Part shown: piece after piece, positions 1 to 37,456 of the stretch | Numbering within the stretch: the first letter of the stretch is position 1 | Layout of the letters: each line of letters opens with the position of its first letter | IMG/VR virus record: IMGVR_UViG_3300033074_000747 | DNA: 37,456 bases | Reading direction: 5' to 3' (one strand) | Source of the DNA: an uncultured virus (IMG/VR IMGVR_UViG_3300033074_000747) | Taxonomy: Duplodnaviria > Heunggongvirae > Uroviricota > Caudoviricetes | The notes under the pieces: generated by a model | Told to the model about the DNA's origin: nothing | Seen by the model: the letters and a program-made list of their open reading frames with translations, nothing else | Databases searched by the model: none | Program-made: the position numbers and the translations under genes

Positions 1-93
1 AACCCCGCGATCCATGCTGACGAGTTGGAACTCGCAGCTATGTTCGCCGAGGGTTTCCAGGCCGGCATCGGCTACCAGGAGAGGAGCAAGTAA
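1..93 (+). CDS. 3' end of a hypothetical protein (truncated by window edge)
   Basis: Frame 1 is open from base 1 (NPAIHADELELAAMFAEGFQAGIGYQERSK) to TAA at 91-93; its end contains the GAGGAG RBS of the next gene. Confidence 0.6.
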   Translation, partial: NPAIHADELELAAMFAEGFQAGIGYQERSK

Positions 94-96
94 CCG

Positions 97-306
97 ATGA
101 GCTACGTCATCCAGCGGGTTCTCGGGGTCGGCGGGTTCGCCGCCCGCTCCGGGGACCGGTGGGTGCTCACCACCCGCCTCACCGATGCCACCCGGTTCAA
201 CAGCCGGGAGGAGGCAGCCCAGATCATCCACCAGAAGTTCAAGGGGGCCGAGGGACTCACCGCCGTCGCACTGGGGTGGGCCGAGGCCCTGGTCGAGAAG
301 TCTTAA
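97..306 (+). CDS. small hypothetical phage protein (69 aa)
   Basis: ATG preceded by GGAGAGGAG; GC3-rich codons; operon-like spacing. Confidence 0.7.
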   Translation: MSYVIQRVLGVGGFAARSGDRWVLTTRLTDATRFNSREEAAQIIHQKFKGAEGLTAVALGWAEALVEKS

Positions 307-325
307 CTACCAATCAGGAGCAAAC

Positions 326-538
326 ATGTACCATACGTCAACGAGCCGATCCGCCGTCGGCACCAACATCACTGACAATCCGTGCCTGTGCGGCCGTCCG
401 GGGTACTGCCCCGTTCACGGCACCTACGAGACCACCGCCGACCGAGAGGCACTGAGCCTCACGCCAAGGTCCGCAGGCATCCAGCGCCGTCCGGCCGGAG
501 GAGGGTTCCGGATCATCCGAGAGCGGCACTACGAATAG
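326..538 (+). CDS. small hypothetical protein with CxC-x5-CxxH putative Zn site (70 aa)
   Basis: AGGAG RBS at 316-320, ATG at 326 (internal to track ORF 185..538); CLCGRPGYCPVH motif. Confidence 0.55.
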   Translation: MYHTSTSRSAVGTNITDNPCLCGRPGYCPVHGTYETTADREALSLTPRSAGIQRRPAGGGFRIIRERHYE

Positions 539-546
539 GCCGAGAG

Positions 547-552
547 TATAAT
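547..552 (+). promoter_or_regulatory. candidate -10 element (TATAAT)
   Basis: Exact TATAAT in an AT-rich intergenic gap upstream of the GGAGGT RBS of 602..1111; no canonical -35 seen. Confidence 0.45.
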
Positions 553-601
553 AGGTAGTTTTATTCCGCACCCCATCACCATTAACATAGGAGGTTATCT
601 C

Positions 602-1111
602 GTGTCCTACAACTGTCAAGTGTGCCACGTCCATGTCCCTCCCCGATGCCCCCGGCGGACCTACGCCGTCCAGAGAGACCTGGGAAACCGAACGGAGATC
701 GAGCGGGAGATCCCTGTGTGCCTAGGCTGCTCGCTACTCCTGGAGGGCGGCATCCCCCTGGCGGTCCTTCAGCGGCGCCACGGGCCGCCACCCCGACGAA
801 CGGCACCGGCCCTACCCCCAGGGGGAGCACAGCCCCGGCGCAGGATCAAGTTCCGTCGGTACCGGGAGGACCCCAACGCCACGGTCCTGGTCGAGCCAAG
901 ATCAGAGACCAAGGTAGTGGTTGCTTCGCCACCTGCTCCCAAGCCTGCCCCGGTGTTCTTCCAGCCCACCGTGGTGAAGAAGCCTCTCCCTGCCGATGGG
1001 CGAGAGGGTAAGAGGAAGACAGCCCCCCGATGCGAGCGGTGCCGCAAGGTGATCACCGGCCTGGTCGCTGCCGCTGGCGGCCGGGTCTGCGTTAAGTGCC
1101 AATCCAAGTGA
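602..1111 (+). CDS. double zinc-finger protein (169 aa)
   Basis: GGAGGT RBS + GTG; N-terminal CQVC...CLGC and C-terminal CERC...CVKC pairs joined by a Pro/Lys-rich linker. Confidence 0.7.
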   Translation: MSYNCQVCHVHVPPRCPRRTYAVQRDLGNRTEIEREIPVCLGCSLLLEGGIPLAVLQRRHGPPPRRTAPALPPGGAQPRRRIKFRRYREDPNATVLVEPRSETKVVVASPPAPKPAPVFFQPTVVKKPLPADGREGKRKTAPRCERCRKVITGLVAAAGGRVCVKCQSK

Positions 1112-1163
1112 CCCCTCTATCGCGCCCTCTGATCACCCAGCGGAGGGCAACTAGAGCGGCCAG
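1109..1163 (+). repeat. intergenic hairpin element A, copy 1
   Basis: TGAC-CC-CTCTA-TCG-[inner stem GCCCTC/GAGGGC]-AAC-TAGAG-CGGCCA, starting at a stop codon. Confidence 0.7.
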
Positions 1164-1202
1164 ACTTTCTGACCGTGAGTTCTAATCCAAAAGAGGTGAG
1201 CT

Positions 1203-1442
1203 ATGTCCGTTCCCAAGAGTGTTGAGGGTCGTCATCGTCGCCGTCGCCGTTACATTGACGCTATCGATCCGTTGCGTCAGCGCTACAGCTGCACGGCAGC
1301 GCAGGTCTATTCCAACGTCATGTCCGAGTTGAATGCGGCGGATTCCCGTGCCAGTCAGATGGAGACGGCACTGAACAAGGCAAATGAGGAGACGGATCAG
1401 GTCAAAATGGAGCTGCTGAAGTTGCGAGCGTCGATCAAGTAA
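1203..1442 (+). CDS. small basic coiled-coil protein (79 aa)
   Basis: GAGGTG RBS; Arg-rich N-terminus and heptad-like C-terminus. Confidence 0.7.
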   Translation: MSVPKSVEGRHRRRRRYIDAIDPLRQRYSCTAAQVYSNVMSELNAADSRASQMETALNKANEETDQVKMELLKLRASIK

Positions 1443-1443
1443 C

Positions 1444-1496
1444 TGACCCCTCTATCGGCCCCACCTCGCCCAGGGGTGGGGGATTAGAGCGGCCAG
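1444..1496 (+). repeat. intergenic hairpin element A, copy 2
   Basis: TGAC-CC-CTCTA-TCG-[CCCCAC/GTGGGG]-GAT-TAGAG-CGGCCA directly after the stop codon. Confidence 0.7.
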
Positions 1497-1554
1497 GCGG
1501 TATTCCAGCCTCAGTAAGATGCTGTCGACCTGACCCCTAGAGGAGTAAGCGACA

Positions 1555-3555
1555 ATGGCAAAGTCAAATGCGAAAGTAGTAACCAAGAAACCAGTTCCGC
1601 AGAAGGGGACCAAACCGGCCCCTAAGAAGCGAACGGACCCGGTGGCCGACGACACCCTGGAGCTGGTCTACCCCAACCGGCACTATGTCATGTTCGGGGA
1701 CTTCGAGGGGGCCGACCAGCCCCCGTTCACGGCCGACAACGCCAAGCTGCTGCTCGGCTGGGAGGGTGAGACCAAGCCGGACAAGGACGGGAAGGGTGGG
1801 GTGAGCTTCGGCGGGGACGCGATGAGCACCGACATGTTCGGCCTCAAGTTCCGCTGCACCCACAACATCTCCAATCGGCCGTTCGACCGCCGCCGGTCAA
1901 TGCAGTACGCCCAGGACGTGCTCTGCCGCCGATGGAAGTTCAACCTGGAGCCGATGATCATCGGCAAGCACGGCAACGTCGTGTCGGCCCAGCACCGGCT
2001 CACCGGCCTGGTGTTCGCCTACCAGCTCTGGAGCGACGACAGCCCTCAGCACCTCTACTGGCAGGAACTCTGGCCCAAGGATAAGTACCCGGACGGTCCG
2101 ACCATCGAGTGCACGGTGGCGTTCGGCTGCGACGAGGACGCGGAGACCGTGAGGACCATCGACAACGTGATGCCGCGTACCCTGGCGGACGTCCTGTTCA
2201 CGATGGGCTGCATGGCCGACATCGCTCGGAGCGACCGCAAGGAGGTCTGCCGCATGGTTGACTACGCGATCCGGCTGCTGTGGCACCGGACCAAGATGGA
2301 TGACGACGCCTACCGGCCGAACATGTCCCACAGCGAGGCGATCGACTTCATCGAGCGTCATCCCACTGTGCTCAACGCGGTGAAGGACATCCACGTTCAG
2401 AACAAGGAGGGTGGTATCACCAAGTTCTTCAAGGCCCCAGGCACTGCGGCAGGACTGCTCTACCTCATGGGCTGCTCCGGAGTGACCGGCGACCGCAACG
2501 CCAAGAACCAGCTCATCAAGTACGCCGACGGGATGGACGGCCACGTGTCCACCGAGATGACGTTCAAGAAGGGAGGCTGGGAGAGGTACGACCAGGCCTG
2601 CAACTACTGGTCGATGTTGATCACGAGCCACACCAAGGTCATGGAGGTCCGGACCGCCCTGGCCAACCTGGTGAACTCCGACACCGGAGAGCCGGACCTG
2701 CGGAAGGACACCAGCGCGGCCCGGTCCGCCATCATCATCAAGGGATGGAACGCCTTCATCGAGAAGGGCAAGGTAACGGCCGAGGACGTCGAGTTGAAGT
2801 GGGGTTACAAGCACGACCGACCGGTGCTCAACAGTTGGCCCGAGCTGGGTGGCATCGACGCTGGTGAGCCAGGCGGAGAGGAGCCGCTCGACGACGAGCC
2901 GAGCAGCGACACTCCCGACGAGAACGAGATCGAAGAGCGCAAGGAGCGGGTAGCTCGGGAGAAGATGAACGGCACCAAGAAGGCCCTGGACGCTCACCGC
3001 GAGAAGCAGGAGGCCAGCGTGGCAGCCCAGAAGCGGGTATGGGATGAGCTCAAGCTGGACAACCCTGGCGTCGTCCTCCTCTTCAAGATCAGGGGCAAGG
3101 ACGGCGTCGACAAGTTGCGTGCGTACTGGAGTGACGCCGACACCGTGGCCGAGCCGACCGCCGCCGAGGTTCAGCAGGTGATGGGGGCATCAGCAGTTAC
3201 CTACCTGTACTCTGACAAAGATGAGGTGGTTAGGCAACTGCTGGGGGCTGGCATTCGGGTGGCCCTGGTCGAGGAGACCGATGATGGGCCGAAGGCCACG
3301 CGGATCAACGCCGCGTCCGATCCGAGCGAGCCAGCTGCTGAGCAGGAGGACGACTCCGAGTCCAAGCCATCGCGAGGAGCGCCACGGCCGAGGGGCAACA
3401 AACGGGACTACGCCACCCAGGCCCAGGCAGAGCAGGCGGCACGTCAGGAGGAGTACGCACGGCTCGACGCCGAGAAGCGGGAGGCTGCGAAGAAGGAAGC
3501 CGAGTCGCAGCCCCGCCCCAAGCCCAAGAAGCGACCGACTCCCATCAATAAGTAG
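1555..3555 (+). CDS. ParB/DGQHR-like domain protein with C-terminal MutS domain I-like region (666 aa)
   Basis: NRPF..R..QYAQDV...W.FN.EP.I..K.G.VVSAQHRL resembles the phage ParB-like (DGQHR) N-domain. K..NPGVVLLFK...Y..DA..VA.....VVRQLLGAGIRVALVE resembles MutS_I. GAGGAG RBS. Confidence 0.6.
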   Translation: MAKSNAKVVTKKPVPQKGTKPAPKKRTDPVADDTLELVYPNRHYVMFGDFEGADQPPFTADNAKLLLGWEGETKPDKDGKGGVSFGGDAMSTDMFGLKFRCTHNISNRPFDRRRSMQYAQDVLCRRWKFNLEPMIIGKHGNVVSAQHRLTGLVFAYQLWSDDSPQHLYWQELWPKDKYPDGPTIECTVAFGCDEDAETVRTIDNVMPRTLADVLFTMGCMADIARSDRKEVCRMVDYAIRLLWHRTKMDDDAYRPNMSHSEAIDFIERHPTVLNAVKDIHVQNKEGGITKFFKAPGTAAGLLYLMGCSGVTGDRNAKNQLIKYADGMDGHVSTEMTFKKGGWERYDQACNYWSMLITSHTKVMEVRTALANLVNSDTGEPDLRKDTSAARSAIIIKGWNAFIEKGKVTAEDVELKWGYKHDRPVLNSWPELGGIDAGEPGGEEPLDDEPSSDTPDENEIEERKERVAREKMNGTKKALDAHREKQEASVAAQKRVWDELKLDNPGVVLLFKIRGKDGVDKLRAYWSDADTVAEPTAAEVQQVMGASAVTYLYSDKDEVVRQLLGAGIRVALVEETDDGPKATRINAASDPSEPAAEQEDDSESKPSRGAPRPRGNKRDYATQAQAEQAARQEEYARLDAEKREAAKKEAESQPRPKPKKRPTPINK

Positions 3556-3564
3556 TTAGCTGAC

Positions 3565-3623
3565 TGACTTCCCCATCGTCCCCTCCCGCTACCGCCCGAG
3601 CGCGAGGGGGATTGGGGCAGCCA
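3565..3623 (+). repeat. intergenic hairpin element A, copy 3
   Basis: TGAC-TT-CCCCA-TCG-[CCCCTC/GAGGGG]-GAT-TGGGG-CAGCCA; outer stem shows compensatory changes relative to copies 1-2. Confidence 0.65.
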
Positions 3624-3691
3624 TTCGGGATGTTCCCCTGGCATTTCGCCGGGGGGCCGAGCGGTGTCCGCAAGTCGAGAAGGATGAAGTC

Positions 3692-6379
3692 ATGAAGAAG
3701 AATGAGATCAAGATCGGCAAGCACTACACGATCAAGGTCGGCAACAAGATCGTTCCTATCCGCGTCAAGGACGTCTCCTCCCAGGGCCACTACCAGGTCA
3801 GTATCGTCGGTGGAGACGAGGAATTGACGTTGCGCTCTGCCCTTCGATTCCGCAAGCCCATCACCAAGAAGCAGGCCGTCGACATGGCTCGCGGCAAGGT
3901 GACCGAGGCACAGCTGTTCCCACCTCCTGACGACGGTGAAGTTCGTCAGGTGGGGATGGATGGAAAGACCTACGCCATGTCAAGCGGGGATGCCGAGGCA
4001 GTTCCGGTATCGGAGGGTGAGCAAGGCTCGGACCCTATGTCTGCCCCGAATGCGGGAGACCACCAGGTCAAGGTCGATATGACTGTCCCGAGCAAGTCTG
4101 CACCCGCCAAAGAGCGGCAGCAAGAGGAACGGATGGTCCCCCAATCCACGGCTCAGAGTGGATCTGTGGAAGATGTGGAGGAGTCCACCCACCTGGGAAA
4201 TGCACCGGTCCTCGGCAGCCTATTCGGTGAGACGTTTGCCGAAAGATACGGTTCAGAGGAATCTGGTATGCCCAAGCCGCCCACCAAGACCCAAACCTAC
4301 GACGGCATCAAGAAGAGGTTCAGCGAGGTCGGTAAATATGAAGTCGCGGACGCCGAGGCTGTTCCAGTATCGGAGGGTGAGGATAGCCCGGACCCTATGC
4401 CAGCCAGTGCCCCCGCTGTGGAGTCTGGAGAGGGGGGCTGTACGGCCCTGGATGCGTCTGCAACTCATTCGGTGGCCCCAAACCCTGAGTGGTGTACCGA
4501 TGAGGAACCTGACTGCTGCGAGGGTGAGCCGGGAGAACTCTGCTCGGCCTGCGGCAAGCAGATTCCATACACCTGCGCCGGTTGTGGCAAGCCTATCCAG
4601 GTGGTCCTCGACGACCCCCAGCCTACCAACTACCATCTGAAGTGCCGGCCGTCCAAGAGCGTTCTCGGTCAGAAGCTCAAGGAGCGGATCGAGCGTCAAG
4701 CCAACGAGCCGCACCTCATCGTCAAGGCACGGGCAGGCACGGGGAAGACCACCACGCTGATCTGTGCCCTCCAGGTGCTTCGGGGTCAGGAGCCTACCGA
4801 CGCGAAGGGACGGCCGATCACCCCCAGCCCGCAGCAGAAGGCCGTCTGGGACGCCGTGGCCCAGTCTCCAAGCAACTCCAGCGTGTGCTTCGTAGCATTC
4901 AACCGGAGCATCGCCGACGAGCTTCGCCGCCGAGTTCCTCCGGGATGCGACGCCATGACGATGCACTCCATGGGGCTCAAGGCGGTGATGGCCGCTTTCC
5001 CTGAACTGCGGGGCAAGAAGCTCAACGAGTACCGCACCCAGGACCTGATCGAGGAGCTGACCGGCCGTGACATCCGCGAGCTAAGAAAGGCACAGCCCAC
5101 CTTCGTCTCGGCGACGGCCAAGCTGGTCGAACTATGCAAGATGAACCTTATCAACGAGCCAGACACAACCGCACTGTCTGAGCTGGCCTCCTACTACGAC
5201 ATCGACATGGAGGGGACCAACCAACAGCAGGTGTTCGACCTAGTGCCTCGCATCATGGAACGATGCCGCGATCCTCTGGCCGGAGGAATGATCGACTACG
5301 CCGACATGATCTGGATGCCCGTGGTCCTCGGCCTTCCCGTCACCAAGTACGACATCCTGTTCGGCGACGAGGTTCAGGACTGGAACCGATGCCAGCAGGC
5401 CCTCGCCAAGATGGCCGGTCGTCGGCTGGTCCTCTGCGGCGACGAGAAGCAGGCCATCTACGGGTTCGCCGGAGCGGACAGCAAGAGCATGACACGGATG
5501 GCGAAGGAGTTGAGCGGGGGCCAATGTCTGAGATGTGGTACGGGCGGGGTGTGGTTTGACTCAAAGTCCGAAGAGGCCGAGGGCCACTCAGTCTACTGCC
5601 CTGGATGCCGTGATGCGGCTCAAACAAATTGTATCGTGCTACCGCTCACCGTTACCCGCCGTTGCGGCAAGGCCATCGTCGCCGAGGCCCGGAAGATCGT
5701 GCCGGACTTCGAGGCCCACGAGTCCAACCCCGAGGGCAAGATCAGTGAGGCCCGATACCCCACCGCCAAGGACCGGCAGGAGCTGCCCTGGGAGAAGACA
5801 TACTGCGCCCAGGTGCGGGAGGGTGACTTCATCCTATGCCGGGTGAACGCCCCGCTGGTGTCTCAGTGCTTCCGGTTCCTCCGCCGCGGCATCAAGGCCA
5901 ACATCCAGGGGAGGGACGTCGGGGCCGGTCTGATCAACACGGTCAAGCGGCTGATGAAGTCCTACGAGGACGACCCTCAATGGGGGCCGGTTCCCGCCCT
6001 CATCGGCAAGCTGGATGACTGGCGGAGTCAGGAGACCGCGAAGGAGAACGCCAAGCGGAACCCGAGCGAGTCCAAGCTGATCGGCATCCAGGATCGCTAC
6101 GAGTGCCTGTGCTGCTTCTGTGAGGACCAGACCAGTGTGTCAGGAGTGATCCGCAAGATCGAGTCCATCTTCACGGATGACAAGAACGGCACCGGCATCC
6201 GCCTCAGCAGCGTCCACAAGGCCAAGGGGCTGGAGGCCCGACGGGTGTTCTTCTTGATGCCCGAGGGCTGCGGCTGCCCGCATCCGATGGCGAAGAGCGC
6301 CTGGCAGCGGGAGCAGGAGATGAACTGCCTATACATCGGGATCACCAGGGCCATCGAGGAGCTGGTGTTCGTGTACTGA
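3692..6379 (+). CDS. SF1 UvrD/Rep-like DNA helicase with long N-terminal extension and Zn-ribbon insertions (895 aa)
   Basis: Motifs I ARAGTGKTT, Ia AFNRSIA, Ib TMHS, II DEVQD, III GDEKQAIYGFAGA, IV LTVTRRC, V SVHKAKGLE, VI EMNCLYIGITRA, in order. Confidence 0.93.
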   Translation: MKKNEIKIGKHYTIKVGNKIVPIRVKDVSSQGHYQVSIVGGDEELTLRSALRFRKPITKKQAVDMARGKVTEAQLFPPPDDGEVRQVGMDGKTYAMSSGDAEAVPVSEGEQGSDPMSAPNAGDHQVKVDMTVPSKSAPAKERQQEERMVPQSTAQSGSVEDVEESTHLGNAPVLGSLFGETFAERYGSEESGMPKPPTKTQTYDGIKKRFSEVGKYEVADAEAVPVSEGEDSPDPMPASAPAVESGEGGCTALDASATHSVAPNPEWCTDEEPDCCEGEPGELCSACGKQIPYTCAGCGKPIQVVLDDPQPTNYHLKCRPSKSVLGQKLKERIERQANEPHLIVKARAGTGKTTTLICALQVLRGQEPTDAKGRPITPSPQQKAVWDAVAQSPSNSSVCFVAFNRSIADELRRRVPPGCDAMTMHSMGLKAVMAAFPELRGKKLNEYRTQDLIEELTGRDIRELRKAQPTFVSATAKLVELCKMNLINEPDTTALSELASYYDIDMEGTNQQQVFDLVPRIMERCRDPLAGGMIDYADMIWMPVVLGLPVTKYDILFGDEVQDWNRCQQALAKMAGRRLVLCGDEKQAIYGFAGADSKSMTRMAKELSGGQCLRCGTGGVWFDSKSEEAEGHSVYCPGCRDAAQTNCIVLPLTVTRRCGKAIVAEARKIVPDFEAHESNPEGKISEARYPTAKDRQELPWEKTYCAQVREGDFILCRVNAPLVSQCFRFLRRGIKANIQGRDVGAGLINTVKRLMKSYEDDPQWGPVPALIGKLDDWRSQETAKENAKRNPSESKLIGIQDRYECLCCFCEDQTSVSGVIRKIESIFTDDKNGTGIRLSSVHKAKGLEARRVFFLMPEGCGCPHPMAKSAWQREQEMNCLYIGITRAIEELVFVY
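3989..4399 (+). repeat. two 51-nt direct repeats (3989-4039, 4349-4399) in the helicase 5' region
   Basis: DAEAVPVSEGExx(S/P)DPM twice, 360 nt apart, 44/51 nt identical by hand alignment. Confidence 0.9.
4033..4230 (+). other. start-less -1 frame ORF encoding two Zn-finger motifs (candidate frameshift product 1)
   Basis: PYVCPECGRPPGQGRYDCPEQVCTRQRAAARGTDGPPIHGSEWICGRCGGVHPPGKCTGPRQPIR*; bounded upstream by TGA at 4018-4020. Confidence 0.6.
4393..4488 (+). other. start-less -1 frame ORF encoding a Cys4 motif (candidate frameshift product 2)
   Basis: PYASQCPRCGVWRGGLYGPGCVCNSFGGPKP*; bounded upstream by TGA 4378-4380 and TAG 4384-4386. Confidence 0.55.
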
Positions 6380-6393
6380 TCAACCAACCAACC

Positions 6394-6424
6394 GGGGGCC
6401 GCGCATCCGGGTGAACACGCGGAC
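6394..6424 (+). repeat. intergenic hairpin element B, copy 1
   Basis: GGGGGCCGCGCATCC-GGGTGAA-CACGCGGAC (CCGCG/CGCGG stem) after the helicase stop. Confidence 0.75.
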
Positions 6425-6461
6425 TTGTAACCTATCGCCGTACCACAGAGGAGAAAATAAC

Positions 6462-6737
6462 ATGTTCGTAGTTGTGCAAAAAGGTATATACCGCCACTCG
6501 ATATGGGGCGTATGTAATACCATCGAAGACGCAAAGAAATTGGCTGAGCGTCAAATACTGGAGGAGGAAGACGACTATCACACGGCCGACATAGTCGAGT
6601 TCGATGAGGTCAACCAGAGAGAATTGGAGGTAGTTGCGAGTTTAACGAGGAAAGATAACTGCCGTTACGAATGGACAAATTCGGTCATGAAGAGGGTGTT
6701 CAACGGCGAATCAAAACTAGAATGGATGTCAATATAA
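6462..6737 (+). CDS. hypothetical protein, lower GC (91 aa)
   Basis: GAGGAG RBS + ATG 6462 (MFVVVQKGIY...GV.NTIEDAKK), a common small phage beta-beta-alpha pattern; many A/T-ending codons. Confidence 0.7.
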   Translation: MFVVVQKGIYRHSIWGVCNTIEDAKKLAERQILEEEDDYHTADIVEFDEVNQRELEVVASLTRKDNCRYEWTNSVMKRVFNGESKLEWMSI

Positions 6738-6770
6738 CTATTCTGATCCACTAACGACAGGAGCAATATC

Positions 6771-8363
6771 ATGAAGCCGACCATCAATGCAATGTCATCC
6801 CAGACCGACGAGGGATACCAGCAGCTTGAGGACCTGGTCCGAGTACGCGTAGCCCAGGCTGGTCCTCCGCTGTTCACCACGGCAGACCCTTCTGGCGACG
6901 AGGGACTGTTCGGGATCTTCCTTCGGCACCTGCCGGAGGATCGCCGCCAGCACTACAACTGTCACTGCTGCCGAAGGTTCATCAACACCTACGGCGGGCT
7001 GGTCACCATCGACGACCGAGGCCATGTTAGCCCTCTGATATGGGTCCACGAGTCCGACGCCAGTGTGCCGGAGTTCTTTGCGCTGGCCAACAGCGCGCTG
7101 TATCGCTACGTCGCCAGTGCCAAGGTCACCGGGGTTTTCTATTGGAACTCTACCACATGGGGTACGCCCCGAACGGGTGAGTGGACGCACCTGTCAGGAG
7201 AGGTGCCCGTAGCCCCTCGTCTCGGTCTGAAGACCCCAGGTCAGTTGACCGCCGAGAAGCTGGAGGATTACAAGATGCTGAAGATCGCCATATCCGAATA
7301 CAACCTGCCCCTGGTCCAGCAGGCTGTTCGCATCCTAGAGTCCGACACGCTCGACCGATCAGAGAAGACCCTTGGGGTAGCCCAGTTCTTCCTTGAACTC
7401 CACCAGGCTATTCGCAACGGCAGCAAAACCCAGCGGGACAACCTGTTCTGGCGAGCGGCGGCGTTGGCCCCTCCGGGGTTCGCACACGTACGGTCGTCCA
7501 TGATCGGTACGCTGCTGGACGACCTGAAGAGTGGCGGGGACATCGAGGGCATCAAGCGCAGGTGGTCCGCCAAGATGCACCCGCTCCAGTACCAGCGACC
7601 GACCGCTCTGAAGGAGGGCAATATTCGGAAGGCCAACGAGGTCGTCGAACGTCTGAACAGCGCTGGCTCACTGGCTCGCCGGTTTGCCAAGCTGGAGGAC
7701 GTCACTTTCCGACTGTGGGAACCGAAGATCAGTAAGCCGGTGACTCCTCCCTCTGGAGGTGGAGCGTTCGACCATCTGACAAGAGCGAGGGCGAACCGAG
7801 GGATCGACCTCCCGGCGGTCACCATGACGTGGTCCAAGTTCGCCAGCACGGTCTTACCCAGGGCTGCCGAGATCGAGATGATGACCCCTACCCAACGGGC
7901 TAACTTCGCCGCGTTGGTGACCGCGGTGAACCCGGACGCGCCGGGGCTGCTCCAGTGGGACAACCACGTCTCGTGGTACCTCTACCACCGGGGGTCCCTG
8001 CCCTCTGTCTGGAATTTAATAGCTGGGTCGTGGGTCAAGGTCAACCTGATCACTCGGCTACCGTGCCACTGGAATCCCGACGTTCCTGGGGACCACCACG
8101 GCGACGGAGCCATCTTGATTCTCGATGGATGCCGAGACCTCCGCCACGAGAAGGGCGGTGGGTGGTTCCCCGAGTGCCTCAAGTCAGAGTACCGGGAGAT
8201 TCGATCGGCCATGGAAGCATTCGCCCAGGATGCGACCATCGCTGGCAAGGACGAGGCAGCGGCCTGCGGCTACCTGATCTCCAAGGGCCAGTCCGCAGAC
8301 GTCACCCTGAGGGTCCAAACCCCTCTGGGCCACGACGTCTACCGCATCGACCGCTGGGATTGA
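6771..8363 (+). CDS. conserved phage protein of unknown function (530 aa)
   Basis: AGGAG RBS; long GC3-rich ORF; RQHYNCHCCRRFI..YGGLV, SSMIGTLL.D and KMHPLQYQRP motifs recalled from an uncharacterised phage/bacterial family. Confidence 0.8.
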   Translation: MKPTINAMSSQTDEGYQQLEDLVRVRVAQAGPPLFTTADPSGDEGLFGIFLRHLPEDRRQHYNCHCCRRFINTYGGLVTIDDRGHVSPLIWVHESDASVPEFFALANSALYRYVASAKVTGVFYWNSTTWGTPRTGEWTHLSGEVPVAPRLGLKTPGQLTAEKLEDYKMLKIAISEYNLPLVQQAVRILESDTLDRSEKTLGVAQFFLELHQAIRNGSKTQRDNLFWRAAALAPPGFAHVRSSMIGTLLDDLKSGGDIEGIKRRWSAKMHPLQYQRPTALKEGNIRKANEVVERLNSAGSLARRFAKLEDVTFRLWEPKISKPVTPPSGGGAFDHLTRARANRGIDLPAVTMTWSKFASTVLPRAAEIEMMTPTQRANFAALVTAVNPDAPGLLQWDNHVSWYLYHRGSLPSVWNLIAGSWVKVNLITRLPCHWNPDVPGDHHGDGAILILDGCRDLRHEKGGGWFPECLKSEYREIRSAMEAFAQDATIAGKDEAAACGYLISKGQSADVTLRVQTPLGHDVYRIDRWD

Positions 8364-8387
8364 TCTGTAACTGAGTCCGACCGAAGA

Positions 8388-8415
8388 GGGGGCCGCGCAT
8401 CCTCACCACGCGGAC
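8388..8415 (+). repeat. intergenic hairpin element B, copy 2
   Basis: GGGGGCCGCGCATCC-TCAC-CACGCGGAC immediately before the AAGGAG RBS of the next gene. Confidence 0.75.
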
Positions 8416-8428
8416 AAAGGAGCAAGCA

Positions 8429-8674
8429 ATGACCCGACAAGAATTCAACGATCTGAAAGTGGGCGACCTGGTGCGACACAAGTCCAGAGCCGGACGCATG
8501 GTGACCCTGGTGGTCACCGGCCACTACGGCGACCACGTCACCGCCATCGACACTCACGACCTCACCAACCCAGGAGAATGGGACGTTGTCAGCAAGGCAG
8601 GCCACGTGAACCCGAGCCGGCACTGCGGGTCGTTCGAGAGCCACCTTGATGACCCACTAAGGCTGGACGACTAA
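8429..8674 (+). CDS. small KOW/SH3-like protein (81 aa)
   Basis: AAGGAG RBS; LKVGDLVRH beta-barrel start motif. Confidence 0.65.
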   Translation: MTRQEFNDLKVGDLVRHKSRAGRMVTLVVTGHYGDHVTAIDTHDLTNPGEWDVVSKAGHVNPSRHCGSFESHLDDPLRLDD

Positions 8675-8697
8675 CTACTTGAACGGAGGAGAGGCCG

Positions 8698-8790
8698 ATG
8701 AGTACAAGCGACAAGATCTTGATGTGGGCCGCGATCCTGATCGTAGGGACCGTGGTGCCGCTGCTGGTATGGAGTTTGATCCTCAACTAA
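8698..8790 (+). CDS. 30-aa single-pass membrane peptide (not in ORF track)
   Basis: GGAGGAGAGG RBS; MSTSDKILMWAAILIVGTVVPLLVWSLILN*; stop sits just before the terminator. Confidence 0.65.
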   Translation: MSTSDKILMWAAILIVGTVVPLLVWSLILN

Positions 8791-8794
8791 TCCC

Positions 8795-8837
8795 ACCCCC
8801 GCTCCAGCTCTTCACCGGGCCGGGGCGGGGGTTTTTT
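8795..8837 (+). terminator. Rho-independent terminator of the + strand arm
   Basis: ACCCCCGCTCC...GGGGCGGGGGT stem followed by a T6 run. Confidence 0.85.
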
Positions 8838-8840
8838 CGT

Positions 8841-9293
8841 GCCCTGCGGTTAGGTATACGGATGAATAGTAGTATACGTCGGTATACCTAACTCCTAGAA
8901 CCCTCTAAAACGCACTAGAAAGGCCGATCCTCCTCGCTAGGGTAGACCTACCTGCCCCCTCCCCGATCGGCCCGTAGCGGCTGCCGTAGCGTCTCCTAGA
9001 CCTATACCGTAGCCCGGCCCGGTAAACCTACTCTAGACCTGCTTACCCTCCTCCGACTACCCCATCTAGTATACGCCTATATACCTATCCTCTTAAACCG
9101 TCTAAAACGATCTAGGACGCACGATCCCGGATAAAGGTAAGCTACCCTTACCCATACCCTAGATCGTGCGTCCTACGCTGCCCCGGAGCCTCTGCCGGGC
9201 ACGTTACCCTTCTTCCCCGATACCCTGCCCGTATCCTCCCGCCCGTACGCGCCCGCGTAGGTATACGCGCGTATACGCCCGCCCGCAGGCGCG
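8841..9293. other. non-coding palindrome-rich junction between convergent arms (candidate origin/packaging/recombination locus)
   Basis: Inverted repeats 8849-8859/8882-8892, 8922-8929/8965-8972, 9113-9126/9162-9175; perfect 16-bp palindrome 9261-9276; six TANACCT copies; TA-rich, TG/CA-poor. Confidence 0.6.
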
Positions 9294-10325
9294 CTACCCG
9301 CCCGCCAGCTCTACTAGCCGTCGCATTGAGTGGGCCGCATGCTCCGTCGAGATCCCCGGAGTAAGAGGCAGATAGAGCACCAGGCAGGCGGCCAGGAGCG
9401 AGTTTGGCGTCAGCCCCTCTTTCGCCATTCGACATTCCTGGTACTCCTCCTGGAGGTGGAGCGGCCAGAACGCGCACCGGGCCGCTATCCCTTTGGAGTT
9501 CAGCTGCCGGACGATGCCCCTGATCCAGTCGGGATTGCAGCTCGTGTCCCCTCGGTCCGGTAGCCTCACGTCATAGACCCAGGGAGCCTGGCGAGGCGGC
9601 ATCCTCCACTCGTCGGGGCACAGCCGATCGTACACCACCTCTATCTCCCGCCGCTCCTCCACGTCCAGCTCGTACTGATGGGTATTCTGGTCTGGCCAGT
9701 AGCGGAACTTCTCCAGGATCAGGGCGGCGTGCGCGTTGCTCATCCGGTAGTTATGGCCACGAGGAACGTGCTGGAAGTCGTGGGCGTCGGTGAATCCCAG
9801 GCTGCGCAGTTGACGGGCCAGACGAGCGTGGTTGGGGTCTCGGAAGGCCACCGCGCCGCCCTCCTCCCCGGCGATGATCTTGTTCCGATAGAAGCTCCAG
9901 CAGGCCGCATCCGTATCAGGGTGAGGTGCGACTCCATGCGCTTCAGCAAGGTCTTCGATCACTGGATGGCAGACCCCGGCAGTAGAGTGAATCCAATCCA
10001 TGTCAACTCGACGACCATAAACATGAACTGCCATGAATGCAGAGTAGGGTTCGATCGTCGCGATACCGAGCGATAGGCCATCATCCATCAGCAGGTCGTC
10101 CCTGCAGTCTACGAACACCGGCGTCAGGCCCGCGAGCGAGACCGCTCGGGCGCAGGCGATCATCGTGAAGTCGGGCACGATCACCTCCGACCCCCTCGGT
10201 AACTGTAGTGCTTCCAAGGCCAGGTGGAGCGCTGCCGTCCCGGACGAGCACGCCACCACCTGCTCCGGCTTGTACAGTCCCGTCCAGCCAGCAATCTCGA
10301 CCTCAAGCTCTTGAAACGGCTCCAT
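9294..10325 (-). CDS. DegT/DnrJ/EryC1/StrS family PLP-dependent sugar aminotransferase (343 aa)
   Basis: CSSGTAALHLAL, EVIVPDFTMIA, PVFVD, VHVYG, IEDLAEAHG, SFYRNKIIAGEEGG (catalytic Lys), GHNYRMS; start placed at ATG 10325 after AAGGAG. Confidence 0.92.
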   Translation of the reverse strand: MEPFQELEVEIAGWTGLYKPEQVVACSSGTAALHLALEALQLPRGSEVIVPDFTMIACARAVSLAGLTPVFVDCRDDLLMDDGLSLGIATIEPYSAFMAVHVYGRRVDMDWIHSTAGVCHPVIEDLAEAHGVAPHPDTDAACWSFYRNKIIAGEEGGAVAFRDPNHARLARQLRSLGFTDAHDFQHVPRGHNYRMSNAHAALILEKFRYWPDQNTHQYELDVEERREIEVVYDRLCPDEWRMPPRQAPWVYDVRLPDRGDTSCNPDWIRGIVRQLNSKGIAARCAFWPLHLQEEYQECRMAKEGLTPNSLLAACLVLYLPLTPGISTEHAAHSMRRLVELAGG

Positions 10326-10383
10326 CGCACATGCTCCTTGATATATTGCCGATGCTCGTAGGGTATGGTCTTGGGTGACGTCA

Positions 10384-10653
10384 TCACTCGACCTCTGCCG
10401 GGCCGGGGATCTTCCTGGGAGGAGAGTAGGTTGGAGTGGTCTGGTTGTTCTGGCTTGCGGCCGTCCTGCGAAGGTAGATCTGGTACGCCACGGCGTTCCT
10501 CTGGCGGACGAGGGCCAGGTAATAGTTGGCGCGCTGCTGGCGGAGGTACGCCTGGTAGACGGCCTCGGCCTGCGCCCTCCGGTAGCAGACCTGCCCGAAC
10601 GATGATTGACACCCCGCCGCCAGTAGCACAAGAATCAAGATTATTCTACGCAT
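10384..10653 (-). CDS. putative lipoprotein / secreted small protein (89 aa)
   Basis: GGAGGTG RBS; MRR + hydrophobic core + LAAGC lipobox-like sequence. Confidence 0.65.
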   Translation of the reverse strand: MRRIILILVLLAAGCQSSFGQVCYRRAQAEAVYQAYLRQQRANYYLALVRQRNAVAYQIYLRRTAASQNNQTTPTYSPPRKIPGPAEVE

Positions 10654-10922
10654 AATACACCTCCCAGGTCCTGTTGGTCGCCCCTTGTGAGTATAGACTC
10701 CAGTACCAACTCGGCGGCCTCTATCGCCTGTCGAAGCGAGCTGGACGCCCCTCGGTGGTTAGTGCTGTTGATGAACCACACCCACCCGTAGCTGTCGTTC
10801 ACAGGCTCGTTGAAGTAGACCTCGGCCATTGACTCGCGGACGATCCCTTTCACCTTCTTGCCGAGCACCCAGTCGTTGTTCCCCAGGTGCTGCCACTCCA
10901 AGCCCATCTCGTCGATCTTCAT
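10641..10922 (-). CDS. hypothetical protein (93 aa)
   Basis: GAAGGTGA RBS; protein-like composition; fits the operon. Confidence 0.65.
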   Translation of the reverse strand: MKIDEMGLEWQHLGNNDWVLGKKVKGIVRESMAEVYFNEPVNDSYGWVWFINSTNHRGASSSLRQAIEAAELVLESILTRGDQQDLGGVLCVE

Positions 10923-10929
10923 GTCACCT

Positions 10930-11076
10930 TCACATCGGAAAGAACCAGGACAGGGCCGCCAGCGTCACGGCGAGGGCCGCCCACAGCAGGGCCATCTGCA
11001 CCCTCGCCCTCCTCACCGCCGCCCTGTAGTGCTCCACGTCACGGATCGGTCTCAGATCCTTCTCTCGGTCTTCCAT
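10930..11076 (-). CDS. small membrane protein (48 aa)
   Basis: GAGGAGG RBS + ATG 11076; C-terminal hydrophobic helix ALLWAALAVTLAALSWFF. Confidence 0.6.
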   Translation of the reverse strand: MEDREKDLRPIRDVEHYRAAVRRARVQMALLWAALAVTLAALSWFFPM

Positions 11077-11086
11077 GAACCCCTCC

Positions 11087-11761
11087 TCAGGCCGACTTGC
11101 TCCTCTCGTTCCTCGACCGCAGCAGCTCAAGCATCCGGGAGAACCGCTCTACCATCCACCGGTGGACGTGCAGCATCACCCGAGCGTCGGTGGCCTTCAC
11201 CACCCTGCCGTCGGGCATCTGGCCGTCCTTCTCCGTCAGAGCGTTGTCCAACTCGGCGAGACGGTGCCCCACGTCCTTCAGCTGACCCTTGATGTCGCCG
11301 CTCTCCGCCAGGCCCCAGAACCGGCAGGCGTCCGAGAAGCGGATCTCGTCCTTGCCCCCGTCGTTGAACAACCCAAGCACACCTGACCCGTAGACCCCAT
11401 TCAGCAGTCGCAGGTCCAGGTCTCCCAGCTCGTGGTGGTCAGGTCGAGGTGGCTCGGCCTCTCCGCTGGCCCGACATATCCAGGCCCTCCCTTGCCTCGT
11501 CAGGGCGTAGCTCCTCACCTTCAGCCGATGGAGGAATCCCTTTCGGACCAGGCCGCGGTTCCCCATCACCGAGCTGAGAATCTTGTTCGAGTCGGGGTGC
11601 TGTCGCTCGTACCCGGCCAGCCCCAGCTCCGCCGGGAACTTCCGCCAGGCTGCCACCACCAGGTCTGCGTCAGTGAACGGCTCGGGCACGTCCTTCAGGC
11701 TCAGCAGGACCATCCCCGTGATGCTGCTGGGCCTGATCTGGTTCTTGTTACTAGGGTTCAT
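11087..11761 (-). CDS. winged-helix-like protein, planctomycete-type (224 aa)
   Basis: FTDADLVVAAW.KFP..LGL.GY...HPDSNK....VMG..GL...G.L......YALT..G pattern ending in a wHTH wing; ATGA overlap with upstream gene. Confidence 0.6.
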   Translation of the reverse strand: MNPSNKNQIRPSSITGMVLLSLKDVPEPFTDADLVVAAWRKFPAELGLAGYERQHPDSNKILSSVMGNRGLVRKGFLHRLKVRSYALTRQGRAWICRASGEAEPPRPDHHELGDLDLRLLNGVYGSGVLGLFNDGGKDEIRFSDACRFWGLAESGDIKGQLKDVGHRLAELDNALTEKDGQMPDGRVVKATDARVMLHVHRWMVERFSRMLELLRSRNERSKSA

Positions 11762-12369
11762 GTCTTCCTCCGATAGTTGTCCTCAGAATATCCGTACCTG
11801 ACGAATGCATCCATCTCGGCCTCGTAGATCCGTCTGGCCGCCCGGTCCGCGTAGAGGGTCCTCGCCCGATAGTCGTCCAGGGTCCCTGCCCTGTTGGCCG
11901 GCGGGCAGTTGAGTATTGCCCTGCAGTCGGCCGCCCCTCCTCTCGCGACCAGGTATCCCAGGAGGTCGCTGCACAGCGTCTCACTCTTGAGGACTACCAC
12001 GCTGCCCCCTCCAGGGTCGTATCGCTCGTACAACTCGGTGAGGAACCCAGGTCGCCCCTCGACCACCGCATCGACGAACCCCTCGAAGGTCGGCTGGACG
12101 TAGTCCCCGTGGCCTATCGCCAGGTCGCCGCCCCATCCCTCCTTGTCCCTCCACGCCCAGAATGAGGCGTACCAGGCGTAGGGGTTCCTCACGCTGACGA
12201 ATCGAGGCCAGTCCGGCTCGACCTCCGAGCTGTGGAAGTGGTCGGAGTGCTGGTATCCCTCGTACCGGTTCGGCACCCCCGCCGCGTCCAGGGCCGACTT
12301 GACCCAGGTGCCGCCGGTCTTATAGATGTGGAGGTACACGGACTTGATCGAGGGAATCACCAGTGCCAT
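11758..12369 (-). CDS. sulfotransferase family protein (203 aa)
   Basis: 5'-PSB loop YLHIYKTGGTW, 3'-PB motif FVSVRNPY.WY.S, C-terminal Y..D...F.Y. Confidence 0.78.
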   Translation of the reverse strand: MALVIPSIKSVYLHIYKTGGTWVKSALDAAGVPNRYEGYQHSDHFHSSEVEPDWPRFVSVRNPYAWYASFWAWRDKEGWGGDLAIGHGDYVQPTFEGFVDAVVEGRPGFLTELYERYDPGGGSVVVLKSETLCSDLLGYLVARGGAADCRAILNCPPANRAGTLDDYRARTLYADRAARRIYEAEMDAFVRYGYSEDNYRRKT

Positions 12370-12372
12370 CGC

Positions 12373-13440
12373 TTACTCCCAGGGCCAGCGGTGTCCCGCC
12401 TGCTCGTAGTACTTGATCGTCTTCCTCAGGGCGTCCTCCAGCGTCACCATCTGCGACTGCTGGGTCAGCATGCTCTCCGGCCCGCATGCCTCCCGGATCT
12501 TGGTGTTGTCTGACTGCAGGTGCCAGATCTCCCACGGCCGCTGCCGTGCCGGGTCGGTGATCACGTTCACGTCGACGCCCATCAGCGAGCCGACCATCTT
12601 CGCCAGCTCGTAGATCCTAACCGAGCGCTGCGACCCCAGGTTGTAGACCTCCCCGAACGATCCTCTCTCCAGCAGCTCCACGGCGATCCGGACGGCGTCA
12701 CCCGCGTACATGAAGTCTCGACTGCTGTCGTTCCCCAAGAACACCTTGGCGGGCCACATCGTCCTCGGCTCGCCGTTCCGATGGTGGATCTGACTGACGA
12801 TCTCCGGGATGACGTAGGGGTGGGTCTCACGCTCGCCGATGCAATTGAACTGGCGAAGTGCAATCACCGGCGTACCGCGCTCCTTCCACGCCACCTGGCA
12901 GTAGGAGTCGACCGCTGCCTTGGCTGCTCCGTAGCTGGAGTGGGGACAAACCGGATCAGCTTCGCATATGGGGTAGTTCTGAACGTCCCTGCTTTGATGC
13001 TGGCGAGCCTGGTTTATAGAAGCCTCACGGCGACTGGTGACACTACCCTCTCCATAGATCTCCGCCGACGACACCTGGAGCACGGCCTGGCATCCGGCCT
13101 CCTGCGCCGCGTTGATGACCTTGATCGCCCCCATGAAGTTCACGTCGCACACGTGGAGGGGCCTGGCGAAGCTGTCGGGGATGTACGGCCACGCTGCATA
13201 GTTGAACACGTACTGGATGTCGTACTTCTTGAATAGCCCTTTCATCCGTCCCTCCGACCCCGTGATGTCGTGGTGGAAGAACAGGGCGTTCTTGTGGACG
13301 AACTCTCTCCGCCCTACGCACAGGTTGTCGATCACCATCACCTTGCACCGGCGGTCCTCGACGAGGTGATCGACCAGATGGCTGCCGAGGAACCCGGCCC
13401 CGCCCACCACCGCCACAGGACAATCTCGTATCGTTCTCAT
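12373..13440 (-). CDS. NAD-dependent nucleotide-sugar epimerase/dehydratase, extended SDR (355 aa)
   Basis: GGAGFLGSHL, IDNL, VSSAEIYG, YGAAK, LRQFNC.G, RDFMYAGD, YNLGS. Confidence 0.93.
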   Translation of the reverse strand: MRTIRDCPVAVVGGAGFLGSHLVDHLVEDRRCKVMVIDNLCVGRREFVHKNALFFHHDITGSEGRMKGLFKKYDIQYVFNYAAWPYIPDSFARPLHVCDVNFMGAIKVINAAQEAGCQAVLQVSSAEIYGEGSVTSRREASINQARQHQSRDVQNYPICEADPVCPHSSYGAAKAAVDSYCQVAWKERGTPVIALRQFNCIGERETHPYVIPEIVSQIHHRNGEPRTMWPAKVFLGNDSSRDFMYAGDAVRIAVELLERGSFGEVYNLGSQRSVRIYELAKMVGSLMGVDVNVITDPARQRPWEIWHLQSDNTKIREACGPESMLTQQSQMVTLEDALRKTIKYYEQAGHRWPWE

Positions 13441-13449
13441 TGCTTTCTC

Positions 13450-13611
13450 CTATCCCAGTCTCTGGGATCGCTTGAATATCTCCAGCTCGATCTCGGCGCG
13501 CTCCGCCCGCATCGCCGCCACCTGCTGCCACAGCTTCTCCTCGTCCATCCTCAGCTGCAGCGTCCGCTCCTGCATCTCCACGACGGTCATAGCTTGCACT
13601 GGCTTCGGCAT
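13450..13611 (-). CDS. 53-aa coiled-coil peptide (not in ORF track)
   Basis: TGATG overlap with the methyltransferase stop; MPKPVQAMTVVEMQERTLQLRMDEEKLWQQVAAMRAERAEIELEIFKRSQRLG*. Confidence 0.6.
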   Translation of the reverse strand: MPKPVQAMTVVEMQERTLQLRMDEEKLWQQVAAMRAERAEIELEIFKRSQRLG

Positions 13612-14114
13612 CACTCCACGCTCCCCTCGTCGTCAGGATCGTATTCCAGGTACAGCAGTCTTCGGGCCATGCGCCTCAGCTCGGCCTCCATCTTGCTCCA
13701 CTCCTCGTCGCCCAGGTTCCGCCTCACCATCGGGCGGATGCTGATCATCACGGCCCAGTCGAACTGGTAGCCGCCCCTGGTCTCGATCCGGCGGAGGTCT
13801 CCCACCACGAACTGACGCTGGGGGTGTTCCACGCGGGCCAACTCGATGAAGTCGGGCGACAGGTCCATCCCCACGTAGTCGCCGCACCAGGTCTCTGGCA
13901 TCAGGCTCAGCAGGCGGCCCCAGGCACACCCGGCGTCGAGCACGCTGTCGGTGTCCCTTATCCTGTCTCGAAGGATCTGCCGGTGCTTCTCCTCGATGGC
14001 GATCCAGCGCTCCAACGGGCAGCGGAAGATGGCGTGGTGCCTCTGGCTGCCGGACGATCGGAGCCGCTGTCGCCAGTAGCCTGTATCATCGATAGGTTCA
14101 GGATCTTTGCTCAT
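13611..14114 (-). CDS. class I SAM-dependent methyltransferase (167 aa)
   Basis: VLDAGCAWGRL (motif I), YVGMDLSPDFI, FVVGDL, FDWAV. Confidence 0.88.
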   Translation of the reverse strand: MSKDPEPIDDTGYWRQRLRSSGSQRHHAIFRCPLERWIAIEEKHRQILRDRIRDTDSVLDAGCAWGRLLSLMPETWCGDYVGMDLSPDFIELARVEHPQRQFVVGDLRRIETRGGYQFDWAVMISIRPMVRRNLGDEEWSKMEAELRRMARRLLYLEYDPDDEGSVE

Positions 14115-14129
14115 TACCGTCCTCCATAT

Positions 14130-14366
14130 CTACCAACCACGGACCTCGAACTGCGACTGCTCGGTCGGCTCCACCTCGTCGAGCTGGATGTGCGCAGCGA
14201 CCTTCTTGCCCTCTTCTCCACCCGCCGTCATCAGGTAGTGCATCGCCGGGCTGAGGTGGATGCGGCTGCCGTCCCACAGCGCCCTCCGCCTCCCGGTCAG
14301 GTCGGGACGGGACACCAGCGGCACCCTCTCGCCTCGCCGGGCCTCTAAGAACTCAAGTAGGGTCAT
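14130..14366 (-). CDS. hypothetical protein (78 aa)
   Basis: AGGAG RBS; GC3-rich codons; fits the operon. Confidence 0.65.
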   Translation of the reverse strand: MTLLEFLEARRGERVPLVSRPDLTGRRRALWDGSRIHLSPAMHYLMTAGGEEGKKVAAHIQLDEVEPTEQSQFEVRGW

Positions 14367-14400
14367 TGTCTATACTCCTGGTTCAACTTGTCCGCCAAGC

Positions 14401-15414
14401 TCATAGTAACCTCTCCCTCACGACCTCGATCAGCCGCTCGCATCGGTGCCGGTACGTGTGCTCCCGCATGGTGCGCTGGTATCCCGCCCACGCGATGTCA
14501 GCCCGCTTCTTCGGGTTGCCCAGGTAGTCCACCATCTTCGAGTGCAGCTCCATCCGGCTGCCGTACATCACCAGGTCGGTGCCGTCCTCGTACTGCTCCT
14601 GGAGCCGAGCGCACCGAGGGTGGAACAGGAATGCGGCGAACCCTAGCATATTATAAACCCTGTTGCTCCAGTAGTTGTCCGTCACCGGACCGTCCGGAGC
14701 CACGACCACGTCGTGCCTGGATATCAGCTCGGCCATGTCCCGTCCGTGGACCCCCCTCTGCACGTGAGTGAACTTGTCGCCGTACGCCCACCGCATCTCG
14801 CTGACGAAGCTCTCCCTCGTACGCCCGCCCGCCCGTATGCCCGTGAAGAGGATGCTGCCTGGAATCCTCTCGGTCGGATAGGCCACGCCCGGACCAGTTA
14901 CTCTCTCGTCGACCCCCTGCGTCAACCATACCAGCTTACCATTGCTAGGATCTGGGACAACCCCAGTGGCCTGACAGTAAGCACACGGGTTGTAATCGTC
15001 GTCTGGATTCTTCTCTGTTCCGAAGCACTTGGGACAAGCACCCTCCTCCGTCGCGTTCACGTAGTCTACCCAGTCCCCGTCGGTGCAGAAGCCTAGCTCC
15101 ACGTGGGGCAGCATGTTCTTCATCCAGGCGATCCGCTGGTCGCACCTGCCGCGTATCGTCGGGTCCGGGAAGTCCACCAGGTCAAAGTACCAGAACACGC
15201 GCGGGGCTATCCCGCGGAGGGACTGCACCGTATTGTAATCCTGCCACTTGTGGAACAGATAGAGGTCGGCCCCCTCTATGCGCCGAGCCTTGTGACCCTT
15301 GGCCTCGCCGAGACGTTGGACGTCGTGCCCCAGCTGGACGAGGGCGTGAGTGATAGCCCCCTCGTCGTCGTTGCTGTTCGACTGGTCATGGTTGGCGATA
15401 TAGACTATCCGCAT
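14401..15414 (-). CDS. CgeB-like GT-B glycosyltransferase with Zn-ribbon insertion (337 aa)
   Basis: MRIVYI..LGHDV start; YWSNRVY..LG...F, L..QYEDG.DLV.Y, IA.AGY.R....HTY.HR typical of Glyco_trans_1_2; CPKC...CAYC insert. Confidence 0.85.
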   Translation of the reverse strand: MRIVYIANHDQSNSNDDEGAITHALVQLGHDVQRLGEAKGHKARRIEGADLYLFHKWQDYNTVQSLRGIAPRVFWYFDLVDFPDPTIRGRCDQRIAWMKNMLPHVELGFCTDGDWVDYVNATEEGACPKCFGTEKNPDDDYNPCAYCQATGVVPDPSNGKLVWLTQGVDERVTGPGVAYPTERIPGSILFTGIRAGGRTRESFVSEMRWAYGDKFTHVQRGVHGRDMAELISRHDVVVAPDGPVTDNYWSNRVYNMLGFAAFLFHPRCARLQEQYEDGTDLVMYGSRMELHSKMVDYLGNPKKRADIAWAGYQRTMREHTYRHRCERLIEVVRERLL

Positions 15415-15560
15415 GTTTTGGGTTCCTTGGGATTGATGATTGGCGTGGGACTCCTCTTGAACGTTCCGCCACAGTTATAGCAGTAGAGGGTTTGATACCC
15501 TTGCTGATCTACGATTAGCGACGACCACGTGTGAGTTGACCCGCACTCCGGGCACTTCAT
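15405..15560 (-). CDS. small Zn-ribbon protein (51 aa)
   Basis: ATGA overlap at 15557-15560; MKCPECGS...YCYNCGGTF. Confidence 0.65.
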   Translation of the reverse strand: MKCPECGSTHTWSSLIVDQQGYQTLYCYNCGGTFKRSPTPIINPKEPKTCG

Positions 15561-16792
15561 TTCATTGATGCCATCTGGCATAGTAACTCCTTGTACTTCG
15601 GTCCCAGCACCCCCCACGACATCGACCGCCGCCACTCCACCGCTGACTCCGAGTACGCCGAGATGTCCCGGCCGTACCACTCGTCAATCTTGGCCGCGAT
15701 GTCTTTAGGGTCAATCACCGCCTCATCGAACTCCAGGAACCGCGCTGCTGCCCTCTGACGAGTGTACCCCTGGACTGGAATAAGAGGGTTAATCTCCTCA
15801 TCTGATACTCTTACTGTTCCGGGCAATGGGACCAGAGGGTTGTATCGTTCCTCCTTGAAGGACATCGTTGACATCCCTGTTTTCATCTTAGAGGGGAGCC
15901 AGGTATTCATTGGGAATCGGTCGGTCGCCATCACCAGCATACCGGCAGCGCGAGCCTCCTGGAGCGGTAGTGACAGGCCGTTGAACTTCTCTGGGAAGAT
16001 GAACACATCGCCTTCGGTGTAGAGGCTATCCCTTAGCATACTGCCTATCTGGAGGATCAGGGTCTGACCCTTGGAGTTGATAAGTGATTCGTCAGCTGTC
16101 GAAGTCCAACAGCCGCCTCCGGTTTCCCACTCCAGCTGATCCTGACTACGGATAATGAACTTGGCTGGCGACTTCACTAGCCAAATAGCCTCGATCAATT
16201 CAGCTGTCCCGTTCCGCCCCTTCAGCCCCCCGTGGCCCGCGTTGTGGACGAACACCTCCGCCCTCTCGCGCTTGCGATAGGGGACCCAATCGGGCACGGG
16301 TACTGGGGTAAACGCGCACCAGGGCTGGACGCTGTAGTCTTTACACGCCGCCCAGGACTTCTGGAACGGAGTCACAAGCCATTGCGAAGGTAGGTGGCCG
16401 TCAATAAAGTACCGCAGATCCAACAGCGACGGGCACAGGAAGGCGTCTGGTCTCGCGGGAAGCTCCGTCGGCGTGCATTCGTACATCGGCATCAGCGCGG
16501 CGGGCTTTCCAATAGCGCGGCAGTAGTCGAGTAGTTCCCAATAAAAAGGCGTCTCAAAAAACAGCATGACGTCGCAACGGTCGCATAGTTCCTTGGCCCG
16601 GCGCATATCCTCCGGCGTGTGCCTCCCGCTGAGGGGGTCTCCAGCGTATGGATACCACTCTGGGTGCATCTTCCGCGTCCGATGCTTCATGACCAGAACG
16701 TCGGTCACAATGCCGTGGTCGTAGAAGTCTTTGGCCAGGATGCCGAGGCCCTGCTCGGTCGAGAATACGATCGAACCAACTCTGATAGACAT
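15557..16792 (-). CDS. GT4-like (GT-B) glycosyltransferase (411 aa)
   Basis: DVFIFPEKFNGLSLPLQEARAAGMLVMATD..PMN matches the GT4 donor-binding segment; FVHNAG, RNGT..LIEA. Confidence 0.85.
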   Translation of the reverse strand: MSIRVGSIVFSTEQGLGILAKDFYDHGIVTDVLVMKHRTRKMHPEWYPYAGDPLSGRHTPEDMRRAKELCDRCDVMLFFETPFYWELLDYCRAIGKPAALMPMYECTPTELPARPDAFLCPSLLDLRYFIDGHLPSQWLVTPFQKSWAACKDYSVQPWCAFTPVPVPDWVPYRKRERAEVFVHNAGHGGLKGRNGTAELIEAIWLVKSPAKFIIRSQDQLEWETGGGCWTSTADESLINSKGQTLILQIGSMLRDSLYTEGDVFIFPEKFNGLSLPLQEARAAGMLVMATDRFPMNTWLPSKMKTGMSTMSFKEERYNPLVPLPGTVRVSDEEINPLIPVQGYTRQRAAARFLEFDEAVIDPKDIAAKIDEWYGRDISAYSESAVEWRRSMSWGVLGPKYKELLCQMASMK

Positions 16793-16831
16793 GACCTACC
16801 CTCACGGCTAGATAGATTGTTAGACACCTGT

Positions 16832-17377
16832 TTAAGATCCGAACCCCGCTACTATCGCTCTGTACGGATTGTGGACGTGGTCAACGTATGGAACGCCGTT
16901 CAGGTCCATGACCCCTTTCAATACTCGATGCGCCTCGTCCACCGTCGGCGCGAGTGCGGCGAATGACAACTCGTCTCCCTCTGAGTTGATCACGCACCAG
17001 TACGTCGCCCGCTCCCCCTCGAAGTCGTATTCGGCCTGCGAGTTGGCGGTGAACGACACCGGAGTGTGCGTGACCAGACTGGCGGGAAAGCTCACCCCCG
17101 CCGCGCGCAACGTCTGCTTCAACTCCTCGACAGCGTCCGCCAGCGACGAGTTCCGAGCGTAGTGACCGGCGTAGGATACCTGCCATTGTGCTTGACCTCT
17201 GGTCGAGTAGGGCCTGACCGTGTACCACTTGGCCTGGCCGCTGATGACGTTCGTAGATGTGGCCTCGGCAGGTGCTGTGGCGTCGGCCACCACGCCGGTC
17301 CCGCCGCACCCCTGGCACGCGCTGGTAGACGTCAGTCCCTGGTATTTCCCCGACCCTTTGCAGTCTGGACAAATCAT
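16832..17377 (-). CDS. hypothetical protein with N-terminal DnaJ-type CxxCxGxG finger (181 aa)
   Basis: CPDCKGSG...CQGCGGTG; ATGA overlap with upstream gene. Confidence 0.7.
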   Translation of the reverse strand: MICPDCKGSGKYQGLTSTSACQGCGGTGVVADATAPAEATSTNVISGQAKWYTVRPYSTRGQAQWQVSYAGHYARNSSLADAVEELKQTLRAAGVSFPASLVTHTPVSFTANSQAEYDFEGERATYWCVINSEGDELSFAALAPTVDEAHRVLKGVMDLNGVPYVDHVHNPYRAIVAGFGS

Positions 17378-18099
17378 GATACGTTCCCTTGGTTAAATAG
17401 CCTCCGTACCCAACAATTCATCGTATGCGGCCCCTTGCCGATTGGCGGCAGTGGCGTCCAGCCGGTTCCGTTGCAAGCCTCGCATACGGCACTAATATCA
17501 ATACTCGCCCCCCACGGAGTTACGCCGCCGCTATCTTCTGTGGTTGCGCCTTCTCCCAAACACGTCGGACACCGACCCAATCCCCGGCAGTGTTGCAGGA
17601 TGTCCGCGTTGTCGCAGCCTGCCTCACACAGCGCGTCGTGCAGTGCAGCCCATGCCCCTGCATCGTGCGGGTTCTCGCGAAGACTGGAGGCGATGTTGAG
17701 GACGTGGGGAGTGAGCCAGGGGCAATCACCAATGGGACATGATACGCACGGAATCCACTTCATGCCGTCCATACCGGTGTAGATTGATTTCTTCCCGCCG
17801 CACTTATCGCAAATTGGCACATCAAGTCTTAGCAACTCCATCTTACGCCACGGATTCCCCGCCACGTCCCGGAGGATGTCGGCGCGGGGATCTGGATGCG
17901 GGAAGGATTTATGCCAGTCATTTATTGCCCATGAGCGTGCCAGGTCAAGCCAGTCATTCCCGTCAAAAGCAAAAGTAGTAGTAGACGCCCGCCGACATTC
18001 CACCACGAACGCCCGCAGTGCGTCCACGTCCCCGATGTCGTGCAGGTGTCGCACCTTCGCGGGGAGGTTGTCGCCGGTGAGCCACTGTTGTTCCGTCAT
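17374..18099 (-). CDS. Gemmata-type 'MTE..W...GNP...DAL.EAGC...GPH..CW' family protein with two Zn-ribbon insertions (241 aa)
   Basis: ATGA overlap at 18096-18099; MTEQQWL, ILRDVAGNPW, PWLT..V, LHDALCEAGCDNADILQHCR, GPHTMNCWV. Confidence 0.75.
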   Translation of the reverse strand: MTEQQWLTGDNLPAKVRHLHDIGDVDALRAFVVECRRASTTTFAFDGNDWLDLARSWAINDWHKSFPHPDPRADILRDVAGNPWRKMELLRLDVPICDKCGGKKSIYTGMDGMKWIPCVSCPIGDCPWLTPHVLNIASSLRENPHDAGAWAALHDALCEAGCDNADILQHCRGLGRCPTCLGEGATTEDSGGVTPWGASIDISAVCEACNGTGWTPLPPIGKGPHTMNCWVRRLFNQGNVS

Positions 18100-18905
18100 C
18101 GCATCTCCCATCTCGGCAGTCCCGCCGTGGCTCGCGCCCACTGGAGCGCCCGGCGATATAGCCACTCGTTCGCCTCTTCTCCCGTCTTGTAATTCATCCG
18201 CCGTTTGCCGTCCATCCATCCGGCTGGCACGGTTGATGAATTACTCAAAGGGTGACTACTACCTCCAATAAATCCAGCCTTGGAAATCGCGTCAGACGAG
18301 AACCAAACCGCCCCGTATTTGGTTCCGTACCCACTGCCTCCGATCTTGATATGTGATGCCTCCCTATCCACCAGCCGCACCTGCGTTACTGGCGTCTGCG
18401 TCACGATCTGCGGCCCGTGCGTGGCCCATGATTGACAGGTAGTGGTGATGGATTCGACGAAGCCGCGTTGAAACAACGCATGGAATTCAGGGTGTGATTC
18501 TGGACGGAGATTGACATAATGCAATTCGTTTGGCGACCATCCGGCTATGTGCCATTCTGGGAAGATACCCCATATCGGTTCATCTAGTTGCATGGCGTTA
18601 TCTGCCGCGCTCGCCCATAACTCCCGCTCCCTTGTATTCAGCCGCACCCGCTCTGAACATGCCGGACATGTCACCATCACCCGATACTGTTGCACATCGG
18701 CGTTGTATTCCTTGCACGCAAGCCCCCGTGTCATCCACTCACATCGCAGGGGCTTGGATAGCTCAATCTGTGTGCGGACAAATTCCGCTCGCGCCATGTC
18801 CCCGCACTCTTCGCACGTATCAGCGTACACCAGCCGCGCCGTCATGTCGCTGGGGTCCGCGCAGATCGCGGAGAGTAAGGCGGCTTGCGTGTCTGTGTGG
18901 GTCAT
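18096..18905 (-). CDS. TIGR02996 domain-containing protein (269 aa)
   Basis: ALLSAICADPSDMTARLVYAD..EE.GD..RAEFVR.Q.EL and downstream F.RGFVESI...W...PV..V.L.DR. Confidence 0.85.
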   Translation of the reverse strand: MTHTDTQAALLSAICADPSDMTARLVYADTCEECGDMARAEFVRTQIELSKPLRCEWMTRGLACKEYNADVQQYRVMVTCPACSERVRLNTRERELWASAADNAMQLDEPIWGIFPEWHIAGWSPNELHYVNLRPESHPEFHALFQRGFVESITTTCQSWATHGPQIVTQTPVTQVRLVDREASHIKIGGSGYGTKYGAVWFSSDAISKAGFIGGSSHPLSNSSTVPAGWMDGKRRMNYKTGEEANEWLYRRALQWARATAGLPRWEMR

Positions 18906-19102
18906 TCATCCACCCCCAGAAATCCCATAAACCAGTATTCCCACGCTGGCAATAGCGTCGTCCGCACGTCGTGATAGGTCGGGTCGTCCACCGTGACGAT
19001 ATGCCCGTCTTCCCCGTGTTCCGCAATGTGGCTCTTGATCAATGGGTGAGCCAGCCACTTGTCTTGTATCGCTCTCAGTCGGTCGCGTTCTGTGTCGGTC
19101 AT
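18902..19102 (-). CDS. hypothetical protein (66 aa)
   Basis: ATGA overlaps at both ends; GAAGGTGA RBS. Confidence 0.6.
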   Translation of the reverse strand: MTDTERDRLRAIQDKWLAHPLIKSHIAEHGEDGHIVTVDDPTYHDVRTTLLPAWEYWFMGFLGVDE

Positions 19103-19284
19103 TGTGTCACCTTCTCCCAGATGTAGCCACGATCCGCGTATCGCGCCAGTAGCCCGCGTGCTATGGCGTCGTATTGATGCCCGCTGAACACGCCGAATTG
19201 CTCCGCAAGATACTCTCGAGTGATCCGCACAAGCTCATCGTGTTCCGCTGCCGCCTGCCTCAGTTGCTCGTTGTCGGTCGCCAT
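19099..19284 (-). CDS. hypothetical protein (61 aa)
   Basis: AGGAGGTGAGTGATG junction; ATGA overlap downstream. Confidence 0.6.
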   Translation of the reverse strand: MATDNEQLRQAAAEHDELVRITREYLAEQFGVFSGHQYDAIARGLLARYADRGYIWEKVTQ

Positions 19285-19287
19285 CAC

Positions 19288-19533
19288 TCACCTCCTTTCT
19301 TGCGCAGTCTTTACGATAGGCTTTCCCGCCTCGTGCCATGTCTGAACAATGATCTTGGATATTTCTGGAATGTCTTGACAAATTTCTATTTCCAAGTCCC
19401 TCGACCAATCAGTTTTGTGAACTGTAACGCCGTACTCTGCACCGTCCGCGCAAAAACACCGGACGGCCCACTTCCATTTGTCCCTTAGCGAATCGTAGTT
19501 GTTCCGTAATTGTGTCATTATTACATCCGCCAT
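19288..19533 (-). CDS. hypothetical protein, low GC (81 aa)
   Basis: AAAGGCGGTGAGTGATG junction supplies RBS, upstream stop and start. Confidence 0.55.
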   Translation of the reverse strand: MADVIMTQLRNNYDSLRDKWKWAVRCFCADGAEYGVTVHKTDWSRDLEIEICQDIPEISKIIVQTWHEAGKPIVKTAQERR

Positions 19534-19733
19534 CACTCACCGCCTTTCATCTTTACTATGCCAATTGGGTCCATTCCAGCACAGGACATCAGCCCGCAAA
19601 ATTCAGCGACAGTCTCAACCATTGACACTTTGTCAATCAAAGATTGAGCGGCATTCCCCAATAACTCTAACTCCTTCTTTAGTTCATACCGACGCCTCTT
19701 AACGTGATTTTTAGGAGGTCTTCCAAGCTGCAT
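19533..19733 (-). CDS. hypothetical protein, low GC (66 aa)
   Basis: Flanked by identical junction repeats; ends KGGE*. Confidence 0.55.
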   Translation of the reverse strand: MQLGRPPKNHVKRRRYELKKELELLGNAAQSLIDKVSMVETVAEFCGLMSCAGMDPIGIVKMKGGE

Positions 19734-19774
19734 CACTCACCGCCTTTCACTTCCCCCGGTGTCCAGTCGTTCTT

Positions 19775-20092
19775 TTACAAGTCCAACCCATACATCAGGG
19801 CCGATTCGGTCTGATCTCCGCCCTCCCGGTAGAAGTTGTGCAACCGCCCGACGATTCGGAATCCTAGAGCCTCGTAGAACTGGTGAGCGATGGTGTTGCT
19901 GATTCGAGTGATCGCGTAGATCACGGCAGTGTTCGGCGGAATCCTCTTCTTCAGCATCTCGACCATCTCGCGGCCTCGGCCCTTCCGCCGGTCCGACCCG
20001 ACCACGATGTCATAGATCTCGACGGTCCGCCCCTGGCCCAGTCTCCAAACCAGGCGGTCATCGACTGATAACATGATATGGTGGCAATTCAT
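19775..20092 (-). CDS. GNAT family N-acetyltransferase (105 aa)
   Basis: EIYDIVV..DRRKGRGREM (motif A), SNTIAHQFYEALGF (motif B). Confidence 0.85.
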   Translation of the reverse strand: MNCHHIMLSVDDRLVWRLGQGRTVEIYDIVVGSDRRKGRGREMVEMLKKRIPPNTAVIYAITRISNTIAHQFYEALGFRIVGRLHNFYREGGDQTESALMYGLDL

Positions 20093-20199
20093 TTCCGATC
20101 CTCCAAATGGGGCTTCGCCACATTCGCAGCCTCGTCAAAGGTCAACCATCCGTGGGCGGTGATCCGGTCATAGGCATCAATAAATTGTTGTAGGTCCAT
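20089..20199 (-). pseudogene. 36-aa remnant, possibly the N-terminus of a deleted class I (Methyltransf_24-like) methyltransferase
   Basis: MDLQQFIDAYDRITAHGWLTFDEAANVAKPHLEDRK*; GWLT..EA resembles the start of such enzymes; ATGA overlap with the GNAT gene. Confidence 0.35.
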
Positions 20200-20215
20200 A
20201 GGTGTAGTCGCTCTC

Positions 20216-20935
20216 TCATAACGGCCAGTAAGGGTTGGGTTCAACGGTCGGCGGGTAGGTCTCCTCATCCAGGCAGTAGTTCCAGAAGCCATAAGGGTTG
20301 TTCCCCACCGCTGTCGTGTAGATCCGATCCCAGCGGGCCTTGTGCTGCTCTCTAAGTTCGCGGGTCATCAGCCCCGTGTGGAGACATACCAGATCGGTGT
20401 CGCCCTTCTTGGCATAGGGGGTAGGCTTTCCATCACGGTCGAGGAGCTTCGCCCCGTTGGTGATCGGATGGTCGAACCGCCAGCGGCGATTACCCTGAAC
20501 GTTGTAGAATTTGACCCGAGGAGCATTGCTGAATATCGTATCAACGCGGATATGGTTCACGTCGTTCCAGCAGTTGACCCATATTGCCCGCAGGTAGTCC
20601 TCTGGCCTCTTGAGTATCTCCTTGAACTTGTCCGGCGCATCCTTCTCCCAGATCTCGTCAGAATCCGTATAGACGATCCACTTGGGCTTGGCTTCTAGCA
20701 GCAGGTCGAACACAGCCTGCTTCGACTGCTCAGTGTACTCCAGTGTTGGGTCATCCTGGCGGAAGGACTTGATGCAGAGTGGATGAGACATGAGTCTGCC
20801 CACCGTGTCGTCGGAGCATCGGTCGAAGAACACCCCGAACGGTAGGTTCATGTGCTCCATTCCCGCCAGATACTGCGGTATCCAGTGGGCGTCCTCTTCG
20901 CAGATCGTCAGGTAGCTGGCAAATGGTATGGTCAT
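20216..20935 (-). CDS. GT2-like (GT-A) glycosyltransferase (239 aa)
   Basis: ATGA overlap at 20932-20935; FFDRCSDDT and WIVYTDSDE (DxD) motifs; late LHTG. Confidence 0.8.
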   Translation of the reverse strand: MTIPFASYLTICEEDAHWIPQYLAGMEHMNLPFGVFFDRCSDDTVGRLMSHPLCIKSFRQDDPTLEYTEQSKQAVFDLLLEAKPKWIVYTDSDEIWEKDAPDKFKEILKRPEDYLRAIWVNCWNDVNHIRVDTIFSNAPRVKFYNVQGNRRWRFDHPITNGAKLLDRDGKPTPYAKKGDTDLVCLHTGLMTRELREQHKARWDRIYTTAVGNNPYGFWNYCLDEETYPPTVEPNPYWPL

Positions 20936-21858
20936 GGGAAGTTCACATCCTCCAGTTTGCGGGCCGCGTGGATGGCCCTGTTTGTTTCGTGGTTGCGGCA
21001 GCACACCTGGCACTTCTCGTGGACGGGCACGCTCGCGGGCGCGCGGTCGAGGATGTCCTGGAGCCGATCCTGGTAGAGGTTCCCCAGCGTGTACCCCTCG
21101 TAGTTTCGCATGTAGGCGCACACGTCCACGTTGCCATCCTCCCAGACGAAGGGCACGAAGTGGTACCCCTCGCATTGGGTGTACTCCGTCCCGTGGGGGA
21201 GGCTCGCCTGCTCGAACTTGTAGTCTGTAACGTGGAGCAGTGGATGATTGATGATCGTCGGGAAGATGGTGACCGTCTCCCCGTGGAACTTCAGAGCAGG
21301 GCGCATCTGGACGTAATCCACCCCGCAGCGCTCGGCCACGTCCAGGGTCTTCCTGAGATAGTCGTCATCCTGCGGCCCCGCGTAGTTGAAGGCGATACCT
21401 AGCCTTCGGGCCGGTCGGAGCATCTTGATATATTCCTCGTTCCAGGGCCGGTCGGTCATTGTCACACGTATCCAGGTCATCTTGGCGGGATCGTACCGAG
21501 GGACCGCCAGCGCGTTGGTGAACATCCCCTGCTCCATCCCGCTGAGGCTGACGTGAGCCACCGCACTGGCAATAGCGGGATACAAGGAAGGCTCGCCGCC
21601 CCCCGTCCAACTGATTGACCTGACTCCCATCGCCGCCGCATCGTCGATCAGTCTCAGCAACTCCACCGTGCCGAGGAAGGTCTTGCGGTGGCTACCTGCC
21701 GCCCCCTGAGCATACCAACAGAAATCACAGCTGGCGTTGCACACCCCGCACGGACTGATCTCGATGTTGATCGGCACGATGCGCTTCCCGGCCAGATAGT
21801 CGGGAAACTGGCGGTGGAGGTGCAGCTTGTCCTGGGGGGCCATCGGTAGAGATTTCAT
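20932..21858 (-). CDS. radical SAM enzyme with SPASM/twitch domain (308 aa)
   Basis: CNASCDFC (CX3CX2C), TGGGEP, MFTN; C-terminal C....DGNVDVC....LGNL....C..CC. Confidence 0.92.
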   Translation of the reverse strand: MKSLPMAPQDKLHLHRQFPDYLAGKRIVPINIEISPCGVCNASCDFCWYAQGAAGSHRKTFLGTVELLRLIDDAAAMGVRSISWTGGGEPSLYPAIASAVAHVSLSGMEQGMFTNALAVPRYDPAKMTWIRVTMTDRPWNEEYIKMLRPARRLGIAFNYAGPQDDDYLRKTLDVAERCGVDYVQMRPALKFHGETVTIFPTIINHPLLHVTDYKFEQASLPHGTEYTQCEGYHFVPFVWEDGNVDVCAYMRNYEGYTLGNLYQDRLQDILDRAPASVPVHEKCQVCCRNHETNRAIHAARKLEDVNFP

Positions 21859-22091
21859 ACTTTTGTCCTCTGTACGACCTCTAGCAAGATCAGACCAAGT
21901 TCACGCATGGCGGCTACGACATCGCCATTGTCGTTTGGATCGTTGCCCCCGGTGAGCGTGGAGTTCAGCGCTCGGTCGATCCGCTTGCACAGTCTCGTCC
22001 GGGCCTCTTCTGTCATGGTCATCTTCGTCAGGCTCTCGCTCATCGGTCCCCACCATCCTCTCAGCTCGGCCAGGTAGTAGTGATGCGGCAT
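21855..22091 (-). CDS. hypothetical protein (up to 78 aa; start uncertain)
   Basis: Fills the gap between the dehydrogenase stop and an ATGA overlap with the radical SAM gene. Confidence 0.5.
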   Translation of the reverse strand: MPHHYYLAELRGWWGPMSESLTKMTMTEEARTRLCKRIDRALNSTLTGGNDPNDNGDVVAAMRELGLILLEVVQRTKV

Positions 22092-22934
22092 CTAGTCGTT
22101 CCTCTTGCGGTCAATCGTCTCATTCCTCCGGAGCGCAGCGTTGGCGACCACCCCCGCTTCTCCTAACTGATCCACCAGCATCGACAGATCCTTGGGCAGG
22201 CACGATCCGCCGAACCCCCGCCTGCCATCCGGCCCCGGTACGCGGCAGTGGGATCGGGGTATACGCCCGTCGGCCAGAACTGCCTTGATCACCGTCACCC
22301 AGTTCAGCCCCTTCTCGTCGGCCAGGCAGCGGACCTCGTTCCAGTAGGCGACCGTCGTGGCGAACAGGCCATTCTGGAACAGCTTCACGGCCTCGCTCTC
22401 GTCCGATGTCATGATATGTACGGGGCATCCAGGAAACCGATTAGCGTAGAGGCCGTTCAATAGCTCTCCGCATTGGTTCCGCTCCGTCCATCCGTTTGGC
22501 AGTCCAATTACATTCCTGGAGGGGAACTGGGCGTCGGTCATCGCGCATCGGGCCGTCAGGAACTCCGGCGAGTGGACGATGTTCGTCAGCCCGTAGTCCC
22601 TGGCCAGCATCCGGGTTGTGCCGATCGGGACCGTCGAGCGCAGCACGAAATTTCTCGCAGAGTAGCCCCCTTTGGGGAGAATGCCAGTCAGTCCCTTGCC
22701 GTGGATCATATCGCGGAAGAACCCCTCCACCACCGACAGGTCGCACTCCAGCGACCCATCCTTCAGCGGCGTCGGCAGGCACACGAACACCAGGTCGCAC
22801 TCCAGAACCTCGTGGAGGTTGTGCGAACGCCTTTCCGCCCGCAGATCGTATACCCGCACCTCGTCGGCCCACTCAAGGTAGGTCCGAGCCGTCGCCGATC
22901 CCACCACCCCACCACCCACCACTCCGATCTTCAT
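22092..22934 (-). CDS. UDP-glucose/GDP-mannose 6-dehydrogenase family protein, short form lacking the C-terminal domain (280 aa)
   Basis: IGVVGGGVVG, FVCLPTP, RSTVPIGTT, SPEFL, SEAVKLFQN, GFGGSCLPKD (catalytic Cys). Confidence 0.93.
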   Translation of the reverse strand: MKIGVVGGGVVGSATARTYLEWADEVRVYDLRAERRSHNLHEVLECDLVFVCLPTPLKDGSLECDLSVVEGFFRDMIHGKGLTGILPKGGYSARNFVLRSTVPIGTTRMLARDYGLTNIVHSPEFLTARCAMTDAQFPSRNVIGLPNGWTERNQCGELLNGLYANRFPGCPVHIMTSDESEAVKLFQNGLFATTVAYWNEVRCLADEKGLNWVTVIKAVLADGRIPRSHCRVPGPDGRRGFGGSCLPKDLSMLVDQLGEAGVVANAALRRNETIDRKRND

Positions 22935-22959
22935 GTTCGTCCTCCAGATAGTGCTGTCG

Positions 22960-23169
22960 TTACTCTGACCTCTTGACCCTACCTCTTCTACCGCCCCCGC
23001 CGGTCTTGATTTCCCCTCCGTCCCTCATCGGTATAGCCCGGCTGCCGTAGCCCTTCGCCACCTTGACCGACCAGCAGTCCTCGCATCGGCCGTTGTATAT
23101 CATCAGCTCGCCAGGAGGGGTGAAGTTCTTGCAGATCTTGCAGATCTTGCAGGTCGTGTCGTCGTCCAT
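22960..23169 (-). CDS. small Zn-finger protein (69 aa)
   Basis: CKICKICK...RCEDC; GGAG RBS. Confidence 0.6.
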   Translation of the reverse strand: MDDDTTCKICKICKNFTPPGELMIYNGRCEDCWSVKVAKGYGSRAIPMRDGGEIKTGGGGRRGRVKRSE

Positions 23170-23186
23170 GTCAGCTCCGTTCTATC

Positions 23187-23402
23187 TCACCGCCGGTCAC
23201 GCTTCACTATGACCTCGAACTCCACCGCCTCCGGGAACTGCTTCGGGTCCACCACTACTCGTATCGCGTCCACTGGGTCCACCAAGTGACGGGCCGACGG
23301 GTCCATGCCCCCGTAGGACATCCTTACCTGGTCTTCATCCAGTCGAGCCACGTCCTTGTGATACCCATCATTGTTCCACATTCTGACAATTACTGTGCTC
23401 AT
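23187..23402 (-). CDS. hypothetical protein (71 aa)
   Basis: ATGA overlap at 23399-23402 (MSTVIVRMW...). Confidence 0.55.
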   Translation of the reverse strand: MSTVIVRMWNNDGYHKDVARLDEDQVRMSYGGMDPSARHLVDPVDAIRVVVDPKQFPEAVEFEVIVKRDRR

Positions 23403-24682
23403 CCGAAGTTCCTCCTCATGAATTTCCGCAGGCCGTCTGCGTCCCGATCCTCGCGCCACATCACCTCTCTTAACCTATTATAACCCGCCAGGCCGATCTG
23501 CCGGTTGTAGTCCTGGTTCTTGAGCTTTGCCAGGTGACCCGCCACCTCCGCCGTGCAGGAGGTCACGTCCTCCGGGGTCAGCCCCTCGTGGGTCTCCCGG
23601 TCGAACACCAGGCACGTCTCTCCTGGGACGAGTAGCCCCTCCATCCGGCATCTCCAGATCAATCGCCTCGTGCAGATGAGCGGACAGGCCGAGGCCAGAC
23701 ACTCGTAGATGGCGTACCCCGGCGCGTCGCTGCTCTTGAGGTGGACCATCGCCAGGGCCGAGGACAACTCCTGGGGAATAGTGGAATGGTTGATGAGGCC
23801 GTCGGGCGACCCGTTCCCGTAGACCCGCACCCCCAGGCCGCGCATCGGGTCCACCAGGTCTCGGTAGCCCCAGCCGTTCACGTTGTGGATGAGGCAGATC
23901 GGCGATGCGGTAGTTCGTGGGGTGATGAATCCGATCCTCTGGTGCTTGTCATAGTAGTCCCCGAAGCGCACGAACGGAGGCCAGCAGGTATACGATTTAC
24001 ACGCCTCATCGTCGAGGCCCGCCTCTCCGGTCTTGCACACATCGCACGACGCCAGCGATGTCTCTGGGTCACGGTAGACCCTCCAGTGCCGCAGGTCCCA
24101 CTGGTGATACCACTGGTTTGGCGTCAGAACCGGGCAGGGCGGGTTGACCTCGTCGCCACAATCCTCACATCGCGGGCATAGGCTATTCTCTGGCCAGTCT
24201 ACTGCAGGTTTGGTCATGGGTTGGGGGAGTATCCCCGTATCGATGAGTTGCTGGACGGTTGGCTCGATGATCTTCTCAGCGACCCTTTCTCGCATTGCGT
24301 TTCGCCTCTTACAGTCGTCGCATCGGCGGATGACGTGCTCCGGCTTGCCACCGTTGATACGATACCAAAGCACCCGGCCCCGTAGGTTGGGCCAGTGCCT
24401 CTCCACGAGGGGTCCGTTGCGGTGGCCCTTCACGTCCACGTAGATCGCGTCAGTTCGAGACATGTCGGCCACCCCCGCGTAGGGTAGGGGCATCGGTGGG
24501 TCGTATCCCCAGCCTCGCACCAGGTTGCTCACGTCCAGCACCGTATCGCACCCGACCCTCCTCAGAGTTGCCTTCAGCCTCTCGTCGGGCAGGGCGCACT
24601 CGTACCCGACGGCCCTCAGCATCACCACCAGGGACTCCAGTGGCCCCGTGTCCGCCACCTGCAGTATCGCTAGTCTCGCCAT
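23399..24682 (-). CDS. GT-B-like glycosyltransferase with Cys-rich insertions (427 aa)
   Basis: VHLKSSDAPGYAIYECLASACPLI, LLVPGETCLVFD, ..IGLAGYNRL resemble the GT-B C-terminal domain. Confidence 0.75.
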   Translation of the reverse strand: MARLAILQVADTGPLESLVVMLRAVGYECALPDERLKATLRRVGCDTVLDVSNLVRGWGYDPPMPLPYAGVADMSRTDAIYVDVKGHRNGPLVERHWPNLRGRVLWYRINGGKPEHVIRRCDDCKRRNAMRERVAEKIIEPTVQQLIDTGILPQPMTKPAVDWPENSLCPRCEDCGDEVNPPCPVLTPNQWYHQWDLRHWRVYRDPETSLASCDVCKTGEAGLDDEACKSYTCWPPFVRFGDYYDKHQRIGFITPRTTASPICLIHNVNGWGYRDLVDPMRGLGVRVYGNGSPDGLINHSTIPQELSSALAMVHLKSSDAPGYAIYECLASACPLICTRRLIWRCRMEGLLVPGETCLVFDRETHEGLTPEDVTSCTAEVAGHLAKLKNQDYNRQIGLAGYNRLREVMWREDRDADGLRKFMRRNFG

Positions 24683-24686
24683 TCGA

Positions 24687-25406
24687 TCACTCCAGTTCAG
24701 ATAGTGTTGACTCGGTCACTCCCGCCCTCTCCAGCCTCTCCCGCAGCTCTTGTTTCAGTCGAGATTGTACCTGCCGGACCCGCTCCTTCGATATGCCCAT
24801 CCTCTTCGCCAGCTCGGCCAAGGTCAACTCAGACAGGTATCGGCCGATCAGCACCGTCCTGGCCCGGCCCCGGAACGACATGATCACCTGGCGGACCCTC
24901 AACGCCAGTGCCTCCCTCGCCCGATCTTCGTCATCGGGGGTCTCCGGCTCGTAGGACAGCGACCCCAGAACCCCCTGAGATCTTCCGTCGTCCTCACGGT
25001 CTAGGCTGCCAACGTACTTAGCCCTCTCTATCTTCTGGGCTGTCGGGTCCATCGACCGCCGCCGGAGCGGCACCCTGATGATCCGGTGGACGGCGGCCTC
25101 TCGATCCGCTGACTGCCTGATCCACCATCCCGCGTAGCTAGTGAGCCTCACTCCCCGGCCCTCGTCGAACCTCTCCACGGCGATCATGAACCCCATGCGA
25201 CCCGCCTGCTCCAGGTCGTCCATCTCCGCCAGGGTCTTGATACGGAGCGAGCGCGACGAGATCTTGAAGATCAGCCCCCGGTGCATCCTCAGAAGTTCCT
25301 CCATCGCCCGGTTGGCGTCATCGGTCCTCCGGCCATCCGGCCCCTTGACCTTGGCCCGGCGGATGGCTTGAAGTTCCCTCTCTGCGACAGTCAGAGTCTT
25401 CTGCAT
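24687..25406 (-). CDS. sigma-70 family RNA polymerase sigma factor (239 aa)
   Basis: Region 2 DDLEQAG.MG...AVERFD..RG.RL.SYA.WWIRQ; region 3 SLD; region 4 HTH TLAELAKRMGISKERVRQ; AGGAGG RBS. Confidence 0.92.
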   Translation of the reverse strand: MQKTLTVAERELQAIRRAKVKGPDGRRTDDANRAMEELLRMHRGLIFKISSRSLRIKTLAEMDDLEQAGRMGFMIAVERFDEGRGVRLTSYAGWWIRQSADREAAVHRIIRVPLRRRSMDPTAQKIERAKYVGSLDREDDGRSQGVLGSLSYEPETPDDEDRAREALALRVRQVIMSFRGRARTVLIGRYLSELTLAELAKRMGISKERVRQVQSRLKQELRERLERAGVTESTLSELE

Positions 25407-25448
25407 GGTAACCTCCTGGAGAAGAGATTGGGATAATTACCTACCTTT

Positions 25449-25454
25449 AATATA
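25449..25454 (-). promoter_or_regulatory. candidate -10 element (TATATT) upstream of the sigma gene
   Basis: AT-rich gap; - strand ggTATATTaaaggtag resembles agTATAATaggtag at 545-558. Confidence 0.35.
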
Positions 25455-25473
25455 CCTTATTTTGGATCGTCAT

Positions 25474-25638
25474 TTACCGTCGCTTTCTTTTCTCGACCTG
25501 GCAGCATGGGCACCGCCACGACGTGAAGAGCCAGTGGATCAACCTTCCGTACCACGGCCATGACTGCTTCTGATCCATATGCCTCGCGACGGCCAATGCT
25601 TCACCGAACCACTCAGACATTTTGTCATTCTTTAACAT
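25474..25638 (-). CDS. 54-aa hypothetical peptide (not in ORF track)
   Basis: MLKNDKMSEWFGEALAVARHMDQKQSWPWYGRLIHWLFTSWRCPCCQVEKRKRR*; AAGG-type RBS. Confidence 0.45.
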   Translation of the reverse strand: MLKNDKMSEWFGEALAVARHMDQKQSWPWYGRLIHWLFTSWRCPCCQVEKRKRR

Positions 25639-25678
25639 CACTCGCTACCTTTCCTTTCTGCTTGACGGACTTGGCATG

Positions 25679-26503
25679 TCAAACCCTCCCATGTATCAGG
25701 TCTATTACCCAGCATCCACGAGCGTGGGGTCCGCCCCCTCGCAGGTGACCCAGAACTTCCTCGTTCGTGCAGCCAACATCCTCCAGGGCGTCGGTCAGGA
25801 TCGGCAGCTCCTCCCACCGCCGCTCGTCGTAGACTTTACCTGCGATGGCCTGGACGGTCGGGTCGTCGTAGAGGGGTAAGCGGTTATGAGACTTCCACGG
25901 GTTCCCGAAGATGCATCGGGCCAGGCCCACGGCCACCTCCTGGGAGAAGTCTGGGCGACCGTAGTCGTAGTCGTTGAGGAACATGTACGGCATTCGGGAG
26001 ACGGCCGGACCCCCGTCTGCTATCCGCCCATGCAGCTCGGTCTGAGCCCAGCCGCCAAGGTAGTTCAGGCTCCACGACTCGTCGTACTGCCGTATGGCCC
26101 GGCGGCAGGCGCAGGCGAATAGCACCAGCTGCCTGTCTGTAGCCACCCTTCGCCTCGGCTGGTTCGGAGCTAGGCCGGGGTTCGAGACCACTTGGATCAT
26201 TCGGCGTGGGTCGGCGCACTTCAGCCATCTCTCCTCGGTCATCGCGGGCCAGTCCCAGTAGCCCGTCATACCGTAAGCACCGCTGACGACATGCGCTACA
26301 GCGGATCGAAGGTGGCCGAGTCCCACGCTGTAGTGCATGCCGTCTGGGTTCGGAACGGACACGCTGACGTCCATCTTGCTCTGACCGTCGATGAACGACT
26401 GCCTTATCAACTTGGTGACCAGGTCCTCGGTATCCTCGTTGATCGGCAGGTTGAACTCCCACTCTCCAGGTAGGATCGGCAGAGGGTCGTTGCTGTTGGA
26501 CAT
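25679..26503 (-). CDS. Gemmata-type 'MTE..W...LFACAC...GNP...LPIL.DALE..GC...GPH.RGCW' family protein with N-terminal extension (274 aa)
   Basis: MTEERWL.CADP, RQLVLFACAC, IFGNPW, LPILTDALEDVGC, GPHARGCWVIDL; paralogous to 17374..18099. Confidence 0.85.
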   Translation of the reverse strand: MSNSNDPLPILPGEWEFNLPINEDTEDLVTKLIRQSFIDGQSKMDVSVSVPNPDGMHYSVGLGHLRSAVAHVVSGAYGMTGYWDWPAMTEERWLKCADPRRMIQVVSNPGLAPNQPRRRVATDRQLVLFACACRRAIRQYDESWSLNYLGGWAQTELHGRIADGGPAVSRMPYMFLNDYDYGRPDFSQEVAVGLARCIFGNPWKSHNRLPLYDDPTVQAIAGKVYDERRWEELPILTDALEDVGCTNEEVLGHLRGGGPHARGCWVIDLIHGRV

Positions 26504-26537
26504 GGCATCTCTCCGTGGGTGAAATCTCTATAGATCT

Positions 26538-26543
26538 ATTTTA
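26538..26543 (-). promoter_or_regulatory. candidate -10 element (TAAAAT)
   Basis: About 35 nt upstream of the ATG at 26503, in a long intergenic region; no canonical -35. Confidence 0.35.
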
Positions 26544-26666
26544 CCCCCGCCCTCCTTCGCGCCGGTTTTCTAGGGTATACTAGAGCGTAGTAGTCCAACT
26601 ACTAGCTCTTAAGTTGAGTAGGGGGAGGGTGCGTAGTAGTAGGTAGTAGTAGTAGTATTAATATAT

Positions 26667-26700
26667 AAGGGGACGCCAAAAATCAATTCGGCGTCCCCTT
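26667..26700 (-). terminator. hairpin after the tail operon (probable terminator or binding site)
   Basis: Perfect 11-bp IR AAGGGGACGCC / GGCGTCCCCTT with a 12-nt loop, followed on the - strand by an A/T run, 18 nt past the stop at 26719. Confidence 0.55.
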
Positions 26701-26718
26701 CTTCGTGCGCCTGTCTTC

Positions 26719-28389
26719 CTATCCCGCCGCCATCTTCCTCGCGTGGGCCAGCTTACCCTCGTAGACCTTTACCAGCTTGCTGAAGTGTGCCCGGTCGTTC
26801 GGGGTCTTCGCCTCGGCCATCCTTCGCCGGTCGTCTGCAATGGCACGGGTGATCGCCTCGACCTCCCGCCGCCAGTAGTCCCTTCCCTGGCCCGGCCGCT
26901 CGGGCAGTGCCGACAGCTCCTCCTTCAGCAGGGTCAGCGCGTCGAACTCCTCCCCTGGGAAGGAGGGGGACTGCGGGTGGGGCTTGTTCCCTATCGCGGA
27001 GATCCGGCCGGTGTGCTGGATCAGGGACGGGTGATGGATGTACTCCGACCATCCCGCCTTCTTCATCGAGTCGACCACCCCTCCGTCTATCCGCTTGTGC
27101 CCCTTATCCTTGTCGGTGGGGCGGCTCACCAGGTGCGCCCGACACTCGTCGCCGCCCGGTATCTCCGGTTGGTAGGTGAGGAGGGTCTGCACTGCGGCGA
27201 GGTCGAACACCAGGGCCACGGCCCCCTTGCCCCACTGGTTGGACGGGTGCCAGCCGTTCACCCTCTGGTTCCTCTCCTTCGGCACGATCTGGTGGTTGCT
27301 GGGAAACGTGTAGAGGTTGAGGTATCCCCGATCCGGATAGCCTGCCCGGTCCAGGTACGCTCTCAGGTTGAGGCAGGTGACGAGGTCGTCCTGGAACAGG
27401 GCATACCGATCCGCGTGGGGCCGCCGGATGTACAACTCGGCCAGGGCCAGCACCCAGTTCCCGTAGGCCCGCAGCCCGTACTTCTTGCCGTCGACCATCT
27501 GCGTGGGGTTGCGGTTCACCACCTCCAGTCCCAGCGAGTCCTCCCACTCGGCCGCTCCCCGATGGTCCAGGCCGTCCACGAACAGGACGGGGTTGGCGAA
27601 CCCTCCTCGCCTCAAGGACGTCAGGGTGCGCGGCAGCAGGTCTCCGCTTCGGCCTGGCACCGTAGTCACCCCGTAAGCCCACTCCAGCGCCAGTGGCTTG
27701 GGGTCCGGCGGAGCAGGTGCGGCCGGCAACGGGTCGAACCGGACGGACGGCCCATCCTCCCTCTCTTCTCCAGGAGGAAGGGGCGGCACCGGATAGAGGG
27801 TCACCTCGCGCCCGCCTATACGCGCCCGCGTAAGCGCTCCCGCGCTCGCGCCCACCCGAGCGTCCGTAGGAACAGGCTCGGAGGGTCTAGGGGATGCCGG
27901 AACCCCCTCCGTGGCCACCGGAGATGCCCCAGGCACAGCGATCTCTGCTACGATAAGGGTATCCCCCGGCCGATAGCCTGTGCACGGTATAGCGTTGCCT
28001 AGAGGCCCGCTCGTGCCCGCGCAGCAGGCTGCCCCGTCTACCTTGCGGGAGAGGGTGCAGTTGCCGTAGACCTTGCAGGTGTAGAGGGCCAGCCGGACCT
28101 TCGGCTTGCCACGATTGTCCCGGCCACAGTTGGGGCACTCGATCGACTCCCCGGTGGGTTCCCCCAGGTTGGCGCATCGGGACGTGTGTAGGGGGACGGC
28201 CTCCAGTCGGTCTGGCGGTAGTAGTATCATCTTCCTCCTCGTGGGGACCGCGTCGGTGGATCTCGCCCGGACGGCGGCAGCGCTGTGCTTCCGCCGGTGG
28301 GCCTTCACCCAGCAGATCCGGCACTGGTCCTGGGTGTACCTCTCGCCCCGACGATAGTTGTTACATCCGGAGCAGTTGGGTGCGTGCAT
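26719..28389 (-). CDS. Cys-rich N-terminal domain fused to a GT-A (GT25/GT2-like) glycosyltransferase domain (556 aa)
   Basis: About 12 Cys in the first ~140 aa; WAYGVTTVP.R, LF.DG, YALFQDD (acidic metal motif), PSLIQHTG..S.IG. Confidence 0.72.
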   Translation of the reverse strand: MHAPNCSGCNNYRRGERYTQDQCRICWVKAHRRKHSAAAVRARSTDAVPTRRKMILLPPDRLEAVPLHTSRCANLGEPTGESIECPNCGRDNRGKPKVRLALYTCKVYGNCTLSRKVDGAACCAGTSGPLGNAIPCTGYRPGDTLIVAEIAVPGASPVATEGVPASPRPSEPVPTDARVGASAGALTRARIGGREVTLYPVPPLPPGEEREDGPSVRFDPLPAAPAPPDPKPLALEWAYGVTTVPGRSGDLLPRTLTSLRRGGFANPVLFVDGLDHRGAAEWEDSLGLEVVNRNPTQMVDGKKYGLRAYGNWVLALAELYIRRPHADRYALFQDDLVTCLNLRAYLDRAGYPDRGYLNLYTFPSNHQIVPKERNQRVNGWHPSNQWGKGAVALVFDLAAVQTLLTYQPEIPGGDECRAHLVSRPTDKDKGHKRIDGGVVDSMKKAGWSEYIHHPSLIQHTGRISAIGNKPHPQSPSFPGEEFDALTLLKEELSALPERPGQGRDYWRREVEAITRAIADDRRRMAEAKTPNDRAHFSKLVKVYEGKLAHARKMAAG

Positions 28390-28402
28390 GGCTGGTCTCT
28401 GT

Positions 28403-28918
28403 CTAGGGTAGCGGCGGAGTGTAGTTGTTCCGGTTCTTGTTCGTCCACTCGTCCTCGTTCTTGCGGCACTTCTCCAGCAGTTCTCTCAGCTGGCCTTGGG
28501 TCATCCTTCGGGTACGCAAGAGGAACACCGAGTAGTCCTTCATGGCCTTGCGGTAGGCCGTCCAGTCCGGCGGACTGCTGGAGTGCATGTGCTTGATCGG
28601 GACGAGGAACAAGGTCTGGGCGCATTCGGCGGCCGGGGCGTCCTTCGGCAGCATGTCGATCCACGGCCACCTCCTCGGTCCGTTCTCCTCGACCCATCGG
28701 TCGGCAAACTCTCCCCACCACCCGCGCACGATCAGGCGGCAACGGTCTGAGATCTCCGGGTCAGCGTGGCCGTACGCTCGCGCGAGATGGTCCTGGGAGT
28801 AGGGCATGAGGCGGTAGAGGGCTGCCGTGCATCGCTCGCGCTTCGGGAACGACGACGACCCAGTGCCCCCGATCAGGGCGGGGACGGCCAGGGCTACGAT
28901 CAGTTCAACCTTCCACAT
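28403..28918 (-). CDS. hypothetical protein with hydrophobic N-terminus and HEAT-like segment (171 aa)
   Basis: GGAGG RBS + ATG 28918; S.SF.KRE..T..L.......L......DPEI..R pattern. Confidence 0.6.
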   Translation of the reverse strand: MWKVELIVALAVPALIGGTGSSSFPKRERCTAALYRLMPYSQDHLARAYGHADPEISDRCRLIVRGWWGEFADRWVEENGPRRWPWIDMLPKDAPAAECAQTLFLVPIKHMHSSSPPDWTAYRKAMKDYSVFLLRTRRMTQGQLRELLEKCRKNEDEWTNKNRNNYTPPLP

Positions 28919-28931
28919 GACCGACCTCCGA

Positions 28932-29363
28932 TCATTTGCAGGATAGGGCAATCTCCAGGGTCTCGATCAGCTCGGGATCGCCCATCACGATGAACGGCCC
29001 CCACCTGCGATGGGTCGGTAGAGGCACTTCGTCGAACGACAGGGCGGATCGAGAATCGTAGATCCAGACCACACCGTCCCAGGACTCGGGCCGATACCTG
29101 TCCAGCCTCGCTATGTTCTCGTGGGTGAGGGGACGGTCTGATATGTACGTGTCGATGGGGTTGAACTTCCTCCCGTCACCGAACCCGGAGTGGGACGCGT
29201 AGCCAGCGGACTCCAGGGTGGTGCGGATGTCGGTGACGCTGCGGTAGACACCCACCGGCGGAGACGGCCGCAGGACCGCCCAGCCCGCCACGGCGCAGAG
29301 CGTCAGACCCACCGTCGCGACGAGGGAACTCGTCAACATGTTCTTTCTGATGATCTCTAGCAT
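28932..29363 (-). CDS. membrane-anchored hypothetical protein (143 aa)
   Basis: GGAGG RBS + ATG 29363 overlapping the upstream stop; hydrophobic SSLVATVGLTLCAVAGWAVL. Confidence 0.6.
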   Translation of the reverse strand: MLEIIRKNMLTSSLVATVGLTLCAVAGWAVLRPSPPVGVYRSVTDIRTTLESAGYASHSGFGDGRKFNPIDTYISDRPLTHENIARLDRYRPESWDGVVWIYDSRSALSFDEVPLPTHRRWGPFIVMGDPELIETLEIALSCK

Positions 29364-30802
29364 GTTCCTTCCTCCACTACCCAGGTTAGAGTTACGGGAG
29401 CAACCGTGACGCCCAGCTGTAAGAATACGGTGCCAGGGCCTGCCGGAAGTGACAAGGTCGTGCACCCCTCTGCGGTGATGGTAGCTTCGGACACGGGAGC
29501 CCCGCAAGTCCCAGAGAATATAGTCAGACTGCCCCTTCCCGAAATATTACTGTCGGACACAGTTACTTTGAAGTCCGTCCCATCGGCGTAGTCCACTGAC
29601 CACCAATATGCGTTACCTATCGAGCCGGCAGTGTATACCACAGGTTGACCGAGCACCACATCACTAGCTACCGCACAGAACGCTCCAGGAACTACCTCTA
29701 TGGGGTCGGACGTTCCGGCCGTCCCCGGCTCCACGCCGAACGTGCCAGTGCCTGTGCCGGTCCCCTCGTCGCTCTCGTAGCAGGGGCAGAACCCGTACCA
29801 GTAGCCGCCGTAGTTGATGTAGAGCCGCTGGTCGTAGGAGTTGAAGTAGATGACCCCCTCGACATACTCGGTGAAGTTGTTGATGTAGGTGTAGTAGACG
29901 ACCGTGGTCTCGTTGCTGTAGAACGTGTACCAGGTGCCGTTGATGTTGATGTTAAGGGTGTCGTTGTTCTGGTTGTAGTAGATCGTGTTCTCGACGTACT
30001 CGGTGAACTCGTAGATGTCGCCGTAGTCGACGATGTTGTTCGTGATGGCCCCGTCGCAGTTGCCCTCGTTCCGGTCCAACGTCCAGGCCCCCTCGCTCTT
30101 ATTGAGGCATCCGCCGGCCACCCACATCAGGACCTCGCGGGTGTAGACGTTCAGGTCACCGTCCTCGCACAGCACCTGCTCCTGGGTGAGGGAGATCGGC
30201 GTGCAGTCGGCCTCGGCCGTGCCGGTGCCCGTCCCGTCCGGTACGACCTGGATCTTGGGGCAGTCGCCGCTCTCGTCCAGCTGGAGGCCTGTGCTGAGGA
30301 GGTTGTCGAAGTCGATCGACACCGTGGCCCCGTCCTGGGTCAGGCCGCAGCCGAACACCAGGTTCTCGTCGGTTCCCGTGCCGGTGTCCTCGCCCTCGAT
30401 CCCCTCGGACAGAGCCAGCCAGCTGCCCCACTTGTCCCTTGCCACGGGTATCCATCTCCGCCTGGGGATGGGGTCCGTGGTCAGGTTATAGACGCGGCGG
30501 TTCGCCTCGATGGTGAGGAGGTAGGGGGTGCCACCGTCGGGGTGGATGATGCGGTAGATGTCGAGAGTTGCGTATCCGGGGAAGTCGCCGCCTGGGTAGG
30601 TCCCCGTGCCTGTCCCGGTCTCCGGCTCCAGGGACGGGACGCCGTTGTCCCCGGTCCAGGCGATGTACACCTCGGGGGCCGGCGGCGGCTGGTCGTTAGT
30701 AGTGCGGGGGGTGCGAGGACGGATCGGAAGCCGATAGATCAGGTCCAGCGCCTCCTGGAGTATCCGTCTGTCCTTCTCCGAAAGCCACACGCTGTCTGCC
30801 AT
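29357..30802 (-). CDS. minor tail / fibre-like protein with GTGT linkers and a Tyr/Asn-rich tandem repeat (481 aa)
   Basis: Downstream of tape measure; very acidic; four GTGT motifs; FTEYVE..IY.N...D..L.IN..G.WY.F twice; beta-rich C-terminal domain. Confidence 0.7.
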   Translation of the reverse strand: MADSVWLSEKDRRILQEALDLIYRLPIRPRTPRTTNDQPPPAPEVYIAWTGDNGVPSLEPETGTGTGTYPGGDFPGYATLDIYRIIHPDGGTPYLLTIEANRRVYNLTTDPIPRRRWIPVARDKWGSWLALSEGIEGEDTGTGTDENLVFGCGLTQDGATVSIDFDNLLSTGLQLDESGDCPKIQVVPDGTGTGTAEADCTPISLTQEQVLCEDGDLNVYTREVLMWVAGGCLNKSEGAWTLDRNEGNCDGAITNNIVDYGDIYEFTEYVENTIYYNQNNDTLNININGTWYTFYSNETTVVYYTYINNFTEYVEGVIYFNSYDQRLYINYGGYWYGFCPCYESDEGTGTGTGTFGVEPGTAGTSDPIEVVPGAFCAVASDVVLGQPVVYTAGSIGNAYWWSVDYADGTDFKVTVSDSNISGRGSLTIFSGTCGAPVSEATITAEGCTTLSLPAGPGTVFLQLGVTVAPVTLTWVVEEGTC

Positions 30803-30817
30803 CGATCGGTCCTCTGG

Positions 30818-31264
30818 TCATTCGGGGAACACCGCCACGTCGTACCGCCCGCCCTCTACGCTGGCACGGATGCGGAGGTCGTCCAGTCTCGACCTGCGCA
30901 GGCGCAGGGACTGGCCCGGTGCCAGGCGGCCGATCTCGACGTAGAACGGGAGGATGCCCCCTACCGCGCTTACCTCGGCCGCCACCTCTAGTATAAGGCC
31001 CGGTGGGTTAGACGCGGCAGATTTCACGACAAGGGCGGCGGCTCGGGGCAGTCCGCCGGTATCGAGGGGGGTCCATTCGACGGGGATCTTGAGGTGCGAT
31101 CGCTGGTAGGGGTGCTCGCCGGAGTAGTCCTTGACCAGGTACTTGTTCTCCCAGACGATCGGCTGCTCCGCCACGTTGGGGCGAAAGCAGACCGTCTCCA
31201 GGACGACCGTGTGGGATCGGGACGGAATAGGAGGGGTAGGGTTAGGTCTTCTCAGTATGCTCAT
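30818..31264 (-). CDS. putative minor virion protein (148 aa)
   Basis: Tail-operon position; beta-rich; weak similarity to the adjacent 150-aa protein. Confidence 0.55.
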   Translation of the reverse strand: MSILRRPNPTPPIPSRSHTVVLETVCFRPNVAEQPIVWENKYLVKDYSGEHPYQRSHLKIPVEWTPLDTGGLPRAAALVVKSAASNPPGLILEVAAEVSAVGGILPFYVEIGRLAPGQSLRLRRSRLDDLRIRASVEGGRYDVAVFPE

Positions 31265-31294
31265 GGCTGGGGTCTCTCTTAAGGGTGGTGGGTG

Positions 31295-31747
31295 CTACTG
31301 CTCGAACGCCTCTACTGAGACGTTGGCCGTCGGTCCGTCCCCGGCCCCGACCGCCCGGAACCGCAGGGTGTTGAGGCTGTCCGAGACGGTCCCGGTGCCG
31401 GTGTCGCCGAACTCCTGGAACAGGTTGTCGCTGAGCTGGATTGCATACTCCTGGCCCGGACCCCACTTGAGTAATGGGTAGAATCGGTCCGTCTCCGGGT
31501 CCCAGGCCCCCATCTCCACCGTGTTCGTGGCGTCCAGGTTCTTCACCCAGCACCAGCCCGGCGCAGTGAGCTCGCTCAGGTCCACGTCCACCCCCAGCTC
31601 GTCTACCGAGAAGGCACCGGGGGTCGGCCCCTTCGTTCCGTCGACGTCGGCCTGGTACTGCGCCGAGTAGTTCTTGTTCATCAGGACCAGGCTGCCGCTC
31701 ACCTTGCGGATCGTCAGGCCTGATCGGATCGTCGCCTCGTTCGCCAT
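31295..31747 (-). CDS. putative minor virion protein (150 aa)
   Basis: MANE start, GAGGA RBS; acidic, beta-rich; one DTGTGT motif. Confidence 0.7.
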   Translation of the reverse strand: MANEATIRSGLTIRKVSGSLVLMNKNYSAQYQADVDGTKGPTPGAFSVDELGVDVDLSELTAPGWCWVKNLDATNTVEMGAWDPETDRFYPLLKWGPGQEYAIQLSDNLFQEFGDTGTGTVSDSLNTLRFRAVGAGDGPTANVSVEAFEQ

Positions 31748-31757
31748 CGTCGTATCC

Positions 31758-33263
31758 TCAGAAGGTGAGTGGTATGCCGAGCTGGGTCAGGTCGGCCTGC
31801 TGGTACTTCTGCACCAGGATCGACCCAGGTTCGCTTCCCCCGGACAGGGTGATCTCGGCTGCATCCAGCTTGAAGAAAGATCCGCCGGTGTTGGCCGAGA
31901 ACTGGACCAGGACTCTCACCTCAAGGTTTCTCAGCTTGGTCCAGTCCCCGCCGATCGCCGTCGTCAGGTCATAGATCTGGCCGCCGGACAGTGCGTTGAA
32001 TCCACTGGTCACCCCAGACGCCCCGGTCGCTCCGGTTATCTCGAACTCCTCCAGCGTGGTGTAGGCGTCCGACGGGCTGGTTCGGTAGTAGTAGGTGACC
32101 GTGGCGGTTCGGGCGTCCCCGGCGAGCACCGAGGTCACGGAGGCCTGGGCGTACAGCTCCAGCTTCACACTGCTGATCGTGTACTCGTCGCCCGGAGCGT
32201 AGAACAGCGACAGCTCCTGGAGCACGGCGTCGGTGTCCGTGGCGGTGGTAACCTCGCTATTATGGACCCCCGTCGCATTGTCTATCGTGGCCCAGGCTCC
32301 GGCCAGCTGCACGGCCGTCTGCGCCCCGAGGGTCTGGGCCACCGTTGGGTAGTAGGGCTTTCCCGACCCGTCCAGGATCGCCTTTCCGTTCTCCCCATCC
32401 GGGGTCTTGAAGGCGATGAAGTGGGTGGGGTTCAGGTGGTTGGGCGGGCTTCCGCCGATGTCGTCGAGGATCCAGAGCCGTCGCGGGGTCGGGTTGTCCT
32501 CGTTAGCGGGCAGGGTCTCCCAGTGGCCGTTCAGAACCTTGTTCCCCTCGTCCACCACTTCGCGGTCGTGGGTGTCGAACTTGATCGAGAACTCCAGGAC
32601 ACGGGTGTAGTAGATCTGGCACTGGCCGTGGAACTTGCGGTCGAAGCTCCAGCCCGACAGTCTCACGGTCCGGGCGGACAGGCCCCAGATCGGCTCGCTG
32701 TTAACGTAGTGCATCAGCGTGGCGGGCAGCACCACCGCCTGGTAGTTGGTGGCCACGTTCTGCTCGATGCGCAGACTCATCGTGCCGCTCTCGAACTCTA
32801 CCTGCGCCCCCCGGATCATCTCGTGGGAGCTGCTGAGGATCGGTATTCCGAAGCGGTCGTGGGTGGCCTCCTCCGAAAAGTTGACGAACGACCCGCTGAC
32901 CTTGGGCGGTTCGAGCAGAGGGTCCTCGACCGGGTCGCTGGGGCACCTCTGCTTGTCGTCCGGGGCCGGCTTGTTAGTGGCCCGCTGGGTGATCGTCCAC
33001 CACTTGTTCTTCGTCCCGTCGGAGAAGTGCGGGGTCACCTTCATGTAGCGGGTGAACGTGACCCACTGGTCCTGGTCGCCGTCGATCAGCCAGGCGTCCC
33101 CAGGCTGCGGCAGGCCGGGTGTGTTCATCACGTTGGAGGGTCCGTCCGCCGAGTGGGGTGTGTCGTCCCCCTCGACGCGGTGCACGACGGTGAACGTGCG
33201 GTATCCGTCGTCGTCCTGCTCGCCCTCCCAGGTCACCGGGCCGCCCCGGATCTGCGTGGCCAT
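31758..33263 (-). CDS. putative distal tail/baseplate protein (501 aa)
   Basis: First gene after tape measure; GGAG RBS; beta-rich; apparent extra Thr/Ala/Gly-rich domain near the C-terminus. Confidence 0.65.
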   Translation of the reverse strand: MATQIRGGPVTWEGEQDDDGYRTFTVVHRVEGDDTPHSADGPSNVMNTPGLPQPGDAWLIDGDQDQWVTFTRYMKVTPHFSDGTKNKWWTITQRATNKPAPDDKQRCPSDPVEDPLLEPPKVSGSFVNFSEEATHDRFGIPILSSSHEMIRGAQVEFESGTMSLRIEQNVATNYQAVVLPATLMHYVNSEPIWGLSARTVRLSGWSFDRKFHGQCQIYYTRVLEFSIKFDTHDREVVDEGNKVLNGHWETLPANEDNPTPRRLWILDDIGGSPPNHLNPTHFIAFKTPDGENGKAILDGSGKPYYPTVAQTLGAQTAVQLAGAWATIDNATGVHNSEVTTATDTDAVLQELSLFYAPGDEYTISSVKLELYAQASVTSVLAGDARTATVTYYYRTSPSDAYTTLEEFEITGATGASGVTSGFNALSGGQIYDLTTAIGGDWTKLRNLEVRVLVQFSANTGGSFFKLDAAEITLSGGSEPGSILVQKYQQADLTQLGIPLTF

Positions 33264-33280
33264 GGACAGTGTCTCCTACG

Positions 33281-36200
33281 TCATCTGAAGTCGGCGTGGC
33301 GCACCTTGATCACCGGCTCGGCGGCGATGGCGCTCAGCCAACGGTTGGTCTGCTTCAGCTCGTTCACCGCCTGCTCGGAGTCAACGGAGGACGGCTGGTT
33401 CACCTGGCTCATCACCGGGGTCGGGGCGTACCCCTGGGACTGGGTGAGGTGCTGCCGGGCCAGGTCGAACATGTCCAGCCGGTGGCCGATGAGCATGGCC
33501 TCGTCGCCCCGCAGCATCATCGTACTGATCGAGCTGCTGCCGGGGGCCGACCCGCCGACCACGCCGCCGGCGAACCCCGTAGTGGGGATGACCGTGCGAC
33601 CCTGGATGGCCTGGACCACCGAGTTCACGGCCGCCTCGACGTGGGTGTCGTGGGTGTAGAAGGACCCAGGGTTCGCCCCCATCGCGAGCACGGTGGCGGA
33701 GTACTCGGTGGCCTCCTTGATGTCAGCCAGGCTCCTTCCCAGCTCCCTCTTCGTAGCCCTCGACTCGTTCACGAACACGCCCGCGAGCGCGCGGAGGCCG
33801 GGGTGCAGTCTCTGCCCGGTGATCTGGGTGGCCAGGATCGACTCGTCGAGGCGGTTCACCATCTCCCCGATGCCTGACGTCATCCCGTTGAACCCCATCC
33901 TGGACGACCGGTAGAGGAGGTTCATCACCTCCTCGGAGTGCGTGTCGTGGGTGTAGATCGACCCTGGGGTGAGACCTCGACGGAAGAAGTTGATCACACT
34001 ACGCCCCATGCCGAACACGTTGCTGCCCACGTTGGAGGCCGCGCTGCCGATCCCGCTGGTCACCCCTCCCATGCTGGGGATCAGGTTGCGGATGGCCTGG
34101 ACCGCACCGAGGAAGGCGTCTCGCACCGTATTGACCAGCCCGGTCCAGACCGCCACCACGGAGTCGCGGACGGAGGTCCAGATGGACGTCGCCGTAGACT
34201 GGATCATGGACCATATCGCGGTGCCGGCGGCCTGGAACGCAGCCCAGGCGACGTTGTGGAGGCCCGTGATGGTCGTCATGAACGAGTTCCACAGTCCGGT
34301 CGCTATGATGAGAATCTGGTCCCAGGTCCTCTGAGCCCAGTCGCGGAGGAAGACGCCGACCGCCGTCCAGTCCCCCCTCAGCACGGCGAAGAATATGTTG
34401 AACGCGGTCTGTATGGTATCCACGAGGATATTCCAGGAGGCCAGCAGGGCAGGTACGATGTCCCGCAGAAACGAGTCCCACCCAGCTCGGAAGTAGGCTG
34501 ATATTGAGTCCCAGAATCGGGGGGCCAGGTTGTAGATGTAGTCCACACCCTGCTGGAACCGGGTCCAGATCTGCTGGCCCACCGACAGGATGTAGTTGTA
34601 GAACCCCATCACCCGGTCCGTGATACCCTGCCAGGTGAGGCCGATCCGGGAGAAGATGCCCTGGAGTCCATCGAGTATCCCGCCTCCGGGTCTACGCACC
34701 CGGATGCCAGGCGATCTCGGTGACGTCGTCGAACCGAGCGCGGATATGGGAGCACCCCCGCCCGCCTCCTCCTTCGTCCGGTTGAGACGGTCGAGGTAGT
34801 CGTTGATCCTTCCCAGGGCCTCCGCGCTGCGCCGGGCCACGCCGTCGATCCGCCCGGCCTCCTTCTTGATACCCTTGGAGAAGTTTTCTCCCAGCTTCTG
34901 ACCCTGGGCCGTGGCATTGTCCTGAGCGCGGCGGCTGACCGTGCCGTCCTCCATCTCGTTGAGACGCACCTGACGGAAGGCGGCGAACCCGTCGTTGAAC
35001 GTGTCGAGCTGCGAGTCGAGCTGTCGCTGGAGGCTCGCCTCGGTGGCCGCCAGGGTGTCAGGTAGCTGCTGGATGGTCTGGGTCACGTTCCCGAAGGCCG
35101 CGTTGAACTCCTCCTCCATCGGCCGCCAGACCTGCTCCCAGTTGGCCGTGCCGGCGATGAGGTCAGGGATGCTGCTCACCAGCCGGACGACTGTGGCGAC
35201 GAACAGCACGATGGCTCCCACGAGGACGCCGATCAGTCCGAGGAAGATGTTGAGCCAGTTGTCCCGCAGCCACTCCATCCCCGCCGAGGCTGCCTGCCAC
35301 GCCTGCCGGAACCCCCGGATCAGGAGCAGGGCGAGCCTCACCGCCCCGAGCTGGATGGCGGTCCACACGACCTGCGCCGCCTCTCCGAAGTTGGTGATGG
35401 CGTACTCGGCGTAGATCAGGGCGTCGATGATCGTGCTGCGGATTCCGTTCCAGATGCTGGTGGTCGTGTCGAGGACCCCGCCCATCTCGATCCCGAAGGC
35501 CCCCAGTACCTCGGCCACCAGGTCCATGATGAAGTTCCAGGCTCTCTCGGCCGCGCTGCGGATGTTGAGCCACAGGGCCACGGCCACCCCCTCGAACGCC
35601 TTCCATATAGGGTAGGCCCAGTCGATGAAGTTCTTGATCGACTGGCGGATGGCCGCGATGGTGGACATACCCGACTCCTTCACGGACGCCCACACGCTGG
35701 CGATGCCGGTGGTGTCGTCGGCCATCGACCCAATGACCGCCGTGAGGATGAGGATCAACGGGATGAGCGGACCGATAGCGAGGCGTGCCGCCCCTCCGAT
35801 GACCAGGAGGGTAGTCCTCAGCAGGTTCAAAGGATTGATGACGAAGAGGACCGCCCGAGCCGTCGCCGTAGCCCCTGCCAGCATGCCGGTCCAGAGCAGG
35901 GTGCTCGCCCTGGAGATCAGGGTCATCGGGTTGAGCCAGCTGAGGAAGGCCGGGGCTACCTGGAGGATCGGCGTGATGATCTTACCGAAGTTGACGATGT
36001 TGGCGGCGAACTTGAACATGGCTCCGGTGAGGGCCACAACGGTAACGAGGCCCACCTTGGCTATCCCTGGAAGGAGCTGGAACCCCTCCACCATCCTGCG
36101 TGCGATGAAGGCAGCCGGACCCGCGATGGTCGCGACGGCGGAGCCGAACTCCTCCATCACGTCGCCGACGGCGTTCTTCAGCTGCTTGATACGGCCCGAG

Positions 36201-36859
36201 GCGGTCTCTGCCCTCTTGCCCATCGTCTCCATGCCCGCAGCGAGCAGGGATTGGTAGCGGGTGAGGAACTCGGTCTCATCTCGAATACCTCTCAGCTCGG
36301 GGATCATACGGGCCATCTGCATGGCCAGCTGGGTATTTCCCTGGGCCACGGCCGCCGTGATGCGCAATGCTCCCTCCGGGGACGCCCGAGAGGACGCACT
36401 GGCCAGGGCGAGGGCCTGATCGACAGCCTGGTTGGCGGCAGACCCTAGTGCCCGGTAGCCTCGTGCCTGGGCAAGTAAGCTCAGAATGTACTCGTCTCCG
36501 TAGGTGGTGTTTGCCTGGATAGCCGACCCGAACTCCAGGGCAGACGTGATGTTATCCTCCACCTCCTCGTTGTTGGCTCGGAGCGACGCGCTCAAGGTGA
36601 TGATCGCGTCCTCCTGGGTGCTGTAGGCTGCGAGCATCTGGTTGAGACTTGCCCCGATGCCAGCGGCCCCCAGTGCACTCTTCAGGTTGCCCGCCCATCC
36701 CTGGAGTGCCTGGCCTACCTTGTCGATGTTCTCGCTCGACCTGCCGATCTTCTCGGCGGCATCCTTGGTCTGGTCGGCGGCATCCTGGAGCATCTGCTTA
36801 TAGTTGCCGGCGTCCCCGGCCAGCCGTATCACCAGGCGCTCGATCTCGGTCTCGTTCAT
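33281..36859 (-). CDS. tail tape measure protein (1192 aa)
   Basis: Follows the frameshifted chaperone pair; AGGAG RBS + ATGA overlap; ERLVIRLAGD N-terminus, T..G...QLKNAVGDV.E..G core, periodic Trp/Phe amphipathic repeats. Confidence 0.93.
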   Translation of the reverse strand: MNETEIERLVIRLAGDAGNYKQMLQDAADQTKDAAEKIGRSSENIDKVGQALQGWAGNLKSALGAAGIGASLNQMLAAYSTQEDAIITLSASLRANNEEVEDNITSALEFGSAIQANTTYGDEYILSLLAQARGYRALGSAANQAVDQALALASASSRASPEGALRITAAVAQGNTQLAMQMARMIPELRGIRDETEFLTRYQSLLAAGMETMGKRAETASGRIKQLKNAVGDVMEEFGSAVATIAGPAAFIARRMVEGFQLLPGIAKVGLVTVVALTGAMFKFAANIVNFGKIITPILQVAPAFLSWLNPMTLISRASTLLWTGMLAGATATARAVLFVINPLNLLRTTLLVIGGAARLAIGPLIPLILILTAVIGSMADDTTGIASVWASVKESGMSTIAAIRQSIKNFIDWAYPIWKAFEGVAVALWLNIRSAAERAWNFIMDLVAEVLGAFGIEMGGVLDTTTSIWNGIRSTIIDALIYAEYAITNFGEAAQVVWTAIQLGAVRLALLLIRGFRQAWQAASAGMEWLRDNWLNIFLGLIGVLVGAIVLFVATVVRLVSSIPDLIAGTANWEQVWRPMEEEFNAAFGNVTQTIQQLPDTLAATEASLQRQLDSQLDTFNDGFAAFRQVRLNEMEDGTVSRRAQDNATAQGQKLGENFSKGIKKEAGRIDGVARRSAEALGRINDYLDRLNRTKEEAGGGAPISALGSTTSPRSPGIRVRRPGGGILDGLQGIFSRIGLTWQGITDRVMGFYNYILSVGQQIWTRFQQGVDYIYNLAPRFWDSISAYFRAGWDSFLRDIVPALLASWNILVDTIQTAFNIFFAVLRGDWTAVGVFLRDWAQRTWDQILIIATGLWNSFMTTITGLHNVAWAAFQAAGTAIWSMIQSTATSIWTSVRDSVVAVWTGLVNTVRDAFLGAVQAIRNLIPSMGGVTSGIGSAASNVGSNVFGMGRSVINFFRRGLTPGSIYTHDTHSEEVMNLLYRSSRMGFNGMTSGIGEMVNRLDESILATQITGQRLHPGLRALAGVFVNESRATKRELGRSLADIKEATEYSATVLAMGANPGSFYTHDTHVEAAVNSVVQAIQGRTVIPTTGFAGGVVGGSAPGSSSISTMMLRGDEAMLIGHRLDMFDLARQHLTQSQGYAPTPVMSQVNQPSSVDSEQAVNELKQTNRWLSAIAAEPVIKVRHADFR

Positions 36860-37251
36860 CGGGCACTCCTGTGAATGATACTGCCGCCGTGCTTCGCCAG
36901 CCTGCTCCGCCACTGGGCCTTCGACTCAGCGGTGATACGGGCTATCTCCTCGGTCGAGGGCATCCCGTCCTTGCCGGCCCTCCTCGGCTCGATCTTGAAC
37001 TTGAGCTTGTAGTTCTCCGGGTCCAGTCGACGCTTGCTGTTGACCTGGGCGATCTCGTACCGGATCATTGCCAGGTACTGCTGGGTGAGGTCCGGCTTGT
37101 TCCATCTCTGGAGCAGCCACTCCTGCCAGACCTCGAACTGGCGATGAGTCATTGGCCCCCTCCAGCCCATCAGCTCGTGGAGGGGTAGATGCAGCTCGCG
37201 CGCGAGGTTCAGGTGGGCGTCATATCGCTGGGCGAGCTTTGCCCGTTTTTT
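36856..37251 (-). CDS. tail assembly chaperone, post-frameshift (gpT-like) segment
   Basis: -1 frame is open from the slippery site: KRAKLAQRYDAHLNLARELHLPLHELMGWRGPMTHRQFEVWQEW... to TGA overlapping the tape measure ATG. Confidence 0.82.
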   Translation of the reverse strand, partial: KKRAKLAQRYDAHLNLARELHLPLHELMGWRGPMTHRQFEVWQEWLLQRWNKPDLTQQYLAMIRYEIAQVNSKRRLDPENYKLKFKIEPRRAGKDGMPSTEEIARITAESKAQWRSRLAKHGGSIIHRSAR

Positions 37252-37454
37252 GCTGCGCTCCCGCTCTCAAGTTTTTCCAACCGCTTCTGGAGCCGGGTAA
37301 TCTGCTTCCTCAACTTCTCGGGGTCGTCTGTGTCCTCGCTGAGGTTGGAGATGGCCTTGGCCCGTTCATGCAGCTGCTTCACCTCGTCGGGCCTCCATGT
37401 CTTGATCTCGCTGAGACTCACCTGCCGCCGCCTCCCGTCGGGATAGATCTGGTA
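37209..37454 (-). CDS. tail assembly chaperone (gpG-like), 5'-truncated by window edge
   Basis: Open to the window edge; V..L...AK.IS.L...AKN ending typical of tail chaperones; upstream of tape measure. Confidence 0.82.
   Translation of the reverse strand, partial: YQIYPDGRRRQVSLSEIKTWRPDEVKQLHERAKAISNLSEDTDDPEKLRKQITRLQKRLEKLESGSAAKNGQSSPSDMTPT
37245..37251 (-). promoter_or_regulatory. -1 ribosomal frameshift heptamer A AAA AAC
   Basis: GCA GCA AAA AAC GGG in frame, X XXY YYZ pattern at the canonical G/GT position. Confidence 0.85.
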
Positions 37455-37456
37455 GA

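Follow-up and report, generated by a model that had tools for sequence, protein, structure and literature searches.

The window, by which we mean the whole 37,456-nucleotide stretch of uncultured virus DNA that was analysed, carries on its plus strand an 895-aa gene (positions 3692-6379 in the ORF list, stop codon included). Frame 0 of this gene starts with the ATG at 3692, and the product consists of an N-terminal domain (N-domain), a linker, an in-frame Zn ribbon and a UvrD-like SF1 helicase. Residues 339-606 match the Pfam family UvrD-helicase (E = 1.3e-17, 64.8 bits, cutoff 23), and the C-terminus matches UvrD_C and UvrD_C_2 (35.0 bits, cutoff 25.6, and 34.7 bits, cutoff 27.4). Given that both UvrD-helicase and UvrD_C exceed their Pfam cutoffs, the product can be classed as a UvrD/Rep-like SF1 helicase; it also matches the DNA helicase family phrog_1967 (9.8e-69). 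All 895 codons are open in frame 0 and the helicase motifs are intact, with a GC3 of 0.83 in the N-domain and of 0.75-0.92 in the helicase core.

The N-domain (3692-3889, plus strand) spans about 60 aa, and an HMM built from its relatives matches 27 loci. It has no match in Pfam. The AlphaFold2 model (pLDDT 91.1) has five strands, and the top Foldseek matches are Tudor/PWWP domains (TM 0.6-0.68) with weak E-values of 0.07-0.2, none reaching 0.001 or better. The modelled fold thus resembles a five-stranded beta-barrel of the Tudor/PWWP/SH3-like type. Further downstream, the frame-0 translation contains a module at 4520-4645 (plus strand) that reads EGE and then a Zn ribbon, LCSACGKQIPYTCAGCGKP...KC, with the ribbon proper at 4541-4645. 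An earlier examination of the letters alone (the sequence-only reading) had mentioned this EGE..PYTCAGCG module as a third one lying in frame 0, which is where the translation places it. It aligns with the N-terminus of the helicase of locus L003, VCEDCGGHVPFTCNICGKPL, and represents the constitutive N-terminal Zn ribbon of the helicase.

Between these two domains, a 61-nt repeat is present at 3985-4045 and 4345-4405, the copies being 84% identical and 360 nt apart, a multiple of 3. The string GAGGGTGAG-N7-CGGACCCTAT occurs twice in phase (4013-4037 and 4373-4397), and the stricter pattern GAGGNTGAG-N7-CGGACCCTA, which finds the same two matches in the window, is contained in 0 of 100 dinucleotide shuffles. 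Frame 0 reads ..DAEAVPVSEGEQGSDPM.. across copy 1 and ..DAEAVPVSEGEDSPDPM.. across copy 2; the three positions at which the copies differ inside DAEAVPVSEGE are all synonymous in frame 0. The DNA of cassette 1 (4012-4038, plus strand) is conserved in homologues and at the G/GT positions described below. The cassette comprises, in order, the purine tract GGAGGGTGAG (4012-4021), which contains the -1-frame TGA 4018-4020, a spacer, the proposed shift heptamer G_GAC_CCT (4030-4036) and the -1 codon TAT. Cassette 2 (4372-4398, plus strand) likewise has GGAGGGTGAG (4372-4381), the heptamer G_GAC_CCT (4390-4396) and then TAT, with -1 stops at 4378-4380 (TGA) and 4384-4386 (TAG). GGAGG ends 13 nt, and UGAG 8 nt, upstream of the heptamer.

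The sequence G_GAC_CCT is not a canonical in-phase X_XXY_YYZ heptamer, as had already been pointed out from the letters. Entry into the -1 frame had been placed at or near (C/T)CG GAC CCT; the location stands, and it is refined here to the conserved G_GAC_CCU (or C_CCU) as the likely shift site. The Shine-Dalgarno (SD)-like tract reported upstream is present in both window copies, and across cassettes GGAGGNUGAG is common without being universal. In none of 10 cases did the 80 nt after the site fold better than shuffles (z -1.73 to +1.68).

Each cassette opens onto a Cys-rich ORF in the -1 frame. The first is closed upstream by the TGA at 4018-4020, is open from 4021 (4021-4227) and stops at 4228-4230; as translated after a shift, it would run from 4036 to 4230 on the plus strand (Y..PIR, 64 codons and TGA). 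It reads ARLGPYVCPECGRPPGQGRYDCPEQVC...WICGRCGGVHPPGKCTGPRQPIR, and its Cys pattern is C-x2-C-x10-C-x4-C followed by C-x2-C-x3-H-x4-C. The second is open over 4387-4485, stops at 4486-4488 and reads PGPYASQCPRCGVWRGGLYGPGCVCNSFGGPKP; its post-shift translation would occupy 4396-4488 on the plus strand (YASQCPRCG..GCVC..KP, 30 codons and TGA). ATG, GTG and TTG are absent ahead of the Cys motifs in both. Both lie within the 895-codon ORF, and they are therefore start-less, overlapping -1 ORFs inside a long frame-0 ORF, as expected for -1 frameshifting. The sequence-only reading had described two in-phase copies, each followed by a start-less Cys-rich -1 ORF that is closed just upstream, and the repeat, the shuffles and the translations agree with it; its product sizes of about 180 and 265 aa come to 179 aa and 265 aa on recomputation.

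The Cys/His pairs of the -1 peptides are spaced as in a Zn ribbon or zinc knuckle, and the family match is below threshold: the best Pfam match of the first ORF is zf-C2HC_3 (E = 0.002, 18.4 bits, below the cutoff of 24). For the 69-aa -1 peptide, a comparison with 1.84 billion representatives gave no full-length relative and two weak matches only, both to 2000-aa proteins. Copy 1 has 7 Cys in the -1 frame versus a mean of 1.35 when codons are resampled synonymously with helicase-core usage (0 of 5000 resamplings reach 7), and with local linker usage P is 0.02 (Cys count) and 0.04 (CxxC). Measured against local codon usage, copy 2 on its own shows no significant Cys pattern (P 0.14-0.21). Codon usage is poor in the first -1 ORF (GC3 0.46 versus 0.66 in frame 0); the second has a GC3 of 0.71 versus 0.58 in frame 0 and 0.83 in the helicase core.

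Assembly indels had been named as a possible source of such frame relations and are excluded as their cause by comparison with four sequencing runs. Run X1 holds an identical 50-kb contig, which is likely the source of the window, and run X2 of the same study holds identical short contigs. Positions 4372-4493 are covered in run X3 of another study with one substitution and 0 gaps, and 4012-4333 in run X4 of a third study with 24 substitutions and 0 gaps. Because the same frame structure recurs gap-free in three studies, the frame relations are not assembly indels. The relative in X3 diverges from the window exactly upstream of 4372.

Homologues were taken from a metagenome scan in which the best 80 of 482 relatives were kept, yielding a set of 20 N-domain helicases that are about 50-55% identical. 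The octamer GGACCCTA is found in the same phase of the linker in eight of the 20 (L001, L013, L025, L027, L054, L063, L071 and the window), and the 5'-cut L068 carries it too. At all eight loci the Pro codon of the site is CCT, a codon that encodes 0-39% of Pro in these genes; multiplied together, these frequencies give 10^-7.7 with the loci treated as independent. In the -1 frame, 7/20 linkers have a CxxC..CxC/H pattern, versus 0/20 in the +1 frame. Synonymous-codon shuffles within each linker give per-locus P values of 0-0.10, which sum to about 0.37 expected -1 matches. Examples of -1 ribbons include FDCYECG..YCPRCG (L001), PRCIDCG..LCHACNH (L015), PYCPVCGGEWPCPKGC..PYACSICGEDRRDGCDC (L071) and CQYCGRPLSECDCP (L068). 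GC3 in the -1 frame versus frame 0 is 0.82/0.61 in L013, 0.96/0.61 in L025, 0.82/0.55 in L071, 0.81/0.69 in L063b, 0.69/0.62 in L068 and, as given above, 0.71/0.58 in window copy 2. On these four measures (octamer, CCT, ribbon pattern and GC3), site and -1 ORF are conserved beyond the needs of frame-0 coding. A homologue test set out in the sequence-only reading, by which the DNA motif and a Cys-rich -1 frame should be kept while frame 0 diverges, is thereby positive.

Conservation of the GGNTGAG tract is circular in the viral set discussed next, where it is imposed by the search pattern; the homology-derived helicase set is unbiased in this respect. GGAGG or GAGG lies upstream of most cassettes, not all. 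Some cassettes are followed by -1 ORFs that are short (7 aa in L054, 16 aa in L063b and 13 aa in L154) or Cys-free (70 aa without CxxC in L093), and therefore the cassette can persist without a recognisable module.

Searching with GAGGNTGAG-N7-CGGACCCTA recovers 17 viral loci, versus 4 for a reversed control pattern. At 12 distinct loci on other phage contigs, frame 0 stops 3-61 codons after DP and the -1 ORF continues for 47-90 aa, a geometry in which the cassette appears to sit where the tail-chaperone G/GT shift is expected. An automatic check finds a long ORF beginning at the end of the -1 ORF in five loci (L125, L129, L145, L151 and L152), and PHROG confirms the downstream ORF as a tape measure protein in four (L104, L106, L125 and L152). 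These four thus have the two overlapping ORFs just upstream of a tape measure gene that define a G/GT pair. Eight further loci fit G/GT by geometry alone; the long downstream ORFs of L097, L101 and L103 have no PHROG match. An in-phase XXXYYYZ is absent from the 31-118 nt overlap in 11 of the 12 loci, the overlap of L152 being 31 nt only, and GGAGG is not present upstream of the G/GT-type sites of L125, L137 and L152. The window phage has its own G/GT pair upstream of its tape measure gene, with the canonical A_AAA_AAC and not the cassette. Judging from this pair, the phage evidently does use -1 frameshifting.

A further gene, at L102, carries five tandem units of the cassette, compared with two in the window, and a relative probably has three. 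Frame 0 of L102 matches Pfam FGE-sulfatase over profile positions 5-206 of 255. Its single -1 peptides have no Pfam match; a profile built from the -1 peptides that follow four cassettes aligns with the C-terminal end of T. denticola variable protein 1 (2y3c_A residues 255-293 of 294, E = 0.0014) as well as with that of PorK/GldK. The L102 cassette is thus predicted to join the FGE-sulfatase N-part in frame 0 to C-terminal strands in the -1 frame. Only phage or prophage genes carry the cassette; two Gemmata genomes have one and two copies, all in prophage-type genes. It is a mobile-seeming, portable element that occurs in many genes and is not peculiar to the window helicase.

We judge, with a probability of roughly three-quarters, that the repeat constitutes a portable, non-canonical programmed -1 frameshift cassette, of which two copies lie in the linker of a phage UvrD-like helicase gene. 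Most ribosomes would stay in frame 0 and make the 895-aa protein with N-domain, linker, Zn ribbon and helicase. A fraction would slip back one base at G_GAC_CCU (4030-4036 or 4390-4396), decode UAU as the next codon in the -1 frame and terminate after a small Zn ribbon, giving the 179-aa and 265-aa products that combine the N-domain with a Zn ribbon and lack the motor. On slipping, peptidyl-tRNA-Pro would re-pair from CCU to CCC, such that a wobble pair becomes a Watson-Crick pair, and tRNA-Asp may simultaneously re-pair from GAC to GGA with two of three pairs kept. The conserved purine-rich tract GGAGGNUGAG probably assists through pairing with the 3' end of 16S rRNA, like the internal Shine-Dalgarno of dnaX. 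Much more speculatively, the short isoforms could keep the helicase's targeting and DNA-binding parts but not its motor, and could load, regulate or compete with the helicase.

An alternative that we consider unlikely is that only frame 0 matters. The E-x-E-xxx-DP-T string, lying in disordered linkers, would then be a short linear motif of the peptide or mark a recombination joint, and the -1 ribbons would be either remnants of duplicated Zn-ribbon DNA that are not translated or a side effect of coding rich in Ala/Ser/Thr/Pro. Several observations suit this explanation, including the occurrence of [ED]x[ED]xxxDP[TMI..] in 25 of the 67 N-domain helicases of at least 300 aa among 120 listed proteins, the exclusively synonymous DAEAVPVSEGE differences and the poor -1 GC3 of copy 1. 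The mean -1 Cys count in shuffles is also already high (5.3 versus 6 observed in L001, 7.1 versus 7 in L013), and the joints at the cassette edges in X3 and X4 suit a recombination module. However, it leaves unexplained the invariant CCT, the coding-like -1 GC3 of L013, L025, L071 and L015, and the restriction of the ribbon pattern to the -1 frame relative to +1. Moreover, frame 0 of the tail-chaperone-type loci terminates a few codons on, leaving the -1 frame alone to reach the tape measure gene, and the FGE domain of L102 is completed in the -1 frame only. N-domain proteins with HARE-HTH tails provide another argument against it: their linkers are similar, yet neither GPY nor paired CxxC is seen in the -1 frame of the 8 ORFs judged by eye.

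Recoding could also be real without being simple slippage at G_GAC_CCU, an explanation that we rate as slightly less probable still. A phage or host factor, either protein or RNA, would recognise the cassette of about 25 nt and stall or push the ribosome, or a base would be lost at the RNA level. The signal does seem to be set by sequence and not by slipperiness, since about 17 conserved bases reach well 5' of the site; the lack of a detected downstream structure and the limitation to phage or prophage genes are also compatible with such a factor. Nevertheless, no candidate factor was found, the window has no tRNA gene, and transcriptional slippage as known needs a longer run than CCC. CCU-to-CCC re-pairing together with an SD-like tract at a dnaX-like distance would already be a sufficient explanation in cis.

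Separate Zn-ribbon mini-genes, begun at a non-canonical codon behind the SD-like GGAGG, are very improbable despite the strong SD-like tract ahead of each -1 ORF. Neither in the window nor in its homologues does an ATG, GTG or TTG follow the -1 stop ahead of the first Cys, the three codons after the TGA vary (GCA AGG CTC, GGA TAG CCC, GCA GCG CCC and others), and the second stop in copy 2 leaves CCC GGA only before CCC TAT; at the G/GT loci, the biology demands a fusion protein. An artefact of assembly or a decaying helicase pseudogene, which the metagenomic origin of the contig might suggest, is scarcely credible given the gap-free agreement of three studies, the intact 895-codon frame with its helicase motifs and the recurrence of the arrangement in independent assemblies.

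Returning to the frameshift cassette, we offer a broader proposal tentatively, at somewhat less than even odds. The element (GGAGG)NUGAG-N7-C_GGA_CCC_UAY would be a portable, sequence-defined recoding module that a phage clade, with some members integrated in Gemmata (Planctomycetota), shuffles between genes, bolting on alternative C-terminal modules at translation. Among these modules, Zn ribbons would go to helicases, RecT, AAA_24 and Gp3-like proteins, the T part would complete the tail chaperone, and the FGE-type protein would be given alternative ends with a lectin fold. With each -1 module ending where the next cassette has its TGA, tandem arrays would yield graded isoforms from a single mRNA, akin to alternative last exons but at the level of translation. 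The signal may rely on some peculiarity of the host ribosome or of tRNA-Pro, or on a phage factor.

One close known parallel is dnaX (tau/gamma) of Escherichia coli, which has three -1 frameshift signals including an internal Shine-Dalgarno-like element (PMC5389563). There too, a gene for a replication protein gives a full-length and a truncated product by a -1 shift with an upstream SD-like stimulator. In contrast to the window gene, with G_GAC_CCU and no detectable hairpin, dnaX uses the canonical A_AAA_AAG and requires a downstream hairpin. Its -1 frame gives one residue and a stop, whereas the window gene would add a predicted folded Zn-ribbon module, and the window cassette is duplicated. 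The optimal Shine-Dalgarno spacing for dnaX was reportedly placed at 10-14 nt by Larsen et al. in 1994. In E. coli copA, a -1 shift at C_CCA_AAG with a downstream pseudoknot gives CopA(Z), a short isoform consisting of the N-terminal metal-binding domain. One gene there likewise gives a full enzyme and a short N-terminal isoform, although in the window the metal-binding part is encoded in the -1 frame only. In-frame CxxC..CxxC N-termini are found in the SF1 phage helicases of L002, L003, L017, L020, L021 and L045, as in the window at 4541-4645, but its two extra ribbons would be reachable via the -1 frame only, with translation ending after them.

Xu, Hendrix and Duda are said to have described the G/GT frameshift of phage tail assembly chaperones in 2004 (lambda gpG/gpGT). 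The G/GT shift is presented as a general rule in PMC3483164. The cassette occupies this position in 12 related contigs, with the -1 extension ending at the tape measure gene (PHROG-confirmed in four). However, the sites given in PMC3483164 and PMC10885494 are XXXYYYZ heptamers, which 11 of the 12 cassette loci lack; the window cassettes are in a helicase gene, not a tail gene, and the window phage's own G/GT pair shifts at A_AAA_AAC.

The PRFect paper describes XXXYYYZ as the only slippery motif identified to date (PMC10885494). Bacterial and phage -1 sites have been found and annotated almost entirely by XXXYYYZ searches. If our reading is true, a conserved non-XXXYYYZ site serves a dozen phages where the G/GT shift is obligatory; current predictors would then miss a whole class, and a defined 25-nt element would be at hand for testing how Pro-tRNA re-pairing and rRNA pairing replace a slippery run. 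Hidden isoforms would then exist in replication and recombination genes (helicase, RecT and AAA_24), the window helicase gene being predicted to yield two unannotated Zn-ribbon proteins, and the tandem arrays suggest an undescribed route to protein variety. The N-domain and a Zn ribbon are also found joined in a single frame, in P0110 (159 aa, 8 contigs), P0018 and P0025, and together with HARE-HTH in P0079, P0086 and P0105.

The most plausible reading of the cassette in the helicase linker is a portable, programmed -1 frameshift signal, whose mechanism and rate we infer. The window (37,456 nt, 61.7% G+C) carries the helicase ORF at 3692-6379 on the plus strand, and residues 327-895 of its 895 codons form a UvrD-like SF1 helicase (Pfam; phrog_1967). 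A direct repeat of 61 nt is present at 3985-4045 and 4345-4405 with 84% identity, and its copies lie 360 nt apart and therefore share the same phase. The stricter pattern GAGGNTGAG-N7-CGGACCCTA matches the window only at 4013-4037 and 4373-4397, and was matched in none of 100 shuffles. Both copies read DAEAVPVSEGE-xxx-DPM in frame 0. The -1 frame is shut by a TGA within GG-TGA-G, and three codons on it encodes G-P-Y followed by a Cys-rich peptide. The first such peptide, PYVCPECGRPPGQGRYDCPEQVC...WICGRCGGVHPPGKC.., runs to a stop at 4228-4230 and the second, PYASQCPRCGVWRGGLYGPGCVC.., to a stop at 4486-4488; neither -1 ORF contains a start codon. A third module, EGE..PYTCAGCG, lies in frame 0 at 4520-4645. 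These findings agree with the sequence-only reading, which had described a duplicated cassette, Cys-rich -1 ORFs closed upstream and devoid of start codons, and an in-frame third module.

Both -1 ORFs finish in a TGAG context (4222-4233 and 4480-4491), where frame 0 reads TTC GGT GAG in the first case and CCT GAG in the second. The 5' half of the cassette carries an identical GGTGAG/TGAG, an arrangement that fits modules with a TGAG boundary on each side.

A metagenome scan by helicase alignment yielded 482 relatives. Only the best 80 of these were retained, and in 20 genes, including that of the window, the N-terminal domain of ~60 residues (N-domain) is fused to the helicase. It had been proposed that homologues would conserve the motif and a Cys-rich -1 frame while frame 0 diverges, and the comparison shows this pattern. 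The helicase cores are 50-55% identical and the linkers are unalignable. The octamer GGACCCTA occurs in the linkers of 8 of the 20 genes in the same phase (..NCG GAC CCT AYN), usually after G-GAG-GNT-GAG, and is also present in L068, a relative that is cut at its 5' end. The Pro codon of the site is CCT at all eight loci, although CCT accounts for 0-39% of the Pro codons in those genes. After the site, the -1 frame encodes G-P-Y, then mostly a Zn-ribbon-like peptide, and then a stop. Seven of the 20 linkers have the pattern CxxC..CxC/H in the -1 frame and 0 of 20 have it in the +1 frame, and synonymous-codon shuffling within each linker predicts ~0.37 matches overall. The G+C content of third positions is higher in the -1 frame than in frame 0 for L013, L025, L071, L063b, L068 and window copy 2, with values near that of the helicase core for the first four of these. 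The relative L015 gives the same picture codon by codon. Among eight HARE-HTH-tailed N-domain ORFs with similar linkers, examination by eye revealed neither GPY nor paired CxxC in the -1 frame.

At the cassette position of L015 (903-912), the sequence is GAG GGG GAG CAG AGC CTC CCC CCG, with neither TGA nor GGACCCT. Its C run, C_CCC_CCG, is a canonical-type heptamer, and is followed by the -1 Zn ribbon PRCIDCG..LCHACNH with a GC3 near 1. L015 may represent a lineage with a classical slippery run in place of the cassette site.

The exact window cassette, TCGGAGGGTGAG-N9-GACCCTATG, has no match in viral contigs. The pattern GAGGNTGAG-N7-CGGACCCTA retrieves 17 loci from IMG/VR (reversed pattern: 4) and a looser form retrieves 34 viral loci, part of this viral evidence having been gathered with a search pattern that itself imposes GGNTGAG. 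A stricter form was found in six genome contigs, three of them from Gemmata, and two Gemmata genomes carry just one and two copies, every one in prophage-type genes.

A small ORF in frame 0 stops 3-61 codons past DP at 12 distinct loci, where the -1 frame runs on for 47-90 residues of ordinary-looking protein. A long ORF begins where the -1 ORF ends at the five loci detected by an automatic check, and PHROG identifies the product of the downstream ORF as a tape measure protein in L104, L106, L125 and L152. Cassette loci upstream of a tape measure gene have the same layout as the conserved G/GT tail-chaperone frameshift, for which the rule is given in PMC3483164. The overlaps between the upstream -1 stop and the frame-0 stop span 31-118 nt, and an in-phase XXXYYYZ is absent from 11 of the 12; the overlap of L137 contains CCCCCCG. 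The cassette is the sole element common to all 12, including L152, where the overlap is just 31 nt. Neither the cassette-bearing small ORFs nor the long ORFs that lie downstream in L097, L101 and L103 had a match in PHROG.

L133 and L137 represent the same gene on two contigs. Past GPYPGRFPP, the -1 peptide of the former is identical to the tail that L137 encodes in frame 0, and thus an indel just behind the cassette separates them. This difference is a putative instance of natural variation in the frame that is read. Other carriers encode RecT (L110), AAA_24 (L094, L115) and a Gp3-like protein (L100/L113). In all of these the cassette is located in an interdomain linker, and Zn-ribbon-like -1 tails are present in L110, L115 and L100.

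An array of cassettes resides in an FGE-sulfatase (lectin-fold) gene of L102 (also L141; 2350-3117, minus strand), which carries five tandem cassettes. Frame 0 matches positions 5-206 of the 255 in the Pfam FGE-sulfatase profile, and the five cassettes follow this match, each with a -1 ORF of 45-53 residues terminated by the TGA of the following cassette. Single -1 peptides give no FGE match in Pfam. When searched against solved structures, a profile of four of them matched the 40 C-terminal residues of T. denticola variable protein 1 (E 0.0014) and also the C-terminal end of PorK/GldK. The -1 peptides are apparently the missing C-terminal part of the FGE fold. The segments are differing copies (49-60% identical) of its C-terminal segment RGGSW..CR.A.R....GFRP. 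That lectin-fold segment is the variable part of diversity-generating retroelement targets such as TvpA. The array resembles a repertoire of alternative C-termini that would be picked during translation.

We propose that slippage occurs on the conserved heptamer G_GAC_CCU, where tRNA-Pro would slip from CCU to CCC, possibly simultaneously with movement of tRNA-Asp from GAC to GGA, and the next codon would then be UAY. The purine tract GGAGGNUGAG is partly complementary to the 3' end of 16S rRNA, and it is spaced from the site much as the internal Shine-Dalgarno element is in dnaX. Frameshift signals of dnaX are described in PMC5389563. The output of the window gene would be the helicase plus products of 179 and 265 aa, each joining the N-domain to one Zn ribbon. 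Proteins with an N-domain and a Zn ribbon in a single frame are found in other genomes (P0110, P0018 and P0025).

The N-domain (residues 1 to ~60) has no Pfam entry. Its AlphaFold2 model is a five-stranded barrel (pLDDT 91), and the nearest solved folds are Tudor/PWWP (TM 0.6-0.68), at E-values of 0.07-0.2 that are not significant. Among 120 listed database proteins, the N-domain is fused to UvrD-like helicases or HARE-HTH (PF05066), and it is also present in small proteins. An N-domain, a disordered linker and a helicase form a common frame-0 architecture.

Programmed -1 frameshifting is already known; what appears to be new is this signal, together with the gene contexts in which it occurs and its portability. 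A search of openly accessible literature, including passages from PMC3711429, PMC5009743, PMC3483164 and PMC10885494, turned up no account of the motif or of frameshifting in genes for such helicases. Residues 1-330 recovered the window's own protein alone (lengths 492-1567), and the frame-0 linker (3869-4468; lengths 110-350) recovered nothing. A 'distant' blastn search with 3600-4750 found no match in a phage GenBank collection, and a linker peptide-pattern scan of JGI metagenomes gave 52 pattern matches and no relatives.

Several points weigh against the frameshift reading. The site lacks the canonical heptamer form, the -1 codon usage of copy 1 is poor, and the Cys pattern of copy 2 alone is not significant versus local codon usage. 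The window -1 peptide has no detectable family in Pfam or by protein search, the -1 tails behind some cassettes are short, and the upstream GGAGG is not universal. Moreover, the window's own tail chaperone pair carries a canonical A_AAA_AAC, located in phase at 37245-37251 on the minus strand with GGGAG 6 nt upstream. Its G frame is truncated by the window end and reads ..SAAKNGQSSPSDMTPT* to a stop at 37209-37211, and the -1 frame (KKRAKLAQRYDAH...) runs to the start of the PHROG tape measure gene (33284-36913, minus strand, 1210 aa). Thus, the phage has a classical -1 site in its G/GT pair and a GGACCCU cassette in its helicase gene.

The -1 ribbons could instead be recent out-of-frame copies of the in-frame ribbon. 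This idea was rejected, as DNA similarity is at chance (23 nt, 74%) and BLASTP returns nothing better than E 0.008 and 0.12. A stimulatory hairpin or pseudoknot was looked for downstream of the cassette and none was found, and the window contains no tRNA gene that would point to phage tRNA involvement. Assembly indels, named by the sequence-only reading as grounds for refutation, are dismissed because the cassette region is gap-free in contigs of three studies: those of a second sample from the same study are identical to the window, a second-study contig covers 4372-4493 with one substitution, and a third-study contig covers 4012-4333 with 24 substitutions.

One third-study record (X4 record 12, 523 nt) matches the window twice, at 3903-4038 and at 4012-4333, the two stretches being separated by 48 other letters. 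An extra 75-nt (25-codon) unit with another cassette is therefore apparently present in this relative. The second-study run X3 is 99% identical to the window from 4372 on and dissimilar directly upstream. Cassette edges resemble joints left by recombination and places where copy number changes.

The in-frame ribbon (4541-4645) aligns with the N-terminus of L003, a relative that lacks the N-domain. The helicase core also contains an in-frame insertion of 33 residues (~5513-5611; residues ~608-640) reading ..CLRCGTGG...YCPGCRD.., which is absent from four aligned relatives, and L002 has a different Cys-rich insertion at another place. The family seems to have undergone repeated insertion of small Zn ribbons. 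Upstream of the helicase lies a gene for a 666-aa protein (1555-3555, plus strand), whose position is conserved in L001 (636-2102) and L003 (1402-2850). Its sole match is phrog_5931 (unknown function), and judging by sequence we take its product for a putative ParB-like protein.

Follow-up and report, generated by a model that had tools for sequence, protein, structure and literature searches.

The non-coding junction at which the two gene arms of a new siphophage converge (8841-9300) is almost devoid of the dinucleotides CA and TG and rich in TA, a bias that is real, lies far beyond chance and is unmatched by any other segment of its length in the window. The window is the whole stretch of DNA that was analysed, 37,456 nt from an uncultured virus (IMG/VR IMGVR_UViG_3300033074_000747), in which the junction separates a helicase arm on the + strand from an arm of tail and sugar genes on the - strand. 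The reading that we favour, at a probability of roughly 40%, is that the junction is a spacer for protein binding and termination, which selection has kept clear of those thymine contexts that can be modified.

The 460 nt of the junction comprise 173 C, 96 G, 96 T and 95 A. CA occurs six times, compared with 35.7 expected from base composition (odds ratio, OR, 0.17), TG nine times (OR 0.45) and TA 54 times (OR 2.72), and CG is raised (OR 1.27); for comparison, the ratios in the whole window are 1.08 for CA, 1.00 for TG and 0.75 for TA. Twelve of the 15 TG/CA dinucleotides belong to TGC (8) or GCA (4), so that the hand count of a first-pass annotation (about 9 TG and 6 CA, 12 of them as TGC/GCA) proved exact, and the trinucleotides that it had failed to notice, TGT, ACA, TTG, CAA, TCA and TGG, were each counted zero times (TGA was found once and CCA twice). 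The abundance of TA, CTAG and GTATAC was likewise borne out. The junction contains 8 of the 41 CTAG and 6 of the 11 GTATAC copies of the window, with 0.07 copies of GTATAC expected, and the observed/expected ratio of CTAG is 5.2, compared with 0.26 elsewhere in the window. The bias had also been said to extend into the last codons of the adjoining DegT gene; this holds only slightly, for a single CTAG at 9314, and from 9306 the density of CA and TG is normal.

When odds ratios were computed along the window, as had been suggested, the junction was the extreme segment in three respects. Its symmetrised CA/TG ratio (0.27) and its TC/GA ratio (0.77) were lower than in all 3607 other 460-nt segments (minima 0.57 and 0.78, respectively), and its TA ratio (2.73) was higher than in all of them (maximum 1.65). 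A first-order Markov model fitted to the window outside the junction gave, over 20000 simulations, 57.0±6.0 for CA+TG (minimum 34) and 12.0±3.3 for TA (maximum 27), compared with the 15 and 54 observed. Repeats do not account for the depletion: with every second repeat copy or arm masked (207 of the 460 nt), the remaining 253 nt kept a CA/TG ratio of 0.35 and a TA ratio of 2.67; therefore the filler between the motifs is biased too. Nor is the sequence an assembly artefact: a contig from run X2 covers 8825-10340 with no differences, and contigs from run X7, which belongs to another study, cover 8941-9091 with two differences and 9100-9252 with one. In run X3, one contig matches 9169-9885 and is unlike the window before 9169, and another, of 535 nt, matches the window only at 8795-8862; at 80% likeness, runs X3 and X11 gave no cover over parts of the junction, which has the same appearance as divergence.

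The bias is confined to few places. Of the intergenic regions in the window that are 80 nt or longer, 15 in all, 13 had CA/TG ratios of 0.79-1.15, and only 8791-9293 (0.31), which holds most of the junction, and 26504-26718 (0.37) were low; across codon boundaries (position 3-1) there was no depletion either (CA 1.04, TG 0.99). These normal values in the other intergenic regions and at codon position 3-1 argue for local selection and not for genome-wide drift. The second island (26504-26718; TA 1.82, TC/GA 0.90) lies upstream of the gene at 25679-26503 and contains a GTATAC flanked by CTAG, runs of GTAGTA, a hairpin and, at 26520-26596, the longest stretch in the window free of CA and TG (76 nt); a scan of 26450-26760 for sigma-70-like promoters found no site.

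The junction is framed by well-defined genes. In the + arm lies a UvrD-like helicase (3692-6379; PF00580, E 1.3e-17), and the arm is closed by two small ORFs between 8429 and 8790, one of 81 aa (8429-8674) and one of 30 aa (8698-8790), hydrophobic and with a strong ribosome-binding site, neither of which matched a family. On the right, the last gene of the - arm encodes a DegT/DnrJ/EryC1-type aminotransferase (9294-10631; PF01041, E 7.4e-51), with its stop codon at 9294-9296. Within the core (8800-9140) no frame between stops exceeded 44 aa. A code with TAG reassigned was considered for the junction and dropped, since 28% of the other genes of the window stop at TAG. The junction contained no tRNA or tmRNA gene.

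Immediately after the + arm lies its intrinsic terminator (8795-8840, + strand), a GC-rich hairpin with arms at 8795-8808 and 8819-8832 followed by six T, which has the features of a Rho-independent terminator; a simple terminator scan passed over it, its loop being of 10 nt and the limit of the scan 8. Inverted repeat A (8848-8892; 20-nt arms, 85% complementary) follows, with GTATAC at 8854, 8872 and 8882, the last two forming dyad 1 (8872-8887, 10 bp apart). Dyad 2 (9069-9084), 197 bp from dyad 1, joins GTATAC and ATATAC, also 10 bp apart, and dyad 3 (9261-9276), 192 bp from dyad 2, is the perfect 16-bp palindrome GTATACGCGCGTATAC. The three thus form a series of 16-bp GTATAC-N4-RTATAC sites spaced 192-197 bp apart. 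The first two fall within the copies of a 61-nt direct repeat (8870-8930 and 9067-9127), 75% identical, whose 15 differences include 6 transitions. Two helices appeared in the folds of both strands, that of inverted repeat B (8921-8971; 8-bp arms, 35-nt loop) and, dominant, that of hairpin C (9113-9175; 29-nt arms, 83% complementary, 5-nt loop). Both are followed by a short T run on the - strand, and hairpin C, a partial fit to an intrinsic terminator, likely terminates the DegT operon. Both strands folded more than expected (z -4.7 and -5.4). The only sigma-70-like promoter match (one site, compared with a mean of 0.3 in shuffles) runs on the - strand from 9096 to 9068, overlapping dyad 2. 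The spacing of TA in the junction gave no helical-repeat signal (largest z 2.8, at lag 6).

The first-pass annotation had suggested an origin or a packaging site at this place, which found no support, as neither a terminase nor an initiator gene lies nearby. The turn in GC skew coincides with the switch in gene orientation at the junction, and the low duplex stability is not peculiar to it: in a list of the window's six least stable 50-mers, the dyad clusters come fifth and sixth. Origins of the iteron type have tandem or clustered direct repeats beside an easily melted AT-rich element and an initiator gene; the junction has three dyads, 192-197 bp apart, and no initiator was found. The perfect palindrome at 9261-9276 may resemble the protelomerase targets of linear plasmid prophages, which are perfect palindromes next to a protelomerase gene; no ORF of the window matched the telomere-resolvase families of Pfam and PHROGs.

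Counting both strands, 56.5% of the thymines of the junction precede A, 22.5% C, 13.1% T and 7.9% G, compared with 13.7%, 38.3%, 15.7% and 32.4%, respectively, in the rest of the window; that is, TG is down 4.1-fold and TC 1.7-fold, TT is about unchanged and TA is up 4.1-fold. In the CTAG and GTATAC palindromes every thymine stands in a TA context on both strands. According to the available passages of the NAR 2026 paper PMC13458397, the preferred context of thymidine modification is TG, with TC used less and TT or TA far less, and those of Flodman 2019 (PMC6449724) describe TG/TC in the resistant sites of three phages (M6, ViI, phiW-14) and an M6 kinase that acts on TG.

The junction is the non-coding spacer in which the two convergent transcription arms end; it carries the + arm terminator and a pair of hairpins, each followed by a T run, at which transcription of the - arm probably ends. 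We propose that its three 16-bp dyads and eight CTAG sites would form an array of palindromic, TA-centred putative protein-binding sites. Selection would act on dinucleotide context, excluding T before G strongly and T before C mildly on both strands and placing T before A instead. The likeliest reason would be that the phage, like its relatives G001 and G011 described below, makes DNA containing 5-hydroxymethyl-dU and then hypermodifies it through the 5-hmdU DNA kinase pathway, which in characterised phages favours TG over TC and hardly uses TA or TT. With no T-S dinucleotides, the junction would remain normal B-DNA, without modification, once the genome is mature and would be readable by sequence-specific proteins, possibly a dyad-binding regulator, RNA polymerase, or a factor for replication or packaging.

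The link to modification is circumstantial, because the window contains no modification gene. None of the 31 ORFs scanned in it matched a 5-hmdU DNA kinase (PF18723 or PF18748), a transferase (PF18724 or similar) or a dUMP hydroxymethylase, and no homologue of the modification proteins of G001 was found; the window is part of a genome, and in G001 and G011 the kinase is encoded in the arm that would lie beyond its left end. The phrog_1735 protein (6771-8363), with no Pfam, NCBIfam or PDB match, was considered as a marker of hypermodification and rejected, its 534 matches being spread over many unrelated phage groups. The protein encoded at 1555-3555 had no PDB or Pfam match; its Atlas matches were all below 0.9, and ParB_N, which 21% of a single cluster (rank 23) carry, is a lead only. 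A point that runs counter to the modification reading is that the rest of the window avoids neither TG nor TC. The promoter region upstream of the + arm (intergenic 1112-1554) is also of normal composition (CA/TG 1.02), so not every cis-element is protected.

In support of this reading, G001 and G011 share with the window the order helicase, junction and DegT, and 12-17 of its genes at 27-58% identity (tblastn identity of the UvrD-like helicase, 58% to G001 and 53% to G011). Both encode the PF18723 5-hmdU DNA kinase (E 9.7e-48 in G001; 2.2e-49 and 1.6e-48 in G011), a thymidylate-synthase homologue and MazG, and G001 additionally an amino acid:DNA transferase and a PLP enzyme. Against the reading, a PF18723 search of 10 related IMG/VR records had a single positive, G001 (G011 was found separately), so that the kinase cassette is not universal among phages sharing modules with this one. 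Each relative shows an avoidance of its own. G001 is depleted in TG/CA throughout its genome (OR 0.52; TA 1.30; TC/GA 1.24), in its non-coding DNA (CA/TG 0.51, TA 1.30) and at synonymous positions within and between codons (position 2-3, CA 0.36 and TG 0.47; position 3-1, CA 0.45 and TG 0.34), and CTG makes up 10% of its Leu codons, compared with 51% in the window. G011 is depleted in TC/GA (0.67). In both phages the avoidance is strongest at the same junction: CA/TG of 0.12 in G001, within the lowest 0.17% of 6648 segments, and TC/GA of 0.18 in G011, the lowest of 6048. TG is abundant in the junction of G011 (OR 1.44), so the modification model needs a different kinase specificity there. The junction of G001 has a palindrome with a small Zn-ribbon ORF, and that of G011 a Cro/C1-type HTH gene. 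A 14-nt word that takes in the T run of the + arm terminator and the bases that follow is found again at the G011 junction, and 13 8-mers are shared with that of G001, compared with 2.3 in shuffles; a sigma-70-like scan of the G001 junction found no site.

Known kinase phages gave a milder picture. Genome-wide CA/TG ratios in M6, Ab19, PaSt-2, PhiJL001, SBSphiC and KNP4 were 0.89-1.23; therefore the genome-wide biases of G001 and G011 need a further cause. Their sign is ambiguous as well, since TA could be a favoured context rather than TG or TC an avoided one. In M6, Ab19 and PaSt-2, one or two islands each bear the same three-way signature (CA/TG z -4.1 to -5.5, TC/GA z -2.1 to -3.8, TA z +3.3 to +5.2); these three phages are related to one another and their islands are AT-richer, which makes this a weak and non-independent support. 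The two islands of M6 map onto the two intergenic regions of YuA that are annotated with experimentally active sigma-70 promoters (NC_010116.1). Five kinase-negative relatives (55-81 kb) had no such non-coding island, the sole comparable signal being a coding Gly-Tyr-Ser repeat. Strong TA-rich, CA-poor signals in two other loci (L017 and G003) were coding Gly-Tyr-Gly-Ser/Thr repeats and were set aside as not comparable.

The interpretation in the first-pass annotation is thus partly supported, and its suggestion of a short motif, perhaps a base-modified one, that the locus avoids is the best-fitting one: the depletion is at the level of dinucleotides, strong for TG/CA and mild for TC/GA, occurs in 2 of 15 intergenic regions and is absent at codon boundaries, and its order agrees with the order of modification, TG > TC >> TT/TA, given in the available passages of PMC13458397 and PMC6449724. 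The passages seen of PMC5889632, PMC8989533, PMC6449724 and PMC13458397 do not describe a local desert of modifiable context.

The closest competitor, somewhat less probable, is that the junction is a plain regulatory and terminator spacer whose composition is a by-product of TA-centred motifs (GTATAC dyads, CTAG and words resembling TAGACCTA) and of a filler rich in C, and has nothing to do with DNA modification. The excess of GTATAC and CTAG, the regular spacing of the dyads, the many inverted repeats and the excess folding would all be accounted for, as would the palindrome with its small Zn-ribbon ORF and the HTH gene at the junctions of the relatives. A search of IMG/VR for the dyad pattern gave one match, a near-identical 21-bp dyad in the divergent promoter region of an unrelated phage, which is in line with a regulatory role. 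Such a spacer explains neither the bias of the masked 253 nt, nor the TC/GA minimum of the window, nor why the G001 and G011 junctions are extremes of their own, different avoidances.

Direct searches for the locus itself returned little. The matched phage (L063) has 11 ORFs, none homologous to the window or to G001, and its dyad may have arisen by chance. A blastn search of 8700-9400 against 50,697 phage records had no match, and a sensitive blastn that compared the junction and 26504-26718 with every locus retrieved recovered only self-repeats and one weak 48-nt match within the window. A DegT query found nothing in IMG/VR and, in metagenome contigs, two distant fragments, neither extending beyond the end of the gene. 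Among the 17 runs listed, none was of RNA.

It is improbable that the junction and the island at 26.5 kb were imported by recombination from a TG/CA-avoiding lineage and kept the composition of the donor. G001 shows that such a lineage exists among close relatives, the 8-mers shared with its junction exceed those of shuffles, and the locus varies between strains, as the run X3 contigs that diverge at 9169 or match only at 8795-8862 illustrate. However, the junction (CA/TG 0.27, TA 2.73) is more strongly biased than the non-coding DNA of G001 in both respects and is low in TC/GA, which G001 is not; the sensitive blastn found no alignable homology to G001, G011 or any other retrieved locus, and an import would leave unexplained why the junction is extreme within G001 itself.

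Slightly less credible still is a local mutation process turning CpA/TpG into TpA, the alternative raised in the first-pass annotation, in which C would change to T at CpA on either strand, for example by deamination of methylated or exposed cytosines where convergent transcription meets. The counts fit, as the sum of CA, TG and TA is conserved (69 observed; 57+12=69 from the Markov expectation). The indices used for fungal repeat-induced point mutation (RIP), with thresholds of >0.89 for TpA/ApT and <1.03 for (CpA+TpG)/(ApC+GpT), also fit, at 2.45 and 0.26 in the junction, compared with 0.63 and 1.04 elsewhere in the window, a likeness to RIP in outcome only, CpA/TpG being lost and TpA gained. 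Nevertheless, the forty-odd C-to-T changes would imply an ancestral G+C of about 68%, compared with 62% in the window, and CG is raised, which is impossible by C-to-T change. The 13 other intergenic regions and the synonymous codon boundaries are unaffected, and transitions make up only 6 of the 15 differences between the 61-nt repeat copies. Unlike the targets of RIP, moreover, this is phage DNA with no long duplicated target (the longest repeat is 61 nt at 75%), with the bias present in the unmasked 253 nt and with neighbouring neutral DNA untouched. We know of no CpA-specific deaminase in phages, and a literature search on CpA/TpG/TpA bias in phages returned no relevant paper.

Least probable of all, and very unlikely, are one or more structured non-coding RNAs, such as a transcript of the - strand, rich in G and with several GGAGG, that would extend from the promoter-like site (9096-9068) as far as inverted repeat B, under RNA constraint and avoiding start codons: that site, the T runs after the hairpins, the excess folding and the scarcity of ATG, GTG and TTG on the + strand (two in total) would suit it, but both strands fold equally well, as expected of DNA palindromes and not of one RNA, the best of five weak matches in a scan against Rfam 15, none of them near the gathering score, reached 17.5 bits, compared with 50, and five of the six remaining CA are potential - strand start codons (CAT 2, CAC 3), so start-codon avoidance fails there.

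Returning to the modification reading, a wider form of it, which we hold as tentative, takes the junction and 26504-26718 as modification deserts, in which cis-acting DNA in TA and a few TT contexts would be spared by the phage's own 5-hmdU kinase and its palindromes kept readable by proteins in a genome hypermodified elsewhere at TG > TC; the same force, acting genome-wide, would have recoded the synonymous sites of G001 to avoid TG and those of G011 to avoid TC. If this is true, kinase specificity could be read from the dinucleotide dialects of phages (TG in those like G001, TC in those like G011), the sequence by itself would reveal the regulatory, origin or packaging sites of such phages as gaps in modifiable context, and the cost of modification could be measured as codon-level recoding. 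This would be of value for understanding how sequence-reading proteins handle heavily hypermodified phage genomes. The prediction is that CTAG and GTATAC sites are cleavable and that CATG and TGCA sites are resistant. Whatever the mechanism, the junction is likely among the strongest local dinucleotide anomalies in a phage.

Among known systems, the avoidance of short motifs, such as restriction sites or the CTAG tetranucleotide, which many bacteria avoid, offers a partial parallel: the rest of the window avoids CTAG (0.26), and selection on very short words is common to both. In the junction, by contrast, the effect is local and inverted, a dinucleotide and not a 4-6-bp site being avoided within a 460-bp island in which CTAG is about 20-fold denser than elsewhere in the window. 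Operator arrays and bidirectional terminators of siphophages resemble the junction in its position between convergent arms, its hairpin with a T run, its regularly spaced 16-bp palindromes and the small regulator genes at the equivalent place in relatives; they differ in that no cognate regulator was found in the window and in that the extreme bias here runs through the filler between sites. The hypermodification systems of M6, ViI, phiW-14, PaMx11 and SH-Ab 15599, in which a 5-hmdU DNA kinase works with an amino-acid or diamine:DNA transferase, have their counterpart in the PF18723 kinase and thymidylate-synthase homologue of G001 and G011, and the junction is depleted in an order (TG > TC > TT, TA being enriched) that matches the order of modification reported in the passages available; unlike in those systems, no such gene lies in the window, and the islands of the known phages sampled are mild. 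The promoter regions of Pseudomonas phage YuA/M6 differ in being milder (CA/TG 0.48-0.75, compared with 0.27) and AT-richer, in having consensus promoters and in lacking similarity to the window sequence, but they are the two most TG/CA-poor and TA-rich places of a TG/TC-hypermodified genome, and one of them separates the helicase gene from the end of the structural arm.

The spacer at 8841-9300 (460 nt; C 173, G 96, T 96, A 95) contains 6 CA, 9 TG and 54 TA dinucleotides, corresponding to odds ratios (OR) of 0.17, 0.45 and 2.72, whereas the window as a whole has 1.08, 1.00 and 0.75. Twelve of its 15 TG/CA occurrences lie in TGC or GCA; TGT, ACA, TTG, CAA, TCA and TGG are absent by trinucleotide count, and the stretch holds 8 of the 41 CTAG and 6 of the 11 GTATAC sites in the window. 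The recount reproduced all the hand counts of the first-pass annotation for this junction. Among all 460-nt windows the junction is the extreme for CA/TG (OR 0.27; minimum 0.57 in the 3607 others), TC/GA (0.77; minimum 0.78) and TA (2.73; maximum 1.65). A null model of 20000 Markov-1 simulations gave 57±6 CA+TG (minimum 34) versus the 15 observed, and 12±3.3 TA (maximum 27) versus 54. Counting both strands, thymine is followed by G in 7.9% of cases versus 32.4% in the rest of the window (down 4.1-fold), by C in 22.5% versus 38.3% (down 1.7-fold), by T in 13.1% versus 15.7% (about unchanged) and by A in 56.5% versus 13.7% (up 4.1-fold). The first-pass annotation had named a TG/CA ratio typical of intergenic DNA as a refuting outcome, and this comparison favours the observation: among the 15 intergenic regions that reach 80 nt, a CA/TG of 0.79-1.15 is seen in 13, and only the junction (0.31) and 26504-26718 (0.37; TA 1.82) fall below. 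We conclude that selection against TG/CA and, to a milder degree, against TC/GA has shaped the composition of the junction.

The window covers part of the genome of an uncultured siphophage, whose minus strand encodes a tape-measure protein (33281-36913) as well as tail proteins. On the plus arm, a UvrD-like helicase (3692-6379) precedes a DUF7336 protein, one of phrog_1735 and a pair of small ORFs finishing at 8790; a 666-aa protein without assigned function is also encoded on this strand. On the minus strand, a DegT-type aminotransferase (9294-10631) ends a nucleotide-sugar/glycosyltransferase block. As the two arms lie on opposite strands, the stretch is a spacer between convergent arms. 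The 530-aa phrog_1735 protein (6771-8363, plus strand) has homologues in 534 phage records, spanning Ackermannviridae, phiCbK-like, SP-15, Pamexvirus and Rhizobium phages; it had no match in Pfam, NCBIfam or PDB, and a homologue is named RNA polymerase in a few records. The sugar block (9294-24682, minus strand), directly downstream of the tail genes, encodes DegT, an epimerase/dehydratase, a SAM methyltransferase, glycosyltransferases, a radical SAM enzyme and a UDP-glucose dehydrogenase, and the same block sits beside tail genes in 8 IMG/VR contigs of 37 to 58% G+C; its target may be the virion or DNA. Within it, the protein at 18096-18905 (minus) has an N-terminal TIGR02996 domain (E 3.5e-16). 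This domain typically occurs in Gemmata/Planctomycetota and in myxobacteria, and may be a hint at the host. Two pairs of long minus-strand ORFs overlap, 17374-18219 with 18096-18905 by 124 nt and 20216-21175 with 20932-21858 by 244 nt, reflecting either mis-called starts or a frameshift. The TG/CA-poor region at 26504-26718 contains a GTATAC flanked by CTAG, GTAGTA runs and a hairpin. Downstream of it come the gene at 25679-26503 and, farther on, that for a sigma-70-family factor (24687-25406, minus).

The junction is a real, non-coding, palindrome-rich spacer with a terminator and putative binding sites; no open frame in its core exceeds 44 aa. It is preceded by the plus-arm terminator, a GC-rich hairpin with six T (8795-8840), and contains an inverted repeat (8848-8892), a 61-nt unit in two 75% identical copies (8870 and 9067) and two further hairpins, at 8921-8971 and, with 29-nt arms, at 9113-9175. 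Short T runs follow both hairpins on the minus strand, where they probably stop the DegT operon. Three 16-bp dyads, each of two GTATAC-like hexamers 10 bp apart, start at 8872, 9069 and 9261, spaced by 197 and 192 bp, and the third is a perfect palindrome. An operator array, an origin or another nucleoprotein site are candidates for this cis-element. In a listing of the six 50-mers of lowest stability in the window, the dyad clusters come 5th and 6th, and are thus not unique in it; TA spacing in the junction showed no helical periodicity. In the enriched palindromes GTATAC and CTAG every thymine is in a TA context. The sign of the effect may also be the reverse, with TA as the preferred context instead of TG/TC as the disfavoured ones. 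That plain motif composition explains the junction is a reading we consider rather unlikely: the first-pass annotation had asked whether repeats explain the depletion, and the 253 nt left when the second copy or arm of each repeat is masked (207 nt) keep a CA/TG of 0.35 and a TA of 2.67.

Public metagenome runs contain the locus. A contig of one run covers 8825-10340 with 0 differences, and is not independent, as its run and the one that best covers the window belong to one study; contigs from another study, labelled sludge metagenome, match 8941-9091 with 2 differences and 9100-9252 with 1. Related strains in two runs of other studies match the flanks of 8795-9170 at about 90-96% and diverge from the window inside the junction, and the locus thus resembles a mosaic boundary between strains. 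Import of the junction from a TG-avoiding lineage would fit such a boundary, and we regard this origin as improbable. Searches of phage, IMG/VR and metagenome collections gave no close relative. Slightly less credible is a CpA-to-TpA mutational process, which would exchange CA for TA: the genes of the window are free of such pressure (codon position 3-1 CA 1.04, TG 0.99), so the bias is confined to two particular non-coding regions and comes neither from the mutation spectrum of the phage nor from a general property of non-coding DNA. A non-coding RNA is very improbable, since the folding far above shuffles (z -4.7 and -5.4) concerns both strands, as expected for DNA palindromes, and tRNA and Rfam searches of the junction gave nothing and nothing near threshold, respectively.

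IMG/VR yielded two distant syntenic relatives. G001 (66,880 bp; class direct terminal repeats, CheckV completeness 100) has 17 genes in common with the window at 27-58% identity and keeps the helicase, junction, DegT order; G011, a 61,310-bp contig, has 12 genes in common and the same junction. G001 carries a full, M6-like cassette for thymidine hypermodification: a 5-hmdU DNA kinase (PF18723, E 9.7e-48), an amino acid:DNA transferase (PF18724) and a PLP enzyme, besides a thymidylate-synthase homologue and MazG. G011 has two tandem PF18723 paralogues (E 2.2e-49 and 1.6e-48), a P-loop kinase, a thymidylate-synthase homologue and MazG. Both genomes are biased throughout. The OR of G001 (CA/TG 0.52, TA 1.30, CG 1.20) are uniform along the genome, and the bias is carried by synonymous sites (CA 0.36 and TG 0.47 at codon position 2-3; 0.45 and 0.34 at 3-1), CTG making up 10% of Leu codons versus 51% in the window and GTG 14% of Val codons versus 47%. 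To our knowledge, no such genome-wide TG/CA bias has been described. G011 has TC/GA 0.67, CG 0.66 and TA 1.22, with GATC at 0.38 of expectation. In both, the avoidance particular to that genome reaches its extreme at the helicase/DegT junction: CA/TG 0.12 in G001 (lowest 0.17% of 6648 windows) and TC/GA 0.18 in G011 (lowest of 6048; CG 0.32). The three junctions are not alignable, and the short words they have in common exceed chance; one of these, of 14 nt, lies at the tail of the terminator and is common to the window and G011. The G001 junction has a palindrome, a promoter-like site containing GTATAC and a 69-aa Zn-ribbon ORF; that of G011 has a Cro/C1-type HTH gene, and its non-coding part is very rich in TG/CA, with repeated GGCCCGTA-like words.

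The most economical cause of the junction composition would be escape from context-specific thymidine hypermodification, to which we give a probability of roughly 0.4: a TG/TC-poor junction would escape a modification favouring TG over TC. The first-pass annotation had proposed avoidance of a possibly base-modified motif; G001, G011 and the literature make this idea concrete, and its link to hypermodification is by inference, as the window itself has no modification gene. Conversion of 5-hmdU is described as sequence-specific, with motifs then unknown (Lee 2018 PMC5889632; Lee 2021 PMC8989533). Flodman 2019 (PMC6449724) reports TG or TC in restriction-resistant sites of M6, ViI and phiW-14, and mentions that the M6 kinase acts on TG. 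In the account of Acinetobacter phage SH-Ab 15599 (NAR 2026, PMC13458397), TG is preferred, TC less and TT/TA much less, the same order as the depletion in the junction, and CTAG sites are weakly protected.

PF18723 was found in one of ten related records searched, among which G001 was the positive control and nine were 34-87% complete. Five kinase-negative relatives (55-81 kb) had no non-coding island of the junction type, their single strong signal being a coding Gly-Tyr-Ser repeat. Two TA-rich, CA/TG-poor mimics in the scans, L017 5050-5300 and L075 8960-9200, were rejected as coding tandem repeats (Gly-Thr-Ala-Thr-Ala-Gly-like and Gly-Tyr-Gly-Ser-like). Samples of the kinase-bearing phages M6, Ab19, PaSt-2, PhiJL001, SBSphiC and KNP4 (GenBank) have a normal genome-wide CA/TG (0.89-1.23), implying that the kinase alone is not the cause of the biases of G001 and G011. 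M6, Ab19 and PaSt-2 each contain one or two islands in which all three measures deviate as in the junction (CA/TG z -4.1 to -5.5, TC/GA z -2.1 to -3.8, TA z +3.3 to +5.2); the other three have none of that strength. The three Pseudomonas phages with islands are mutually related and their islands are AT-richer, so the support they lend is weak. No regions of M6/YuA are poorer in TG/CA than the two M6 islands (L058 3192-3831 and 29441-29865), which have a repeated TAAGT-rich element in common. They map at 95-96% identity to two YuA intergenic regions (413-839 and 32840-33498), both annotated with experimentally active sigma-70 promoters, and one of them separates the helicase gene from the end of the structural arm.
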